Source: Mobula birostris
Taxonomy: Eukaryota
Direction: 5' to 3'
Assembly: GCF_030028105.1 (NCBI RefSeq)
Contig: NC_092376.1
Span: forward strand, 116,682,230-116,746,229
DNA: 64,000 bases
Shown: positions 1 through 64,000 of the stretch, piece after piece
Layout: the number at the start of each line of letters is the position of its first letter
Position numbering within the stretch: the first letter of the stretch is position 1
Program-made: the position numbers and the translations under genes
The notes under the pieces: model-generated
What the model saw: the letters and a program-made list of their open reading frames with translations, nothing else
Database searches by the model: none
Told to the model about the DNA's origin: nothing

Positions 1-989
1 GGGTTTGGGGTTGAAATCCATCACCAGGGTCTATTAGTTTTGTATTCTTTTCCATAGATGATGCCTGGCCTTATCACCAACAGTTTGGACATGGCCCAAG
101 TGCGGAGTGAGAGACACTGAAGCGGGTCGATAATTCAGACAGTAATGCGAACAGTGTTAAAGGGAAAAGAAAACAATAAGTGCCAGGCCAAACAGGGCTG
201 TTAACTAAAACTCTCAAATGGAAAACGAAACCTATACTGCGGCTGAAAAGAACAACTAAATATTAAATGAAAACCGCTAGTCTTCAGAGTCAGTTGTCTC
301 AACAGTCCAATTTCTCAGGCAAGGCCAAATGCAAACAGACAGCGAAGCGTTGCTGTGCTGTGTCCAAGTCTTGACTGCACTATGATGACAAGTGTGGAGT
401 TAAATACAATCACAATGAAATAATTAGCTGACATGTGCATATTCACTTGCACAATTGCCGTATCTACTGCGCTGCCGAATCTGTGGTTGTGACAGGCCTG
501 CTGAGTTCCTCCAGCATTTTGTGTGTGTTGAAGTTATCCTTGCATTGGGAAGCTGCAATTCATTGGTCTCCATTGTAATGGGGCTAGAACCTCTTCTGTT
601 CATAACATAACAATGTCTTAGCTCAAGGACATTTCCAAGATTTAATGATGGATCCTCACCTGTCTGTGTGAGATTTACTGAGAATACAAGGAGAAATCAG
701 CAGAAAAGAGAGGTCTAGCTAAACAGACAAGCACATGATGAATGGAATATAATGTGTTGAAATGTGACATGATCCACTTCAGTAGGAACATTAGAAAAAC
801 AGATTTTTGTTATATGGTGAGTGAATCAACATTGAAACCATCTAGGTGTCTGTGTACATGGTCACTGAAAAATAAGTAAGGCAATAAGAAGATACACAAT
901 AAAAAAAACTTGAATAAAAGAAATAAATGTTCATATATTGATTCTAGGTTTAACAGCCTGTTTAAGATTTTTACTGCTATGCCGTAGGT

Positions 990-1499
990 GTTTCAATTTA
1001 GCAGTTCTGTTTTCAGCTTGTTTGGGTTTGATCTGAGATAAAGAGCTTTGTTGTTCAGCTTAGGATGTCAGCCAATCAGGATGGTGGAATTGGGAGGGGG
1101 TTCTGGAGAACACTGGGTGGAGAGGTCTTTGCTGGGAGAAGACAGGAGAAAAGATGGCTGAGGATGCCATTCCTATTCCACAAGGTGTTTTGTGCAGATG
1201 AGTGGCTTCAAGAAGGAAGACCAATACTTGTGAGGGAGAGCCCGCTTGTTTGAGATGGATTTTGAGTGACGTTAGGAAGGTGCAGTGTGTACATCAAAAA
1301 CCAAAAGCGTTTGGAAGATTTGAGCTCCACCGTGCATATGTGACTGTTTAACTATAATAGGCCTTTTTTTGTTTTTTTTTCTTTCCTTTAACAACTGGCT
1401 GCTTAAGTTGACATTTTTAAATATACTTCTTTATAAATGTATGCGGTGTATGATCTGTTATTTCTTGCCAATGGCGATTGCCGGGGGCAGCAAATCACA
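990..1499. repeat. LTR-like fragment
   Basis: Absent from paralogous units; ends ...gggcagcaaatcaca immediately before a CR1 fragment. Family not identified. Confidence 0.3.
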
Positions 1500-3303
1500 A
1501 AGGATTCACACAAACCTTGAAGAGCAAGAGGATAAGATATGAGAGAATAGGGCCAATCAAATGTGACAATGGAAAAGTGTATATGGAACCGGAGAAAATA
1601 GCAGAGGTATTTAATGAATACTTTGCTTCAGTATTCACTATGGAAAAGGATCTTGGTGATTGTAGGGATGACTTGCAGTGCACTGAAAAGCTTGAGAATG
1701 TAGATATTAGGAAAGAGGATATGCTGGAGCTTTTGGAAAGCATCAAGTTGGATAAGTCACTGGGACCGAACAAAACGTACCCCAGTCTACTGTGGGAAGC
1801 CAGGGAGGAGATTGCTGAGCCTCTGGCAATGATCTTTGCATCATCAACGAGGACGGAGGAGGTTCTGAAGGATTGGAGAGTTAGGATGTTGTTCCCTTAT
1901 TCAAGAAAGGGAGCAGAGATATCCCAAGAAATTATAGGCCAGTGAGTCTTACTTCAGTGGTTGGTAAGCTGATGGAGAAGATCCTGAGAGGCAGGATTTA
2001 TGAACATTTGGAGAGGCATAACATGATTAGGAGTAGTCAGTATTGCTTTGTCAAAGGCAGGTCGTGCCTTATAAGCCTGATTGAATTTTTTGAGGATGTG
2101 ACTAAGCACATTGATGAAGGTAAAGCTGTAGATGTAGTGTAGATGGATTTTAGCAAGGCATTTGATAAGGTACCCCATGCAAGGCTTATTGAGAAAGTAA
2201 GGAGGCATGGGATCCAAGGGGACATTGCTTTGTGGATCCAGAACTGGCTTGCCCACAGAAGGCATAGAGTGGTTGCAGATGGGTCATATTCTGCACGGAG
2301 TCCGGTGACCAGTGGTGTGCCTCAGGGATCTGTTCTGGGACCCCTACTCTTTGTGATTTTTATAAATGACCTAGACGAGGAAGTGGAGGGATGGTTAGTA
2401 AATTTGCTGATGACACAAGGGTTGGGTGTGTTGTAGATAATGTCATACAGGGCTGTTATACAGGATATTGATAGGATGCAAAACTGGGCTAATAAGTGGC
2501 AGTTGGAGATCAACCCAGATAAGTGTGAGGTGGTTCATTTTGGTAGGTCAAATATGATGGCAGAATATAGTATTAATGGTAAGACTCTTGGCAGTGTGGA
2601 GGATCAGAGGGATCTTGGGGTCCATAGAACACTCAAAGCTGCTATGCAGGTTGACTCTGTGGTTAAGAAGGCATATGGTGCATTGGCCTTCATCAATTGT
2701 GGGATTGAGTTTAAGAGCCGAGAGGTAATATTGCAGCTATATATGACCCTGGTCAGACCTCACTTGGAGTACTGTGCTCAGTTCTGGTCGCCTCACTATA
2801 GGAAGGACGTGGAAACCATAGAAAGGGTGCAGAGGAGATTTACAAGGATATTGCCTGGACTGGGGAGCATGCCTTATGAGAATAGGTTGAGTGAAATCGG
2901 CCTTTTCTCCTTGGAGTGATGGAGGATGAGTGGTGACTTGACAGAGGTGTACAAGATAATGAGAAGCATTGATCATGTGGATAGTCAGAGGCTTTTCCCC
3001 AGGGCTGAATTGGCTAGCACGAGACAGCATAGTTTTAAGGGGCTTGGAAATAGGTACAGAGGAAGTGTCAGGGGTAAGTTTTTTACGCAGAGAGTGGCGA
3101 GTGCATGGAATGGGTTGCCGGCCGCGGTGGTGGAGGCAGAAACGATAGGGTCTTTTAAGGGACTCTTGGATGGTTACATGGAGATTAATAGAGGGCTATA
3201 GGTAAAGCCTAGGTAGTTCTAAGGTAGGGACATGTTCAGCACAGCTTTGTGGGCGGAAGGGCCTGTATTGTTCTGTATGTTTTTTATGTTTCTATGTTTC
3301 TAA
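1500..3303 (+). mobile_element. CR1 LINE, 5'-truncated, degraded ORF2 (RT)
   Basis: ORF fragments [26 protein letters not shown] and VRPHLEYCAQFWSPH; (ATGTTTCT)n-type tail. Confidence 0.95.
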
Positions 3304-4559
3304 ACCGGGGTTTGGGTGGGTGAAACACCCCAACCTCAGGGATTTGGTGGGACCAAAGTCATATACACCCTAGACATACAAAGCCAGAGAAAGGTGGGTT
3401 TCTTGCTGTGGGATCCAGTGGCACATTAGTGAGGGGCTGATGAGCTACATTTCCATAGACACCCAGGAAAAAGGTTTCACATGCAAATATATATCGTTCT
3501 TTACCCAGACGTTGAGGAGAAGGCAGAACTTAGAAGAATGAGAGATGAGCTCATTGAAATGCATAAAATTCTGAGAGGGTGTGAAAGAGTAGGTGTCTGA
3601 GAAGCATTGCCTATCAAGAATAGAGATCATCATCTCAAAATAAGGGGTCATTATTCAGGATTGGGATGGAATGAAATTTATGAGGGAACAAAGGATATAT
3701 CTGGAGATTTACCAACAGTGTAAAACCAAGTGGGACTGGGAGCACAGAAGAGGATAGGAACAGGCAGACAAGCCCAGTGAGTGGACAAGAAAACCTGTCA
3801 CCTAAGAAAGGTTGCACTTGCCATAGGCAGAGTGCAAAGAAGATTCAGGGTTGGCAGGGTTTCTATATGAAGAGATATTGAGTAGACTTGAACTGTACTC
3901 TCTTCAACTTCAATAAAACATACTAAATCCTTCAAGGACTTGGCAGAACAAAATGCAAGGAAGGTGCTTTTCTAATTGAGGAACCTAGAACTTAAGGAAG
4001 GCCAGCCAGGACATACATGAGAAGATCTTTAATGTGGTGGTGAAGCTTTAGGCTGTAGATGCCTATTCTTTGTATTTGTTCAAAACACAGGTCGATAGAT
4101 ATCTGGACATGGAGTCAAGAGATACAGGACAGTGGTGGAAATGGCGCTGAGGTAGATGATCAACCACAATGATAATGAATGGTGGAACTGCCAGGAATGT
4201 CCAATGGACAACTCCTGCTTCTGTTTGTTATGGTCCTATGACAGCAGCATTAACACTGTTATTAACACCCAAAACCCATTGTTTTGTGTTGTATATCTGA
4301 TGCAACACACAAAACATTCCTCTCCACAGAATCTCAGACAATGCACTCTTTGTCTATATCACATTGTACTGTCCTGCCGTTTTCATCCCGCACATTATCC
4401 ATTCTACTGGATATACAACAGAGTAAACAATAAATCAGTATCGATTATGTTATTTCTTGTGCTGTCGGGGCAGAAGAGGGCCGTTCAGCCCATCGAGAAC
4501 ATATTATCTGCCCAAAATTCCCATCAGATACATCCCCCATATCTCACTGGAAACAGCTC

Positions 4560-4792
4560 CCCACAATTGTCCTGCCGTTAATTTACACTAGAGGCAGATT
4601 ACACTGACCGATTAACCTACCAAAGAATCATGTAATATTGAATTCTCTACCGTCCAAAACCCGGTCTCAGAGCACCGGAGAAAGCAAGGAAGGACATATG
4701 ATTTCCACACACTTAGCAGAGGAGCTCGGGATCGAACCAGAATCACAGGGGATGTGTGGAAAATACACTAGCATCTACACCGCTATGCCGCC
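4560..4792 (-). mobile_element. Degenerate tRNA-derived SINE (HE1-like) just downstream of IgV exon 1
   Basis: Minus strand starts GGCGGCATAGCGGTGTAG (A-box-like); B box GGTTCGATCCC at 4738-4728. Paralogous copy at about 22650-22903. Confidence 0.55.
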
Positions 4793-4830
4793 GTTTCTGA
4801 CACAGAATTATGTAACATTGAGCTGCTTAC

Positions 4831-5178
4831 CGCCCAAAACCCGGAGATTCAAATTCGTTTTCAGATCATTAAACGGTCCCGGAATCTGCACACGGCAGCA
4901 ATACCAGCCGCTATCTTCTCTCTGTAGATCATTTATAGTGGGCGACACATCTCCTGCCGCAATTCTACCACCAAGACTGTATCTCTGGGATGTTACAGAA
5001 GTTACTCTGTCTCCATTTGTTCCGAACAGTTCATCTCCCCAGTTCCTAACACCACACTGTCCCCGACCCCAGCACATCCCACTTTTGATATATTTTCGGA
5101 CAGAATAGCGGCACGGCAGTGTGATCGACTGTCCCGTGACTCCTCGCACGTTTGTCCCAGAGACGAAGGCGACTCGAC
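4831..5178 (-). CDS. TIM-family (HAVCR1/TIMD4-like) IgV exon, copy 1
   Basis: Acceptor ttcag|GT CGA and donor G|GTAAGC; 348 nt, phase 1-1. Translation has TLPCRYS...MCWGRGQC...TNG..V....RY.L.G.I..GDVS.TI..L..EDSGWYCCRVQIPGPFND, the TIM IgV signature. The exact orthologue cannot be assigned. Confidence 0.93.
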
Positions 5179-5660
5179 CTGAAGCAGTCCCGGAAAGAAA
5201 GTTACAGATGGCGCTGAATGGGATGATGAAAGAGGGTGTGTGCACAGTTTGAAAACCCGTCCCAGCATTGGGAAACTGATCCATTTTACCTGCTGCGAGG
5301 CATCGGGGGAATATTACGGAAAATCCCCAAATCGAAAGGACATCTCTGATCACAGATCCAGCCTCTCGTTCATTTTCCCACTCACATACCCACTGTGCTC
5401 CCAAACTAACCTTCACCGCAATAATCATGGATACACAAGGATCAGGTGTTCTACAGTCCATTCAGATCAGCACTGGTCAGTTCTCCAAGTTCACTCGCCC
5501 CGTCAGTTCACCCTTCAATCTTCAAACCCGGCAGACCCGGCACCACTCAGGGTCTAGGCTCCCTGACTCACACACCAGCTCCACCTCAATTACTGTATTC
5601 CAAGAAATTGTAACAACAAGATTGAGCAAGCTAATTCAATTCCTGCTTTCAGTAACGTAC

Positions 5661-5712
5661 CTAACAGAAGAAACATTATTGTCAAATGAGCCACAACGCC
5701 AGTAACAGCCAT
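5661..5712 (-). CDS. TIM-family gene copy 1, signal-peptide exon (MAVTGVVAHLTIMFLLL-G)
   Basis: Minus strand reads gacgcgATGG (good Kozak), then 17 hydrophobic codons plus 1 nt, then donor G|GTACGT. Phase 1 matches the IgV exon. Conserved in the paralog at 24021-24072. Confidence 0.85.
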
Positions 5713-7882
5713 CGCGTCGGACACTGTGGCGGCCGCTCTCCGTGTCGCTGCAGCAGATGCTGTGGCTGCGAGTTAAACTGTTGCTTTCGGCTTGTCGTGG
5801 ACAAGAGTTCCTTCCACACGGGAACACGGGTGTTGTTCACCGACACCCCCGAAAAATGAGCCAAATATTATCAAATACTCGGCCCCTCCCTGGCGTTACC
5901 ATCAAAGTCTAAATGCGTACGGATTTCCTTCAATTTCTTTCATTCCCGGCTTTTTGATAAGACAGTTCTGATCACAGATGTGACGCTACATCGTCAGAAA
6001 TTCGTGTCTGAAATGTCCATCAGTAACACGAGTGGGCAAGTGGGCAAGCGTCCTACTGGCTGTTTGAACTACTGTGTCGCTGGTCTGGTTGAGTCCTGTC
6101 ACTTTGTGTCACGTTTCAATGTTTTGTGCGTGAAGGGAACGGAGGGTGAAGGAGAGAGTGAGCGAAAGATCAAGAGACCCAAAAAGGGTGATTCCACTAT
6201 TTTCTGTTTTAACTCCAGCCTGGTCTGCACTGGCAGTCTAAATTTGGTCTGTCAACCTAGTTCAAGACTGGAGTCAAGGTCATTTGTTGGTGAGGAGTGA
6301 AGGGACTTTCAATCTCTGTCCAACTGTGAAGAGGCTTAATAGTGGCACAAGAGTCTCTGAACTGCAAATTGTAGCCGCAGTTTTACTTTATTCAATCATG
6401 TTGTAATAAGCATGGACACAGGGAGTGATACTGGTGCTGTGGTCAGACCTGGTACTAGGGATGACTACATCAGATGTCTAGTGCACTTCCCGGGCAGCTC
6501 ACAGGTAAAGGTGAGATGAAGATCAGACCCCAGTAATTGGGAGGTGACTGGCTGATTGATGTGAAGAAGAAATATCAAGGAGGTGGGGAGTCAGTGGGAG
6601 GTGGGGAAGTGATCGGAAGCATGGAGTGTGAGAAAGAGTGAGCAGGGAAAATGAACCATGATAATGGCCAGAAGGAGATGGACAGAAACAACAGAACAAG
6701 ACTGATTTCCCTAGCCAGGGTATTCAGTTATTTTTCATGCAGAACAACTGTAATTAAATGTAATGTAGGGCCTGATAATGATTTATATTGCATCATTAAA
6801 GCTAAAAAAAAATCAGGCAGACAGAATTGAACATAACACCAAAGAATGGAAGTATTAGGATGATGATTTACAGAGGGATAAAGATGCTCAGTGCCCCAGA
6901 TCCAGGCTGCAGATATATATTCATTCTGTCTCAGAATGCTGTGCCTCCAATTTATGAGGAGCGATGATAAGTGAGCAATTTGCAGACAAAGAGAGTGATT
7001 GTCTGAACACCTGGTGATGCAAAGAGCTGTTCAGATATATTCTGACCAAATGGACCACCGATGTGTTCAAACAATGACTTGATCTTGAACTCTCCAAATA
7101 TATTGAGAGTATACATTGAAGCGTGGGGGAAGGGTGGTGTGAATTGCTGTCTGTGACTCCAGTTATTCATTGTTCTCTCTCTGTGGCAGGTATGTCTCTT
7201 CATTGTTAAGAAACCAAAACTCTGCATGACCTGCCCAGTGCAGTCTTGCCAAGGCTCTGTACAACTACAGTACGACTCTGTTACTTCAATGTTCAAAGCT
7301 TCTAATAATAAATAGTGTAGCCCCCCTGGCCAGCCTCAGGGTCGCTTGGCTCGCTGTCGTCTAGGGAAACAGCCCTCAGCCCTGCCAAACTGGGTAACAG
7401 TTTGTGTGGATGCTGTGTGATGTACCCCACCCCGTCCAAATAACAGACAATACACCAGATATGATTAAGTGATTTACAGTTTATAGATATTACTGGAACT
7501 ATATAATTAATAGAGAATAAAATATAAAAGGAAAATCAAAGGCGCCACACTTATCAAAGTTCAATCTCTTTGTGCACAAACAGTTGGAGCTCAGGACCCT
7601 TCTTCTTCGCCCTGCGACCCCTCAGACCACCTCGCCTGGCCGCCTGGGACCAACAACGGTGGTCGACCAGATGCTCCACACGAGTCCGTCTCCGTCTCCT
7701 CTCCTCGCCAAACGTCCCGCTCGGGGTCCAACTCTGTTAGCGGATTCACAGCACCTGGTCCATCCTCTGTCCCTCTCTCCCGCCTTCTCCCCGAATATCT
7801 TACAGATACACCAAAAACATAACAACTACCGCAATTGGTTCATAACATCTTCTTATCAGTAACATGATTCAACCGACTGCTA

Positions 7883-10800
7883 ACATAGAACATAGAATAG
7901 TACAGCACAGTAGAGGCCCTTCAGCCCACAATGTTGTGCCGACCTTTAAACCCTGCCTCCCGTATAAGCCCCCACATTAAATTCCTCCATATACCTGTCT
8001 AGTAGTCTCTTAAACTTCACTAGTGTATCTGCCTCCATAAGTGACTCAGGCAGTGCATTCCACGCACCAACCACTCTCTGAGTAAAAAACCTTCCTCTAA
8101 TATCCCCCTTGAACTTCTCACCCCTTACCTTAAAGCCATGTCCTCTTGTATTGAGCAGTGGTGCCCTGGGGAAGAGGCACTGGCTATCCACTCTATCTAT
8201 TCCTCTTATTATCTTGTACACCTCTATCATGTCTCCTCTCATCCTCCTTCTCTCCAAAGAGTAAGCCCTAGCTCCCTTAATCTCTGATCATAATGCATAC
8301 TTTCTAAACCAGGCAGCATCCTGGTAAGTCTCCTCTGTACCCTTTCCAATGCTTTCACATCCTTCCTATAGTGAGGTGACCAGAACTGGACACATTACTC
8401 CAAGTGTGGCCTAACCAGAGTTTTATAGAGCTGCATCATTACATCGCGACTCTTAAACTCTATCCCTTGACTTATGAAAGCTAACACCCCATAAGCTTTC
8501 TTAACTACCCTATCCAACTGTGAGACAACTTTTAGGGATCTGTGGACATGTACTCCAAGATCCTTCTGTTCCTCCACACTACCAGGTATCCTGCCATTTA
8601 CTTTGTACTCTGCCTTGGAGTTTGTCCTTCCAAAGTGTACCGCCTCACACTTCTCCGGGTTGAACTCCATCTGCCACTTCTCAGACCACTCCTGCATCCT
8701 ATCAATGTCTCTCTGCAATCTTTGACAATCTCTACACTATCTACAACACCATCAACCTTTGTGTCGTCTGCAATCTTGCCAACCCACCCTTCTACCCCCA
8801 CATCCAGGTCATTAATAAAAATCAGGAAAAGTAGAGGTCCCAGAACAGATCCTTGTGGGACACCACTAGTCACAATCCTCCAGTCTGAATGTACTCCCTC
8901 CACCACCACCCTCTGCCTTCTGCAGGCAAGCCAATTCTGAATCCACCTGGCCAAACTTCCCTGGATCCCACGCCTTCTAACTTTCTGAATAAGCCTACCG
9001 TGTGGAACCTTGTCAAATGCCTTACGAAAATCCATATAGATCACATCCACTGCACTACCCTCATCTATATGCCTGGTCACCTCCTCAAAGAACTCTATCA
9101 GGCTTTTTAGACACGATCTGCCCTTCACAAAGCCACGCTGACTGTCCCTGATCAGACCATGATTCTCTAAATGCCTATAGATCCTATCTCTAAGAATCTT
9201 TTCCAACAGCTTTCCAACAAATGTAAGGCTCACTGGTCTATAATTACCCGGACTATTCCTACTACCTTTTTTGAACAAGGGGACAACATTCGCCTCCCTC
9301 CAATCCTCCGGTACCATTCTCGTGGACAACGAGGACATAAAGATCCTAGCCAGAGGCTCAGCAATCTCTTCCCTCGCCTCGTGGAGCAGCCTGGGGAATA
9401 TTCCGTCAGGCCTCGGGGACTTATCTGTCCTAATGTATTTTAACAACTCCAACACCTCCTCTCCATTAATATCAACATGCTCCAGAACATCAACCTCACT
9501 CATATTGTCCTCACCATCATCAAGTTCCCTCTCATTGGTGAATACCGAAGAAAAGTATTCATTGAGGACCTCGCTCACTTCCATAGCCTCCTGGTACATT
9601 TTCCCACCTTTATCTCTAATCGGTCCTACCTTCACTCCTGTCATCCTTTTTTTCTGCACATAATTGAAGAATGCCTTGGGGTTTTCCTTTACCCTATTCG
9701 CCAAGGCCTTCTCATGCCCCCTTCTTGCTCTTCTCAGCCCCTTCTTAAGCTCCTTTCTTGCTTCCCTATATTCTTCAATAGACCCATCTGATCCTTGCTT
9801 CCTAAACCTCATGTACGCTGCCTTCTTCCACCTGACTAGATTTTCCACCTCACTTGTCACCCATGGTTACTTCACCTTACCATTCTTTATCTTCCTCACC
9901 GGGACAAATTTATCCCTAACATCCCGCAGGAAGTCTCTAAACATCGACCACATGTCCATAGTACATTTCCCTGCAAAAACATCATCCCAATTCACACCCG
10001 CATGTTCTAGCCTTATAGCCTCATAATTTGCTCTTCGCTAATTAAAAATTTTCCTGTCATCTCTGATTCTATCCTTTTCCATGATAATGCTAAAGCCCAG
10101 GGAGCGGTAGTCACTGTTCCCCAGATGCTCACCCACTGAGAGATCTGTGACCTGACCCAGTTCATTACCTAGTACTAGATCTAGTATGGCATTCCTCCTG
10201 GTTGGCCTGTGCACATACTGTGACAGGAATCCATCCTGGACACACTTAAACCTTTGGAACTAATCAGGTGCTAATCAATATTAGGGAAGTTAAAGTCACC
10301 TATGATAACAACCCTGTTATTTTTGCACCTTTCCAAAATCTGCTTCCCAATCTGCTCCTCTGTATCTCTGCTGCTACCAGGGGGCCTATAGAATTCCCCT
10401 AGTAGAGTAACTGCTCCTTTCCTGTTCCTGACTTCCACCCATATTGACTCAAAAGAGGATATGGTGGGCAGGCTACATTACCCCACCTTTCTGTAGCTGT
10501 AATGGTATCCCTGACCAGTAATGTCACCCCTCCTCCACTTTTTCCACCCTCTCTATCCCTTTTAAAGCACTGAAATCCAGGAATATTGAGAATCCATTCC
10601 TGCCCTGGTGCCAGCCAAGTCTCTGTAATGGCCACTACATCATAATTCCATGTATTTATCCAAGCTCTCAGTTCATCACCTTTGTTTCTGATGTTTCTTG
10701 CATTGAGGTACACACATTTCAGCCCTTCTACCTTACTGTCTTTACACCATTTATTCTGCTTCTCTTTCCTCAAAGTCTCTCTGTAAGTTAGATCTGGCTT

Positions 10801-11900
10801 TACTCCATGCACTTCTTTCACTGCTCTATCGCTCTGGATCCCATCCCCCTGGCAAATTAGTTTAAACCCTCCCAAACCATGCTAGCAAACTTATCAGCAA
10901 GGATATTGCTCTCCCTTGAGTTCAGGTGCAACCCATCCAATCTGTACAGGTCCCACCTTCCCCAGAAGAGATCCCAATGATCTAACAATCTAAAACCCTG
11001 CTCCCTGCACCAAATCCTCAGCCACGCATTCAGCTGCCATCTCCTCCAATTCTTACCATCACTGTCACGTAGCACTGGCAGCAATCCTGAGAACGCCACC
11101 CTTGAGGTCCTGTTCTTCAGCCTTCTGCCTAGTTCCCGAAACTCACACTTCTGGACCTCATCCCTCTTTCTGCCTATGTCGTTGGTCCCAACATGTATCA
11201 CGACTTCTGGTTGCTTTCCCTCTCGTACCAGGATGTTGTGCACCCGGTCAGAGACATCCCGGACCCTGGCACCAGGGAGGCAACAAACCATGCGGGTGTC
11301 CTTCTCACGTCCACAAAATCTCCTGTCTGCTCCCCTGACTATAGAGTCTCCAATGACGACAGCTCTCCTCTTCTCCGTTCCACCCTTCTGCACCACAGGG
11401 TCAGACTCAGTGCTGGAGGCTCTGCCACCGTGGCTCACACCTGGTCGGTTGTCCCCGCCAACAGTATCCAGGACGGTAAACTTATTATTCAGGGGAATGG
11501 CTACAGAGGTGCTCTGCACTACCTGTCTGCTCACCTTCGCTTTCCCCGCTCTGACTGTCACCCAACGGCCTGCTTCCAACAGCCTAGGTGTGACTACCTC
11601 CCTGTAGCTCTCATCTATGACTGCCTCATTCTCCCTTATGAGTCGAAGGTCATTCAGGTGCTGCTCCAGATTCCTTACACGGTCTTCCAGATTGCCCAGC
11701 CGTATGCACTTCTGGCAGATGTTGACTCTGTGGGAGAGGGGAGTTCCCCCAAGACTGCCACATCTCACATGAGAGGCACATCACCATCCCAGGAGACATT
11801 GTAAAAACTAACTGCGAGCTAGCTTGTCCTCCGCCTCTTCTCGTCGAAGCCTCTCGAGTCATAGCCTCAAAGCTCCACTCCTTCACTGGCCCACTCATGC
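7883..11900 (-). mobile_element. Near full-length CR1 LINE inserted in the Gypsy 3' LTR
   Basis: ORF1 10857-11768; endonuclease fragment 10399-10875 (YLNARNIRNK, AITETWL); RT fragments 8598-9860, 8395-8718 and 7946-8257; tail AACATAGAACATAGAA at 7882 onward. Confidence 0.96.
10857..11768 (-). CDS. CR1 ORF1 (Cys-rich/coiled-coil region + SGNH esterase), open 303 aa
   Basis: CQKC, leucine-rich heptads, VVIGDSIVRG, CLPGARV, HVGTND and DGLHLN motifs. Confidence 0.9.
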   Translation of the reverse strand: MRCGSLGGTPLSHRVNICQKCIRLGNLEDRVRNLEQHLNDLRLIRENEAVIDESYREVVTPRLLEAGRWVTVRAGKAKVSRQVVQSTSVAIPLNNKFTVLDTVGGDNRPGVSHGGRASSTESDPVVQKGGTEKRRAVVIGDSIVRGADRRFCGREKDTRMVCCLPGARVRDVSDRVHNILVREGKQPEVVIHVGTNDIGRKRDEVQKCEFRELGRRLKNRTSRVAFSGLLPVLRDSDGKNWRRWQLNAWLRIWCREQGFRLLDHWDLFWGRWDLYRLDGLHLNSRESNILADKFASMVWEGLN

Positions 11901-12572
11901 ACGGGAAGGACTTTCTCAGCAGTTAACATAACAAAGAAGCCCTTTCAATTAGACTACGCAGGGACATAAAAAAAGAAACCCCTTACACTCTCCCCCCACC
12001 AAATAAAGTCATGTCCTCATGACTTCTAAATAACTCGCCAACCAGTCCTATAGACATAGAAACCCATCCAGATACACACAGTGACATTGCTCCCCAAACA
12101 ATGGACCTTCCGCCCGTCCACGGGCGCTACATAGGCCAACCTGTCTGAGAGCTCCCTAATCCTCCGAGACCTCGGTACCCCCTCACCTAAACCCTAGAGG
12201 CTCAGACACTTCTAGGGATACCTCAGGCCTGCTTGCTGAGTACTCTTTCACTCAGGCCACCATTACAACTCGGAGCCCCCTGTCCCGTGTCCGGGTCCCC
12301 GCTTCTTTTCCTTCCTGATCCTACCGTAACTCAGACTGCCCACAGCTAGCCCTCCCCACTACACCTGAGAAGGGCCAAAGGTCTCTTCCTCAATGACGGG
12401 GAAGTTAGCGAAAGGCAGCACGTACCACATGTCCAGCACATCATCCTTCGAATCCGTATTCTTCCTCATTCCCTTGATTGGTAGCTGCTGTTTGAGTTTC
12501 TCCAAACTGAAACATTTCGCTGAGGCTACCCCTTCAGCCTCCTGTTTTTCCATCCTGATGACGTCTTCCAAG

Positions 12573-14024
12573 TCAACTCTGAGTTCCTCCAGCATTTAAA
12601 CTGTCGATAGTCATCTTCAGGTTCCTTTCATGCATCCGCCTCCCTTTTCCGAAATCTGTCCTCCATTTCTTCACCTCCTCGGGAGTGTAGTCAAAATCCC
12701 CTCCCCGGGCTCTCGGTTTTCTGTTGGCTTTAATCAGAACACTTCCTTGATCTTCCCCAACCTGTAAGTCTTTCAATCTTTTCTGAATCAACTTCTTGAG
12801 TTTCTGCTGATCCCTTCGAAGGTGGGTCATTGTTTCTTCTCCCTGGATTAGTTCATCAGTACGTGACCGCAGTGTCAGCTCGGAATTCCGTTGCCCCTTC
12901 TCCATGTTGATGAGCGTGAATTCCAAGTCTGCATTGGTCGTCCCACAAGTGCGGCATTCAGTCTCCGGCTGGCATTTCAGAGCACTCAGTCCAGCGGTGC
13001 AAATCCCCTCTCTCCCCTGAGTCTCATTCAGATTGTCGACCTGGGTTTCCATCCCCAGGTCCACCACCGTCGGTTCCAACACCAGGAAGTTCAACTGGTA
13101 TGTCGGGTCGTTTTTCTCACATTGCATCAAACTCCTCCGGCCAAAAACTCCTCTACATTTGACGTTTCGCTTCGGTCGCCTGGGCTCAGCCACTCGCCTC
13201 GCTTCATAGTCCCCCCAGGTGAATCCAAGCTCTAGGCGGTCATCCACATATGCCAAAACTCCACACACCTTCACTTCCCCCATGGTCTTCCTCATGCCCC
13301 GCGGGAAGGATGCAGGGGCTCCAAATATGCCCTTGGGCATCTTTTCCGATCGGAAGAATCCTAGGGAACTAATAACGGCCATCTCCAGCTCGACAGCTGC
13401 ACTCCTCGGGATCTGGCAACATCCACCCCTCAGATCCAGCACATGAAACCATGTCGCATAATCCACACACACGCTGCCTTCATCTTCCATGCCACCAGGG
13501 TTCAGTTGCCGCGACCTCTCTCTCACTGAGGTGTTTTCAGCGGTCAACTCCCCTCCCTCGTGGTAGTTCGGAGCGTCTACTAAGAGGGTCTCACCCTCAG
13601 CTGCTCTCCCCAGGCCGTACCACCGCTGGGTCTCGTTTAAATTCGGTACCGGCTCAAGGCTGCTACACATGTCCTCAGAAGCAACTCGACATGCTGGGAG
13701 CCCAGACAATGCCCCCATGAACTCCAGGGTCATTAACCAGTCATCGTCTTCTGGATAACTACTGGCACTGGTACCCAAAATCTCTGGTGCCCTTGCGGTT
13801 GTCAAGGGTAAATGCTTCAGACACCGGTTGTAAAACGAACTGTACAACAACTTGACCTGCACCCCGGGGTCGAGGATGACTTTAACATCGCTTCCCTCTA
13901 TCCATAACGACACCCTGGGGCGTGGTCCCTCTAAGCCTTCAGGAATAGGGTCTTTTTCTTTCGGAAGTTCATTGGTACATTGCTGGGAACGTGCTTCCTC
14001 AGAGACCCCAAGCCGTTCCCCCAC
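12573..14024 (-). CDS. 483-aa Gypsy pol-derived ORF (protease-like ILDPG, RT-like MPKG...YVDD), heavily diverged and deleted
   Basis: ORF track; [14 protein letters not shown] and [19 protein letters not shown]...LAYVDD align by eye with Gypsy protease and RT motifs. Confidence 0.75.
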
Positions 14025-16488
14025 TGGTCCTCCACTAAGTTTCCCGACACCTCTCTGATCAGCTGAACAACTGATCCCCTGAAATGATCCCCCGGCAGTG
14101 CAAGCAATTTAGTCGCCCTCCTAGCCAGAGAAGACACACTGAAAGCTTTCCCCCCCTCTTTCAAATAACTGACAGCTGTCACTACGGTGTAAGTGAACCT
14201 GACAGCTCTAACACCGTCACCAGCCCGCCTACTTAAACTTTCAGCCAATCCCTGTCGCTCTTCCTCAACAGAGCACTGTCACTCATCTAACAACTGAGAG
14301 ATCCGCTCCGCCCACGTCTTGCACGCCTCCGCTCCTCTTGGGGTGGATACTATCCCAAGCACCAGGCAGAGCCTGCCAGAGCTAGAACATTCATTCACAG
14401 ACACTACCACCAAATCAGACCACACTTTCCTCTCTCTCCCAACAGCACCTCCAACTCATCAATGCTAGTCTGAACTCGAACAAAGACCTCACCCTCCACG
14501 CATACAGCGATAACCAGCAAATAACCCACAGAGACTCACATTACTGATTTAAACAGGGCAACCACACAGCATACCAGTAGATCCAATCCCAGACAAAAGC
14601 CCACAATGTAGCCCCCTGGCCAGCCTCAGGGTCGCTCAGTTCGCTGTTGTCTAGGGAGACAGCCGTCGGCCCCGCCAAACTGGGGAATCAGTTTGTGTGG
14701 ATGCTGTGTGATGTACCCCACCCCGCCCAAATAACACACAATACACCAGATATGATTAAATGATTTACAGTTGGTAACTTATTATTTCCACCTGCACAGT
14801 GACCTGAAAAGATGTGTGTTTCATCACATCTTGTTTCTAAATTTCAGCACCACACAATCACTCAGAATTTAAGAAAAACTACTTTTACATGATTGGCACT
14901 AAATTGGATGATCTCCCATATGTCTTCATTGTTTTCCACCTGCCAAGTTCTTGTCATCTCACTGAGTTTCTTCATAGAACATTTTGGACAGATTTCCGCA
15001 AGGTGATGAAATCAAGATTACTTCTACTTGTGTCACTGATTTGATTACCTTGTTGCTCATTCTGTGAACAGACACAGTACCATTAATTTGGTCATATTAA
15101 GGTCTTTTGGTGTTGTCATACCTTTGATTATTTTTATGAACAAGAAATTAACTCGATTCCTAACCAATTGGTAATTAAGTTAATAAATCTGCAATAATGA
15201 TCTACATCTGATCATCACCAAATCCCTGTCTGTGGAAACAGGTTCCCAATGTCTGCTCAGAGTGATTGGCAATTTATAAAATGCAAGTTTTACTTCCACT
15301 TTACTGCAGACATTCCCAGCCTGCCTTATGCAAATATCTTCACCAAATCTTAAGGTTCTAAACATAAACATTTCAATTAAAATCAATTTCAAGGCATACT
15401 TATTAACATTTATCACCTACATTGCAGTTTATCCAAACAAAAAGACATTGATATTTGAGATGTAAGTAAGCAACATCATTTCCATGGTGTGTAATAAAGC
15501 ACTTATTTGTGGCTAACAGAACTGTGTGCTTGTCTGTGTCACAGAAGAAACATTAAATTTATTTTTATGTTTTTCCATGCTTGTCATGCAATTTTATTCA
15601 CTTACTTCAAGCTTATATAACTTGTAGAAAAGATTCGGGACAACAGGTGGATATTAAATATTTAGACCATTGGAGGATCTTTAAAGTGCCACTGTTAGCT
15701 GTGATTAGGACACATTGTTTTGGGGTTAATTCTCTAATCTGCATTGGTTAACGGAGAAAACAGATGGAATAAGCTTGAGTTGTGAATCTGCAGGTGGATG
15801 GGCTTCATAGTCACAGGGTTGGACCCTCTTCTCTGCGTAACATATATCAAAGACTTAGCTCAAGGGCAAAATTTCCAAGATTTAACACCATGAGATTTAC
15901 AGAGAATGTAAGGAGAAATCAGTGGAAAAGGGAGGTCTGGCTAAATAGATAAGGACATAATGAATGGGATATAATGTGGTGAAATGTGACATGATCCACT
16001 TCAGGAGGAATATAAGAAAAACAGATTTTTGTTATACGGTGAGTGATTGGACATTCAAGGGATCTGGGTGTCTGTGTTCATGGTCACTGAAGGCTAAGTA
16101 AGCCAATAGGCAGATAAACAAAAAACTTGATCAAAAGAAATAAATATTCATACATTGATTCCAGGGAAACAGATGTTCGGCGCACAGCAGAGCTTGGAAG
16201 AATAGGAGGAGAGCTGATTGAAATGCATACAATTCTGAGAGGGCTGCAAATGGCAGGTGTAAGAAATGCTTTGCCTGTAGGGATCATCATGTCAGAATCT
16301 TAAAATAAGGTATCATCGTTCAGGACTGAGATGCAATGAAATATATGAGGGAAAAAGTTATATGTTTTGAATTTTCCAACAGTGTAAGACCAAGTGGGGT
16401 TGGGAGCACAGAGCAGGATGTGAAGAGGCTACAAGGTTATATAAACAAGCTCAGTGAGAGAGCAAGAAAATGACAAATGGAATACAAT

Positions 16489-18510
16489 ATAACTGGAGCA
16501 AGGGGAAATATGAGGCTATCAGGCAGGATCCTGGAAGCATAAATTGAGAACAGATGTTCTCAGAGAAATGTAAGAAAAATGGGGCAAATGTTCAGGGGAT
16601 ATTTGTGTGGCTTTCAGCATAGGTACATTCCAGTGAGACAGGGAAAGGATGGTAGGGTACAGGAACCATGGTGTACAAAGGCTGTTGTAAATCTAGTCAA
16701 GAAGGAAAAAAAAACTTACGAAAGGTTCAACATGCTAGGTAATGATAGAGTCCAGAAGATTATAATGCTAGCAGGAGGGATAAGAAGTGAGAGAATAGGA
16801 CCAATCAAGTGTGACAGTGGAAAAGTTTGTATGGAACCAGGGGAGATAGCAGAGATACTTAATAAATACTTTGCTTCAGTATTCACTACGGAAAAGGATC
16901 TTGGCGATTGTAAGGATGACTTACAGCGGACTGAAAAGCTTGAGCATGTAGAAATTAAGGATGTGCGGGAGCTTTTGGAAAGCATCAAGTTGGATAAGTC
17001 ACCGGGATCAGATGAGATGTACCCCAGGCTACTGTGGGAGGTTGGGGAGGAGATCTTTGCATCATCAATGGGGACAGGAGAGGTTCTGGAGGATTGGAAG
17101 GTTGCGGATGTTGTTCCTTCATTCACGAAAGGGAGTAGAGATAGCCCAGGAAGTTATTGACCAGTGGTTGGTAAGTTGATGGAGAAGATCCTGAGAGACA
17201 GTATTTATGAACATTTGGAGAGGCATAATATGATTAGGAATAGTCAGTATGGCTTTGTCAAAGGGCAGGTCGTGCCTTACGAGCCTGATTGAATTTTTTT
17301 GAGGGTGTGACTAAACACATTGATGAAGGTAGAGCAGTAGATGATGTGTATATGGATTTCAGCAAGGCACTTGATAAGGTACCCCATGCAAGGCTTATTG
17401 AGAAAGTAAAGAGGCATGGGATCTAAGGGGACATTGCTTTGTGGATCCAAAACTGGCTTGCCCACAGAAGGCAAAGGGTGGTTGCAGACGGGTCTTATTC
17501 TGCATGGAGGTCAGTGACCAGTGGTGTACCTCAGGGGTCTGTTCTGGGACACCTACTCTTTGTGATTTTTATTATGACATGGATGAGGAAGTGGAGGGAT
17601 GGGTTAGTAAATTTGCTGATGACACAAAGGTCGGGGTGTGTTGTGGATAGTGTGGAGGGCTGTCAGAGTTTACAGCAAGATATCGATAGGATGTAAAACT
17701 GGGCTGAGAAGTGGCAAATGGAGTTCAACCCAGGTAAGTGTGAAGTGGTTCATTTTGGTAGGTCAAATATGATGGCGGAATATAGTATTAAGGGTAAGAC
17801 TGTTGGCAGTGTGGAGGATCAGCAGGATCTTGGGGTCCGAGTTCATAGGACACTCAAAGCTGCTGTGCAGGTTGACTCTGCGGTTAAGAAGGCATGCGGT
17901 GTATTGGCCTTCATCAATCGCGGGACTGAGTTTAGGAGCCGAGAGGTAATGTTGCACCTATATAGGAACCTGGTCAGACCCCACTTGGAGTACTGTGCTC
18001 AGTTCTGGTCGCCTCACTACAGGAAGGATGTAGAAAGCATAGAAAAGGTGCAGGGGAGATTTATAAGGATGTTGTCTGGATTGGGGAGCATGCCTTATGA
18101 GAATAGGTTGATTGAACTCGTCCTTTTCTCCTTGGAGCGATGAAGGATGAGAGGTGACCTGATAGAGGTATATAAGATGATGAGAGGCATTGATTGTGTG
18201 GATAGTCAGAGGCTTTCTCCCAGAGCTGAAATGGCTAGCATGAGATGGCACAGTTTTAGGTGCTTGGAAGTTGGCACAGAGGAGATGTCAGGGTTAAGTT
18301 TTTTATGCAGAGAATGGGCTGCCAGCGACAGTGGTGGAGGCAGATACGATAGGGTCTTTTAAGGGACTCCTGGATAGGTATATGGAACTTTGGAAAATAG
18401 AGGGCTATGGGTAACTCTCGGTAATATCTAAGGTAAGGACATGTTCAGCACAGTTTTGTGGGATAAAGGGCCTGTATTGTGCTGTAGGTTTTCTACGTTT
18501 CCATGTTCCG
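16489..18510 (+). mobile_element. CR1 LINE, 5'-truncated
   Basis: RT fragments; ACAAT on both sides (16484-16488 and 18511-18515); absent at the paralogous site ~28215. Confidence 0.93.
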
Positions 18511-18969
18511 ACAATGTGAAAAAATTTAAACCTTATCTATTCTGGTGCAATTAATAGAAAAGTAAATTAGTTATTAAATGGAGAGTGATTACATAATGTT
18601 AAAGTTTATAGAGACCAAGGTCTGATGTAGGTGCAAATAGTCGATTATCATTTGCAAGAGAATCTGAATACAGCAATGAGCAAGTCTTGCTGTACTTGTA
18701 AAATGGCTTGGCAAAAGCACCCAAGAGTATATTGGACACTTATGACCTCTTACCTAAGAAAGGATGTACATGCCATAGGCAGAGTGCAATAATGATTCAG
18801 GATTGCTAGGTTTTCTAAGTGAGAAGATATTGAGTAGACTGGGATTTTACTTTCTTCTGCTTCAACAAGACATTAAAAATCCTTCAAGAACTTGGCAGAA
18901 AAAAATGTAAGGAGGCTGTTTTCCCTGCCTGAAGAACCAAGAACTTGAGACAGGCCAGCCAGAACTTAC

Positions 18970-19110
18970 ATGAGAAACAAAAGAAAATCTGCTGATGCTG
19001 GAAATCCAAGCAACACACACAAAATGCTGGAGGTACTCCGTAGGCCAGGCAGCATCTATAGAAATCAGTACAGTTGATGGCTTGGGCCAATACCTTTTAT
19101 CAGAACTGTA
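18970..19110 (-). repeat. Short Penelope-associated repeat with degenerate hammerhead motif
   Basis: aaaatctgctgatgctggaaatccaagcaacacacacaaaatgctggagg...; paralog at 28670-28810 and a related copy at 47480-47620. Confidence 0.6.
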
Positions 19111-22100
19111 CATACTATAAGACTATAAGACATAGGAGCAGAATGAGGCCATTCAGCCTATTGAGTCTGCTTCACCATTTTATCATGGCTGATCCTGGAT
19201 ATCGCTCAACCCCATACATCTGCCTGGATGCCATCTCCTTTAGTGCCCTGACCCATCTGGAAACAATCAATTTCCGCCTTAAATATACACACAGACTTGG
19301 CCTCCACTGCAGTCTGTGGCAGAGCATTCCACAGATTTACTGCTCTCTGGCTAAAAAAAAAGTCCTCTTTACCTCTGTTCTAAAGGATCACCCCTCAATC
19401 TTGAGGCCGTGGCTGTCATGGTCCAGTCTGTGAAGTCCGCATTCTGGTTCACAGTCTGGTCCATCATTCCTTATTCCAGGTTTTCCGGTTTTTCCTTGTT
19501 CTGTTGTGTGCTCTAATTGAGGCACATGATTCTCATTTTGGGCTAGCTACATAAATAGCTCCTTGATTCAGCTTCATTTGCTGGACTGTTCCCTTCCCTT
19601 CCCCTTCCTCCTGAGGCCTTGTCTGCAACCTCACCTGTATCACTGTCAATTTCTACTGCTGGAGCAAGACCTGAGCCTTGCTGTGTCTAGATAAGGAACT
19701 GTCTATTGTTGTTTGGAACTGTCCCTATGTCCACACCTTTGCTAGGTAGGTGCGGCCGTTTGCTGCTACCTTGTGTTGGGAACCATCTCTGTGTCCACAC
19801 CTTCGCTAGGTGGGTCCGGCCATTTGCTGCTACTTGTGTTGGGAACTGTCTGTGTCCACGCCTTCGCTAGGTAGGTCCAGTTGTTTGGCTCTACCTAGTG
19901 TTGGGAACCATCTTGTTGTGTTCAGCATTCTGTGTATGGGTCCTGGCCCTATGCCCTGTTCCCAAGGAGGGATCCTTGCTCTGTGTTCCATGTTCCTGTC
20001 TCTCCAGACCAAGGCTCTGTGTTTTGCATTCCTGTCTCCCAAGATTACCAAGGCTCCGTGTTCTGTGTTCCAGTTCTGCCAAGACCAAGTCCTTGTGTTC
20101 CAGTTCTCCCAAGACCAAGTCAAGGCTTTGTGCTCTCGCCCAGCCCAGGAGTACCTCATCCTGCTCAGGAAAGCCTTGAAGAATCCAAGCCTCATCCAGT
20201 CCTGTAGTCACGTCATGTCCTTGCCTAGTTCCGGGGTCCGAGCCTGAATCAAGACCCAGGTTCTGGGTCCTTGTCCAGTTTCTGGCTCAGCGTCCAAGCC
20301 CAGGCTCCTAGTTCCTAGTTCCTTGTCCTGGTCCCGCTTTCCTAGTCAAGTCCTAGCCCAGGCCCTGAATCCTTGTCTCGTCCAGGGCTTGTGTCATGTC
20401 CAGCATCCTTTCTTTCCCACTTCCCTTGCTTTCTTGACAAACCTAGTCCTGTTCCTTGTACCTCAGTGTCTGTGGCTTGCATTTGGGTCCACTCCCAGCG
20501 CCCCCTGTATGACAGAACACTCCAGCCAGACGAGGACCCAGCGACACAGAGACTGTCTTTCAACTCTCAATATCCTGGGTTCTCTCTTGTTGAATGCCCC
20601 CAACCCGCCCGTGTCGTCCATAGTTTGGGATTGCTTGTTTGGTCGCCAGGAGGCTCCCGTGGTGGTGGTGGGGAGTGGGTAGTACTGTCATGGTCCAGTC
20701 TGTGAAGTCCGCATTCCATTCACAGTCCGGTCCATCATTTCTTATTCCAGGTTTTCCGGTTTTCCCTTGTTCTGTTGGGTGCTCTAATTGAGGCACCTGA
20801 TTCTCATTTTGGGCTGGCTATATAAATAGCTCCTGGGTTCAGCTTCATTTGCTGGACTGTTCCCTTCCTCCTGATGCCTTGCCTGCATTCTCTGCCTGAT
20901 GCCTTGCCTGCAACATGCCTGTGTCCTCACCTGTATTACTGTCAAGTTCTACTGCCGGAGCAAGACCGGAGCCTTGCTGTGTCTAGATAAGGAACTGTCT
21001 ATCATTGTTTGGAACTGTCTCTGTGTCCACGCCTTCGCTAGGTAGGTCCGGCAGTTTGCCGCTACCTAGTGTTGGGAACCATCTCTATGCCCACACCTTC
21101 ACTAGGTAGGTCCAACCATTTGCCGTTACCTTGTGTTGGGAACCGTCTCCGTGTCCACGCCTTCGCTAGGTAGGTCCGGCCATTTGCTGCTACCTAGTGT
21201 TGGGAACCATCTCTGTGTTCTGCATTCCAGTCTCCCAAGATTACCGAGGCTCTGTGTTCTGTGTTACAGTTCTGCCAAGACCAAGACCCTGTGGTCCAGT
21301 TCTCCCAAGACCAAGTCAAGGCTTTGTGTTCTTGCCCAGCCCAAGATTACATCGTCCTGCCCAGGAAAGCCTCAAAGAATCCAAGCCTCGTCCAGTCCTT
21401 TAGCCAAGTCATGTCTTCGCCTAGTCCTGGAGTCCGAGCCCGAGTCAAGACCCAGATTCTGGGTCCTAGCCCAGTCTCTGGCTTGGCGCCCATACCCAAG
21501 CCTTGAAGAACCCAACCCATATCCAATCCTGTAGCCACGTCTTAAAGAAGCCAAGACATGTACAGTCCTGTAGCCACATCATAGCCTAGTTCCGGGGTCC
21601 AAGCCTGAGTCAAGACCCAGGTTCAGGGTCGTTGTCCAGTCTCTGGCCCGCTTTTCTTGTCCTGGTCCCTCTTTCCTAGTCAAGTTCTATCCCAGGCCCT
21701 GAATCCTTGTCTCGTCCAGGGACTGTGTCATGTCCGGCGTCCTTTCTTCCCCACTTCCCTTGCTTTCTCGACAAACCTAGTCCTGTTCCTTGTACTTCAG
21801 TGTCTATGTCTTGCATTAGGGTACGCTCACAGCGCCCCCTTGTATGATTGTGCCCTATAGTTCTGGATACTCCCACCATAGGAAACATTCGCTCTACATC
21901 CACCTTATCTAGTCCTTTAACATTCTGTAGGTTTCAATGATATCTTCCCACATTTTTCTAAATTCCAGTGAGTACAGGCCCAAAGCTGCCAAATGCTCCT
22001 CACATGTTAACTCCTTGAATCCTGAAATCATACCCGAGAACCTCCTCTGTAATCTCTCCAATGACAACACATCCTTTCTGAGCTAAGGGGCCCAAAGCTG

Positions 22101-22140
22101 TAGCCAATACTCTCAGTGCAGCCTAATTAGTATCTTATAA
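19111..22140 (-). mobile_element. Old CR1 3' fragment split by the mini-LTR element (19111-19413 and 21850-22140)
   Basis: CATAGGAGCAGAA tail and CR1 3' RT-like text; an uninterrupted paralog is at 31253-31677. Confidence 0.75.
19414..21849 (+). mobile_element. LTR-heavy mini-retrotransposon: LTR 19414-20514, 171-bp internal, LTR 20686-21849
   Basis: Both LTRs start TGTCATGGTCCAGTCTGTGAAGTCCGC. The internal region starts GAACACTCCAGCCA..GGACCCAGCG and ends GGTCGCCAGGAGGCTCCCG..GGGGAGTGGGTAGTAC (PPT). Flanks GTGGC/GTGCC. Confidence 0.9.
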
Positions 22141-22941
22141 AGCTCAGCAGAAGAAGATCTTTCTGTGATCGTGATCCTTTAGTTTACAGATGCCCATTCT
22201 TCATATTTGTTCAAAACACAGATTGATAGATGTCAGGACATGGAGTCAAGGGATACAGGACAATGATGGAAAATGGTGCTGAGGTAGAAAGAAGATCAAC
22301 CACATTCTGAATGAATGGTGGAACAGCCAGAAGTGCCCAGTGGACAACACCTATTTCTATTGGTTATGCTCCCATGACAGCAGCATTAACACTGTTATTG
22401 GCACCCTAAGCCCATTATTTTGTGTGGTATATCTGATGCAACACACAAAACAATTCTCTCCAGAGAATCTCAGACTATGCACTCTTTGTCCATATCACAT
22501 TGCACTGTCCTGCCGTTGTCATCCTGCACATTATCCATTCTACTGGATATACAACAGAGCGAACAATAAATCAGTATTCATTGTGTTATTTCTTATGTTC
22601 TCGGGGGTAGAAGAGGGGCGTTCAGCCCATCGCGACCATATCAGCTACCCAAGATTCCCATCAGATACATCCCCCATATTTCCCTGGAAATTTAGCTCCC
22701 CGCCATTGTCCTGCTGTTAATTTACACTAGAGGTAGATTACGCTGACCGATTAATCTACTAACCTGTTCTTGCGATCTCAGAGCACTGGAGGAGGCAAGG
22801 AAGGGCATATGATTTCCGCACACTAAGCAGAGGAGCTTGGGATCGAACCAGAATCACAGGAGATGTGTGCAAAATACACTAGCATCTACACCGCTATGCC
22901 GCCATTTCTGACACACAATCATGTAATATTGAGCTGCTTAC

Positions 22942-23289
22942 CGTCCAAAACCCGGAGATTCAAATTCGTTATCAGATCATTAAACGGTCCCGGAATCCGC
23001 ACACGGCAGCAATACCAGCCGCTATCTTCTCTCTGTAGATCTTTTATAGTGAGCGACACATCTCCTGCCGCAATTCTACCACCAAGACTATATCTCTGGG
23101 ATGTTACAGAAGTTACTCTGTCTCCATTTGTTCCGATCAACACGTGTCCGCAGCCGCTTAAAGGGCACTGTCCCCGACCCCAGCACATCGCACTTTTGAC
23201 ATATTTTCGGACAGAATAGCAGCACGGCAGTGTGATCGACTCTCCCGTGACTCCTCGCACGTTTGTCCCAGAGACGAAGGCGACTCGAC
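22942..23289 (-). CDS. TIM-family IgV exon, copy 2
   Basis: Acceptor ttgcag|GT CGA and donor G|GTAAGC; 348 nt, open frame. Translation MCWGRGQCPLSGC...GWYCCRVRIPGPFND retains all six TIM cysteines plus one extra. Confidence 0.93.
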
Positions 23290-24020
23290 CTGCAATAATC
23301 CAGGGAAAGAAAGTTACAGATGGCGCTGAATGGGATGATCAGACGGGTGTGTCCACAGTTTAGAAACCTGCCCGAGCAACGGGAATGTGATCCATTTTAC
23401 CTGCCGGGCAGCATCTGAGGAATATTACGGAAAATTTCTACGTATTCAAAAGCATGTGGATATTATTAGGTATTTCCCACATCCTGAAACAGCCACCCCT
23501 CAGTTGACCCTTATTAGGATGTGGTGATCGACCAACATTTCTGTAGTTGTGACACAACCGATAGTCCAGCGGTAACATTTCAGAGAGCTGTTCAGTCACT
23601 GACACAGAAACATGCAGGGAAGGTACGAAGATCAGATTGTGATCTCGAGTATTGAAATCATTCTCCTCTCTTGCCATTTTGGATCTGTGATTCATTTTTC
23701 TACTCACATACACACTGTGCTCCCAAACCTTCACCGCAATGATCGGGGATATTCCGAGCTTTGGTCTTGTTTCTTAGTCCATTCAGATCAGCAATGATCA
23801 GTCCTCCAAGTTCACTCACCCCGTCAATTCACCATCAACACCCCCCCCCCCACATCCATTAATCTGCAAAAACCAGCAGCGCCGGGCATCACTCGGGGTG
23901 TCGGCTGTATCCCTCCCGGCTCTAACACTCACACACAGTCTCCATCTCAACTACTGCGTCCAAGAGGTTAAAACAACAAGATTGAACAAGCTAATTCAAT
24001 TCCTGCTTTCTGAAACGTAC

Positions 24021-24072
24021 CCAACAGAAGAAACATTATTGTCAAATGAGCCACAGCGCCAGTAACAGGCAT
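24021..24072 (-). CDS. TIM-family gene copy 2, signal-peptide exon (MPVTGAVAHLTIMFLLL-G)
   Basis: Paralog of 5661-5712; same 52-nt length and G|GTACGT donor. Confidence 0.85.
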
Positions 24073-25817
24073 CGCGCCGGGCACTGTGGCGGCCGCTCTC
24101 CGTGTCGCTGCAGTTGCTGCTGTGGCTGCGAGTTAAACTGTTGCTTCCGGCTTGAAGTGGACAAGATTTCCTTCCACAGGAACACAAGTGTATTTCACCG
24201 ACACCCCAGAGAAATGAGGCAAGTGTTATCAAACAGTCGTCTCCTCCCAGGCGTTACCATCAAATTCTAAACGTGCATGATTTTCCTTCACCGTTGCTTT
24301 CAGTTCCCAGTTTTGAGATAAAACAATTCTTCCGACTACAGATGTGACGCGACATCGACAGAAATTCATGTCTGAAATGTCCATCAGTAACACGAATGGG
24401 CAAATTGCCAAGTATCCAACTGGCTGTTCGAACTGCTGGGTCGCTGGTCCGGTTGAGTCCTGTCACTTTGCGTCACGTTTCAATGCTTCGTACGTGAACG
24501 GAACCGAGGGTGAAGTAGAGAGTGAGTGAGACCCAGATAAGGTGATTCCACTATTTTCTGTTTTAACTCCAGCCTTCTCTGCACTGGCAGTCTAAATTTG
24601 GTCTGTCAACGCAGTTCAAGACTGGAGTCAAGGTCATCTGTTGCTGAGGAGTGAAGGGACTTTCAATCTCTGTTCAACTGTGAAGAGGCTTAATGGTGGC
24701 ACAAGCGTCTCTGAACTGCAAATTGTAGCCGCAGTTTTACAATCATGTTGTAATAAGCATTGACACTGGGAGTGATACTGGTGCTGTGGTCAGACGTGGT
24801 ACTAGGGATGCCTACATCAGATGTCTGGCGCACTTCCCAGGCAGCTCACAGGTAAAGGTGAGATGAAGATCAGACCCCAGTAATTGGGAGGTGACTGGCT
24901 GATAGATGCGAAGAAGAAATATCAAGGAGGTGGGGAGTCAATGGGAGGTGGGGAAGTGATTGGAAGCATGGAGTGTGAGAAAGAGTGAGCAGGGAAAATG
25001 AACCATGATAATGGCCAGAAGGAGATGGAAAGAAACAACAGAAGACTGATTTGCCCAAGCCAGGGTATTCAGTTATTTTTCACGCAGAACAACTGTAATT
25101 AAATGCAATGCAGGGACTGATAATGATTTATATTGCATCATTAAAGCTAAAAAAAATCAGGCAGACAGAATTGAACATAACACCAAAGAATGGAAGTATT
25201 AGGATAATGATTTACAGTGTGATCAAATTGATTCCATGAAAAAGATCCAGGCTACAGATATATATTCATTCTGTCTCAGATTGCTGTGCCTCCAGTTTAT
25301 GAGAAACAATGGTAAGCAGGCAATTTCCAGATGAGAATAAATGTCTGTACACTGGCTGATGCAAAGGGCTGTTCAGTTATATTCTGACCAAATGGACGAC
25401 TAATGTGTTCAAACCATGACTTTATCGTGAACTCTCCAAATATATTCAGCACTCAGTACATAGAAGACTGGGGGAAGGGATCTGTGACTCCAGTTATTCA
25501 TTGCTCTCTCTTTGGCAAGTATGTCCTTTCATTGTTATGAAACCAGAACTCTCCACTACCTGCCCAGTGCAGTCTTGCCAAGACTCTATCCAACGACAGT
25601 ATGACTCTGTGACTCCTATGTTTAAAGCTTCTAATAATAAATGGTAACTTATTATTTGCACCTGGAGAGTCTCCTGAAGAGATGTGAGTATCATCACACC
25701 TTGTTTCTAATGTTCAGCACCATCCAATCACTTAGCATTTAAGTAAAATTATTTTTACATTATCAGCACTAAAATGGATGATCTCCCATATGTCTTCATT
25801 GTGCTCCATCTGTCAAG

Positions 25818-26694
25818 TGTCATGGTCCAGTCCGTGAAGTCTGCATTCTGGTTCACGGCCCGGTCCATTGATCCTTGTTCTGGGTTTTCCTGTTTTCTCC
25901 CTTCTTCTGTTGGGTGCTTTAATTTTTCATTTTGGTCTGGCACATAAATACCTTTGCAAACCAGGGATTGTTTGCTGGACTGTTCCCTTCCCTTCCCCTT
26001 CCTTCTGAAGCATTCACCTGCAAACTTTGCCTGAAGCCTCGCCTGTAACCTCGCCTGTGTCCTTGCTTGTAACACAGACAGGTTCAACCACCAGAGCAAG
26101 ACCGGGGCCTTGCTGTGTCAAGATAAGGAGCAGTCTGTTGTTGTTTGGAATTGTCTCTTTGTGTCCTCGCCTTCGCTAGGTAGGTCCAGCCGTCTGCCGC
26201 TACTTTGAGTTAAGAACCGTCCCTTTGTGTCCTCGTCTCTTCTGGATAGGTCCGGCCGTTTGCCGCTACCTTGAGTGGAGAACTGTCTCTTTGTGTTCAG
26301 TGTTCTGTGTATAGAAAGAGCCCCGGCCCCTGGTCCTGTTTCCAAGGAGGGGTCCCAGCTCCGTGTTCCATGTTCCTGAGTTCCAAGCCCAAGGCTCCAA
26401 GGTTCCTAGCCCCACCACCAAGACTCAGGTTCTGGGTCCTTGTCCAGGCTCTAGTTCTGGAGTCCTTTGTCCCTAGTCCAGGCTCCTTGGTCCAAGTTCC
26501 TTGTCCAGGTTCCATGTTTCTTGTCCATGTCCTAGCCCAGACCCTGCACCCTAGTCTTGTCCAGGGCCTGTTTCAATGTCCAGCGTCCTTTCTTCCCCAC
26601 ATCCCCTGCTTTCTTGACACACTGAGTCCTGTTCCTAGTACTTCAGTATCTGTGTCTTGCATTTCGGTCCACTACCAATGCCCCCCAGATGCCA
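25818..26694 (+). mobile_element. Solo LTR of the mini-LTR family
   Basis: Starts TGTCATGGTCCAGTCCGTGAAG; TSD TCAAG/CCAAG; absent at the paralogous site ~14945. Confidence 0.88.
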
Positions 26695-28669
26695 CCAAGT
26701 TCTTGAAATATCACTGAACTTCTTCATTAAACATTGTGGACATGTTTCCACAAGGTGATGAAATCAGGATTACTTCTATCTATGTCACTGATTTGTTTAC
26801 CTTGTTGCAAATTCTATGAACAGACACAATATCACTATTATTGTCATATTATGTCTTTCTGTATTTTCATGACTTTGATTATCTTTAAGAACAAGAAATT
26901 AACTCAATTCCTAAACAACTGGTAATCAACTGAATAAATCTACAATCAGGATCTACATCTGATCATCACCACATCCCTGTCTGTGGAAATACGTACCCCA
27001 ATGGCTGTTCAGTGCCAAAAGCATTTTATTAAGTGCAAGTCTTACTTTCACTTTAACTGCAAACATTCCCAGCCTGCCTTATGCAAATATCTTCACCAAA
27101 TTTAAGGTTCTAAACATAAACATTTCAATTAAAATCAATTTCAATGCATACTTGTTACCATTTATATTCAACAGTGCAGTTTATCCAAACAAAACACATT
27201 GATATCAGAGATGTAAGTAAGCAACATCATTTCCATTGTATGTAATAAAGCATTTACTTGTGCTCAACAGAACTGTGTGCTTGTCTGTGTCACAGAAAAA
27301 CATTAAATTTATTTTTATGTTTTTCAATGCCTGTCATGCAATTTTATTCACTTCAAGTTTATACAACTTGTAGAAAAGATTACAGAGAACAGGTGGATAT
27401 TAAGCATTTTGACCATTGGAGGATTTTTAAACTGCCACAGTTAGACGTGATTAGAACACATTGGATTGGGGTTAATTTTGAAATCTGCATTGGTTAACAG
27501 AGAAAACAGAGATGGAATAAGCTTGAGTTAGGAAACTGCAAGTGGTTGAGATCCATAGTCATAGGGTTGGACCTTCTTCTCTTCATAATATATATCAAAG
27601 AGTTAGCTCAAGGGCAACATTTCCAAGATTTAACAATAGATGATTAACTGTGTGAGATTTACAGAGAATGCGAGGAGAAATCAGCGGGACAGGGAAGACT
27701 GGCTAAATAGACAAGGAGATGCTGAATAGAATATAATGTGGAGAAATGTGACATGATCCACTTCAGTAGGAACATCAGAAAAACAGGTTTTTCTTATATG
27801 GTGGAGTGATTGGGTATTCAAAGGATCTGGGTGTCTGTGTACATGGTCACTGAAAGCTTAGTAAGCCAATAGGCAGATAAAAAAGACTTGATCAGAAGAA
27901 ATAAATGTTGATACACAGCAGAGCTCAGATGAATAGGAGGAGAACTGATTGAAATGTATATAATTCTGAGAGGGCGTCAAAGGGCAGGTGTAAGAGATAC
28001 TTTGCCTGTAGGGATCATCATCTCAAAATATCAAAATAAGGCATCATCATTCAGGACTGAGATGCAATGAAATATATGAGGGAACAAGTTATATATTCTG
28101 CATTTTCCAATAGTGTAAGACCAAGAGGGATTGGGAGCACAGAGCAGCATGTGAAGAGGCTGCAAGGTTATATAAACAAGCTCAGTGAGAGGGCAAGAAA
28201 ATGACAAATGGAATACAATGTGAAAAAATTCAAAGCTTATCCATTCTAGTACAATGAATATAAAAATGAATTAATTATTAAATGGCAGTGATAAGGCAGT
28301 GTTTATTTTTCTAGAGACCAAAGTCTGATGTAGGTGCAAATGGTAGATTATCAGTTACAAGAGGATCTGAATACAGCAATGAGCAAGTCATGTTGTTCTT
28401 GTAGAATGGCTTGGAAAAAGCACCCCAGAATATAGTGGACCGTTTTGACCCCTGCCTAAGAAAGGATGTAATTGCCATTGGCAGAGTGCAATAATGATTC
28501 AGAATTGGTAGGGTTTCTAAATGAGAAGATATTGAGTAGATTGGGATTGTACTCTCTTCAACTTCAAAAACCATACAAAAACCTTCACGAACTTGGCAGA
28601 AAAAATGCAAGGAAGGTGTTTTCCCTGAATGAGGAATCTAGAACTTGAGACAGGCCAGCCAGAACTTAC

Positions 28670-28810
28670 ATGAGAAACAAGAGAAAATCTGCTGATGTTG
28701 CAAATCCAAGCAACACACACAAATTGCTGGAGGAACTCAGCTGGCCAGGCAGCATCTAAGGATAAGAGTACAGTTGAGGTTTTGGGCCGAGACCCTTCAT
28801 CAGAACTGTA
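28670..28810 (-). repeat. Short Penelope-associated repeat containing a type I hammerhead-like motif (28771-28808)
   Basis: Minus strand CAGTT-CTGATGA-AGGGTCTCGGCCC-AAAAC-CTC-AACTG. Confidence 0.65.
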
Positions 28811-28823
28811 CATAACATAAAAC

Positions 28824-31247
28824 TGTCATAAGGAGGTGGCTGGGAACGGACCCAAGTGCAAGACACAGACACTGAAGTAATAGGGACAGGACTAGGATAC
28901 AGGGTGAGGGCAAGGACATGCACACGAAAACCGGGAACCCGGAACATTGCAGGACAAAAGAGCTAGGAGCCAGGGCTTGGACTCCGAGCCAGAGACTGGA
29001 CAAGGACCCAGAACCTGGGTCTTGCCTCTGGCTCGAACCCCAGAACTAGACAAGGACGTGACTTGGCTGGCAGGCAGGATGAGGCTGGATTCTTCAGGCT
29101 GGAGACTTAAGGCGAGGCTAGAGACCTGAGTCTTGAGGCGAGGCTAGAGACCTGAGACTTGAGATCAGATACTTGAGGCAAGGCTAGAGACCAGGGGCTT
29201 GAGATCAGTTACTTGAGGTGAGGCTTGAGGCCAGAGACTTGAGGCGAGGCTGGGGACCAGAGACTTGAGGCGAGGCTGGGGACCAGAGGCTTGAGGCTTG
29301 GGGTCTTGAAGCTTGGTTTGGGGCGAGGCTCGGCTAGAGATTTGAGGTGAGGCTTGGCTAGAGACTTGAGGCGAGGCTCGGCTAGAGGCTTGGGGTCTTC
29401 AAGCTCCTCCTGGGCAGGGCGCGGATCACCTGGGTAGGGCACGGATCTCCAACCAATGGAGGCAAGGGACAGGAAGGGACAGAACCCACTTCAGGGTAAT
29501 GGTAATCTGGCCTGATTTACCCGGCGGAGGCAAGGGACAGGAAGGGACCTAGATACAGGGTGGCTCCAAGACAAGACTTCAGGCGAGGTGAGGCAAGAGT
29601 TAGCGGCAAGACAAGGCAAGATTTCAGGCAATGCAAGGCGAAATAAGAACTTCGGGTGAGGCGAGGCAAGAGTTGCCGGCAAGACAAGGCAAGGCTTCAG
29701 GCAAGGAAACAGAATGCAGGGGAAGGGATACAAGGAGTAAGGACAAGAACAATCCAGCAGCCACGCCCTGGAGGTATTTATGCAGCCAGCCCCAGTGAGA
29801 ATCAGCTGCCTCAATTAGGGTTCAACAAGGACAAAAACAGGGTAGACAGGCAAACCTGGAGCAAGAGTCGATGGTCCGGACCGTGAACCAGAATGCAGAC
29901 TTCACGGACCGGCCCATGACAGTTCCCCCCTCTACGGGAGCCTCCAGGTGACCAAACAAGCTATCCAGACTATGGATGACCCGGGCAAGTGGGAGGGTAT
30001 TTCACAGAAGAGAACCCTGGGTGGCAAAAGGAAAATGATAGTGTCTGTGTCACTGGGTCCATGGTTGGTTGGATTGTTCTGTCATAGGGAGGTGGCTGGG
30101 AACAGACCCAAGTGCAAGACACATAGTACTAGGGACAAGACTAGGATACAGGGTGAGGGCTAGGGCATGGACACAAAAACTGGGAACCTGGAACAGGACA
30201 GGACAAGAGAGCTAGGAGCCAGGGTTTGGACTCCGAGCCAGAGACCGGACAAGGACCCAGAATCTGGGTCTTTCCTCTGGCTCGGACCCCAGAACTAGGC
30301 AAGGACGTGACTTGGCTGGCAGGCAGGACGAGGCTGGAGTCTTCAGGCTTGAGACTTGAGGTGAGGCTTCGAATCAGAGACTTGAGGCAAGACTTAGGAC
30401 CAGAGACTTGAGGTGAGGCTTGAGACCAGGGGCTTGAGACCAGAGACTTGAGTCGAGGCTTGAGGCCAGAGACTTGAGGCGAGGCTGGGGACCAGAGACT
30501 TGAGGCGAGGCTGGGGACCAGAGACTTGAGGCGAGGCTGGGGACCAGAGACTTGAGACTAGAGACTTGAGGTGAGGCTTGAGGCTTGGGGTCTTGAAGCT
30601 TGGCTTGGGGCGAGACTCGGTTAGAGACTTGAGGCGAGGCTCAGCCAGAGTCTTGAGGTGAGGCTCGGCCAGAGTCTTGAGGCGAGGCTTGGCTGGAGGC
30701 TTGGGGTCTTGAAGCTCCTCCTGGGCAGGGCGCGGTACTCCTGGGCAGGGTGCGGATCACCTGGGCAGGGCGCAGATCTCCGCATGATGGAGGCAAGGGA
30801 CAGGAAGGGACAGAACTAATTGCAGGGTAATGGCAATCTGGCCTGGCTTACCCGGTGGAGGCAAAGGACAGGAAGGGTCCTAGATACAGGGTGGCTCCAA
30901 GACAAGACTTCAGGCGAGGCGAGGCAAGAATTACCGGCAAGACAAGGCAAGGCTTCAGGCAATGCAAGGCGAGACAAGAACTTCGGGCGAGGTGAGGTGA
31001 GAGTTACCAGCAAGACAAGGCAAGGCTTCTGGCAAGGAAACAGAAGGCAGGAGAAGGGATACAAGGAGTAAGGACAAGAACAATCCAGCAGCCAAGCCCT
31101 GCTCTCTGGAGGTATTTATGCAGCCAGCCCCAACGAGAATCAGCTGCCTCAATTAGCGCTCAACAGGAACAGAAACAGGGTAGACAGGAAAACCTGGAGC
31201 AAGGGTCGATGAACCAGAATGTGGACTTCACGGATTGGACCATGACA
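28824..31247 (-). mobile_element. Second LTR-heavy mini-retrotransposon: LTR 30080-31247, 158-bp internal, LTR 28824-29921
   Basis: TG...CA ends; perfect 5-bp TSD AAAAC (28819-28823 and 31248-31252). Internal on minus: GAACAATCCAACCAACCATGGACCCAG ... GGTCACCTGGAGGCTCCCGTAGAGGGGGGAAC. Confidence 0.93.
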
Positions 31248-31674
31248 AAAACCATAGGACATAGGAGCAGAATGAGGCCTTTCAGCCCATTGACCCTGCT
31301 TCGCCATTCTATCATGGCTGATCAAGAATCCCACTTAACCTCATTCACTTGCCTTCTCGCCATATCCTGTGATGCCCTGACCAATCAAAAAGTGATCAAC
31401 TTCTGCCTTAAATATATGCACAGACTTGGCCTCTGCTGGAGTCTGTGGCAGAGCATTACACAGATCTTCTACTCTCTGGCTAAAAAAAATTCCTCCTTAC
31501 CTCTGTTGTAAAGAGTCACCCTGAATCTTGAGGCTGTGCTCCCATCGGAGGAGACATCCGCTCGACATCCACCCTATCTAGCCCTTTCAACATTCTGTAG
31601 CTTTCAATGATTTCTTCCCACATTTTTCCAAATTCCAGTGAGTACAGGCCCAAAGCTGCCAAACGCTCCTCACA

Positions 31675-31770
31675 TGTCCTTTTAGCGGCTGCGGACACGT
31701 GCTGATTAGAACAAATGGAGACAAAGTAACTTCTGTAACATCCCAGAGATATAAACTTCGTGGTAGAATT
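31675..31770 (+). pseudogene. Isolated 96-nt TIM IgV fragment (CC' loop to D strand)
   Basis: Translates CPFSGCGHVLIRTNGDKVTSVTSQRYKLRGRI, close to copy 2 (CPLSGCGHVLIGTNGDRVTSVTSQRYSLGGRI) but on the opposite strand. Flanked by a CR1 fragment and a Gypsy integrase fragment. Confidence 0.9.
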
Positions 31771-34700
31771 ACAAACACACCTTTTGTGTGACTTTGATCG
31801 GATTCTAATGTAAGAAAGTCCATGCAGACCAGCAGCAAGGGTCAAGTTCTCACAATATTCACTAATGGAGCAGCTCACTCAGATAGGGACTTTCTTCTTA
31901 TGCCTCAACTGCATGCTTCAATCTTGTATTCCACATCAGCAGCCATCTTGGGCAAATAGAATCGGTTTCTGACTAAATCTAGGATACGATCAATACCCAT
32001 GTGACCAAAGCCATTGTGAAGACTCAAATACACCAGATTGAAACTTTTCAGGTAAAAGAAGCTGGTATGTTGTTTAATCTCTAGTTAATCTCTTCCTGTA
32101 GAGAATCTGTCTTTTAGCTCTGGACAATCCCATTCTGAGAAGGTAGGGGAGTCTGGGAAATGCGTTTCTCACTGAAGGGGATGGCTTTTCACCAGTTTCC
32201 ATCTGCTTGATGACTTCTCCAATACAAGGATCTGCGAACTGGGAGTTTGTAATAGAGCATCAGAAAGATGAGAAATGACTGGTAATCCCCCACACTGATC
32301 TTCTGCCTAACTGTCAGGAATAGCACTTGAATGCATCGTTAAGCATTGAACATATGCAATGGCAACATCTGCGCCAGGTTCTGTCTGTTGGATAAGACCA
32401 CTCTCTCATGTAGCTTGCTCAACATCAGCGCTAACCTCAATCACATCACCTGAGTTCACTAGATGACTTTCAGTAAACTTCAAGATGCGTTCCACTCTTT
32501 CTGGCACTTTGTTTCACCGAGTGACATCTTGGAGCTTTTGGGACTTGCTTTGTCAACATCACTTTCCATCTGTCACCCAACAGGAACCGCTTCTAGTTTA
32601 AAATGAAGCTTGGGAGTACTATGACGAGACTCCCACTCACTCCATCTCTTTTCAAGATGTCTTCTCTTTTCCGCTACTAATGCCGGATTGGGTTCATAGC
32701 AGCAAGCGCTGTCTATGTGTCCATCTTCACCACATTTAAAACAGAACCAAGATTTCAGTTTGACACTTGGCTGTTTGTTAGTGTCTGTGGACTCTTGTTT
32801 ATCCATTGTGTCAGCCTTTTCTTTTGGTGGCGTATCACTTGCTGTCTTAGAGCTCACTTTTACCTTCTGCTATTTCTTAGCTTGTAGAATAGTTAGTTGA
32901 ATCTTAAGCCAAGTGATTTGTTTAGTCAGTTGAGAAGTAATTAAAATTAGCTGCACTACATCATCTTTACAGGCACCTGCGGTCTGAGACTGTATAACGG
33001 CACGTTGTGTGACTGCTCATACATGCTGCCTCATGTGTGCGGTTCTGGAAGCATGCTTGTCTTCCTCGGTACATAGAAATGTCAATAGTTCAGTAAATGA
33101 TGGCGTGTTTTGTTTTTTTTCCTGTTCCAGGTGCAGCTCTACCATTGGGGTGTTGTCCCAACATCCCCTACAAAATTGCTTTAAAAGATGCTTGTTAGTG
33201 CCAGTTTTGGCTACTCTACCTCGCTTTACAGTCAGTGGCAATGCTACCTATATGTTAAAGGACGATGCGGTGGTACGAACCCAAGTGATGAACACAGGCA
33301 CGGAGGCCGAGTCGGGAGGCGTTATGGTCGTAGCAAGCGTGGAATTGGTGTCCAGAGAGAGTCTTTAGCCGAAGTCTTGGTTTTAGTAGAAAATTCAATA
33401 ACGATGCTAGCCTTGGAACTGATAGTCCTAAGAAACATGGAACGAGGCTACTCTTACAAGAGTTGACCAACGAACTGGCAAGTCCTTGTTGTGGTCACAG
33501 GGTCTTTATCCTGTAGTTTCTGATGGGAAGCAGGTGTGTGTACTTAGTGGAACCTGGGAATGATTGGAATTTAAATGAGGTGATTGAGGCCCAATTCCTG
33601 AGGTAAATGGCATGGTGGGGGATTGCCAGGAGGGACCATGACACTATAGCCGCTGTAGGTAGACAGACAGTTTTTCACCTGTGTTCTGTATCGTGTTCAT
33701 GAACATGGTGAATCATTCATCTCCATCTTCCAGAGTGGCAAAAGCTGAATCTAGGAGTTGTACGTAAGTCGCGAGTGAAGCTCCAGGGCTTATTGACTTG
33801 ATGATGTCAGAAGCTGGTGGAAGAATACTTTCACATATTTTCCATGTTCTCTGAAGATCAGACACACTTGGGTCTTGCAAGAGCAGTTCAACACTAGTAC
33901 GCCAAGTCTCATAATCCGCCTCATTAGCTGGATGAGGGGTTCTACCAGAAAAAAAAAATCCAGAGCCTTACTGGTGGATTGCCATGAGCCATCAAGTCAT
34001 TACTATGCACAATGTGCTCCACTACGATTCTTTGAATATCTGGAGGGTTTAGATCATTGGAAGAGCGGGATGGGTTCACTGCAAATCCATTAGTTTGTAT
34101 TACAGGGATTGAGTTATTCTGCAAAGCAGTTAGAGCTGTTTCTGGCTGGTTAGCATCAGAGGAGTCAGTTCTGAATTGAAGATTTGTGGTCTTGTTATGT
34201 ACATCTTCAGCAATTTGAACAGTGACTATATCCCCACTATCGATAGTAAGGGTTTCACTAATCTGGGTTAACATTTCTCTCAAGATTTCATTATAATCTT
34301 CTCCCACTGTGCTTTGCTAAGGTTTTCAACTCACCAAGGTAAGCTTGAGTGGTGTCTTTTCCAAGTTTTTGGGCACTGCTTGCCAGTTGAGTGTACAGCA
34401 AGGGCTGGAGATCTTGCACGGCAGAATCAAAATCGTTCTCTACTATGAGGGTCTTAAGAAATTCTGCACCGGAGTCAGTTAGAGGAATAATTCTGGCAAC
34501 TGAGGCATATTCTTTTAGGAAGTCTACTATTTCTTCGTCTTTTTCTGTTCCTGTTATGCCACTGACTAAAGCAGCATTTGAGATTTTGATACCCTTTTCT
34601 CTATGACTTCCATTTATTTTCACTGCAGATCTTAATTGAATAAGTGAGTTTGAACAATAGATTATTTTAGTGCTTTGCATACTAATCAGTGAGTTATGGT

Positions 34701-34850
34701 TATCTAACGCACTGCGTCCTGGGGTCTCGCCAAGTTTTATGTAGCACCTGTGTAGCGCTTGTCTTGTCTTGTGTGACTGGTCACCGCATTCTTTGAGAAA
34801 AATCAAATTACATAGTACTACACTAGGTGCTAGTAGGCATCAGAAGCTCT
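31771..34850 (-). mobile_element. Degraded Gypsy (PNMA-like gag, zinc knuckle, truncated integrase)
   Basis: CFKCGEDGHIDSAC in ORF 32573-32857; GHMGIDRILDLVRNRFYLPKM at ~31940-32010; LVCMDFLTLESDQSHTKGVFVI ends at the junction with the TIM fragment. RT not seen. Confidence 0.85.
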
Positions 34851-37800
34851 AGACATCGGAAGGAGACAGTGAGTAGAAAACACATACTTCTGGAGGTAAG
34901 CTTTGTTTATATAGAATCAGTGATATTCATTAGAATAACCTTTATTACTCCAATTTCTCTTTACTAAATAGATCTAGCGTTATTGCCTATTTAAAGGTTT
35001 AATGGATTACAATAGGTACATTTAATGTCAGAGAAATGTATACAATATACATCCTGAAATTCGAGAACATAGGAGTACCCCAAAGAATGAATGATAGTTA
35101 AACATTAGAACCCCAAAGCCCCCCCGACAGCTGCCCCCTCCCACACACAAGCAGCAGCAAGGCAATGACTCCCCCCCACACCACCAAAACAACATCTGCA
35201 CCCTCCACTGAGCACGCAAGCATGCAGCAAGGCATCAATAAAGACACAGACTTGTAGTATCTCAAAGACTACCCATTCATTTGGTAATTCGACATACCAC
35301 AGGCTCTCTCTCTCTCTCTACCTAATAAAGGAGGGGCCATTTCACGGTGAAAGGGGAGACATAACAAGCAGCTCGCTGATATATGATGTTAAAAGTCTGT
35401 TGTGTCACTTTTTCCGAGCTCTGTGCCCAGAGAGATGGCCCCACAAAGGCTCAGGTCTCTGTATACACAGCCCATGGCAGCTGACCCACTGCTCCCGATG
35501 TTCCGTGTTCTCCCACGATGTCTCAGTCAGGGGCATTGGCCTAGAATCAGCCCATCTCCAGGGCCACGAAAATCCGGCACCCTGAAGGTGCGCTTGTCTT
35601 CCAGGCGGCGTCTTTGAGATATCAGAAAGCTGGTGGTCATGAGATCCCGAGAGAGGGTCCAATTCCCGCAAAGAACCGCAGTCAGTGTAACTCCAGGTCA
35701 GAGTCTTCAAAAGAACCTTAAAAAAGGAAAAAAGAGATAGTTTACAGACTAACATTTCCTTTTTATTTATCCCTAGTTAGAAAACTAATTGAATTCCTTA
35801 TTATGGTTAACTTCAGTTTCAGTTCAGCTCAGTATGTCAACAATTCAAATTAAAAAATTACATATCTATACAGCGTAACTCCTTTCACGTCAACTCTCCA
35901 ACATCACAACTTTTAAACAAAGTAAATCTCATTCAGTAACTTATCAAAGCCTTGCAAAAATAATCAGTTCTTGCAGAAAATCAAATTCAGATCTTTTGAA
36001 AGAAAATAAACTTATACATCCAACGGTATTAAATCTTCTACGTCATGAAACATTTTGTTCCCGTGCTGGTTCTTCGAACTCCATTGGCTCGCCATCTTGT
36101 TTCTTGTTTCGTTGGATGAAATAGCTGATCATCCACAGAAAGTCAGTTCACAAAACTTGTACGAAAAAAAACTTGACCAAATCCCTTGGTTTGACTGAAT
36201 GGAACTAATTCCCGGTTACACAGTAGAGATCTTGGACACTGGTCTCTGCTGATATTGCCTCATTACAGCTGCTGCTTGTTATAGCCATAGCTTCAATAGA
36301 TCTTTTATCGCTATCATCTCTCCTCCAGGAATTTCACCCTGAGGTTTTCAACTAAGTAGGGTAAAGATACTTACCACTAATTCCACTTTTAACAGTTTTA
36401 TGTCTTTAATTTCTAACAGTTTGCTGCATTGATCTCGCTTTTCCATTCTGTATCAGTCATGACTCATTCTCGCTTAGCTTTTTCTCCCTCAAGTTCTTTT
36501 TTATACAATTCCATAAACCTTATTTTCATCCCTCCACACGTGGAGCTTTCTAACATTACATCTTTGGGTGACGCAGCGTGCAGCAGCCACTCCAGAATGA
36601 ATATCTGTTATCTGTCAAGTAAGATGCCGTGCACAATCCTGATTTGATGGAGACAGATGTAAGAAGCACAGAGGAATATCTGGAGAAACTTCTGAAATGC
36701 CTGTTTCGCTGCTGCTGCTCCTGTGCGATCCAGAATCTCCAGAGGGGAAGGCCCCAAATCCTCGGCTTTGCCTGTTGCTTGGTGGCCAGGGCTGGGGTCG
36801 AAATGCTTGGCAGATGATGGTGGTCGGTGTCGGAGGCTCGAAGTTTTCAGACGGACTCAGAGTCGGCTGTGGTCGGGTGCTTCCAGGATGCTGCATCGGC
36901 AAGCTTGCGGCGCTGGAAGCTCATCGCAGGGAGAGTTTTTCTTCCTTCTACTGTCTGCGTGAGATGATGGGGCAATCGGGACTATGAGACACTTTTTTTT
37001 ACCGTGCCCATGGTCTGTTCTTTATCAAATAACGGTATTGCTTTGCACTGTTCTAACTATATGTTATAATTATGTGGTTTTTGTCAGTTTTAGTCTTGGT
37101 CTGTCAGGTGTTTCTGTGATATCATACTGGAGGAACATTGTATCATTTCTTAATGCATGCATTACTAAATGACAATAAACGAGGACTGAGTGTCCTCATA
37201 ATTTAATGTAATCTAATTAATCTGGGTTACGTTTTGATTGATTTATTTTAGTGACCATGTGTACCAGCATGAGGTGTGTTACTTGTGTAGCCCCTTTTGT
37301 ACAAACGTGTACATTAAAGGATGCAATAGGCCTTTATGTGATTCACTGCTTTAGCCTTTTGTTTAATACCATTGGCTTTGGCACAGACTTGAGTTTGTAG
37401 TATTTATATGGTTAGCCTTAATTTTCCATGTAAACCCGAGGCACTGATGCGCTTTATTATGCTGGTGTAGTAACTTTATCTAATGCACTTTATTCAGTCT
37501 GATGATATCTCAGGAGCTGCATTTTATGTGAAATCTGACTTGCCTCTCTATGTACAATGTTTTTAACAAAACTGCTGTTTGTTAATAAAATTTGTTATAA
37601 TTTAAACTGCCTGGTTGGACTGCCTGCCGTAAAGGTGTACAGAACCTGTCTGTAATCCTGGCTGAGTGGTTACAGGTTGGCTCCGCGAGCTCTGGGTCTT
37701 AATTGGAGAAGGGGAGTCTATGGAGAGAGGCATGTTGATCTGCACAGTGCTTCAAGTTGTGGTGCTGAAGTCAAGTTGTGGGACTAAAGCAGCGGCCACA

Positions 37801-39247
37801 TGGAAGTCGGGTGAGTGGAACCACTGCAGGAGAGCTGCCGTCATCATTTCGACACCAGTTTACTTATTCAGCTGCGTGGGGTTGGTGAAACGACATTAAT
37901 ACATTTTGTTTTGTTTTTCTGGTCTATTTGTTTGCCACATATATAGAGAATGTCTAACACTGATGTGTTGCAAAATTGCAAGCTCTTAGAGCAAGGGTAC
38001 AGGCAGGTGAGGAAGCTATGATATAGTAGAGAGAAACAGAGGAAGCTTTGTTGCACAGTTAGGGGAACAGTGACTGGCCTCTTCCTTGCCTTCCCCTCAG
38101 GTGACAGGCATGCCAGCAGGCAGGATGAATCCGCTCAGGCTAGGGAGTGTGTTCTATATTTGCTGAAAGAGAGAAAGTGTAGGGTTTTCTCCGGGGGTTC
38201 CAGTGCTGTGTATTATGAGTGGCTAGATGACCTGATTTCAGTGTTAAACCTTCGTCCCTTTTCTAGTGCACAAAAGGCAGCCTACATTTATGAATATTTA
38301 GGAGGGCAGGCAAGGCAGGGGACCAAGTATCGCCCATCATTCAAGTGGTCAGAACCTGAACGCATTTTGGAGATCCTTAGAGATATATGGACAGTAGTAC
38401 AGTGATTTTGTTCTGCGTGACCAATTTACTCGACAATGAGTTTGTGGTCCTGACAGATAACAACCCTTTGAGCCATCTGCAGACCGCAAGATAGAGCTGC
38501 AGAGCTCACCGCATTTGACTTCCAGATTATTTACCGTCCTGGCCGTCAGAATGCAGCTGCAGATGCCCTGTCAAGGTAGCACTTGGGACTTACCTCTTCT
38601 GAAGGTTTGGCCATGGACTGACTACCTTCCTGAGGCTTATGGCGCTCCTTTGGCCCATTGTCTGGTAGCAGTCAATGAAGAGCAAGTGACAACCCCGGGT
38701 TTAGACTTGGAGGAGACCAACAGCTTCCCCACCATGTATTACCCAGCTGAGCGCTGATAAATCGGTGTATACAGAAGAATCCGTGGATTCCTCACAGCCC
38801 CCTAGAAATCTCCATCATTCTGAACTTCGACCATGCAGCAATGGCAATGAAGGACAAAGGACAACCAGAGAATCTTGCACTGAGTGGGTCGCTATTGTGC
38901 CAAAGAGTAATGAAGAGACAGACTTTGAGAGTGTAGTGTGTCTCCAGGCTCCCTATGGGACAGAGAATGTATGGCAGGTAACAGCTTGGTACTAGATCAA
39001 TTAGGATATGAGAGCTCTGGGCAGGAGAAGCAGGACTCCTCAGGGTCCGAAGAGGAGGGAGGGAGAGAAGGCTCCCCAGTGCCCCCCACACCCCTTCCCC
39101 CCTTCCCCAGAAATTGAAGCGGACCACCGCTAGCATCCATTACAATCAATTCAACTTATCGAGGTCTGTCATCCGTCTCCAAAGTGGAGAGAGTGGGGCT
39201 GCATGAGGTAGCGCATAGTAGTAACTATAGGCAGGTTGTCATAATAC

Positions 39248-40651
39248 TGTGATGCTCTGGGGAGCTAGCCGAGGTGGAGAAGGCAGAAGCAATTTTAGTC
39301 CCCCCATTGTGTTCCAGCATCGCCCCGCAAGCAGCGAGACCGAGGTTGTGTCACCGAGACTGAAGAGGAAACTGACGAGGAGGAGCCCGTGAGACAGGTC
39401 CGACCACTGCCGCGGGCCACGAAACGATCTCGGCTACCGCTGCGGTGAGGCAGGTCATTTGGCCCGGGACTGCCCCGTACCGGCACCACAGCTCAAGGCA
39501 GCGATCAGGAAATACTGACCGGGCATTGCCATCTGAGACCTCAAGCAGAATCCCTCCGCTATCACCCCTCCAGGTGGGCCGTTTAGTTGAAGAGCAGGGC
39601 TCATACGTGGACTGCATAGGGGAGGGCATCAGGTGCCGTGTGTTGGTGGACACGAGGTCAACCATCACCATCATCCGTCCCGGTGTTCTCCTTAACACGG
39701 ACTAGCCTTCCCCACCTGGGTGGACAACAACGGCGGTCCAACTGGCTACGGCCACACGTGACTGTACGGAGTTGCGAGGGAAGAGGAGGCTGCGCATCGC
39801 AGTGAGAAAAACTCAGCGGAGCACGAGGTGTGGCTTCCCGACATCCGAGAATCCTGCGTCATTGGCCTGGGCCTGCTGTCCCACTAGGGCGTCCGCGTAA
39901 ATGTGTTGGGGGCCACAGTCTACATCTTTGCTGAAGCCATGGCTGTCCGGCAGGGCAGAGGTCTCTGCCCTGTATCCGGAGACCAAGGCCCTGTACTCGC
40001 AGTGGGGAATGCTGGAGGTCCACGACCGGTTGCTGTTCCAGCGGTGGCAGTTGTCCAACAGTGACAGACACTCTTTCAGCCGGTGGTCCCCCAGGGGCTC
40101 CTCGCCACGATGCTGAGATCGGTGCATGGGTTGGTGGGGGCTGGCCATCTCGGAGTTGCAAAGACGTTGGGCAGGCTGCATGAACGCTTTTACTGGCCTG
40201 GGTACAGGCAGGACGTGGAGCTGTTCATGCACTTCTGCAATGCTTGTGTGTCCCAGAAGGGACTGGGCTGCCAGTCTAGGGCGCCAATGCAGCAGTACCT
40301 GGTGGGAGCCCCTCTCGGAAGAAAGGACGATCCCCCAGGCTGGGAAGCCACTGGAAGGGGCCAGGAGAGGCGCTTGACTGCATCTCCGATGTGGTATATC
40401 AGGTGCAATTGCCTGAGCGGCGGAAGGCAGTCGTGCTGCACCGGGACCGGCTGGCACCGAGTCAGCTCTTGGCCACCGCTGACCCAGCGAGGCTGATGGA
40501 AGGAAATAACACACCAGGTGTCCTGCCTCCTGCCTCACACGAACACGATGCCACTAAGACTTTTGAATATTGTCATGGACCCTGGGGTTGCCGAGGATGG
40601 CTGACCCCTCGGGTGGGAACAGTGTGATGCTCTGGGGGAGGCATGGTTGAC
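39248..40651 (+). mobile_element. Small deleted Gypsy fragment (protease and integrase pieces)
   Basis: TGTGATGCTCTGGGG at 39248 and 40623, the latter preceded by a PPT-like tract; VLVDTRSTITIIRP and GHLGVAKTLGRLHERFYWPG. Confidence 0.75.
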
Positions 40652-43600
40652 AACATCGAAACATAGAAACCGTACAGCACAATACAGGCCCTTCAGCCCA
40701 CAAAGATGTGCCGAACATGTCCCTACCTTAGAAATTACCAGGCTTACCTATAGCCCTCTCTTTTTCTAAGCTCCATGTACCGATCTAAAAGTCTCTTAAA
40801 AGACCCTATCGTATCTGCCTCCACCACCATTGCCGGCAGCCCATTCCATGCACTCACAACTCTCTGCGTAAAAAAAAAACTTACCCCTGACATCTCCTCT
40901 GTACCTAATCCCAAGCACCTTAAACTTGTGTCTTCTGGTGGCAACCATTTCAGCCCTGGGAAAAAGCCTCTGACTATCCACACAATCGATGCCTCTCATC
41001 ATTGTAAACACCTCTATCAGGTCACCTCTCATCCTCCATCGCTCCAAGGAGAAAAGGCCAAGTTCACTCAACCTATTCTCATAAGGCATGCTCCCCAATC
41101 CAGGCAACAGCCTTGTAAATCTCCTCTGCTTCCACATCCTTCCTGTAGTGAGGCGACCAGAACTGAGCACAGTACTCCTAGTGGGGTCTGACCAGGGCCC
41201 TATATAGCTGCAACATTACCTCTCGGCTCCTAAATTCAATTCCACGATTGATGAAGACCAATACACCATATGTCTTCTTAACCACAGAGTCAACTTGCGC
41301 AGGTGCTTTGAGTGTCCTGTGGACTCGGACCCTAAGATCCCTTTGATCCTCCACACTGCCAAGAGTCTTACCACTAATACTATACTCTGCCATCATATTT
41401 GACCTACCAAAATGAACCACTTCACACTTATCTGGGATGAACTCCATCTACCACTTCTCAGCCCAGTTTTGCATCCTATCAATGTCCTGCTGTAACCTCT
41501 GACAGCACTCCACACTATCCACAGCAGCTCCAACCTTTGTGTCATCAGCAAACTCACTAACCCATCCCTCCACTTCCTCATCGATTTCATTTAGAAAAAT
41601 CCACAAAGAGTAAGGGTCCCAGAATAGATCTCTGAGGCACAGCACTGGTCACTGACCTCCATGCAGAATATGACCCGTCTACAACTACTCTTTGTCTTCT
41701 ATGGGCAAGCCAGTTCTGGATCCACAAAGCAATGTCCCCTTGGATTCCATGCCCCCCTACTTTCTCAATAAGCCTTGTATGGGGTACCTTATCAAATGCT
41801 TCGCTGAAATCCATATACACTACATCTACTGCTCTTCTTTCATCAATGTGTTTAGTCACATCCTCAAAAAATTCAATCAGGGTCGTAAGGCATGACCTTC
41901 CCTTGACAAAGCCATGCTGACTATTGTTAGTCGTATTATACCTCTCCAAATGTTCATAAATCCTGCCTGTCAGGATCTTCTCCATCAACTTACCAACCAC
42001 TGAGGTAAGACTCACTGGTCTAAAATTTCCTGGGCTATCTCTACTCCCTTTCTTGAATAAGAGAACAACAACTGCAACCCTCCAATCCTCCGGAACCTCT
42101 CCTGTCCCCATTGATGATTCAAAAATCACCGCCAGAGGCTCAGCAATCTCCTCCCTTGCCTCCCACAGTAGCCTGGGGCACGTCTCATCCTGCTCCGGTG
42201 ACTTATCCAACTTGATGCTTTCCAAAAGCTCCAGCACATCCTCTTTCCTAATGTTACATGCTCAAGCTTTGCAGTCCGCTGCAAGTCATCTCTACAATCA
42301 CCAAGATCCTTTTCCATAGTGAATACTGAAGTAAAGTATTCATTAGGTACCTCTGCTATTTCCTCTGGTTCCATACACACTTTCCCACTGTCACACTTGA
42401 TATATCCTATTCTTTCACATCTTATCCTCTTGCTCTTCACATACTTGTAGAATGCCTTGGGGTTTTCCTTAATCCTACCTGCCAAGGCCTTCTCATGGCC
42501 CCTTCTGGCTCTCCTAATTTCCTTCTTAAACTCCTTCCTGTTAGCCTTATAATCTTCTAGATCTCTAACATTACCTAGATCTCTGAACCTTTTGCAAGCT
42601 TTTCTTTTCTTCTTGACTAGATTTATTACAGTCTTTATACACCACGGCTCCTGTATCCTACCATAACTTACTTCCCTGTGTCATTGGAACGTACCTATGC
42701 AGAATTCCACACAAATATCTCCTGAACATTTGCCACATTTTTTCTGTGCTTTTCCCTGAGAACATCTGTTCCCAATTTAAGCTTCCAATTTCCTGCCTGA
42801 TAGCCTGATAATTCGCCTTAATCCAATTAAACGCTTTTCTCCCACTGTGAGATCTGACACCTGACCAGGTTCATTTCCCAATACCAAATCAAGTACAGTC
42901 TCTCCTCTTGTAGGCTTATCTACATATTGTGTCAAGAAACCTTCCTGAACACACCTAACAAACTCCACCCCATCTAAACACCTTGCTTTATGGAGATGTC
43001 AATCAGTATTTGGGAAATTAAAATCTCCCATCACAACAACTCTGTTATTATTACACCTTTCCAAGATCTGTATCCCTATCTGCTCCTCGATATCCCTGTT
43101 ACTATTGGGCGGCCTATGAAATACACCCAGTAAAGTTATTGACCCCTTCCTTTTCCTGACCTCCACCCACAGAGACTCCGTAGACAATCCCTCCATGACG
43201 TCCACCTTTTCTGCAGCGGTGACACTATTTCTGATCAACAGTGCCACGCCCCCGCCTCTTTTGCCTCCCTCCCTGTCCTTTCTGAAACACCTAAAACCCG
43301 GCACTTGAAGTAACCATTCCTGTCCCTGAGCCATCCAAGTCTCTGTAATGGTCAGCACATCACAGCTCCAAGTACTGATCCACACTCGAAGCTCATCTGC
43401 TTTGCTCACAATACTCCTTGCGTTAAAATAGACACTTCCAAAACCATTGGTCTGAGCGTGTCCCTTCTCTATCACCTGCCTATCCTCCCTCACATGCTGT
43501 CTCCAAGGTTTCTCTATTTGAGAGCCAACCACCTCTTCCCCACTCTCTCCAGCTCGGTTCCCACACCCCAACGATTTTAGTTTAAACTCTCCCCAGTAGC

Positions 43601-44297
43601 CTTAGCAAACTTCCCCAACAGGATATTGGTCCCCCTGGGATTCAAGTGCAACCCATCCTTTTTGTACAGGTCACACCTGCCCCAAAAGAGGTCCCAATGA
43701 TCCAGAAATCTGAATCCCTGCCCCCTGCTCCAATCCCTCTGTCACACATTTATCCTCCACCTCATTCTATTCCTATATTCACTGTCGCGTGGCACAGGCA
43801 GTAATCCCGAGATCACTACCTTTGTGGTCCTGCTTCTCAACTTCCTTCCTATCCCCCTGTAGTCTGTTTTCAGGACCTCCTCCCTTTTCCTGTCTATGTC
43901 ATTGGTTCCAATATGTACTATGACCTCTGGCTGTTCTCCTTCCCATTGCAGGATATCTTGGATGTGAGCTGAAACATCCCAGACCCTGGCACCTGGGAGG
44001 CAAACTACCATCCAGGTTTCTTTCCTGTGTCCACAGAATCACCTGTCTGACCCCCTATCTCTAGAGTCCCCTATCACTACTGTCTTCCTCTTTCTTTCCC
44101 TGCCCTTCTGAACCACACAGCCAGACTCTGTGCCAGGTGCACGGCCACTGTTGCTTCCCCCAGGTAGGCTGTCCCCCCCCCCCCCAACAGTACTCAAACA
44201 GGAGTACTTATTGTCAAGGGGTATAGCCATAGGGGTACTCTCTAGTACCTGACTCTTGCCCTTCCGTCTCCTGACTGTTACCCACTTGTCTGTCTCC
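40652..44297 (-). mobile_element. Near full-length degraded CR1 LINE
   Basis: ORF1 esterase pieces (CLPGARV, HIGTND), endonuclease 42999-43571, RT 41587-42237; tail ACATAGAAAC. Confidence 0.95.
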
Positions 44298-45818
44298 TGG
44301 TGGGAAGTTCCCAGTTCATTTATTGTTACATTTTAGCTTGGATTATACAGTTATTCACTTGGGAATTTGTGGCTCACCCTAACTGTAACCAGGGTGTGTG
44401 ATAGTCACCTCCTTCGTCTGTATGAGATGCTCGGGTTCACTCTCCAGGTCATGATACCCGGTTTGTTTGTGTTTATCACAATAAAGCGGTTATTGAGGTA
44501 CCAAGCTTCCTCATCTGTCATTATGGACCAAATGCTCGCCACAATACGATTTGCAACCAATAGTGTAAATGACTATCAATGGGACACTGATCATTTTTGT
44601 GGGAATGTAGCCAGGCGGAACAGAGAATTGTGCCTGTTGTTTCTGACAGGAGAGAAAAAGCGTGGATCCTTCCCAGGTGGCTGTAAGAGCCAGTCCCCAC
44701 ATGTGTCTGGGCCATTGTCTAGTCTATAAAGGGGAAGTAAATGGCAGCATTGCTGTTCCTTTTGGTTGATTTATTTTAGTGATCATGTGTACCTGCCTGA
44801 GGTGTGTTACTTATGCAGCTCCTTTTGTACATTGTAGGACTGACATCAACCAATGTGTAAAAGGCAACAAGCTGTGCAAATACTAAAGGAGAAAAAGACA
44901 GTAATAATAAATAAATAAGCAATAAATATTGAGAAAATGAGTTGTACTGTCCTTGAAAATGAGTTAGTGGGAACAGTTCAGTGATGGGGCAAGTGAAGTT
45001 GAGTGGAGTTGTCACCTCTGGTTCAAGAGCCTGATAATTGTGGGGTAATAACTGTTCCTGAACCTGGTAACTCCTGTATGCTTTTCCTGATGGCACCCCT
45101 CTTTGCAATCTAATAGTGCTTGTATTTCATAGCTGAAAATTTGTAGCCAACTAAGCTAATTAAAAACAATTTTATTTCAAAGATTAATTGCCAAAATGGA
45201 TAAATCACTTCAACAGGACCATACACCAGGTTACATATAAACAGTTGTCATCACTATACCTGTTGATCAGTCCCACACATCAATTAAATAGTCCACTTTC
45301 CCTTCCTTCCACAGAGACTCTTAGGTAAAAGTAGCAGCCGTCACTATACCTGGGCAAATAGACTAACTAGGTCACCGTCCCACTGTCCTAACAACTGCAG
45401 ACCATCACAACTCCAGCAATTTTGTGCAGAGAGTGCAACTGGCTGCCTTAGCAACCAACTACTGAAAGAAAGCTATTTTTCTGAAGTTGCCTCATAGGAC
45501 TATCACATAGTAAATTCCATGTAACTGACAGGTTCAATGACATTCATCCCCTTGTTAACCACTAGAGCTCACGTTTTTGTTTGTGCAGGTATGAAAATCC
45601 TCAAAGAAAATGCAAATAGTTATCTTGTGGGTGACACAGGAAAATGAAATCTGCATAATTTACTCAACCTAGGCCAACCCAATAAAGGTCATGCATAAAA
45701 TTCCTGCTGCCAGCTCATTGTTATCTTCACACCGGCCAGCTCTGACTGCAATGTTCATTAATTTTTTTTGTGTCAGCACAGGATGCAATTTTATGAGGGG
45801 CAAGTACCAGCTCAAGCC

Positions 45819-48800
45819 TGTGTCACGGGGGCTGTGGCTTATTTGCCAGTCGAAAGCTGTTATTACTGCGTTGGTCAGTGATTGGTCCATTTAATGTTTG
45901 TAGCTGCTCTTTCCCATTGGTTGTCTTGCGCACCACGGCACCCATGTCTGGTTCCGGGCACCTCAGCGGGTATCAAACAGCAAGTGTCGCGGGGGATGGG
46001 GGGGTTGCTCTCTTTTCTTTCCTTTGTCTCCAGGGCACAGCTCATGGAACGATTGGGAAGGTATGCTCCATGCACACTCTTATTTCAGTATCTGTTTGTT
46101 GAAAATTTAGTTTTGTAGATTGCATAACTCTGAGGGACATAGATGTTAGGTAGAATCTTTTGCTGTTTGTGAATAAAGATTAATGTGCTTATTTTCAGTC
46201 AGTGTCTTCTGTCTCGCTCACCAAACCCATGAACCTGCTTCTACATTACATTTGGCGCTGCTTTGGCATGATTTGCTGATTTGAGCAGAAAATGCATTTC
46301 TTTAGAAGGTCATTTAAGCGAGAGGACCCCCCCCCCCCCCGCCGGTATGAGCAATGTCGAGTCCCTGGGTGGACGGATAACAGTGAGACTATGGAAGTCT
46401 CACAAACCTATTAATGGGTTACAGGATGATAATAGATTGATCAGACCACCTAGATTTTGACGGCGTTAAAACTGGATACCATATTGTATCCACAACTTAA
46501 AACACTAGGATTTCCTAGGAGAAAGGATAGCTGGTGGGATGCTCTCTGGCTGTTTACAGCCATCATAAAGCACCTGCGCAACATGATCTAGAGTCTTAAA
46601 AACAAGGCTGATGAGCTAAATTAGTGCTGTATCATTATGAGAGAATAATGGCTGATGGCCAAGAACTGGTCTGCAAATCAGAAGATAAGAATACAGAGAT
46701 TGTCGGCTAATGAAGGTAGAGCAATTAGGCGCTGCCTGGTGGGCTAATTGGCAAATCAATCCTGTTAGGGTTTGAGCTTTGATGTGGTGGTGGGGCAATG
46801 ATCGTACTGCATGGATGGGAGATGGGGATGTCTGGCTGGATGGAGAAAATGAGGAAGAGAGGGTGGAGTAGTCTCCTAGGATTCACTCTCTAAATTATTG
46901 CTTGTGTTCCCAAAACAGTACGAGCGAGGCCAGTGATCACGCCATCCTATACCTGCCATGGGTAGCATTGGCTCACGGCTTCTTTCTCCCAGGAGGGAGA
47001 GGAAGAGAAGAAGAGTCAGCAACGTGTGAAATGCTCCCTTCGAGACAACAGAGACCAGGGAGTTCTCTGCTAAAGAACTGGCGAGTTTAGGGAAGTCTGA
47101 AGAGTCTTTGGCTACATGGTTGTTGAAGATATGGGATGAGGGAGGTACCAGAGTGAGCCTATCTAATGGAGAGCTTAGTGTCCCAACGCATGATCAATAA
47201 CACCCTGAGAACACTGCTTGCTTCCCCTGAGCATAATGTATCATTATAGCATCGAGTAGCAGCATTGGTCAGATTCACATATCCTTCTCTCTTTGAAAGG
47301 GATTTAAAACCCTGGGCAGAATGGAGCACAGTAGAGGGAGGCACTAAAGCCCTTTGCCAGAGGGCTCTTATTACAGTACTATACAATGGTAGTGATAACC
47401 TGCCAGAGGAGGTTGAATGAACTTCTGCCATGATAGGGCACCTGGTTATAGCTCTGGCTTCCCATTTAACGGGGGTAATATCAGAAACATGAGAAAATCT
47501 GCAGATGCTGAAAATCCATTGCAACGCATAAAAAGCTGCCGGAGCACAGCAAGCCAGGCAGCACCTGTGGAAAAGAGTAAACATTCTATGTTTCAGACCA
47601 AAAACCCTTCATCAGAGCTGACTGTCTTTAATAGGACCAGATTATGGTTGTCCTGTAAGTACAGCGATGTAATTGTGGCAGGGTTTGAGGTATGCAGAAA
47701 AGGATGTGCATAACCAGGTATGGAAGTTGGAGAAGCAGACCGTGAGTGGAGGGTCCCTCCTGACTCATAAAGAAATGCTTCTGGCATTGCTAAAAGCTGG
47801 GATCCCAAAGGAACAGGTAAATGGGGTTCCTTCTCCCATATGCTAAGCAATGTTCAGGGAGTACAGCCAATGAAAGTGAGGAAAGGAGGCCATTAATTTG
47901 GAAGGGCCATTCTTCAAGCCCTCTCCTGATAAGGGCTCCTTTTGTCCTCTGCTGGATTCCTCACATTTCATTCAACATTCCCTATATGCTGAGCTAGAGG
48001 CATTGCAAAGGGCCATGGCTGACATCCAGTGGCAGAAGGCATTGGGGGCAGGGGGCATTTGGCTTGCATCCCTCTTCCATGTAAATAGAGTGTGAATGGT
48101 TTGATTGTGGAGAGATGAGTGAAGGCTTTGCCTTTAGAGATTGAATGTGTTGGGCTCTGTCCAGATTTTTCTTTCCGCTTGTTCTCTGATAAGTGTGTTT
48201 CCCCCCGCCCCATGGGAATTAATGTTTTGTTTTAAGTTTTACAGTTCCATGCCAAGTTTCTTAAGGAAATTAAGTACAAATCTGTATTTTTGTTTGTCTT
48301 GTCTGTGTTTTTAGTTTGTTGCTTATTCATTTCCCATGCAATCGGCTTTGGCAATAACCCCACAGTTCATACTGGCCATGTGGAATTTGGGTTAATGAGG
48401 TAGAAATTTGAGCGTCTTTATTCTGGATATGAGATGTCCACATTCCAGAGGGAAACAGGCATTTGGGGAACAATTCTAAGAGTTGTTGTTTTGTGGTTTT
48501 TGTGCCTAAATATCCAGTGACTAATCAGGAGCGAGTGTGTTTGTATCTCCTTGCATTACAGAATGGCAAAGTAGTGAACGCTGACTTGTGGTAGGAGATC
48601 CTGTGATACATTCCTGAGAATAGTGTGGAAATTACACACTGGACCAATGTGCCAGCTTGCTGGATCTGTATGAGGACTCCTTACTACACTGCGATGACGA
48701 GGAAAAAGACTGTTGGGTGAAATCATCTAGCTTCTCAGGTTTTGACATTCTATTCTGGGGGTCTGGGGGGAGCTGGGAGGGAGTAGTCTATTCCAGCCAA

Positions 48801-50032
48801 ACTCAACCTATAGTATGGTAACAGCCTTAAGGGACTTTGGCCTTAATAGCCCCAGTGGGGTAAGTGCATTAAGGACTGGTATTTCCCTACATACTATCTG
48901 TTTAACTGGAAGGTCTTGATTAGTGATTTACCCACCTAACCAAGATTGCTGGAGTAGATGGTATGATAAGCACAGGTCAGATATGGCAAGTGTGAGCAGG
49001 AAAAGTATCCTGAGATGGCTGTGTCTATGTCAAATGGTGTTGTGAAGGCGGGCCCTCGCTGGGCACTGAATGGCACTCACCAGATATGAAGGTCCTAGAC
49101 CTACCTGTGGCTCCCCACGGGGTGGTGCAGCTGCTGGGATAAGTGGTTCCATACGCACACCACCCCAGTGCCCTGCATGAGCGCCTTGCCCACGCTGGTC
49201 GGCATAGTAAGAGGGCTATTACAGAGAAAGGAATGTTTGAATGATAGCCTTTCCCAGACTATCCTGCTCACAAAGAAAGGTGGCACTTGTGCTGTTATTG
49301 GTCAAGCATGCTGCACCTGCATTCCTGACAAATCGGGGAACATCACTCACCCGGCAGATCTTACCTGAGAGTTGGTGTACAAGACTAAATAGGAGCTAGC
49401 TCATTACCTATTACACGCTGGAGGAAGGCTGGTGGCCTTTGTTGTGCAGGGAGGCTACTGGACTACTGAAGTACACTGTGGTGGGGGGGGTGACTGTGGG
49501 CTTACAGTTCTGGGCATTGTACTTTTATGTTTTGTATGCAGCTTAGTAGGGAGTTTGTGAGGGTCATACTAATCTGAGGGTTGAATTGTCATGGTGTTGC
49601 AACTTTTGAGGGGTGGCATGTTGAGTGGGGGTGTAGCTCATTTGCCAGTCAAAAGCCACTTCTGTTGTGTCAGCGGTTGATTGAGCCATTTATAAACTGA
49701 TGCTGCTCTTTTCCATTAGCTGGCTTACATGCCATGGCATTATTTCCCCATTGTGAGTGCCTCAGGGTGTATCAAATAGCAAGTGTGGGAGGTTTGCTCT
49801 CTTTTCTTTCCTTTGTCTCCAGGGCACAGCTCATGGAACCATCGGGAAGATACTGTATGCTCCATGCACGCTCTTAGCTAAGTAAATGTTTGTTGAATAT
49901 TCAGTTTTGTAGTTTGTGTAAAGTGTGGGAACTTAGATGTTTGGTCGAATCTTGTACTGTTTGTAAATAGATTATTCATAATCAGTGTTTTCTGTCTCAC
50001 TCTCCAAACTGTGAACCTGCTTCCACATTACA
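45819..50032 (+). mobile_element. Endogenous retrovirus remnant: LTR 45819-46250, PBS at 46253, gag-like, env-like, PPT, LTR 49619-50032; no pol seen
   Basis: Direct repeats end GAACCTGCTTC.ACATTACA. PBS TGGCGCTGC..GGCATGAT (tRNA-Ser-like); PPT GAGGGGTGGCA; gag motif ESLATWLLKIWDEGG at 47102-47146; env motifs listed in the next feature. Confidence 0.85.
48460..49570 (+). pseudogene. Gamma-type retroviral env remnant
   Basis: TNVPACWIC (CXXC, ~48658-48669); furin-like RHSKR|AITE (~49198-49225); LLTKKGGTCAVIGQACCTCIPDKSGNIT (CX6CC); hydrophobic GLTVLGIVLLCFVCSL. Frameshifted and deleted. Confidence 0.85.
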
Positions 50033-52688
50033 ATCTATGTATTGGTAGACAAAGACAACAAATACCATGGTTTCAATTAATTCCAAGAGGCAGAAGCTTT
50101 ATAAAAGGAAGTATTAGGATATATCAAGTTATCCAGAAGTAGAAGAACAGAAATTCAAATTATATTAAAATGGAGAGAGAACTGAGAATTCAACTCTGCC
50201 AGGAGACTTGGCTGTCCTCATAAATGAAGCAATGAAACTAAGAAATTATCTAAATACTTTGTGAATCACTCTTTTTTCTGTTAAGTAATCACCACAAACA
50301 ATACCTTGTAACTTCTTTTTGGACTTGGAGTCGATCTGATGCGGCAGAACTGAGACAAGGCGAGAGCTGGAAAGACCTGAAGTGTGATCAATTTAAGTGC
50401 CAGTCAGAGTTGGATTGGTCGGGTGCAGACCCCGGGGTGTATCAAAGCAATGGAACCCGATGTTTGGACAACAATTTAAGCACTGGGCCAGATTGTATAG
50501 GGCAGGCTGTTGGTGCTGGAGGTGAAGAAATGACAGATTCAGTTGACTGCTCCACGATGTTTATACAATTGTGCATTGAACTGAGGGTCTGTGGTTTCAT
50601 GTCTGTGGATGGGTTTTCTTTGGTAGACTTCAGTTTTGAATTCTATTTTGCTTTCACGGGCTTCAGATCTGAACACTACTTGCTTGCTTTTATTGCTTGC
50701 ATGATCTGTTTCTTTTCTCTCTTACTAATTGGGTGTTTGACAGTCTTTAGTTTAGTGGGACGTTTTTGGTTACTGTGTCTTTACATTTACATATCAATTA
50801 AATAAAGGTACACACGTGGAGGTGGCTTTAACTGGTATATTCACATTAAAGAGAGAGAGAGGTTGGGGGGGGAGAGAGAGAGAAGCAGAACGTGCAGGCA
50901 CAGAAACCACAAATCAATGCACATAGCTAAGTTATCAGTAGTGCTAACGGGAGTCACTGCTCTAAAAGAAATAGATCTATACATTACACTTCCTCCCCCT
51001 TTAATGTAACATAAATCTGTATATTTAGCAAAACATTCAATTTCCCTTTAACAACCATATTCAAATCAACTTGCTTTCAGAATAACTAACTTCACTATAC
51101 TAAAGATTCAGTCTTTTGGGTGGCACTCTGTTTCTTTCTGGATAGTGCCTCTGGACCTGTGGAGTGGCATCAGGTTTGGCAGGTGTCTTGTCAAAGACAA
51201 CTTTCTCTGTTGCAGGTGTCACGTTGCTGTTGGTGATGCTGTCATCACTGAGAGGCAAGGCTAGTGGCTGTAATGTGTCCATCTTGTTGGATGCATTCGA
51301 CTCAGGTGTTTTCTTCAGCTGAGCATCCAGTATCTGGTCCACATGACGTCTCCATGTGTGATCTCCAACATACACTGTGTGCATCAATGGTCCAGTTCTT
51401 GTCCCTATCCTACCAGGTGTCCACTTGTCTTCTTGGTAATTATGTACTCGGACTTCCTGTCCAATCTTGAAGTCCTTTGCTGATTTAATTGGCAAATGTC
51501 TGAACTGTTTATTCTGCACTTCCCTCGATAGATCTGGTTTCAGGAGGTCAATGCGAGATCTCAGATTCCTGTTCATGAACAGCATTACAGGTGTTTGATT
51601 TGTCGTCGTAAGAACAGAGGTCCGATACATGAAAAGGAAGTTGTCCACCTTATGCTGTAGAGAAGTGTCTGTCTTGTTCATCTCTTCAATGGGCTTCTTG
51701 AAGCATTGGACAAACGTTTGAACTAAATCATTTGTTGCTGGGTGGTAAGAGACTGACCTGAAATCTTTGGTGCCATTTTCCTTCATGAATAGTCTGAACT
51801 ATTCTGACGTATATTGTAGTCTGTTTCCACTCACAATTTGTTCAGGTAAGCTATTTCTGGAGAAGGTAGTCCCCAGAGCAGGAGCAGTCTTTTCTGATGT
51901 GGTTGACTTCATTGGTATGACCTCCAGCCACTTTGAATGAACATCCACAGCAATCAGAAGCATGGAGTCCATGAATGGCCCAGCAAAGTCAATATGTAGT
52001 CTGTGCCATGGTGACAATGGCCCCTCCCAGGGGTGTAATGGTGCCTTTGGGGATGCATTTTGAACTTTGTGACATCCCGAACAGCTTTTGGTCAAGTCTT
52101 CAATCTGTCTATCTAACCCTAGTCACCTGGTGAGACTCTTTACCTTGACTGTACACAGCTGTCCTTCATGCAGGTTTTCTATCACTCTGGTGTGCAGTTT
52201 AGAGGGAACCACAGCATGAGATCCACACATCAGTGTTCTTTGTCATACAGACAATTGGTCTCATCTTACTGAGAACTCTGGAAACATAGGATTACCATGC
52301 GCTGGCCATCCTCGCAAGGTGATGTCATGGACTTCTGACAATGTTGGGTCATTCCTTGTTTCTCTTTGTATTTCAGAATTTGTTACAGGGAACTGGCCCA
52401 CCAATGCTGTGTGAAACACTTCTTGGTCACACATGAAGTCTTTTCTTCTTCGGATGCCAACAGTGGAAGATGTGACAAGCCATCAGCATTGCTGTGTTGA
52501 TTGGTACCCTTGAACTCTATGTCATTAGAATGGACTCCAAGGAAAATTCCCCAATGTTGCAACTGGGTAGAGGCATCATTCAGATTCCTTTCCTGGGATT
52601 GAAAATGGACACAAGAGGCTGGTGGTCTGTCAGTAAAGTAAACTTTTGTCCATAGAGGTAGTGGTAGAACTTCTTTATTCCCCATACT

Positions 52689-54003
52689 TGTCATGGTCCG
52701 GTCCGTGAAGTCTGCATTCTGGTTCACGGTCCGGTCCGTGGACTCAGGACTCTGGGTCTTCCAGCTGTCCCTTGTTTGAGTTAGTCATAGGCACCTGATT
52801 CCTATCTTTGGGCTTGGAATATAAGTAGCTTTGGGGTTGAGTGTGAGCTGCTGATTTGTCTTATCAGTCCCCCTTGGAGCAACCTGCTGATAGAAGGCTA
52901 GTGAAACCATTTGTGATCTCTAGGCCTGGTTGGAGGACCACTACTTCATGGAGCTTTGTTGCCACTTGTTGGAGTAGTCTTTGTGGTATTGATTTGGCTG
53001 TTTCCTGGGCCAGCTGAGTGGCTGCCAGCCACTCTGAGCTAGGTAGGGATCCGGCTGTTTCTGTAGCCAGCTGAGGTTGCTGGCTGAACTGAGACTTGGA
53101 GCTACCCTGGAGCAGAGGTGAAACTGTCTGTTGTTCTTTGGTGTTTGTCTCTTGTCCTTGCCTCTGTGGAGTAAGTCAGGCTGTTTTACTGTTGCCCTGT
53201 GGGGGGATCTGTCTTGTCCTTGCCTCTGTTGGGTAAGTTCTGCTGTTACCTGATGAAGAGACATCTTCCACCTTGGTGTGGAGATGAAGTTGAGTCCTGG
53301 CTTGTCTTAGGATAAGTCCTGGCTCTATGTTTATGTTCTGTCCTGTCTCAATGTTAGTGTTGTGTTAAAGATGAGTCCTGGCTTGTCGAAGGATAAGTCC
53401 TGGTGCCATGTTGATGTTCGGTTCCCAGTCTGTCTCTGAGCTTCAAGAACCCCAGCCCTCGACGATCCCGCAGCCAAGCTTCAAGAACCCCAGGCCTCGA
53501 CGATCTCGCAGCCAAGCTCCAAGAACCCCAGGCCTCGACGATCCCGCAGCCAAGCTCCAAGAACCCTAGGCCTCGACAATCCCGCAGCCAAGCTCCAAGA
53601 ACCCTAGACCTCGACGATCCCGCAGCCAAGCTCCAAGAACCCCAGGCCTCGACGATCCCGCAGCCAAGCTCCAAGAACCCCAGGCCTTGACAACCCCACA
53701 GCCTGTCTCCAAGCTCAGGCCTCTAGACCCCAGCCACGTCCTGTCCCGAAGCCATGTCATGTCCTTGCCAAGTTCAAGGCCCAGGTTCTGGGTCTTTGTC
53801 CAGTCTCGGGTTCAGAGTCCAAGCCTTGGAACCATGGACTAGGAAACTAGACCTGGTCCCGCTTTCCCTAGCCCAAGACTGTGTCCTTGTCCCTGCTCCT
53901 TGCCTGAATCCTGTCACGTCCCTACTCTAGTCAAGTCCTGTTTTTTGAACTTCAGTGTCTGTGTCTTGCACTTAGGTCCGTTCCCAGCCAGCCCCTTGTG
54001 ACA
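52689..54003 (+). mobile_element. Solo LTR of the mini-LTR family inserted in Gypsy pol
   Basis: TGTCATGGTCCGGTCCGTGAAG ... TTGTGACA; perfect TSD ATACT (52684-52688 and 54004-54008). Confidence 0.93.
53439..53704. repeat. 38-bp tandem repeat, ~7 units, inside the solo LTR
   Basis: Unit AGCTCCAAGAACCCCAGGCCTCGACGATCCCGCAGCCA starting at 53439, 53477, 53515, 53553, 53591, 53629 and 53667. Confidence 0.95.
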
Positions 54004-55082
54004 ATACTAGACTAAGGCCTCTTGGTCGATCAGTGCATAGTTGTGTTCTGTGCTCATCAGTGACCTTGAAGCAAATGCAATTGAACATTCAGCTCCATCT
54101 TTCATGATGTGTGACAAAACGGCTCTAATGGTATAAGGGGATGCATTGCATGCCAGTTTGATGGTCAGAGATTGGTCATAATGGGTGAGAAGTTCATCTG
54201 ATGTTATTAGTCTCTTTGTTTCCTTGAATGCACTTGCACATTTTTCTGACCATTCCCATTTTGCTGCTGTCTGCAACAGTGCATTCAAATGGGTGCAGCA
54301 CTGCAGCAATGTTTGGGTGAAACTGGTGGTTGTAGTTTACAAGGCCCAGGTATGACCTGAGTGGTAACGCATTTTCTAGTTTGGCTGCTTTAATTTTTTT
54401 TTGTGACTCATCTAAGCCATGCAATGACATGTCCACAAAATGAGATTTTATTCTTTAAAACCTCACATTTTTCTCTGCCTTTGCATGCAGACCATACTCA
54501 CTCTGCCTGGTAAGCACTTTACCAAGGTTCTGGAGGTGCTCTTCATCATTTTTGCCGGTCTTGATGACATCGTGGTAACATTGTGTTCCTGGGATAACTT
54601 GGAGCACTTGGTCCATTGCTGTTTTCCCCTCCCCCATCCCCTGGTCCATCCTGTGTATCGAGAAGCCCTTGGTTCTGATTGCTGAATCAGTATGTGCGGA
54701 GCAAGCCACGTCTCCGTGAAACACAGAACACAGCGATAAGGGGTGAATTGTCAGGGTCAGTGGAGTTGGAGGACAAATTAGCACTGAAATGGCATCACAA
54801 GGCATTCAATTGTGTCAAAACTGCTACGGAAAGGCAGGGACTGAAGAAGGCCGATTGCCACCTACTGCCTGAGGACAAATTTGTGGGGCGGGGTGGCGGG
54901 GTGGAGGTGTAAACAGCCAACATCCTAGTGAATACATAGAAATTTTCTGTAGTATTCCTCAGATGCTGCCCAGCTGGTAACTCAATCACTTAGTGTCAGG
55001 ACAGGATTTCAAACTGTGGATGCTCCCTCTCCTAACACCCAGTCAGTGCTATCTGTAACTTTCTTTCTCTGGATTGTCACAG

Positions 55083-55418
55083 GTCGAGTCACCCCTGGCA
55101 CTGGATCAGTAGTGCAAGGAGTTACGGAATAGTCGATCACACTACTGTGCCACTACTCTGTCAGCATCTAAATTAAAAGTGAAATGTGCTGGGGTCGGGG
55201 ACAATGTCCTGCTATGGGCTGTAGAGGTTAACTGGTTAGAACAAATGACGATACAGTAACTTCTGTAACATCCCAGAGATATCGTCTTGCTGGTAGAATT
55301 GTGTCGCTCACTATAAATCATCTACAAAGAGAATATAATGACTTGCATTGCTGTGGTGTGGAGATTCCTGGACTGCTTAATGATCTGAAAATGAACTTGA
55401 ACCTCCTGGTTTTGGACA
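55083..55418 (+). pseudogene. TIM IgV pseudogene exon
   Basis: Acceptor acag|GT CGA GTC; three in-frame stops (TAG, TAA, TAA); 12-nt deletion relative to the intact copies; donor changed to GCAAGC; ends HCCGVEIPGLLNDLKMNLNLLVLD. Upstream 54740-55082 resembles intron 1 of the intact copies; no leader exon seen. Confidence 0.92.
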
Positions 55419-55959
55419 GCAAGCAGCTCAATATTCCATCTTTCTGTCTCATCAATGGTGAAACAGCAGTGTACAGTTCCACAGCTCTGTGACACAGGTT
55501 CAGTCCTGAGCTCTGAAGGTCACCCTCAATTTCACCGTGTGCTCGGGTTTCCTCTGTAAACATGGGAAACACTCGCTTGGAGAGATTACACTGCTTTGAT
55601 CGAATGAACAGTGCTCTTCTGCCCCCTTGTTGTTGTTGTTTTGTATGACAGGTCTTTTTCTCTTCACACTTCTAATTGGTTTTTGTCAAACCGCTCCTCC
55701 AGTTTGTAGACACAAAGCCATCTTGGATCTTGGTGAGAGGGCATGTTTGGACCAGGTTGGGGCACCATAGGAGCAAGTTGGAGTTTGTCGGGTGCCCCAT
55801 CAGAGTAGTGTTTGCACTGTTTTGGCATGTCGACTTCGGAGTCTATTTGTGGCTGTCCAGTTTTTTTTCTGGTAGCTATAGTAAAGCCTGGGAGGAGTAA
55901 GTTTTAAGACAGATATAGATAAGGATAAGCATGGGCTTTGGAGAGTATTAAACTAGATC

Positions 55960-57660
55960 AGGCAACAGTGGAGACAGCAGGGCTTCACTTGCAGATGAGC
56001 TCGATGCCTTCTATGCTTGCTTTAACTGTCAGAACATGGAGAAACCATCACAAACCCCACATCCCCTGATATCCCTACGACCTCAGTATCTGAAGCTGAC
56101 ATGTAGGCTGCCTTCAGGAAAATAAATCCCCATTTGTCACATTATTGGCTAGAAGGGCTGTTTTATTAAAATGGAAAGATGCCTCTGCTCCCACTTTGAT
56201 ACAATGGTTCTCTCAGGTGATGTTATGTCTTAGTTTGGAAAAATTTAGAAGTCGAACTTTTGATCCTAAATTTGACTTTGAGAAAAGGTGGGGCTCTTTT
56301 GCCCGTTATTACCATTTGACCTGAGTTAATTCAGATGGTCCTTTTCTGATGCTTGGTTATATGAATTTGGTTGGCAGTTTGGTGTCTTTTTTTATAGAAG
56401 CTTGTATGGTGCATAGCTCCGGGTTTGTGCTCCAAATGGGTTTTTTTCCCTTTTTTTTAGTTATTAGGGGTTTTTCTCTGTTTTAGTTAGTAGGGGTTCT
56501 TTTTTCTTCTTTCCTTTTTTCCATTAAAAAAAGCTTTAATACTTTGTTTTTTTTTGATTATGATTGATATACTGTTTAACCTGGTTGATAGTTTAACTTT
56601 TACTCTACATATGAATATGTTATCTTGATTATTTTGATGTATTTTTCTCTGTTGATTTTCAATAATAATTAATAAAAAGATTTAAAAAGGAAGATGAATC
56701 CCTGGAAACCACCCGGACCAGACCATGTATTAAAGACCTGTGCAAACCAGTACCACCTTGTACAATTGGATTCTTGATTTCCTTACTTGTAGACCCCAGT
56801 CATTTTGGTTTGACAACACCTCCTCCATGATCTCTTTCAACTCAAGTGCACCACAGGGCCATGTGCTTAGCCCCCTGCTGTATGTGCTTTACACTTGTGA
56901 CTGTGTGGCTAAGCACAGCTCCAATGCTCCAATGCATATTCAAGTTTGCTGATGACACCACTGTTGTGCGCCAAATCAAAGGTGGTGATGAGTCAGTACA
57001 TAGGAAGGAGATTAAAATTTTGGCTGAGTGATGTCATAATAGCAACCTCTCACTCAATGGCAGCAAGACCAAGGAATTGATTGTAGACTTAGGAGAGGGA
57101 AAAAAATGTCCATGAGCCAGTCATCTTCAGAGGATCAGTGGTGGAGAGAGTTAACAGCGTTAAATTCCTGGGTGTTACTATTTCGGAGAACCGGTCCTGG
57201 ACCCAGCATGTAAGTGCAATTGCAAAGAAAGCATGGAAGTACCTCTACTTCCTAAGGACTCTGTGGAGATCCAGCAGGACATCTGAAACTGACAAACTTC
57301 TATAGATGGGTAGTGGAGAGTTTATTGACTGGCTGCATCTTGGCCTGATACAGAAACATCAATGCCCTTGAACAGAAAATCCTACAAAAGGTAATGGATT
57401 CAGTACAGTACATCATGGGTAAAACCCTCCCAAACATTGAGCACATCTACATGAATCATTGTTGCAGGAAAGCAGAACCCATCATCAGAAATCCCTATCA
57501 CCCACGTCATGCTGCTGCCATAAGGTAGAAGAGCCTCAGGCCTCACACCACCAGCTTCAAGAACAGTTCCTACGTCTGAACTATCAGCTCTTGAATAAAA
57601 GAGGATAACTACACACACTTGCTCCATCATTGAGATGTTCTCACAACCAATGATCTCACT
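55960..57660 (+). mobile_element. Rex1/Babar-type LINE RT remnant
   Basis: NWILDFLTCRPQ, APQGHVLSPLLY and FADDTTVV motifs; split by an L1 3' fragment. Confidence 0.8.
56131..56688 (+). mobile_element. L1 3' fragment with A-rich tail
   Basis: FVTLLARRAVLLKWKDASAPTLIQW resembles the L1 ORF2 C-terminus at 58508-59020; TSD GGAAAATAAATCCC / GGAAGATGAATCCC. Confidence 0.85.
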
Positions 57661-58190
57661 ATAGGTAAGGATAATCATGAACCTTGAAGGGGGGATTTAA
57701 ACTGGAGCTGGGCAAATTACGAGTGCATTAGGCAGGAACTATGGAGAGTTAATTGGGAACAACTGTATTTAGCCAAGTCCACACCTGATATGTGATGGGT
57801 GTTTAAAGTCCAATTCCATGAAGTATAGGGCAGGTATGTTCCAGTCAGAAGAAAGAACCAGGATGGCAAGGCAAGAGAACTTTACATGATGAGTGAGGTG
57901 ATGAATTTGGTCAAGAAGAAAAAGGAAAAGTATGTAAAGCTGAGGAAGTTAGAATCAAACAGAGCCCTTGAGGATTATAAAGAAGACAGAAAAGAACTCA
58001 AGAAGAGAATTAGGAAAACCAGGAGGGGCCATGAAAAGTCCTTGGAAAGTAGAATTAAAGAGAATTCCAAGGCATTCTATACATACATCAAGAGGAAGAG
58101 GATAACTAGGGAGAGGGTAGGACCACTCAAAAATAAAGGGGGGGGAACAAACATTTGTTTGGAAGTGGAGGATGTTGGTGAGGTCCGCTT
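57660..58190 (+). mobile_element. CR1 ORF2 middle fragment
   Basis: ARRGHEKSLESRIKENSKAFYTYIKRKRITRERVGPL. Confidence 0.85.
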
Positions 58191-58194
58191 TCAA

Positions 58195-61100
58195 TATTTT
58201 TATTAATATTAATATTATATAAATTACATGAATACAGATACAAAATTCATAAGCATACAAGTAATACGAATTACATTACATTTAAATCACAGTAATATGA
58301 TCACAGTATCCCATATTCCAAATCAATCATGTAGAAAAAAAGATTGAATTATGAAATGAAATAAAATAAAATAATTTTATTTTAATATAAAAAAATCTAC
58401 CCCCACTACCAAAATGAGCTGGTTGGTGGAAAAAAAAAGAGAAGAAAAAAAAAGTTACCATATAATATTATTATAGCAATGGCTCAGATCCATACTTTAA
58501 TAACAGTTCAAATATTATGAAAATGACTCAGAAAGGGTCCCCATAACATCAGAAAATCATGTTTAGAATCAGAAATCGAACAATGAATCTTCTCTAGATC
58601 TAGGCATAACATTACATCAGATAGCCATTGAACATGAGTGGGCAGGGCTGCCTCCTTCCACTTGAGCAAGCTCCCCCTCCTGGCAATAAGAGACATAAAG
58701 GCCAATACCCCCAAATTAGATGGCTTCAGTATTGTAGCACTATCCTCAACAATACCAAACATGGCAGTCAAGGGATTGGGCTTAAAACTAACATTGAAAA
58801 GTACAGAAAAAGTTTGAAATACATCTTTCCAAAATTTTTCAAGGCTCGGATATGTCCAAAACGTATGAATTAGTGTGGCCATTCCATTAGTACATCTATC
58901 ACAGTAAGGGGAAATATCTGCGTAGAAATGAGAGAGCTTGTCTTTAGACATATGAACTCTATGTACCACATTGAATTGTAATAAAGAATGACGAGCACAT
59001 AATGATGAAGAATTGATCAATTTTAAAATAATCTTCTAGCTCTCTTCAGATATGAAAATCTGTAAATCCTTTTCCCAGTCTCCTTTAATTTTATCTAAAG
59101 AAGCCTTTTTCAGTCCTAACAGCAGACCGTAAATGTAAGATATTGAACCATTGTCAAAGGGTTTCAGATTAAAAATTGTATCGATTGTATTCTTATTTGG
59201 ACTTGTAGGAAATGTAAGTAATTGAGATTTTAAAAAAATCCCTAATCTGTAAGTAACGAAAAAAGTGGGTATTGGAAAGGTTAAATTTCGTTGAAAGTTG
59301 CATAACAGAAGAGAGTTTCCCTCCATCAAACAAATCCTGAAATTGTTTAATACCCAATCTATCCCATTCTTTAAAAGATAAGTCAATTGTAGATGGTTTA
59401 AAAAAAACAATTAGAAAAAATGCCACTCGAAAGGGAGAATCTCAATAAATCAAAATGTTTTCTAAACTGTAACTAAATCCTCAAAGTATGTTTGACTACC
59501 ACATTGTCAGTTAGTTTATTTAAAGATAAAGGAAGCGAGGATCCAAGTAAAGAAATAATGGAAAATTTCATAACAGAGTTAACTTCCAAAGATACCCATA
59601 TAGGACAATTCTCATGGTTAATGTAATATATCCAGAACGTAATATTTCATATTTTAACTGCCCAATAATATAACCTAAAATTGGGTAAGGCAAAGCCTCC
59701 ATTCTGTTTGGTGTTTTGAAGGTGAGCTTTATTTATTCCAGGTTTTTTATTTTTCCATATATAGGAAGAAAGAATTGAATCTAAAGAGTCAAAAAAAGAT
59801 TTGGGAATAAAAACAGGCACAGCTTGAAAATGGTATATAAATTTAGGTAAAATATTTAATTTAATAGAATTAATTCAGCCAATCAGTGATAAAGAGAGCG
59901 GCGACCCATTAGAATGTTTTTTTTAACATAATTCATTAAAGCTAAAAAATTTTCCTTAAATAAATCTTTATAATTCTTAGTAATTATTACTCCTAAATAC
60001 GTAGATTGTTTTCTTAAAATTTTAAAAGGAAGGTTAATATCAGTTGGTATTAAATTGTTTAAAGGAAACAATTCACTTGTATGTAAATTTAATTTATATC
60101 CTGAGAACTGACTAAAATTAGTCAGTAAATGGAACACAGATGGTAAAGAGGATGTAACATTAGATACAAAAAGCAATAAGTCATCAGCATAAAGTGACAC
60201 TTTATGAATAGTACCTCTCCTTAAAATACCAGTAATCTCCTTAGGCTCTCGAAAAGCAATTGCTAAGGGTTCTAATACCAAATCAAAAAGCAGAGGGCTC
60301 AAAGGACAACCTTGTCTAGTCCCACGTTGAAGTTTAAAGAGTTTAGAATTCTGAAGATTGGTAAGAACCCGACCGGAGGGAAATAAGTAAAGTAATTTAA
60401 TCCAATGAGTAAAATTAGGTCCAAAATCAATTTTTTCTAAAGATGCAAAAAGATAATTCCATTCAACTCTGTCAAAGGCCTTCTCCACATCCAAAGATAT
60501 CACACATTCCGATATTTCCTTAGATGGAGAATGGATAACATTTAACAAATGCCGTATATTAAAATAGGAATATCGATTTTTAATAAATCCTCTCTGAACA
60601 TCCGAAACTATAGAGATATAATATTTTCAAGTCTGCGAGCCAACACTTTAGGTAAAATTTTAGTATCAAAATTGAGAAAAGAGATAGGTCTATAAGAAGA
60701 ACATTCAGTAGGATTCTTATTCTTTTTTAGAATAAGCACAATGGGAGCTTTATAAAAAGACTGTGGTAACCTTCCTACTTTAAAGGAATCTGTAAGGGTA
60801 GAACATCAGGGTGCTATAAGCAAGGAGGAAAAAGCCTTATAAAACTCTCCAGAGAATCCATCGGGTCCTGGGGATTTCCCAGAATGCAATTCTCAAATAG
60901 CCTGAGCAATTTCCTCCTGGGAAATAGGTTGATCCAATTGCCTACGAACTTCTGTCGAAAGATTAGGAATATTTAATTGATCTAAAAATTAATAATTGCA
61001 ATATTATCATTAACAGAGTCAGAACTATACAATTTGGAATAAAGTTCCCTCAAAGTGTCATTAATTTCAAAGTAGTTGTCATGACCCCATTAATCTTACG

Positions 61101-62045
61101 TATTTCTTTAATTTGCCACTTGGCTATAAATGGCTTCAATTGATTAGTCAGTAGCTTACCAGTTCTATCTCCGTGAATATAAAATTGACTTCTATCTTTT
61201 AACAGCTGGCTTTCAATTGGCTATATTAAAAGAAGATCATATTTAGTTTTGGTTTCAATACGTCTCTTATATGTTTCAGAATCTGGTACCAAAGCATTTT
61301 TATGGTCCAGTTGTTTTACCTGATTGGCTAGTTTGTTTCTCTCTTTATTAACTTTTTTAATGATGTATAAGAAATAATTTGACCCCAGACATATGCTTTA
61401 AAAGTATCCCATATAATAAGACTAGATGTCTCTTCCAACGTATATTCTTCAAAAAAAAAGAGTAATTTGATTCTCCATAAATTTTAAAAAGTTCTCATCA
61501 GATAACAGCGTTAAATTAAATTGCCAAAATGTACTCATAGGGATAGGACCAGGAAGATTTAAAGATAAAAGTACAGGAGAGTGGTCAGAAATAGCAATCT
61601 CTTTATATTCAATTGATCGAACCAATGGAATTATTTGACTGTCAATAAAAAAAAAACAATCCTGGAGTAAGAATGATGGACTTGAGAGAAAAAAGAATAC
61701 TTCCTGTCCGTCGGATGAAGAAAACGCCAAGCATCAACTATACCACATTTAGTTAGAAAGGATTGGATAAACAAAGCTGATTTATTAAGTGTGGCTGGTG
61801 TAACAGACGAGCAATCTAATACTAGATCTAACCAGCAGTTAAAATCTCCTCCCATCACAAGAGAGTAAGTACACAAATCTGGCAAAAACGAAAATAGATG
61901 TTCAAAAAATCCTGGATTGTCTATGTTGGGGGCATATACATTAGCAAAAACGATCAATTTACTGTCTATTATAACAAATCGACCATTAGGATCCGAAACA
62001 GCTTTATGCTGAACAAAGGAAACTGTATTATCTACAAAAATCAAG
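58195..62045 (-). mobile_element. Degraded L1-clade LINE (ORF2)
   Basis: Endonuclease (NVYAPN, MGGDFN, DHSPV), RT (LDVEKAFDRVEW, GTRQGCPLSPLLF, LYADD) and C-terminal CDRC...HTFW. Confidence 0.93.
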
Positions 62046-62179
62046 GTGCCCCAGACGCTTCCCCGGAGCAACCACCGTAAAGCCCCATTGGTGGCCATCC
62101 ACAGTGGCCAGAAGTGAGGCCTCCGTCGCTGACCTCGGAAATTGAGCCCGAGGCTCGGCTGGAGCGGAGGCCTCCACAA

Positions 62180-64000
62180 CCGTGACTCGGCTTAAGGACT
62201 TGGTTCAGCAAGGAGCCCAGCCATCCGAGATTAAGTGTTGGCTTTGGGGCCCGATCCAATTGACAGCCCGGGCCCCCGGCAGCTGGAAGTGGCAGCGGAG
62301 CCTCCCCCGTTACTCGACCCGACCCGGACCGCACGACGACGCGACCTGCCGATCGATTCCCGCGGGACGTGTCCACCAACCTCAAAGAGCTGACAACAAC
62401 ACACTGCATCGATGGAGACCTGGAAAGATGCACTACTTATTGAGGAAGTGTGGGAAAAGAGCTGGGCTGCTGGTCAGATTGAAGATGAGGGGCTTCAGGG
62501 TTCCTATGCCCACCATCCTATTAGCTAATGTGCAAGCCATAGAGAACAAGGTGGATGATCTTAAAGGGAGACTCACCTACTGCAGGGAGATGCAGAACTG
62601 CTGTGTATTCTGTTTCACCGAGACCTGGCTCTCCCCTGCCGCCCCCGACTGTGCCATATGACCGGAGGGATTTTCGATCCATCGGATGGACCGCACGGTG
62701 TCTTCGGGCAAGACGAGGGGAGGTGGTGTCTGCCTACTGATCAACACTGGGTGGTGCTCGGACACAGTGGCACTGACAAGTTCCTGCAGCCCGGACCTGG
62801 AACACCTGTCGGTGAAGTGTCATCACTACTATCTGCCACGAGAATTCACCTCGGTCATACTGACAGAGGTCTACATTCCCCCCCAGGTGAACGTGGAGTG
62901 TGCTCTGAACATACTGTATGCCAACATCAGTGAACTTGAGACCAGGTATCCGGAGGCTTTGCTCATTACAGCCAGGGACTTTAACCAGGCCAACCTCAGA
63001 AAGGTGCTGCCAAAGTTATACCAACATGTCTCCTGCCCCACTAGAGGCCCGAGTATACTTGACCACTGCTACACTGCAGTCAAGGATGCCTACTGTTCCA
63101 TCCCACGATCTCATTTCGGAAAATCGGACCATCAGGCCGTACTCCTCCTCCCGGCTTTCAAACAGAAACTGAAGTGGGAGGTCACGGTGTCAAAAGTAGT
63201 GTCGCGTTGGACGGAGGAAACAGATGAGGTCCTCTGTGACTGCTTTGAATCGGTGGACTGGTTAGTATTCAAGGACTCGGCAGCTAACCTCGATGAGTAT
63301 GCCTCAGCTGTCACGGACTTTATTTGGAAATGCACGGAGGACTGTGTGTCTAGCAAGACGATCCGGGTATTCCCTAATTGGAAACCTTGGATGAATTATG
63401 AGGTCAAGTCCCTTTTAAAGGCTATTGTTGTGGCTTTTAGGTCGGGAGATACCAGTCGCTACACGGAATCCAGGCGTGAACTCCGGAAAGCCATTAAGGG
63501 TGCCAAGAGGCAATATCGAGCCAAGTTGGAAGCCTAGGCTAACCAAAGGGATGCCAGTAGACTATGGCAGGGTCTAAATGAGATCACTGGGCGCAAAGAA
63601 AAGGCTGGGAATATCGATAACTGTGGTGCTTCTCTTCCTGACGAACTTAACGTATTCTACGCAAGATTCGAACAGAAGAGGAGCGTCCCGCTCCCTCCAG
63701 ATGAACTGGACCTGATGGCATTGAGATTCATCGTCACCGAGGAGGATGTTAGAGGGCCTTCCTGAAGATAAGTCCAAGGAAGGCGACGGGCCCAGTTGGC
63801 ATCCCAGGACGGGTTCTCCGGGCCTGTGCAAGCGAGTTAGCTGGAGTGTTTGCTGACATCTTCAAATGCTCCTTGTTTCAGTCTAAGATCCCCGCGTGTT
63901 TTAAGAAGGCAACGATAATCCCAGTGCCGAAGAAGAGCAAGGTGGCATGCCTGAATGACTATCGACCTGTGGCTCTAACATCAATTGCTATGAAGTGCTT
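62180..64000 (+). mobile_element. Rex1/Babar-type LINE, 5' part, continues past the window
   Basis: LLANVQAIENK, FTETWL, RGGGVCLLIN, YYLPREFT..VYIPP, GDFN-like RDFN and SDH motifs; start of the RT region. Confidence 0.9.

Follow-up and report, generated by a model that had tools for sequence, protein, structure and literature searches.

How are two cassettes used, each made of a signal-peptide (leader) exon and an IgV exon of TIM type, when no mucin, transmembrane (TM) or tail exon is visible between them? The question is posed by a stretch of 64,000 nucleotides from the giant manta ray Mobula birostris (the window; positions are window coordinates unless prefixed C8:), in which the original prediction had recognized two intact cassettes, about 18 kb apart, with canonical splice sites in phase 1. 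Indeed, we found both on the minus strand, with a leader-to-leader distance of 18,360 bp. Copy 1 has a 52-nt leader exon (5661..5712; phase 1, GT donor at 5660-5659), an exact match to residues 1-18 of the protein model P0007 (XP_072120702.1), and an IgV exon (4831..5178; AG acceptor at 5180-5179, GT donor at 4830-4829) that matches residues 18-134 of the same model at 100%. Copy 2 has a 52-nt leader exon (24021..24072), with its ATG and GT donor intact, and an IgV exon (22942..23289) with the acceptor and donor layout of copy 1. Both IgV exons are 348 nt long, open, in phase 1 at both ends and preceded by a conserved polypyrimidine tract and AG acceptor, whereas leader 1 has no acceptor. Self-BLAST showed that the cassettes lie in duplicated segments (4020..7313 and 22152..25642) of 86-90% identity. 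The main difference between the two cassettes lies in the CC′ ligand-binding patch, which is of alpha type in copy 1 (short-intron cassette c687) and of beta type in copy 2 (long-intron cassette c705). RNA contigs spliced from paralogous cassettes stop at the corresponding exon borders (one joint at 23287->24019, whose cut can be moved two places onward, and an unjoined end at 22942), so the cassette splice positions are real in the manta TIM-like family.

The IgV domains resemble those of the TIM receptors (HAVCR1/TIM-1, HAVCR2/TIM-3 and TIMD4/TIM-4) in the F-N-D of the FG loop and, with one deviation in each copy, in their cysteine pattern, their best solved relatives being mouse TIM-1 and TIM-4. 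Pfam V-set matched both IgV exons (E 3.5e-16 and 1.9e-18), as did the solved IgV domains of TIM-1 and TIM-4 (E 1e-28 to 4e-33), to whose structures copy 1 was aligned. In a phmmer search of the PDB, the top matches were TIM-1 (2or8), TIM-4 (5dzn, 5f7f, 3bi9), TIM-2 and TIM-3 (best E 3.8e-33), and pIgR came next at E 1e-12. The P-F-N-D of the FG loop aligns with W-F-N-D in the metal-dependent phosphatidylserine site of TIM-1 and TIM-4 and is predicted to form the equivalent site. Unlike the known TIM receptors, copy 1 keeps only five of the six canonical cysteines, a Trp occupying the place of the fourth one of TIM-1/TIM-4; in copy 2 the six are complete, and a seventh at residue 24 (R24C) adjoins the B-strand Cys.

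The original prediction placed a shared constant region left of the window. Inspection of the genome left of base 1 revealed a single set of constant exons for both cassettes, about 9-26 kb away, in the order mucin1, half-IgV pseudo-exon, mucin2, TM, tail. Mucin1 (C8:116673531-448) lies ~9 kb and mucin2 (C8:116668395-336) ~14 kb left of the window, followed by the TM exon (about C8:116665308-201), encoding a helix with an Arg, and the tail exon (C8:116662120-049), encoding 25 residues without Tyr; all of these are intact, with AG/GT sites. In the RefSeq model XP_072120702.1, whose exons we placed by exact peptide match, the copy 1 IgV is spliced to this set. Only copy 1, thus, has a mucin stalk, TM helix and cytoplasmic tail downstream of its IgV exon, and this build, in which a Ser/Thr-rich stalk leads to one TM helix with a short tail, is again TIM-like; the Arg in the TM helix and the lack of Tyr in the tail, however, set it apart from mammalian TIM-1, -3 and -4. 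The orthologue in M. hypostoma (P0156) is a complete protein of 242 aa with a gene span of 25,979 bp, and the distance from the copy 1 leader to the tail exon in M. birostris is 25,893 bp. As read from the sequence, copy 1 is exons 1-2 of a complete six-exon gene, and the last exon of XP_072120702.1 (C8:116640637-311), which derives from a repeat, is probably wrong. That odd exon comes from a minisatellite array left of the window, related to arrays with periods of 30-64 at 19710..21577.

No usable mucin, TM or tail exon was detected in the 17 kb between the cassettes, as had been predicted. A tblastn search of window positions 5713-22939 with 168 TIM-family proteins returned only a tandem-repeat (minisatellite) match and noise, and blastn of the same interval with all constant exons and their 150-bp flanks returned only one decayed relic of a mucin exon. 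Private 3′ exons for copy 2, which the original prediction had named (for 7.3-22.9 kb) as a finding that would speak against it, are thus rejected for the 5.7-22.9 kb interval. The relic (15469..15570, minus strand), downstream of copy 2, is 75% identical to the working mucin1 exon and has a 1-nt deletion; its donor is lost and its Ser/Thr richness gone. A block homologous to the one containing it lies upstream of copy 2 (27132..27403, minus strand), with an in-phase TGA and no donor. We also rejected the mucin1 relics as real exons: the five of long-intron type stay open for ~26 codons, end in a stop, have no donor and occur in no protein. Part of the interval is filled by a LINE (8395..11768, minus strand) with RVT_1, Exo_endo_phos and a GDSL esterase-type ORF1; a second LINE fragment (16579..18362, plus strand) is a copy of the element at 1518-3298 and 40652-42439. 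Elsewhere in the window there are an IgV exon fragment (31642..31773, plus strand) and an inverted, diverged IgV pseudo-exon (55082..55414, plus strand) with three stops and a short deletion. In a SINE-like stretch that directly follows the IgV exon, ARAGORN detected no tRNA.

The window would contain the 5′ end of one member, which we call unit III, of a tandemly expanded cluster of TIM-like receptors. Counting constant regions against IgV cassettes, a check put forward with the original prediction, showed cassettes in excess: 2:1 in unit III, 7:3 on the strand of copies 1 and 2, and ~10:4 in the cluster, the right half of which was covered by two 3.3-kb loci and whole-genome matches. The whole genome contains exactly three TM/tail sets of copy 1's type and one of a second type. 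Two kinds of body are thus found in the cluster, an Arg-containing TM helix with a short tail (P0157) versus a neutral TM helix with a Tyr-bearing tail, the latter confined to the second type (P0155/P0163), and near-identical ectodomains occur on both. In mammals, TIM receptors are few, the family is stable and each gene has a single IgV; the manta cluster differs from this in its ~10 IgV cassettes on four constant sets, and some ray models have two IgV domains. A literature search found no description of TIM genes in cartilaginous fish, nor of a TIM cluster expansion in rays.

What, then, is copy 2? Its IgV exon shares 97.7% identity with cassette c616, which lies at a distance of 89 kb (99% inside the CC′ patch), but identity drops to 81-87% in the flanks, a mosaic that shows gene conversion in copy 2. 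Most simply, a working c616-like cassette would have recently overwritten the copy 2 IgV, and conversion from a working cassette explains its open frame. Sequence exchange among the cassettes is indeed patchwise and centred on the ligand-binding loop (the CC′ patch). In intron 1, copy 2 aligns colinearly with c646, c636 and c511 (88-92%) but only patchily with copy 1, c616 and c500. Cassettes at the position of copy 2 in the two sister units are pseudo-exons (an in-frame TAA is common to c646a and c636a, and c511 is frameshifted); of the four cassettes in upstream positions, three are dead. Since the cassettes split into long-intron and short-intron lineages, the two-cassette layout would be older than the triplication of the whole unit. 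Copy 2 would go back to an ancient event in which exons 1-3 (leader, IgV and mucin1) were duplicated in tandem, after which its mucin1 copy would have decayed; its own TM and tail exons would never have been present.

Two possible signs of function proved uninformative. The ratio dN/dS was ~1 in working and broken cassettes alike, and an intact leader is also found in the broken cassettes c636 and c511. Four letters are unique to copy 2 (plus strand: A22971, C22998, T23042 and A23221), all nonsynonymous and including R24C; nonsynonymous changes also predominate among the lineage-specific changes of expressed cassettes. What speaks against a silent copy 2 is that its leader, IgV, acceptor and donor are all intact and that the region upstream of it is as well preserved as in the expressed paralogues.

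For expression we used contigs, which drop rare variants, from four small runs of the same species and unspecified tissue; the runs are not recorded as RNA and were taken as such, spliced contigs being seen. Spliced contigs matched c500, c616, c862 and a pseudo-cassette like c636/c646. The c500 contig agreed at 20 of 20 diagnostic letters and was joined to the mucin1 of unit I, where c500 is the cassette nearest to its constant exons. The diagnostic letters of copy 2 appeared in no contig of the four runs, and those contigs that cover 22998, 23042 and 23221 all carry the non-copy-2 letter. A complete lack of copy 2 transcripts had been named as evidence against the original prediction, and none was seen in these runs; copy 1, however, though annotated, was likewise matched by no contig in these runs, and unit III may be quiet in the sampled tissues. 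Copy 2 is also absent from all M. birostris protein models found (64-507 aa).

On balance, we think it somewhat probable that copy 1 is the start of a complete gene and copy 2 a spare upstream partial duplicate within unit III. Partial duplication had been listed among the alternatives to the original prediction and fits the data best. The analysis shows how the exons are arranged, that there is only one constant set, that copy 2 is a conversion mosaic whose sister cassettes are broken, and that neither models nor contigs include it. Its functional silence is what we infer; most likely it is not a regular source of protein. The original prediction is thus borne out in part: the two cassettes do face one constant set, but a role of copy 2 as one of several alternative variable first exons finds no support.

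Upstream cassettes can apparently be used in the ray TIM-like family, since some models join the IgV domains of two cassettes: the M. birostris RefSeq model P0155 is predicted to join c816 to c862, 46 kb apart, and the Hypanus sabinus models P0001/P0152 are two-IgV proteins with a TM and tail of the same type and a gene span of 51 kb. If copy 2 is transcribed, in-frame stacking onto the copy 1 IgV is likelier than its exclusive use, because a cassette comprises a pair of exons, of which the IgV exon carries an acceptor. Transcription would then start at a copy 2 promoter, leader 2 and IgV 2 would be spliced onto the copy 1 IgV with leader 1 skipped, and the shared mucin, TM and tail exons would complete a two-IgV receptor. 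Phase 1 at both ends of the IgV exons would allow such an in-frame join (...RVLDG|RVAFVSG...), as in the models. We nevertheless consider this isoform unlikely: no copy 2 transcripts were seen in the four runs, the RefSeq model of unit III begins at copy 1, and, given the broken upstream cassettes of the sister units, manta has not conserved a two-IgV product for receptors of this type.

Quite improbable is the arrangement at the heart of the original prediction, in which copy 2 or copy 1 would be joined exclusively to the one constant region, as in the protocadherin and UGT1A loci, to give receptors with different ligand-binding loops. The manta locus resembles these in that its variable 5′ units follow one another in tandem, all facing the same way, ahead of a single constant exon set, and two intact cassettes that differ mainly in the CC′ patch would suit such a choice. 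The downstream IgV may also be dispensable, as the M. hypostoma model P0163 takes a c816-like IgV straight to the constant exons where P0155 of M. birostris adds the next IgV, which suggests, at the level of models, that it can be skipped; isoforms X1 and X2 of H. sabinus differ in the leader exon only. In protocadherin and UGT1A, a variable unit comprises just one first exon, which has a donor and lacks an acceptor, and only the one transcribed first is used. The manta units, in contrast, have two exons, the second with an acceptor, so the rule that enforces a one-of-many choice is absent, and skipping would have to bypass the strong, conserved acceptor of the copy 1 IgV. Moreover, there are only two or three units per constant set, most upstream units are pseudo-exons, and no contig of the four runs links copy 2 to constant exons, whereas c500 joined to mucin1 was seen. 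Finally, a secreted single-domain protein, in which copy 2 would read through its donor to give leader, IgV and 8 residues before a stop, is extremely improbable: the frame does stay open for 8 codons to a TGA (ORF 22919-23260), and the 140-aa H. sabinus model P0151 is leader plus IgV only, but copy 2 has no polyadenylation or transcript support, copy 1 has the same read-through frame and is spliced in its model, and there is no short model among those found in M. birostris.

The practical outcome is a corrected gene map, in which copy 2 is an unproven spare cassette. Beyond unit III, the TIM family of manta and stingrays has grown into a cluster that combines Arg-TM activating-type bodies with Tyr-tailed ones and includes two-IgV forms and spare cassettes, with sequence exchange centred on the loop. 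KIR, LILR, CD300 and SIRP are clusters of paired activating and inhibitory Ig receptors with partial duplicates and gene conversion. The manta cluster, a putative set of paired receptors, shares with them near-identical ectodomains on two kinds of body, pseudo-exons and patchwise exchange centred on the ligand-binding loop; its domain, however, is of TIM type, unlike the C2 domain of KIR/LILR or the V domain of CD300. Rather doubtful, but of wider consequence, is a modular reading of the ray TIM cluster, in which upstream cassettes would be spliced to a shared body, alone or stacked, or would act as a conversion store that shuffles two versions of the CC′ loop among activating- and inhibitory-type receptors. 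If true, this would mean that a family of phosphatidylserine receptors has been turned, in rays, into a diversified family of paired receptors.

We found both leader+IgV cassettes of the original prediction in tandem on the minus strand, as described. In copy 1 the leader exon (52 nt) spans window 5712-5661 and the IgV exon (348 nt) 5178-4831; in copy 2 the leader (52 nt) spans 24072-24021 and the IgV (348 nt) 23289-22942. AG/GT splice sites are present in both, and these exon lengths place all junctions in phase 1. Each IgV exon encodes a V-set domain whose closest solved structures are TIM-1 and TIM-4 IgV (E 1e-28 to 4e-33), with the F-N-D of the FG loop aligning with that of solved TIMs; in its likeness the cassette domain is a TIM IgV. 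The fourth canonical Cys is replaced by Trp in copy 1, and copy 2 retains all six and carries one extra (R24C).

The claim that no mucin or TM exon follows copy 2 was borne out, with one exception, in a search of window 5713-22939 for mucin, TM and tail exons by tblastn with 168 family proteins and by blastn with every constant exon and its flanks. All that was found of a private exon set between the cassettes is a dead mucin1 relic (window 15469-15570), alignable with the mucin1 exon plus acceptor region at 75% identity, with a 1-nt deletion; its donor and its Ser/Thr richness are gone. Homologous relic blocks lie upstream of copy 2 (window 27132-27403), downstream of copy 1 (C8:116681726-961, C8 being the source contig, on which the window occupies 116682230-116746229) and, in four further cases, farther left next to other cassettes; this placement shows that the ancestral repeat unit was leader-IgV-mucin1. 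The remaining inter-cassette DNA, originally assigned almost entirely to retroelements, comprises a LINE (reverse transcriptase, endonuclease and esterase-type ORF1), a second LINE fragment and minisatellites. Beside the LINE lies a 483-aa open frame (window 12573-14024, minus strand) with no Pfam match, possibly a gag-like retroelement gene.

RefSeq model XP_072120702.1 (P0007) of M. birostris is identical to the exons of copy 1, and exact peptide matching located its mucin1 exon at C8:116673531-448, mucin2 at C8:116668395-336 and last exon at C8:116640637-311. The last exon, 109 residues in a frame through a tandem repeat, is probably an annotation or modelling artefact; 28 kb before it come intact TM and tail exons that the model leaves out. 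These two exons, between mucin2 and the last exon of the model, belong to the repeat called here unit III and have proper splice sites: the TM exon (about C8:116665308-201) has lost 3 nt in frame and encodes an Arg within its helix, and the tail exon occupies C8:116662120-049. The M. hypostoma orthologue P0156, a complete protein of 242 aa, has the mucin1 signature of copy 1's gene, and its gene measures 25,979 bp, compared with 25,893 bp from the copy 1 leader to the unit III tail. The mapped exons, the intact TM and tail and the size of the P0156 gene show that copy 1 begins a TIM-like gene with six exons and of the activating type.

The cluster was read over 274 kb (C8:116472231-116746229), with manta and ray proteins mapped onto it, and each cassette was given a name made of 'c' and the three leading kb digits of its coordinate beyond 116 Mb. 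There are three minus-strand units, in transcription order c705 (copy 2) and c687 (copy 1) in unit III (model P0007), c646, c636 and c616 in unit II (P0157, complete, 242 aa), and c511 and c500 in unit I (P0158), each followed by mucin1, a half-IgV pseudo-exon, mucin2, TM and tail. Across the whole 4.0-Gb genome, searches found these three TM/tail sets and no others of their kind, plus a single set of a second type, Tyr-tailed and on the plus strand at 116.88-116.91 Mb, fed by cassettes c816 and c862. As predicted, cassettes outnumber constant sets (about 10 versus 4, counting an inverted pseudo-IgV at window 55082-55414). The TM exons of all three sets of units I-III (C8:116665201-116665308; 116596839-949; 116474840-950) encode an Arg inside the helix, and the short tails after them lack Tyr, a combination that marks activating receptors coupled to adaptors; in these respects the body used by copy 1 differs from mammalian TIMs. 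In the second body (P0155/P0163) the TM helix is neutral and the tail contains Tyr.

The half-IgV pseudo-exons (C8:116670557-116670796; 116603803-116604042; 116480092-318) lack the N-terminal half and are skipped by all models. Extra partial tandem IgV copies, with a period of about 338 bp, accompany c646 (two; C8:116645638-116646664) and c636 (one; C8:116635763-116636448). The plus-strand pseudo-exon at window 55082-55414 has diverged, acquiring three stop codons and a small deletion; it and a fragment of another plus-strand IgV exon (window 31642-31773) are leftovers of opposite-orientation cassettes. The last exon of P0158, a 204-aa isoform, resembles a LINE reverse transcriptase fragment and thus reads as a transposon-derived alternative end removing the TM helix; the element occurs in each of the three units (C8:116475120-188; 116597121-195; 116665478-552).

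The constant region proposed to lie left of the window and to be shared by both cassettes is there, as the single unit III set to which the copy 1 model is spliced, but copy 2 is in none of the M. birostris models found and in no RNA contig of four runs. Copy 2 is probably not in use, and on balance we lean towards its being an orphan cassette. RefSeq models of units I-III begin at the cassette closest to the constant exons (c500, c616 and copy 1), and none of the M. birostris proteins of 64-507 aa contains copy 2. Other upstream-position cassettes are broken, by an in-frame TAA common to c646a and c636a (the first IgV exons of c646 and c636) and by a frameshift in c511, and keep intact leaders and splice sites. 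RNA evidence came from four small M. birostris runs kept as contigs, one sharing its sample with the best-matching DNA run; their contigs are spliced, with intron 1 removed, indicating that the runs are RNA. Contigs match c500 (20/20 diagnostic letters, continuing into unit I mucin1), c616 and c862, and include a c636/c646-like pseudo-cassette with its stop letter (run X28); a pseudo-cassette thus appears to be transcribed. At copy 2's letters at 22998, 23042 and 23221 every contig has the other letter, which, the runs being small and contig-only, is weak negative evidence; copy 1 likewise has no match in these four runs.

If copy 2 were transcribed, the first acceptor met by its IgV donor would be that of copy 1's IgV. 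A joining of the two IgVs ranks above an exclusive choice between them. That join is in frame, and similar ones are made by M. birostris P0155 (c816 IgV to c862 IgV, 46 kb apart) and by two-IgV models of H. sabinus (gene span 51 kb); for copy 2 we consider it unlikely, and second to the orphan reading. Third, and more doubtful, is that either copy 2 or copy 1 is joined to the one constant set, for which M. hypostoma P0163 offers a parallel, taking a c816-like IgV directly to constant exons, so that skipping of a downstream IgV may also happen. A secreted read-through form of copy 2 is unsupported and very improbable.

Orphan or not, copy 2 has an open frame, for which gene conversion is enough, with no selection needed. 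Intron 1 is long in copy 2, c646, c636, c511 and c862, and short in copy 1, c616, c500 and c816, showing that the two-cassette layout predates triplication of the unit. At odds with its intron lineage, the copy 2 IgV exon shares 97.7% identity with c616, rising to 99% across the CC′ patch, versus 81-87% in the flanks, and the CC′ patch of copy 1 is similar to that of long-intron cassettes. This loop region (window 23104-23203 in copy 2 and 4993-5092 in copy 1) exists in two versions, alpha (GVMNCGDELIRT-like; copy 1, c646a, c636a, c511 and c862) and beta (PLSGCGHVLIGT-like; copy 2, c616, c500 and c816), which in unit III have traded places between long- and short-intron cassettes when compared with units I and II. 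The swap and the mismatch between exon and flanks indicate patchwise gene conversion at the ligand-binding CC′ loop.

A literature search for TIM genes in cartilaginous fish found no paper. Of the protocadherin/UGT1-like architecture originally suggested, several 5′ units per constant set are present, and the likeness to protocadherin and UGT1A loci is limited to this; the single first exon without an acceptor that defines those loci is absent from the manta cassettes. The closer likeness is to paired activating/inhibitory receptor clusters, the manta locus having partial duplicates and loop-centred conversion.

What the first reader, a model, noticed from the sequence alone, without database searches (positions are those of the whole stretch)
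5024..5056. Hypervariable CC' patch inside otherwise near-identical IgV exons
By manual alignment, copies 1 and 2 differ at 15 of 33 nt in 5024-5056 versus 23135-23167 (CGVRNWGDELF vs CPLSGCGHVLI). They differ at only about 10 of the remaining ~315 exon nt, and 9 of those 10 are nonsynonymous. Flanking non-coding DNA is visibly more diverged than the conserved part of the exon. The CC' loop and FG loop together form the TIM ligand cleft (established). The pattern suggests gene conversion homogenising the scaffold while the ligand loop is swapped or positively selected, as in other diversifying immune receptors.
Basis: partly seen in the sequence, partly recalled or inferred. Interest (0 to 1): 0.7.

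Follow-up and report, generated by a model that had tools for sequence, protein, structure and literature searches.

The report
Old loop types, homogenised TIM exons
Two neighbouring manta-ray TIM immune-receptor exons have been kept almost identical by gene conversion, except for a 29-base stretch encoding the ligand-pocket loop, where each keeps a loop version that stingrays also carry. This is a familiar kind of immune-gene evolution, seen here in an unstudied family.

Summary
The window is Mobula birostris. It holds two intact leader+IgV cassettes of the TIM (HAVCR/TIMD4) family on the minus strand: c1 at 4831-5178 and c2 at 22942-23289. They differ at 25 of 348 nt. Fifteen differences lie in 29 nt (5026-5054, the CC' loop and the start of strand C'). 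Of the other ten, nine are nonsynonymous.

The exon outside the patch is 3.1% diverged, against 13.1% for flanking non-coding DNA and 26% for the core of intron 1. Synonymous sites are homogenised too, so gene conversion of the scaffold is supported.

The patch is not a private hypervariable spot. c2 carries the canonical C-P-x-x-G-C loop. c1 carries a second type (C-G-V-x-N-C-GDELI) that also occurs in M. hypostoma and in two stingray species.

Scaffold trees group by lineage, not by loop type (AU p=0.0014). Synonymous sites in the patch are as diverged as nonsynonymous ones, so recent positive selection is not shown.

c1 also has private changes, including Cys46 to Trp, which removes a conserved TIM disulfide. 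Short-read contigs carry c1's exact patch at single-copy depth, and about three more copies of its loop type with the Cys intact. No c1 expression was seen.

The parts
4831..5178 (-). IgV exon of cassette c1 (348 nt, phase 1/1), TIM family. Loop type B, with Trp in place of the fourth conserved Cys. It is 100% identical to the IgV of the annotated M. birostris protein P0002.
5024..5056 (-). The patch in c1 (differences at 5026-5054), codons 41-51, peptide CGVRNWGDELF: CC' loop plus the start of strand C'. c1-private letters are at 5046 (R44), 5039 (W46) and 5026 (F51). 5023 (G52) matches the class A state.
5659..5712 (-). Leader exon of c1 (MAVTGVVAHLTIMFLLLG, followed by a GT donor). The 482-nt leader intron is 5177-5658.
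   Evidence: The spliced joint 5176->5659 is seen in paralogue RNA contigs.
22942..23289 (-). IgV exon of cassette c2 (348 nt, phase 1/1). Loop type A2 with the six canonical Cys plus an extra Cys23. It matches no annotated protein found; the best is P0003 at 91.7%.
23135..23167 (-). The patch in c2, peptide CPLSGCGHVLI: the canonical TIM C-P-x-x-G-C loop.
24019..24072 (-). Leader exon of c2 (MPVTGAVAHLTIMFLLLG, followed by a GT donor).
4700..5249 (.). Low-divergence (conversion) tract between the c1 and c2 units: 4.6% over 4700-5025 and 6.7% over 5055-5249. The 52%-diverged patch sits inside it as an island. Beyond it lie 26% (intron 1) and 14% (intron 2).
31642..31773 (+). Fragment c4: a roughly 100-nt piece of an IgV exon whose close homology starts at the 5' edge of the patch. 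Its loop is CPFSGCGHVLI, 3/29 nt from c2.
55085..55414 (+). Pseudogene IgV exon c3 (three stop codons, 12-nt deletion), loop CPAMGCRG*LV. It is about 20% from the c1/c2 scaffolds and 38-55% from them in the patch.

Best explanation
This is mosaic concerted evolution of a TIM IgV cassette family.

The window (Mobula birostris) holds two intact leader+IgV cassettes 18 kb apart. Gene conversion between cassettes keeps the Ig framework nearly identical within a lineage. The tract here runs from about 4700 to 5249 and includes some intron on both sides. The roughly 29-nt segment encoding the CC' loop escapes homogenisation and stays as one of at least three old loop types:
- A1: P-S-R-G
- A2: P-[L/F]-S-G
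- B: G-[V/A]-x-N

c2 carries type A2 and c1 carries type B.

The c1/c2 patch has three layers:
1. Codons 42-45 are the old A2-versus-B difference.
2. Codons 48-49 are His-Val, derived in Mobula class A cassettes. Class B, stingray class A and roughly pseudogene c3 keep the older Asp-Glu.
3. c1 has private changes R44, W46 and F51.

W46 replaces the Cys equivalent to human TIM-1 C57. That removes the disulfide (C35-C46 here) that pins the CC' loop to the GFC sheet.

Shown: the mosaic itself, the cross-lineage loop types, the homogenised synonymous sites, and the reality of the sequence.

Inferred: the loop is kept distinct because overwriting it is selected against. An alternative for this step is that a 50%-mismatched segment resists heteroduplex repair. 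Also inferred: the loop types differ in ligand preference at the CC'/FG phosphatidylserine pocket, and c1 (perhaps c2 too) is now under relaxed constraint.
For: Window DNA:
- Scaffold 3.1%, non-coding 13.1% and intron 1 core 26.1% diverged. Scaffold dS is 0.013, and P(<=1 synonymous difference) = 2e-4 at the non-coding rate.
- The low-divergence tract extends into both introns, so coding constraint alone does not explain it.

Loop types across species:
- Type B occurs in c1/P0002 and P0016 domain 2 (M. birostris), P0004 (M. hypostoma), P0001 domain 1 (Hypanus sabinus), and P0006 and P0010 (Hemitrygon akajei).
- Types A1 and A2 are likewise shared by Mobula and Dasyatidae.
- On the 104 scaffold columns all nine Mobula domains form one clade (98/93*). 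Loop type B needs 6 changes on that tree.
- The AU test rejects monophyly of B (p=0.0014) and of A1 (p=0.015).
- P101 in the FG loop and R27 are specific to M. birostris and shared by cassettes of different loop types.

The loop type is resident at this locus:
- P0004, the M. hypostoma type B protein, has a leader identical to c1's (18/18) and the same mucin start.
- Organism B DNA laid on c1's flanks at about 2% divergence shows the type B patch with Cys.

Age and reality of the patch:
- Patch pS is 0.64 and pN 0.40.
- c1's patch is present in read-derived contigs at single-copy depth. About three more type B copies differ only at 5023, 5026, 5039 and 5046.

Structure:
- The best PDB matches are TIM-1/TIM-4 (1e-28; TM 0.88, rmsd 1.3 A to 2or8).
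- The disulfide map and the cleft come from PMC9611583.
Against: - Cross-species evidence is at protein level only and rests on automatic gene models. DNA of the other loci could not be fetched, so conversion tracts were not mapped across paralogues and no site-model dN/dS was run.
- Monophyly of type A2 is not rejected (p=0.087).
- Loop groups were defined from the sequences before the test but after I had looked at them.
- The patch at 52% still exceeds the most diverged intron stretch at 26% (p=0.003). Age alone may therefore not explain it, and some past acceleration is likely.
- c1's lineage carries more private amino-acid changes than about 1% neutral divergence predicts. These could be selection or imports from cassettes I could not see.
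- Whether selection or a mechanical barrier protects the loop was not tested.
Confidence: 0.7

Rival explanations
1. Recent paste-in. The whole c1 exon was first converted to a c2-like sequence. A short micro-conversion from another type B cassette (P0016 domain 2-like) then wrote the loop back in.
For: Donors of the right type exist in the same genome: about three copies differing from c1's patch at 4 of 33 nt, plus P0016 domain 2. The patch edges are sharp.
Against: The likely M. hypostoma orthologue (P0004: identical leader, same mucin start) already has the type B loop, so the loop type predates the M. birostris-specific scaffold changes (R27, P101). c1's patch is 12% from the other type B copies, about as far as unconverted flanks, which does not look like a fresh copy.
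Confidence: 0.13
2. Point-mutation hypervariability. After the c1/c2 duplication, strong diversifying selection on the ligand loop fixed 15 substitutions in 29 nt in situ.
For: The CC' tip is the most variable part of the domain among ray cassettes. The patch is 2-3 times more diverged than the scaffold even against pseudogene c3. The patch exceeds the intron 1 rate (p=0.003).
Against: Both loop versions are shared with other genera and another family, so they were not made after a recent duplication. Synonymous positions in the patch are as diverged as nonsynonymous ones.
Confidence: 0.07
3. Convergence. The G-V-x-N loop arose independently in eagle rays and in stingrays on locally duplicated genes, with no conversion needed.
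For: Only four to five residues define the type. Pristis has an intermediate-looking T-V-M-G.
Against: Three different loop types would each have to recur. G-V-M-N-C is identical in H. sabinus and M. birostris. The window DNA independently shows homogenised synonymous sites.
Confidence: 0.05
4. Assembly artefact or collapsed paralogues created a chimeric exon.
For: The family has about 4-10 near-identical exons per genome. Exon depth is 50-140x against about 14x for unique flanks.
Against: A contig of about 13.5x depth carries all four c1-private patch letters together. The annotated protein P0002 matches the exon 100%. The exon is in frame with intact splice sites.
Confidence: 0.02

Closest known systems
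Mammalian TIM-1/TIM-4 IgV domains (PDB 2or8, 3bi9/3bib, 5dzo)
   Same: V-set fold with the TIM cysteine pattern. The CC' loop is pinned next to the FG loop to form the metal-dependent phosphatidylserine pocket, and the N-D of the FG motif is conserved. The c2 loop (QCPLSGC) is close to human TIM-4 (QCPYSGC). Sources: sequence E=1e-28, model TM 0.88, cleft and disulfides from PMC9611583.
   Different: The FG tip is P-F-N-D in most M. birostris cassettes instead of W-F-N-D. c1 lacks the Cys equivalent to human C57. c2 has an extra Cys23. The cassettes sit in an array with no mucin, TM or tail exons in the window.
CD300A/CD300C paired receptors in primates (PMC12447643)
   Same: IgV receptors of phospholipids whose extracellular exon shows concerted evolution. 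Paralogues within a lineage are more alike than orthologues between lineages, which the authors attribute to gene conversion.
   Different: There the conversion is read as preserving the same ligand site on receptors with opposite signalling tails. Here the ligand loop is the part that escapes conversion, and it exists in several old types.
Mosaic concerted evolution with retained binding-site variants in MHC, KIR, Siglec and similar immune gene families (general knowledge, not tested here)
   Same: Frameworks are homogenised by conversion while short binding-site segments persist as old lineages.
   Different: Here the variants are paralogous cassettes rather than alleles, as far as the data show. 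The family is TIM in cartilaginous fish, for which I found no published description.

Membership tests
TIM (HAVCR1/HAVCR2/TIMD4) receptor family | N-terminal V-set Ig domain most similar to TIM IgV domains | tested here: met
   Pfam V-set E=3e-16 for c1 and 2e-18 for c2. The top 15 PDB sequence hits are all TIM-1/2/3/4, best 2or8 at 1e-28. The top 19 Foldseek hits are all TIM, with TM 0.88.
TIM (HAVCR1/HAVCR2/TIMD4) receptor family | Six conserved cysteines forming three disulfides (human TIM-1 C36-C105, C46-C57, C52-C104) | tested here: inconclusive
   c2 has all six plus an extra Cys23. c1 has five: the C57 equivalent is Trp46 (TGG; other type B copies have TGT). So the feature is met for the cassette family and for c2, and not met for c1 itself.
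TIM (HAVCR1/HAVCR2/TIMD4) receptor family | FG-loop metal-ion-dependent ligand-binding motif W-F-N-D | tested here: inconclusive
   c1 and c2 have P-F-N-D. F, N and D are kept and W is replaced. Stingray relatives have W-F-N-D, and M. hypostoma has L-F-N-D or L-Y-N-D. Binding was not assayed.
TIM (HAVCR1/HAVCR2/TIMD4) receptor family | Mucin stalk, transmembrane helix and cytoplasmic tail downstream of the IgV | tested here: not met
   tblastn of six full-length ray TIM proteins finds only leader and IgV exons in the window. The annotated P0002 continues into a Ser/Thr/Pro-rich stretch encoded outside the window and ends in a repeat-derived tail without a TM. The M. hypostoma orthologue P0004 has stalk, TM and tail.
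Concerted evolution by gene conversion | Paralogues within a lineage are more alike than orthologues between lineages, and synonymous and adjacent intron sites are homogenised too | tested here: met
   Mobula clade 98/93* on scaffold columns. The AU test rejects grouping by loop type (B p=0.0014, A1 p=0.015). Scaffold dS is 0.013 against 13-26% non-coding divergence, and the tract runs into both introns.
Positively selected hypervariable site | dN significantly above dS at the sites in question | tested here: not met
   Patch pN 0.40 against pS 0.64. Scaffold dN/dS is about 3 with p=0.46. Codon site models across paralogues could not be run because no DNA of the other loci was available.

The most novel reading that the evidence does not exclude
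Ray TIM loci may be built as arrays of alternative leader+IgV cassettes, each carrying one of three old CC' loop types. These would be spliced singly or in tandem onto shared mucin/TM/tail exons, giving a small germline repertoire of ligand pockets on one signalling stalk. That would resemble variable-first-exon clusters. Conversion would maintain the framework and selection the loop types.

Hints:
- Two intact cassettes lie 18 kb apart with no stalk exons between them.
- Gene models for 242-407 aa proteins span 26-92 kb.
- Two-IgV models join an A and a B cassette in both M. birostris (P0016) and H. sabinus (P0001).
- Loop types and the two tail types occur in all combinations.
Probability: 0.2. 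Interest if true: 0.7.

Novelty: new member of a known kind. Interest (0 to 1): 0.45.

Why it matters
TIM receptors sense phosphatidylserine on dying cells, and enveloped viruses exploit them. The pocket between the CC' and FG loops decides what they bind.

This locus suggests that rays keep several versions of that pocket loop across two families while conversion renews the rest of the domain. If so, the loop versions probably differ in function, and they offer natural variants for testing what the CC' loop contributes to ligand choice.

The locus also gives a clean worked example, with both boundaries visible in one window, of conversion tracts stopping at a binding-site segment. The evolutionary process itself is well known from other immune gene families.

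Tried and rejected
- **Donor in the window:** c1's 30-nt patch has no other match at up to 3 mismatches.
- **Simple mechanisms:** I checked by eye whether c1's patch is an inversion or a frameshifted version of c2's. It is neither. At zero offset 14 of 29 bases match, so the two are homologous but deeply diverged.
- **DNA of paralogues and orthologues:** The look-up of encoding contigs returned gene spans but no DNA for P0002, P0003, P0004 and P0016 because the files are too large. GENECONV/RDP and codeml were therefore not run.
- **Expression of c1:** the two RNA-like contigs laid on the exon are spliced leader-IgV-mucin transcripts of a class A paralogue (28 mismatches, P0005-like), not c1. 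No RNA run was listed as holding c1-specific words, but only 8 words were sampled. This is not evidence of silence.
- **My first guess for a leader:** the in-frame stretch just upstream of the exon is intron. The real leaders are at 5659-5712 and 24019-24072.
- **tRNA-like sequence:** ARAGORN finds no tRNA in the stretch just 3' of the exon.
- **Literature:** no paper on TIM genes of cartilaginous fish was found.
- **Not used:** no complex prediction was run, because the report claims no protein-protein binding.

Full report
**What is there.** c1 is 4831-5178 and c2 is 22942-23289. Each is 348 nt with an AG acceptor, a GTAAG donor and phase 1 at both ends. The exons align without gaps and differ at 25 positions. 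Fifteen lie within 5026-5054 and ten elsewhere, and nine of those ten are nonsynonymous. The peptides are CGVRNWGDELF (c1) and CPLSGCGHVLI (c2). In 200,000 random placements of 25 differences, none gave 15 in 29 nt; the largest was 11.

**Identity.** Both translations hit Pfam V-set. Their best solved relatives are mouse TIM-1 (2or8, 1e-28), then TIM-4, TIM-3 and TIM-2. An AlphaFold model of c1 (pLDDT 83) superposes on 2or8 with TM 0.88 and rmsd 1.3 A, and the top 19 structural hits are all TIM domains.

The exon is 100% identical to the IgV of an annotated Mobula birostris protein (P0002), so the window is giant manta ray. Real leader exons lie at 5659-5712 and 24019-24072, each with an ATG and a GT donor. 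The same leader-IgV splice is seen in RNA contigs of a paralogue. No mucin, TM or tail exon of six ray TIM proteins is found in the window. This agrees with an earlier scan note (s1-145536). Other notes place further TIM exons before the window's start.

**Where the patch sits.** PMC9611583 gives human TIM-1 disulfides C36-C105, C46-C57 and C52-C104. The last two fix the CC' loop (positions 50-59) beside the FG loop, forming the phosphatidylserine pocket. By the alignment, the patch is human residues 52-62.

**Conversion of the scaffold.** An alignment of 3.3 kb of the two units gives these divergences:

| Region | Divergence |
|---|---|
| All non-coding | 13.1% |
| Core of intron 1 (5250-5599) | 26.1% |
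| Intron 2 (4020-4699) | 13.8% |
| 4700-5025 | 4.6% |
| 5055-5249 | 6.7% |
| Exon outside the patch | 3.1% (Fisher p=6e-9 against non-coding) |

Scaffold dS is 0.013 (1 change in 78 synonymous sites). The chance of so few at the non-coding rate is 2e-4. The low tract also runs into both introns. Scaffold dN/dS is about 3 but not significant (p=0.46).

**What the patch is.** Two protein searches returned 16 IgV domains from four myliobatiform species, plus skates, a sawfish and sharks. The four residues between the third and fourth Cys fall into three types:

| Type | Motif | Found in |
|---|---|---|
| A1 | P-S-R-G | P0005, P0007, P0016 domain 1, P0009, P0011, P0012 |
| A2 | P-[L/F]-S-G or S-L-S-G | c2, c4, P0003, P0008, P0001 domain 2 |
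| B | G-[V/A]-x-N or D-V-M-N, followed by C-GDELI | c1, P0016 domain 2, P0004, P0001 domain 1, P0006, P0010 |

Each type occurs both in Mobula (Myliobatidae) and in Dasyatidae. Sharks, skates and mammals have class A-like C-P/S/T-x-x-x-C loops. So c2's loop is the canonical form, and c1's belongs to a second type shared across two ray families.

On the 104 scaffold columns, all nine Mobula domains form one clade (98/93*) whatever their loop type. Type B needs six changes on that tree. The AU test rejects monophyly of B (p=0.0014) and of A1 (p=0.015); A2 is not rejected (p=0.087). Residues such as P101 (the W position of the W-F-N-D motif) and R27 are specific to M. birostris yet shared by cassettes of different loop types. 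This is the signature of concerted evolution of the framework around loop segments that persist.

**The patch is composite.** It has three layers:
- **Codons 42-45** carry the A2-versus-B difference.
- **Codons 48-49** are H-V in all Mobula class A cassettes. They are D-E in class B and in stingray class A, and G-stop (from a Glu-like codon) in pseudogene c3. H-V is therefore derived on the Mobula class A side.
- **Four positions separate c1 from the other type B copies of the same genome**: 5046 (M44R), 5039 (C46W, TGT to TGG), 5026 (I51F) and 5023 (R52G, which is the class A state).

Within the patch, pS is 0.64 and pN 0.40, so nothing points to recent dN > dS.

Even so, the patch at 52% exceeds the most diverged intron stretch (p=0.003). 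It is also 38-55% diverged against pseudogene c3, whose scaffold is about 20% away. Across ray cassettes the CC' tip is the most variable part of the domain (1.61 bits against 0.22), followed by BC-loop position 30 and FG-loop position 101. The loop has therefore evolved fast over the long term, which fits past diversification.

**Reads.** Contigs of DNA run X1 (organism A) carry c1's exact patch at about 13.5x, the depth of unique flanks. Three other contigs (45x together) carry the type B patch with Met44, Cys46, Ile51 and Arg52.

Organism B lies on c1's flanks at about 2% divergence and shows only the Cys form. At 4888, 5089 and 5098 it also matches the M. hypostoma protein P0004. P0004 shares c1's leader 18/18 and its mucin start. 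The locus was therefore probably already type B before the two Mobula species split. That favours "resident loop, flanks converted" over "loop pasted in".

**State of c1 and c2.** Both are open, with intact splice sites. c1 has lost the Cys that pairs with C35. The equivalent human variant C57S was among those that lowered TIM-1-mediated entry of pseudotyped virus. c2 has an extra Cys23 and replaces the nearly invariant K106.

P0002 ends in a repeat-derived tail without a TM. c2 matches no annotated protein found. No RNA run was listed as holding c1-specific words, though only 8 words were sampled. I read this as likely relaxed constraint on both cassettes, but a new function is not excluded.

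**Limits.** Cross-species evidence is at protein level and comes from automatic gene models. The DNA of other cassettes could not be fetched. X1 may be the individual that was assembled. Whether selection or a mechanical barrier protects the loop is inference.

**Comparison and novelty.** The process matches gene conversion of IgV exons in other immune receptor families, for example CD300A/CD300C in primates (PMC12447643). The twist here is that the ligand loop is the part spared from conversion. I found no paper on TIM genes of cartilaginous fish. I file this as a new member of a known kind. The more novel reading, an array of alternative IgV cassettes with three old pocket types on shared stalks, is not excluded, and cDNA would test it.

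Noticed in passing
window 6200-6849 versus about 24560-25200: A second low-divergence tract (26/639 = 4.1%) lies 0.5-1.1 kb upstream of the two leader exons. It sits between stretches at 12-26% divergence. It may be a further conversion tract or a conserved promoter region.
   Followed up: partly
window 31642-31773 (+): A roughly 100-nt IgV fragment (c4) shows close homology to c2 (3/29 in the patch, about 90% after it) that begins at the 5' edge of the patch. Upstream it is barely recognisable. The same edge may be a recurrent conversion or breakpoint boundary.
   Followed up: partly
window 55085-55414 (+): A third IgV exon is a pseudogene: three in-frame stops, a 12-nt deletion and a fourth loop version (P-A-M-G). 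It lies on the opposite strand.
   Followed up: partly
window 4875-4877 (c1) and 22986-22988 (c2), codon 101: The FG-loop tip is Pro (P-F-N-D) in five M. birostris cassettes of all loop types. It is Leu in M. hypostoma and Trp or Leu in stingrays. This species-specific change at the Trp position of the TIM W-F-N-D phosphatidylserine-binding motif appears to have spread between cassettes.
   Followed up: partly
window 19413-21847 (hit at 19921-20058, minus strand): A tandem-repeat-rich stretch downstream of c2 translates to something like the odd LELRNLGALG-type C-terminus of the annotated protein P0002 (47% over 53 aa). That tail is probably a gene-model read-through of repeat DNA.
   Followed up: no
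window 1518-3298, 7882-9776, 16770-18507, 40652-42557: A roughly 1.8-kb element is present four times at 70-86% identity, in both orientations. It is probably a dispersed repeat. Its nature was not examined.
   Followed up: no
window 5250-5599 versus 23360-23960: The leader-IgV intron is the most diverged part of the two units (26%). c2 also has about 210 nt more than c1 here, between 5324/23435 and 5369/23691. This stretch may show the true age of the A/B cassette split.
   Followed up: partly
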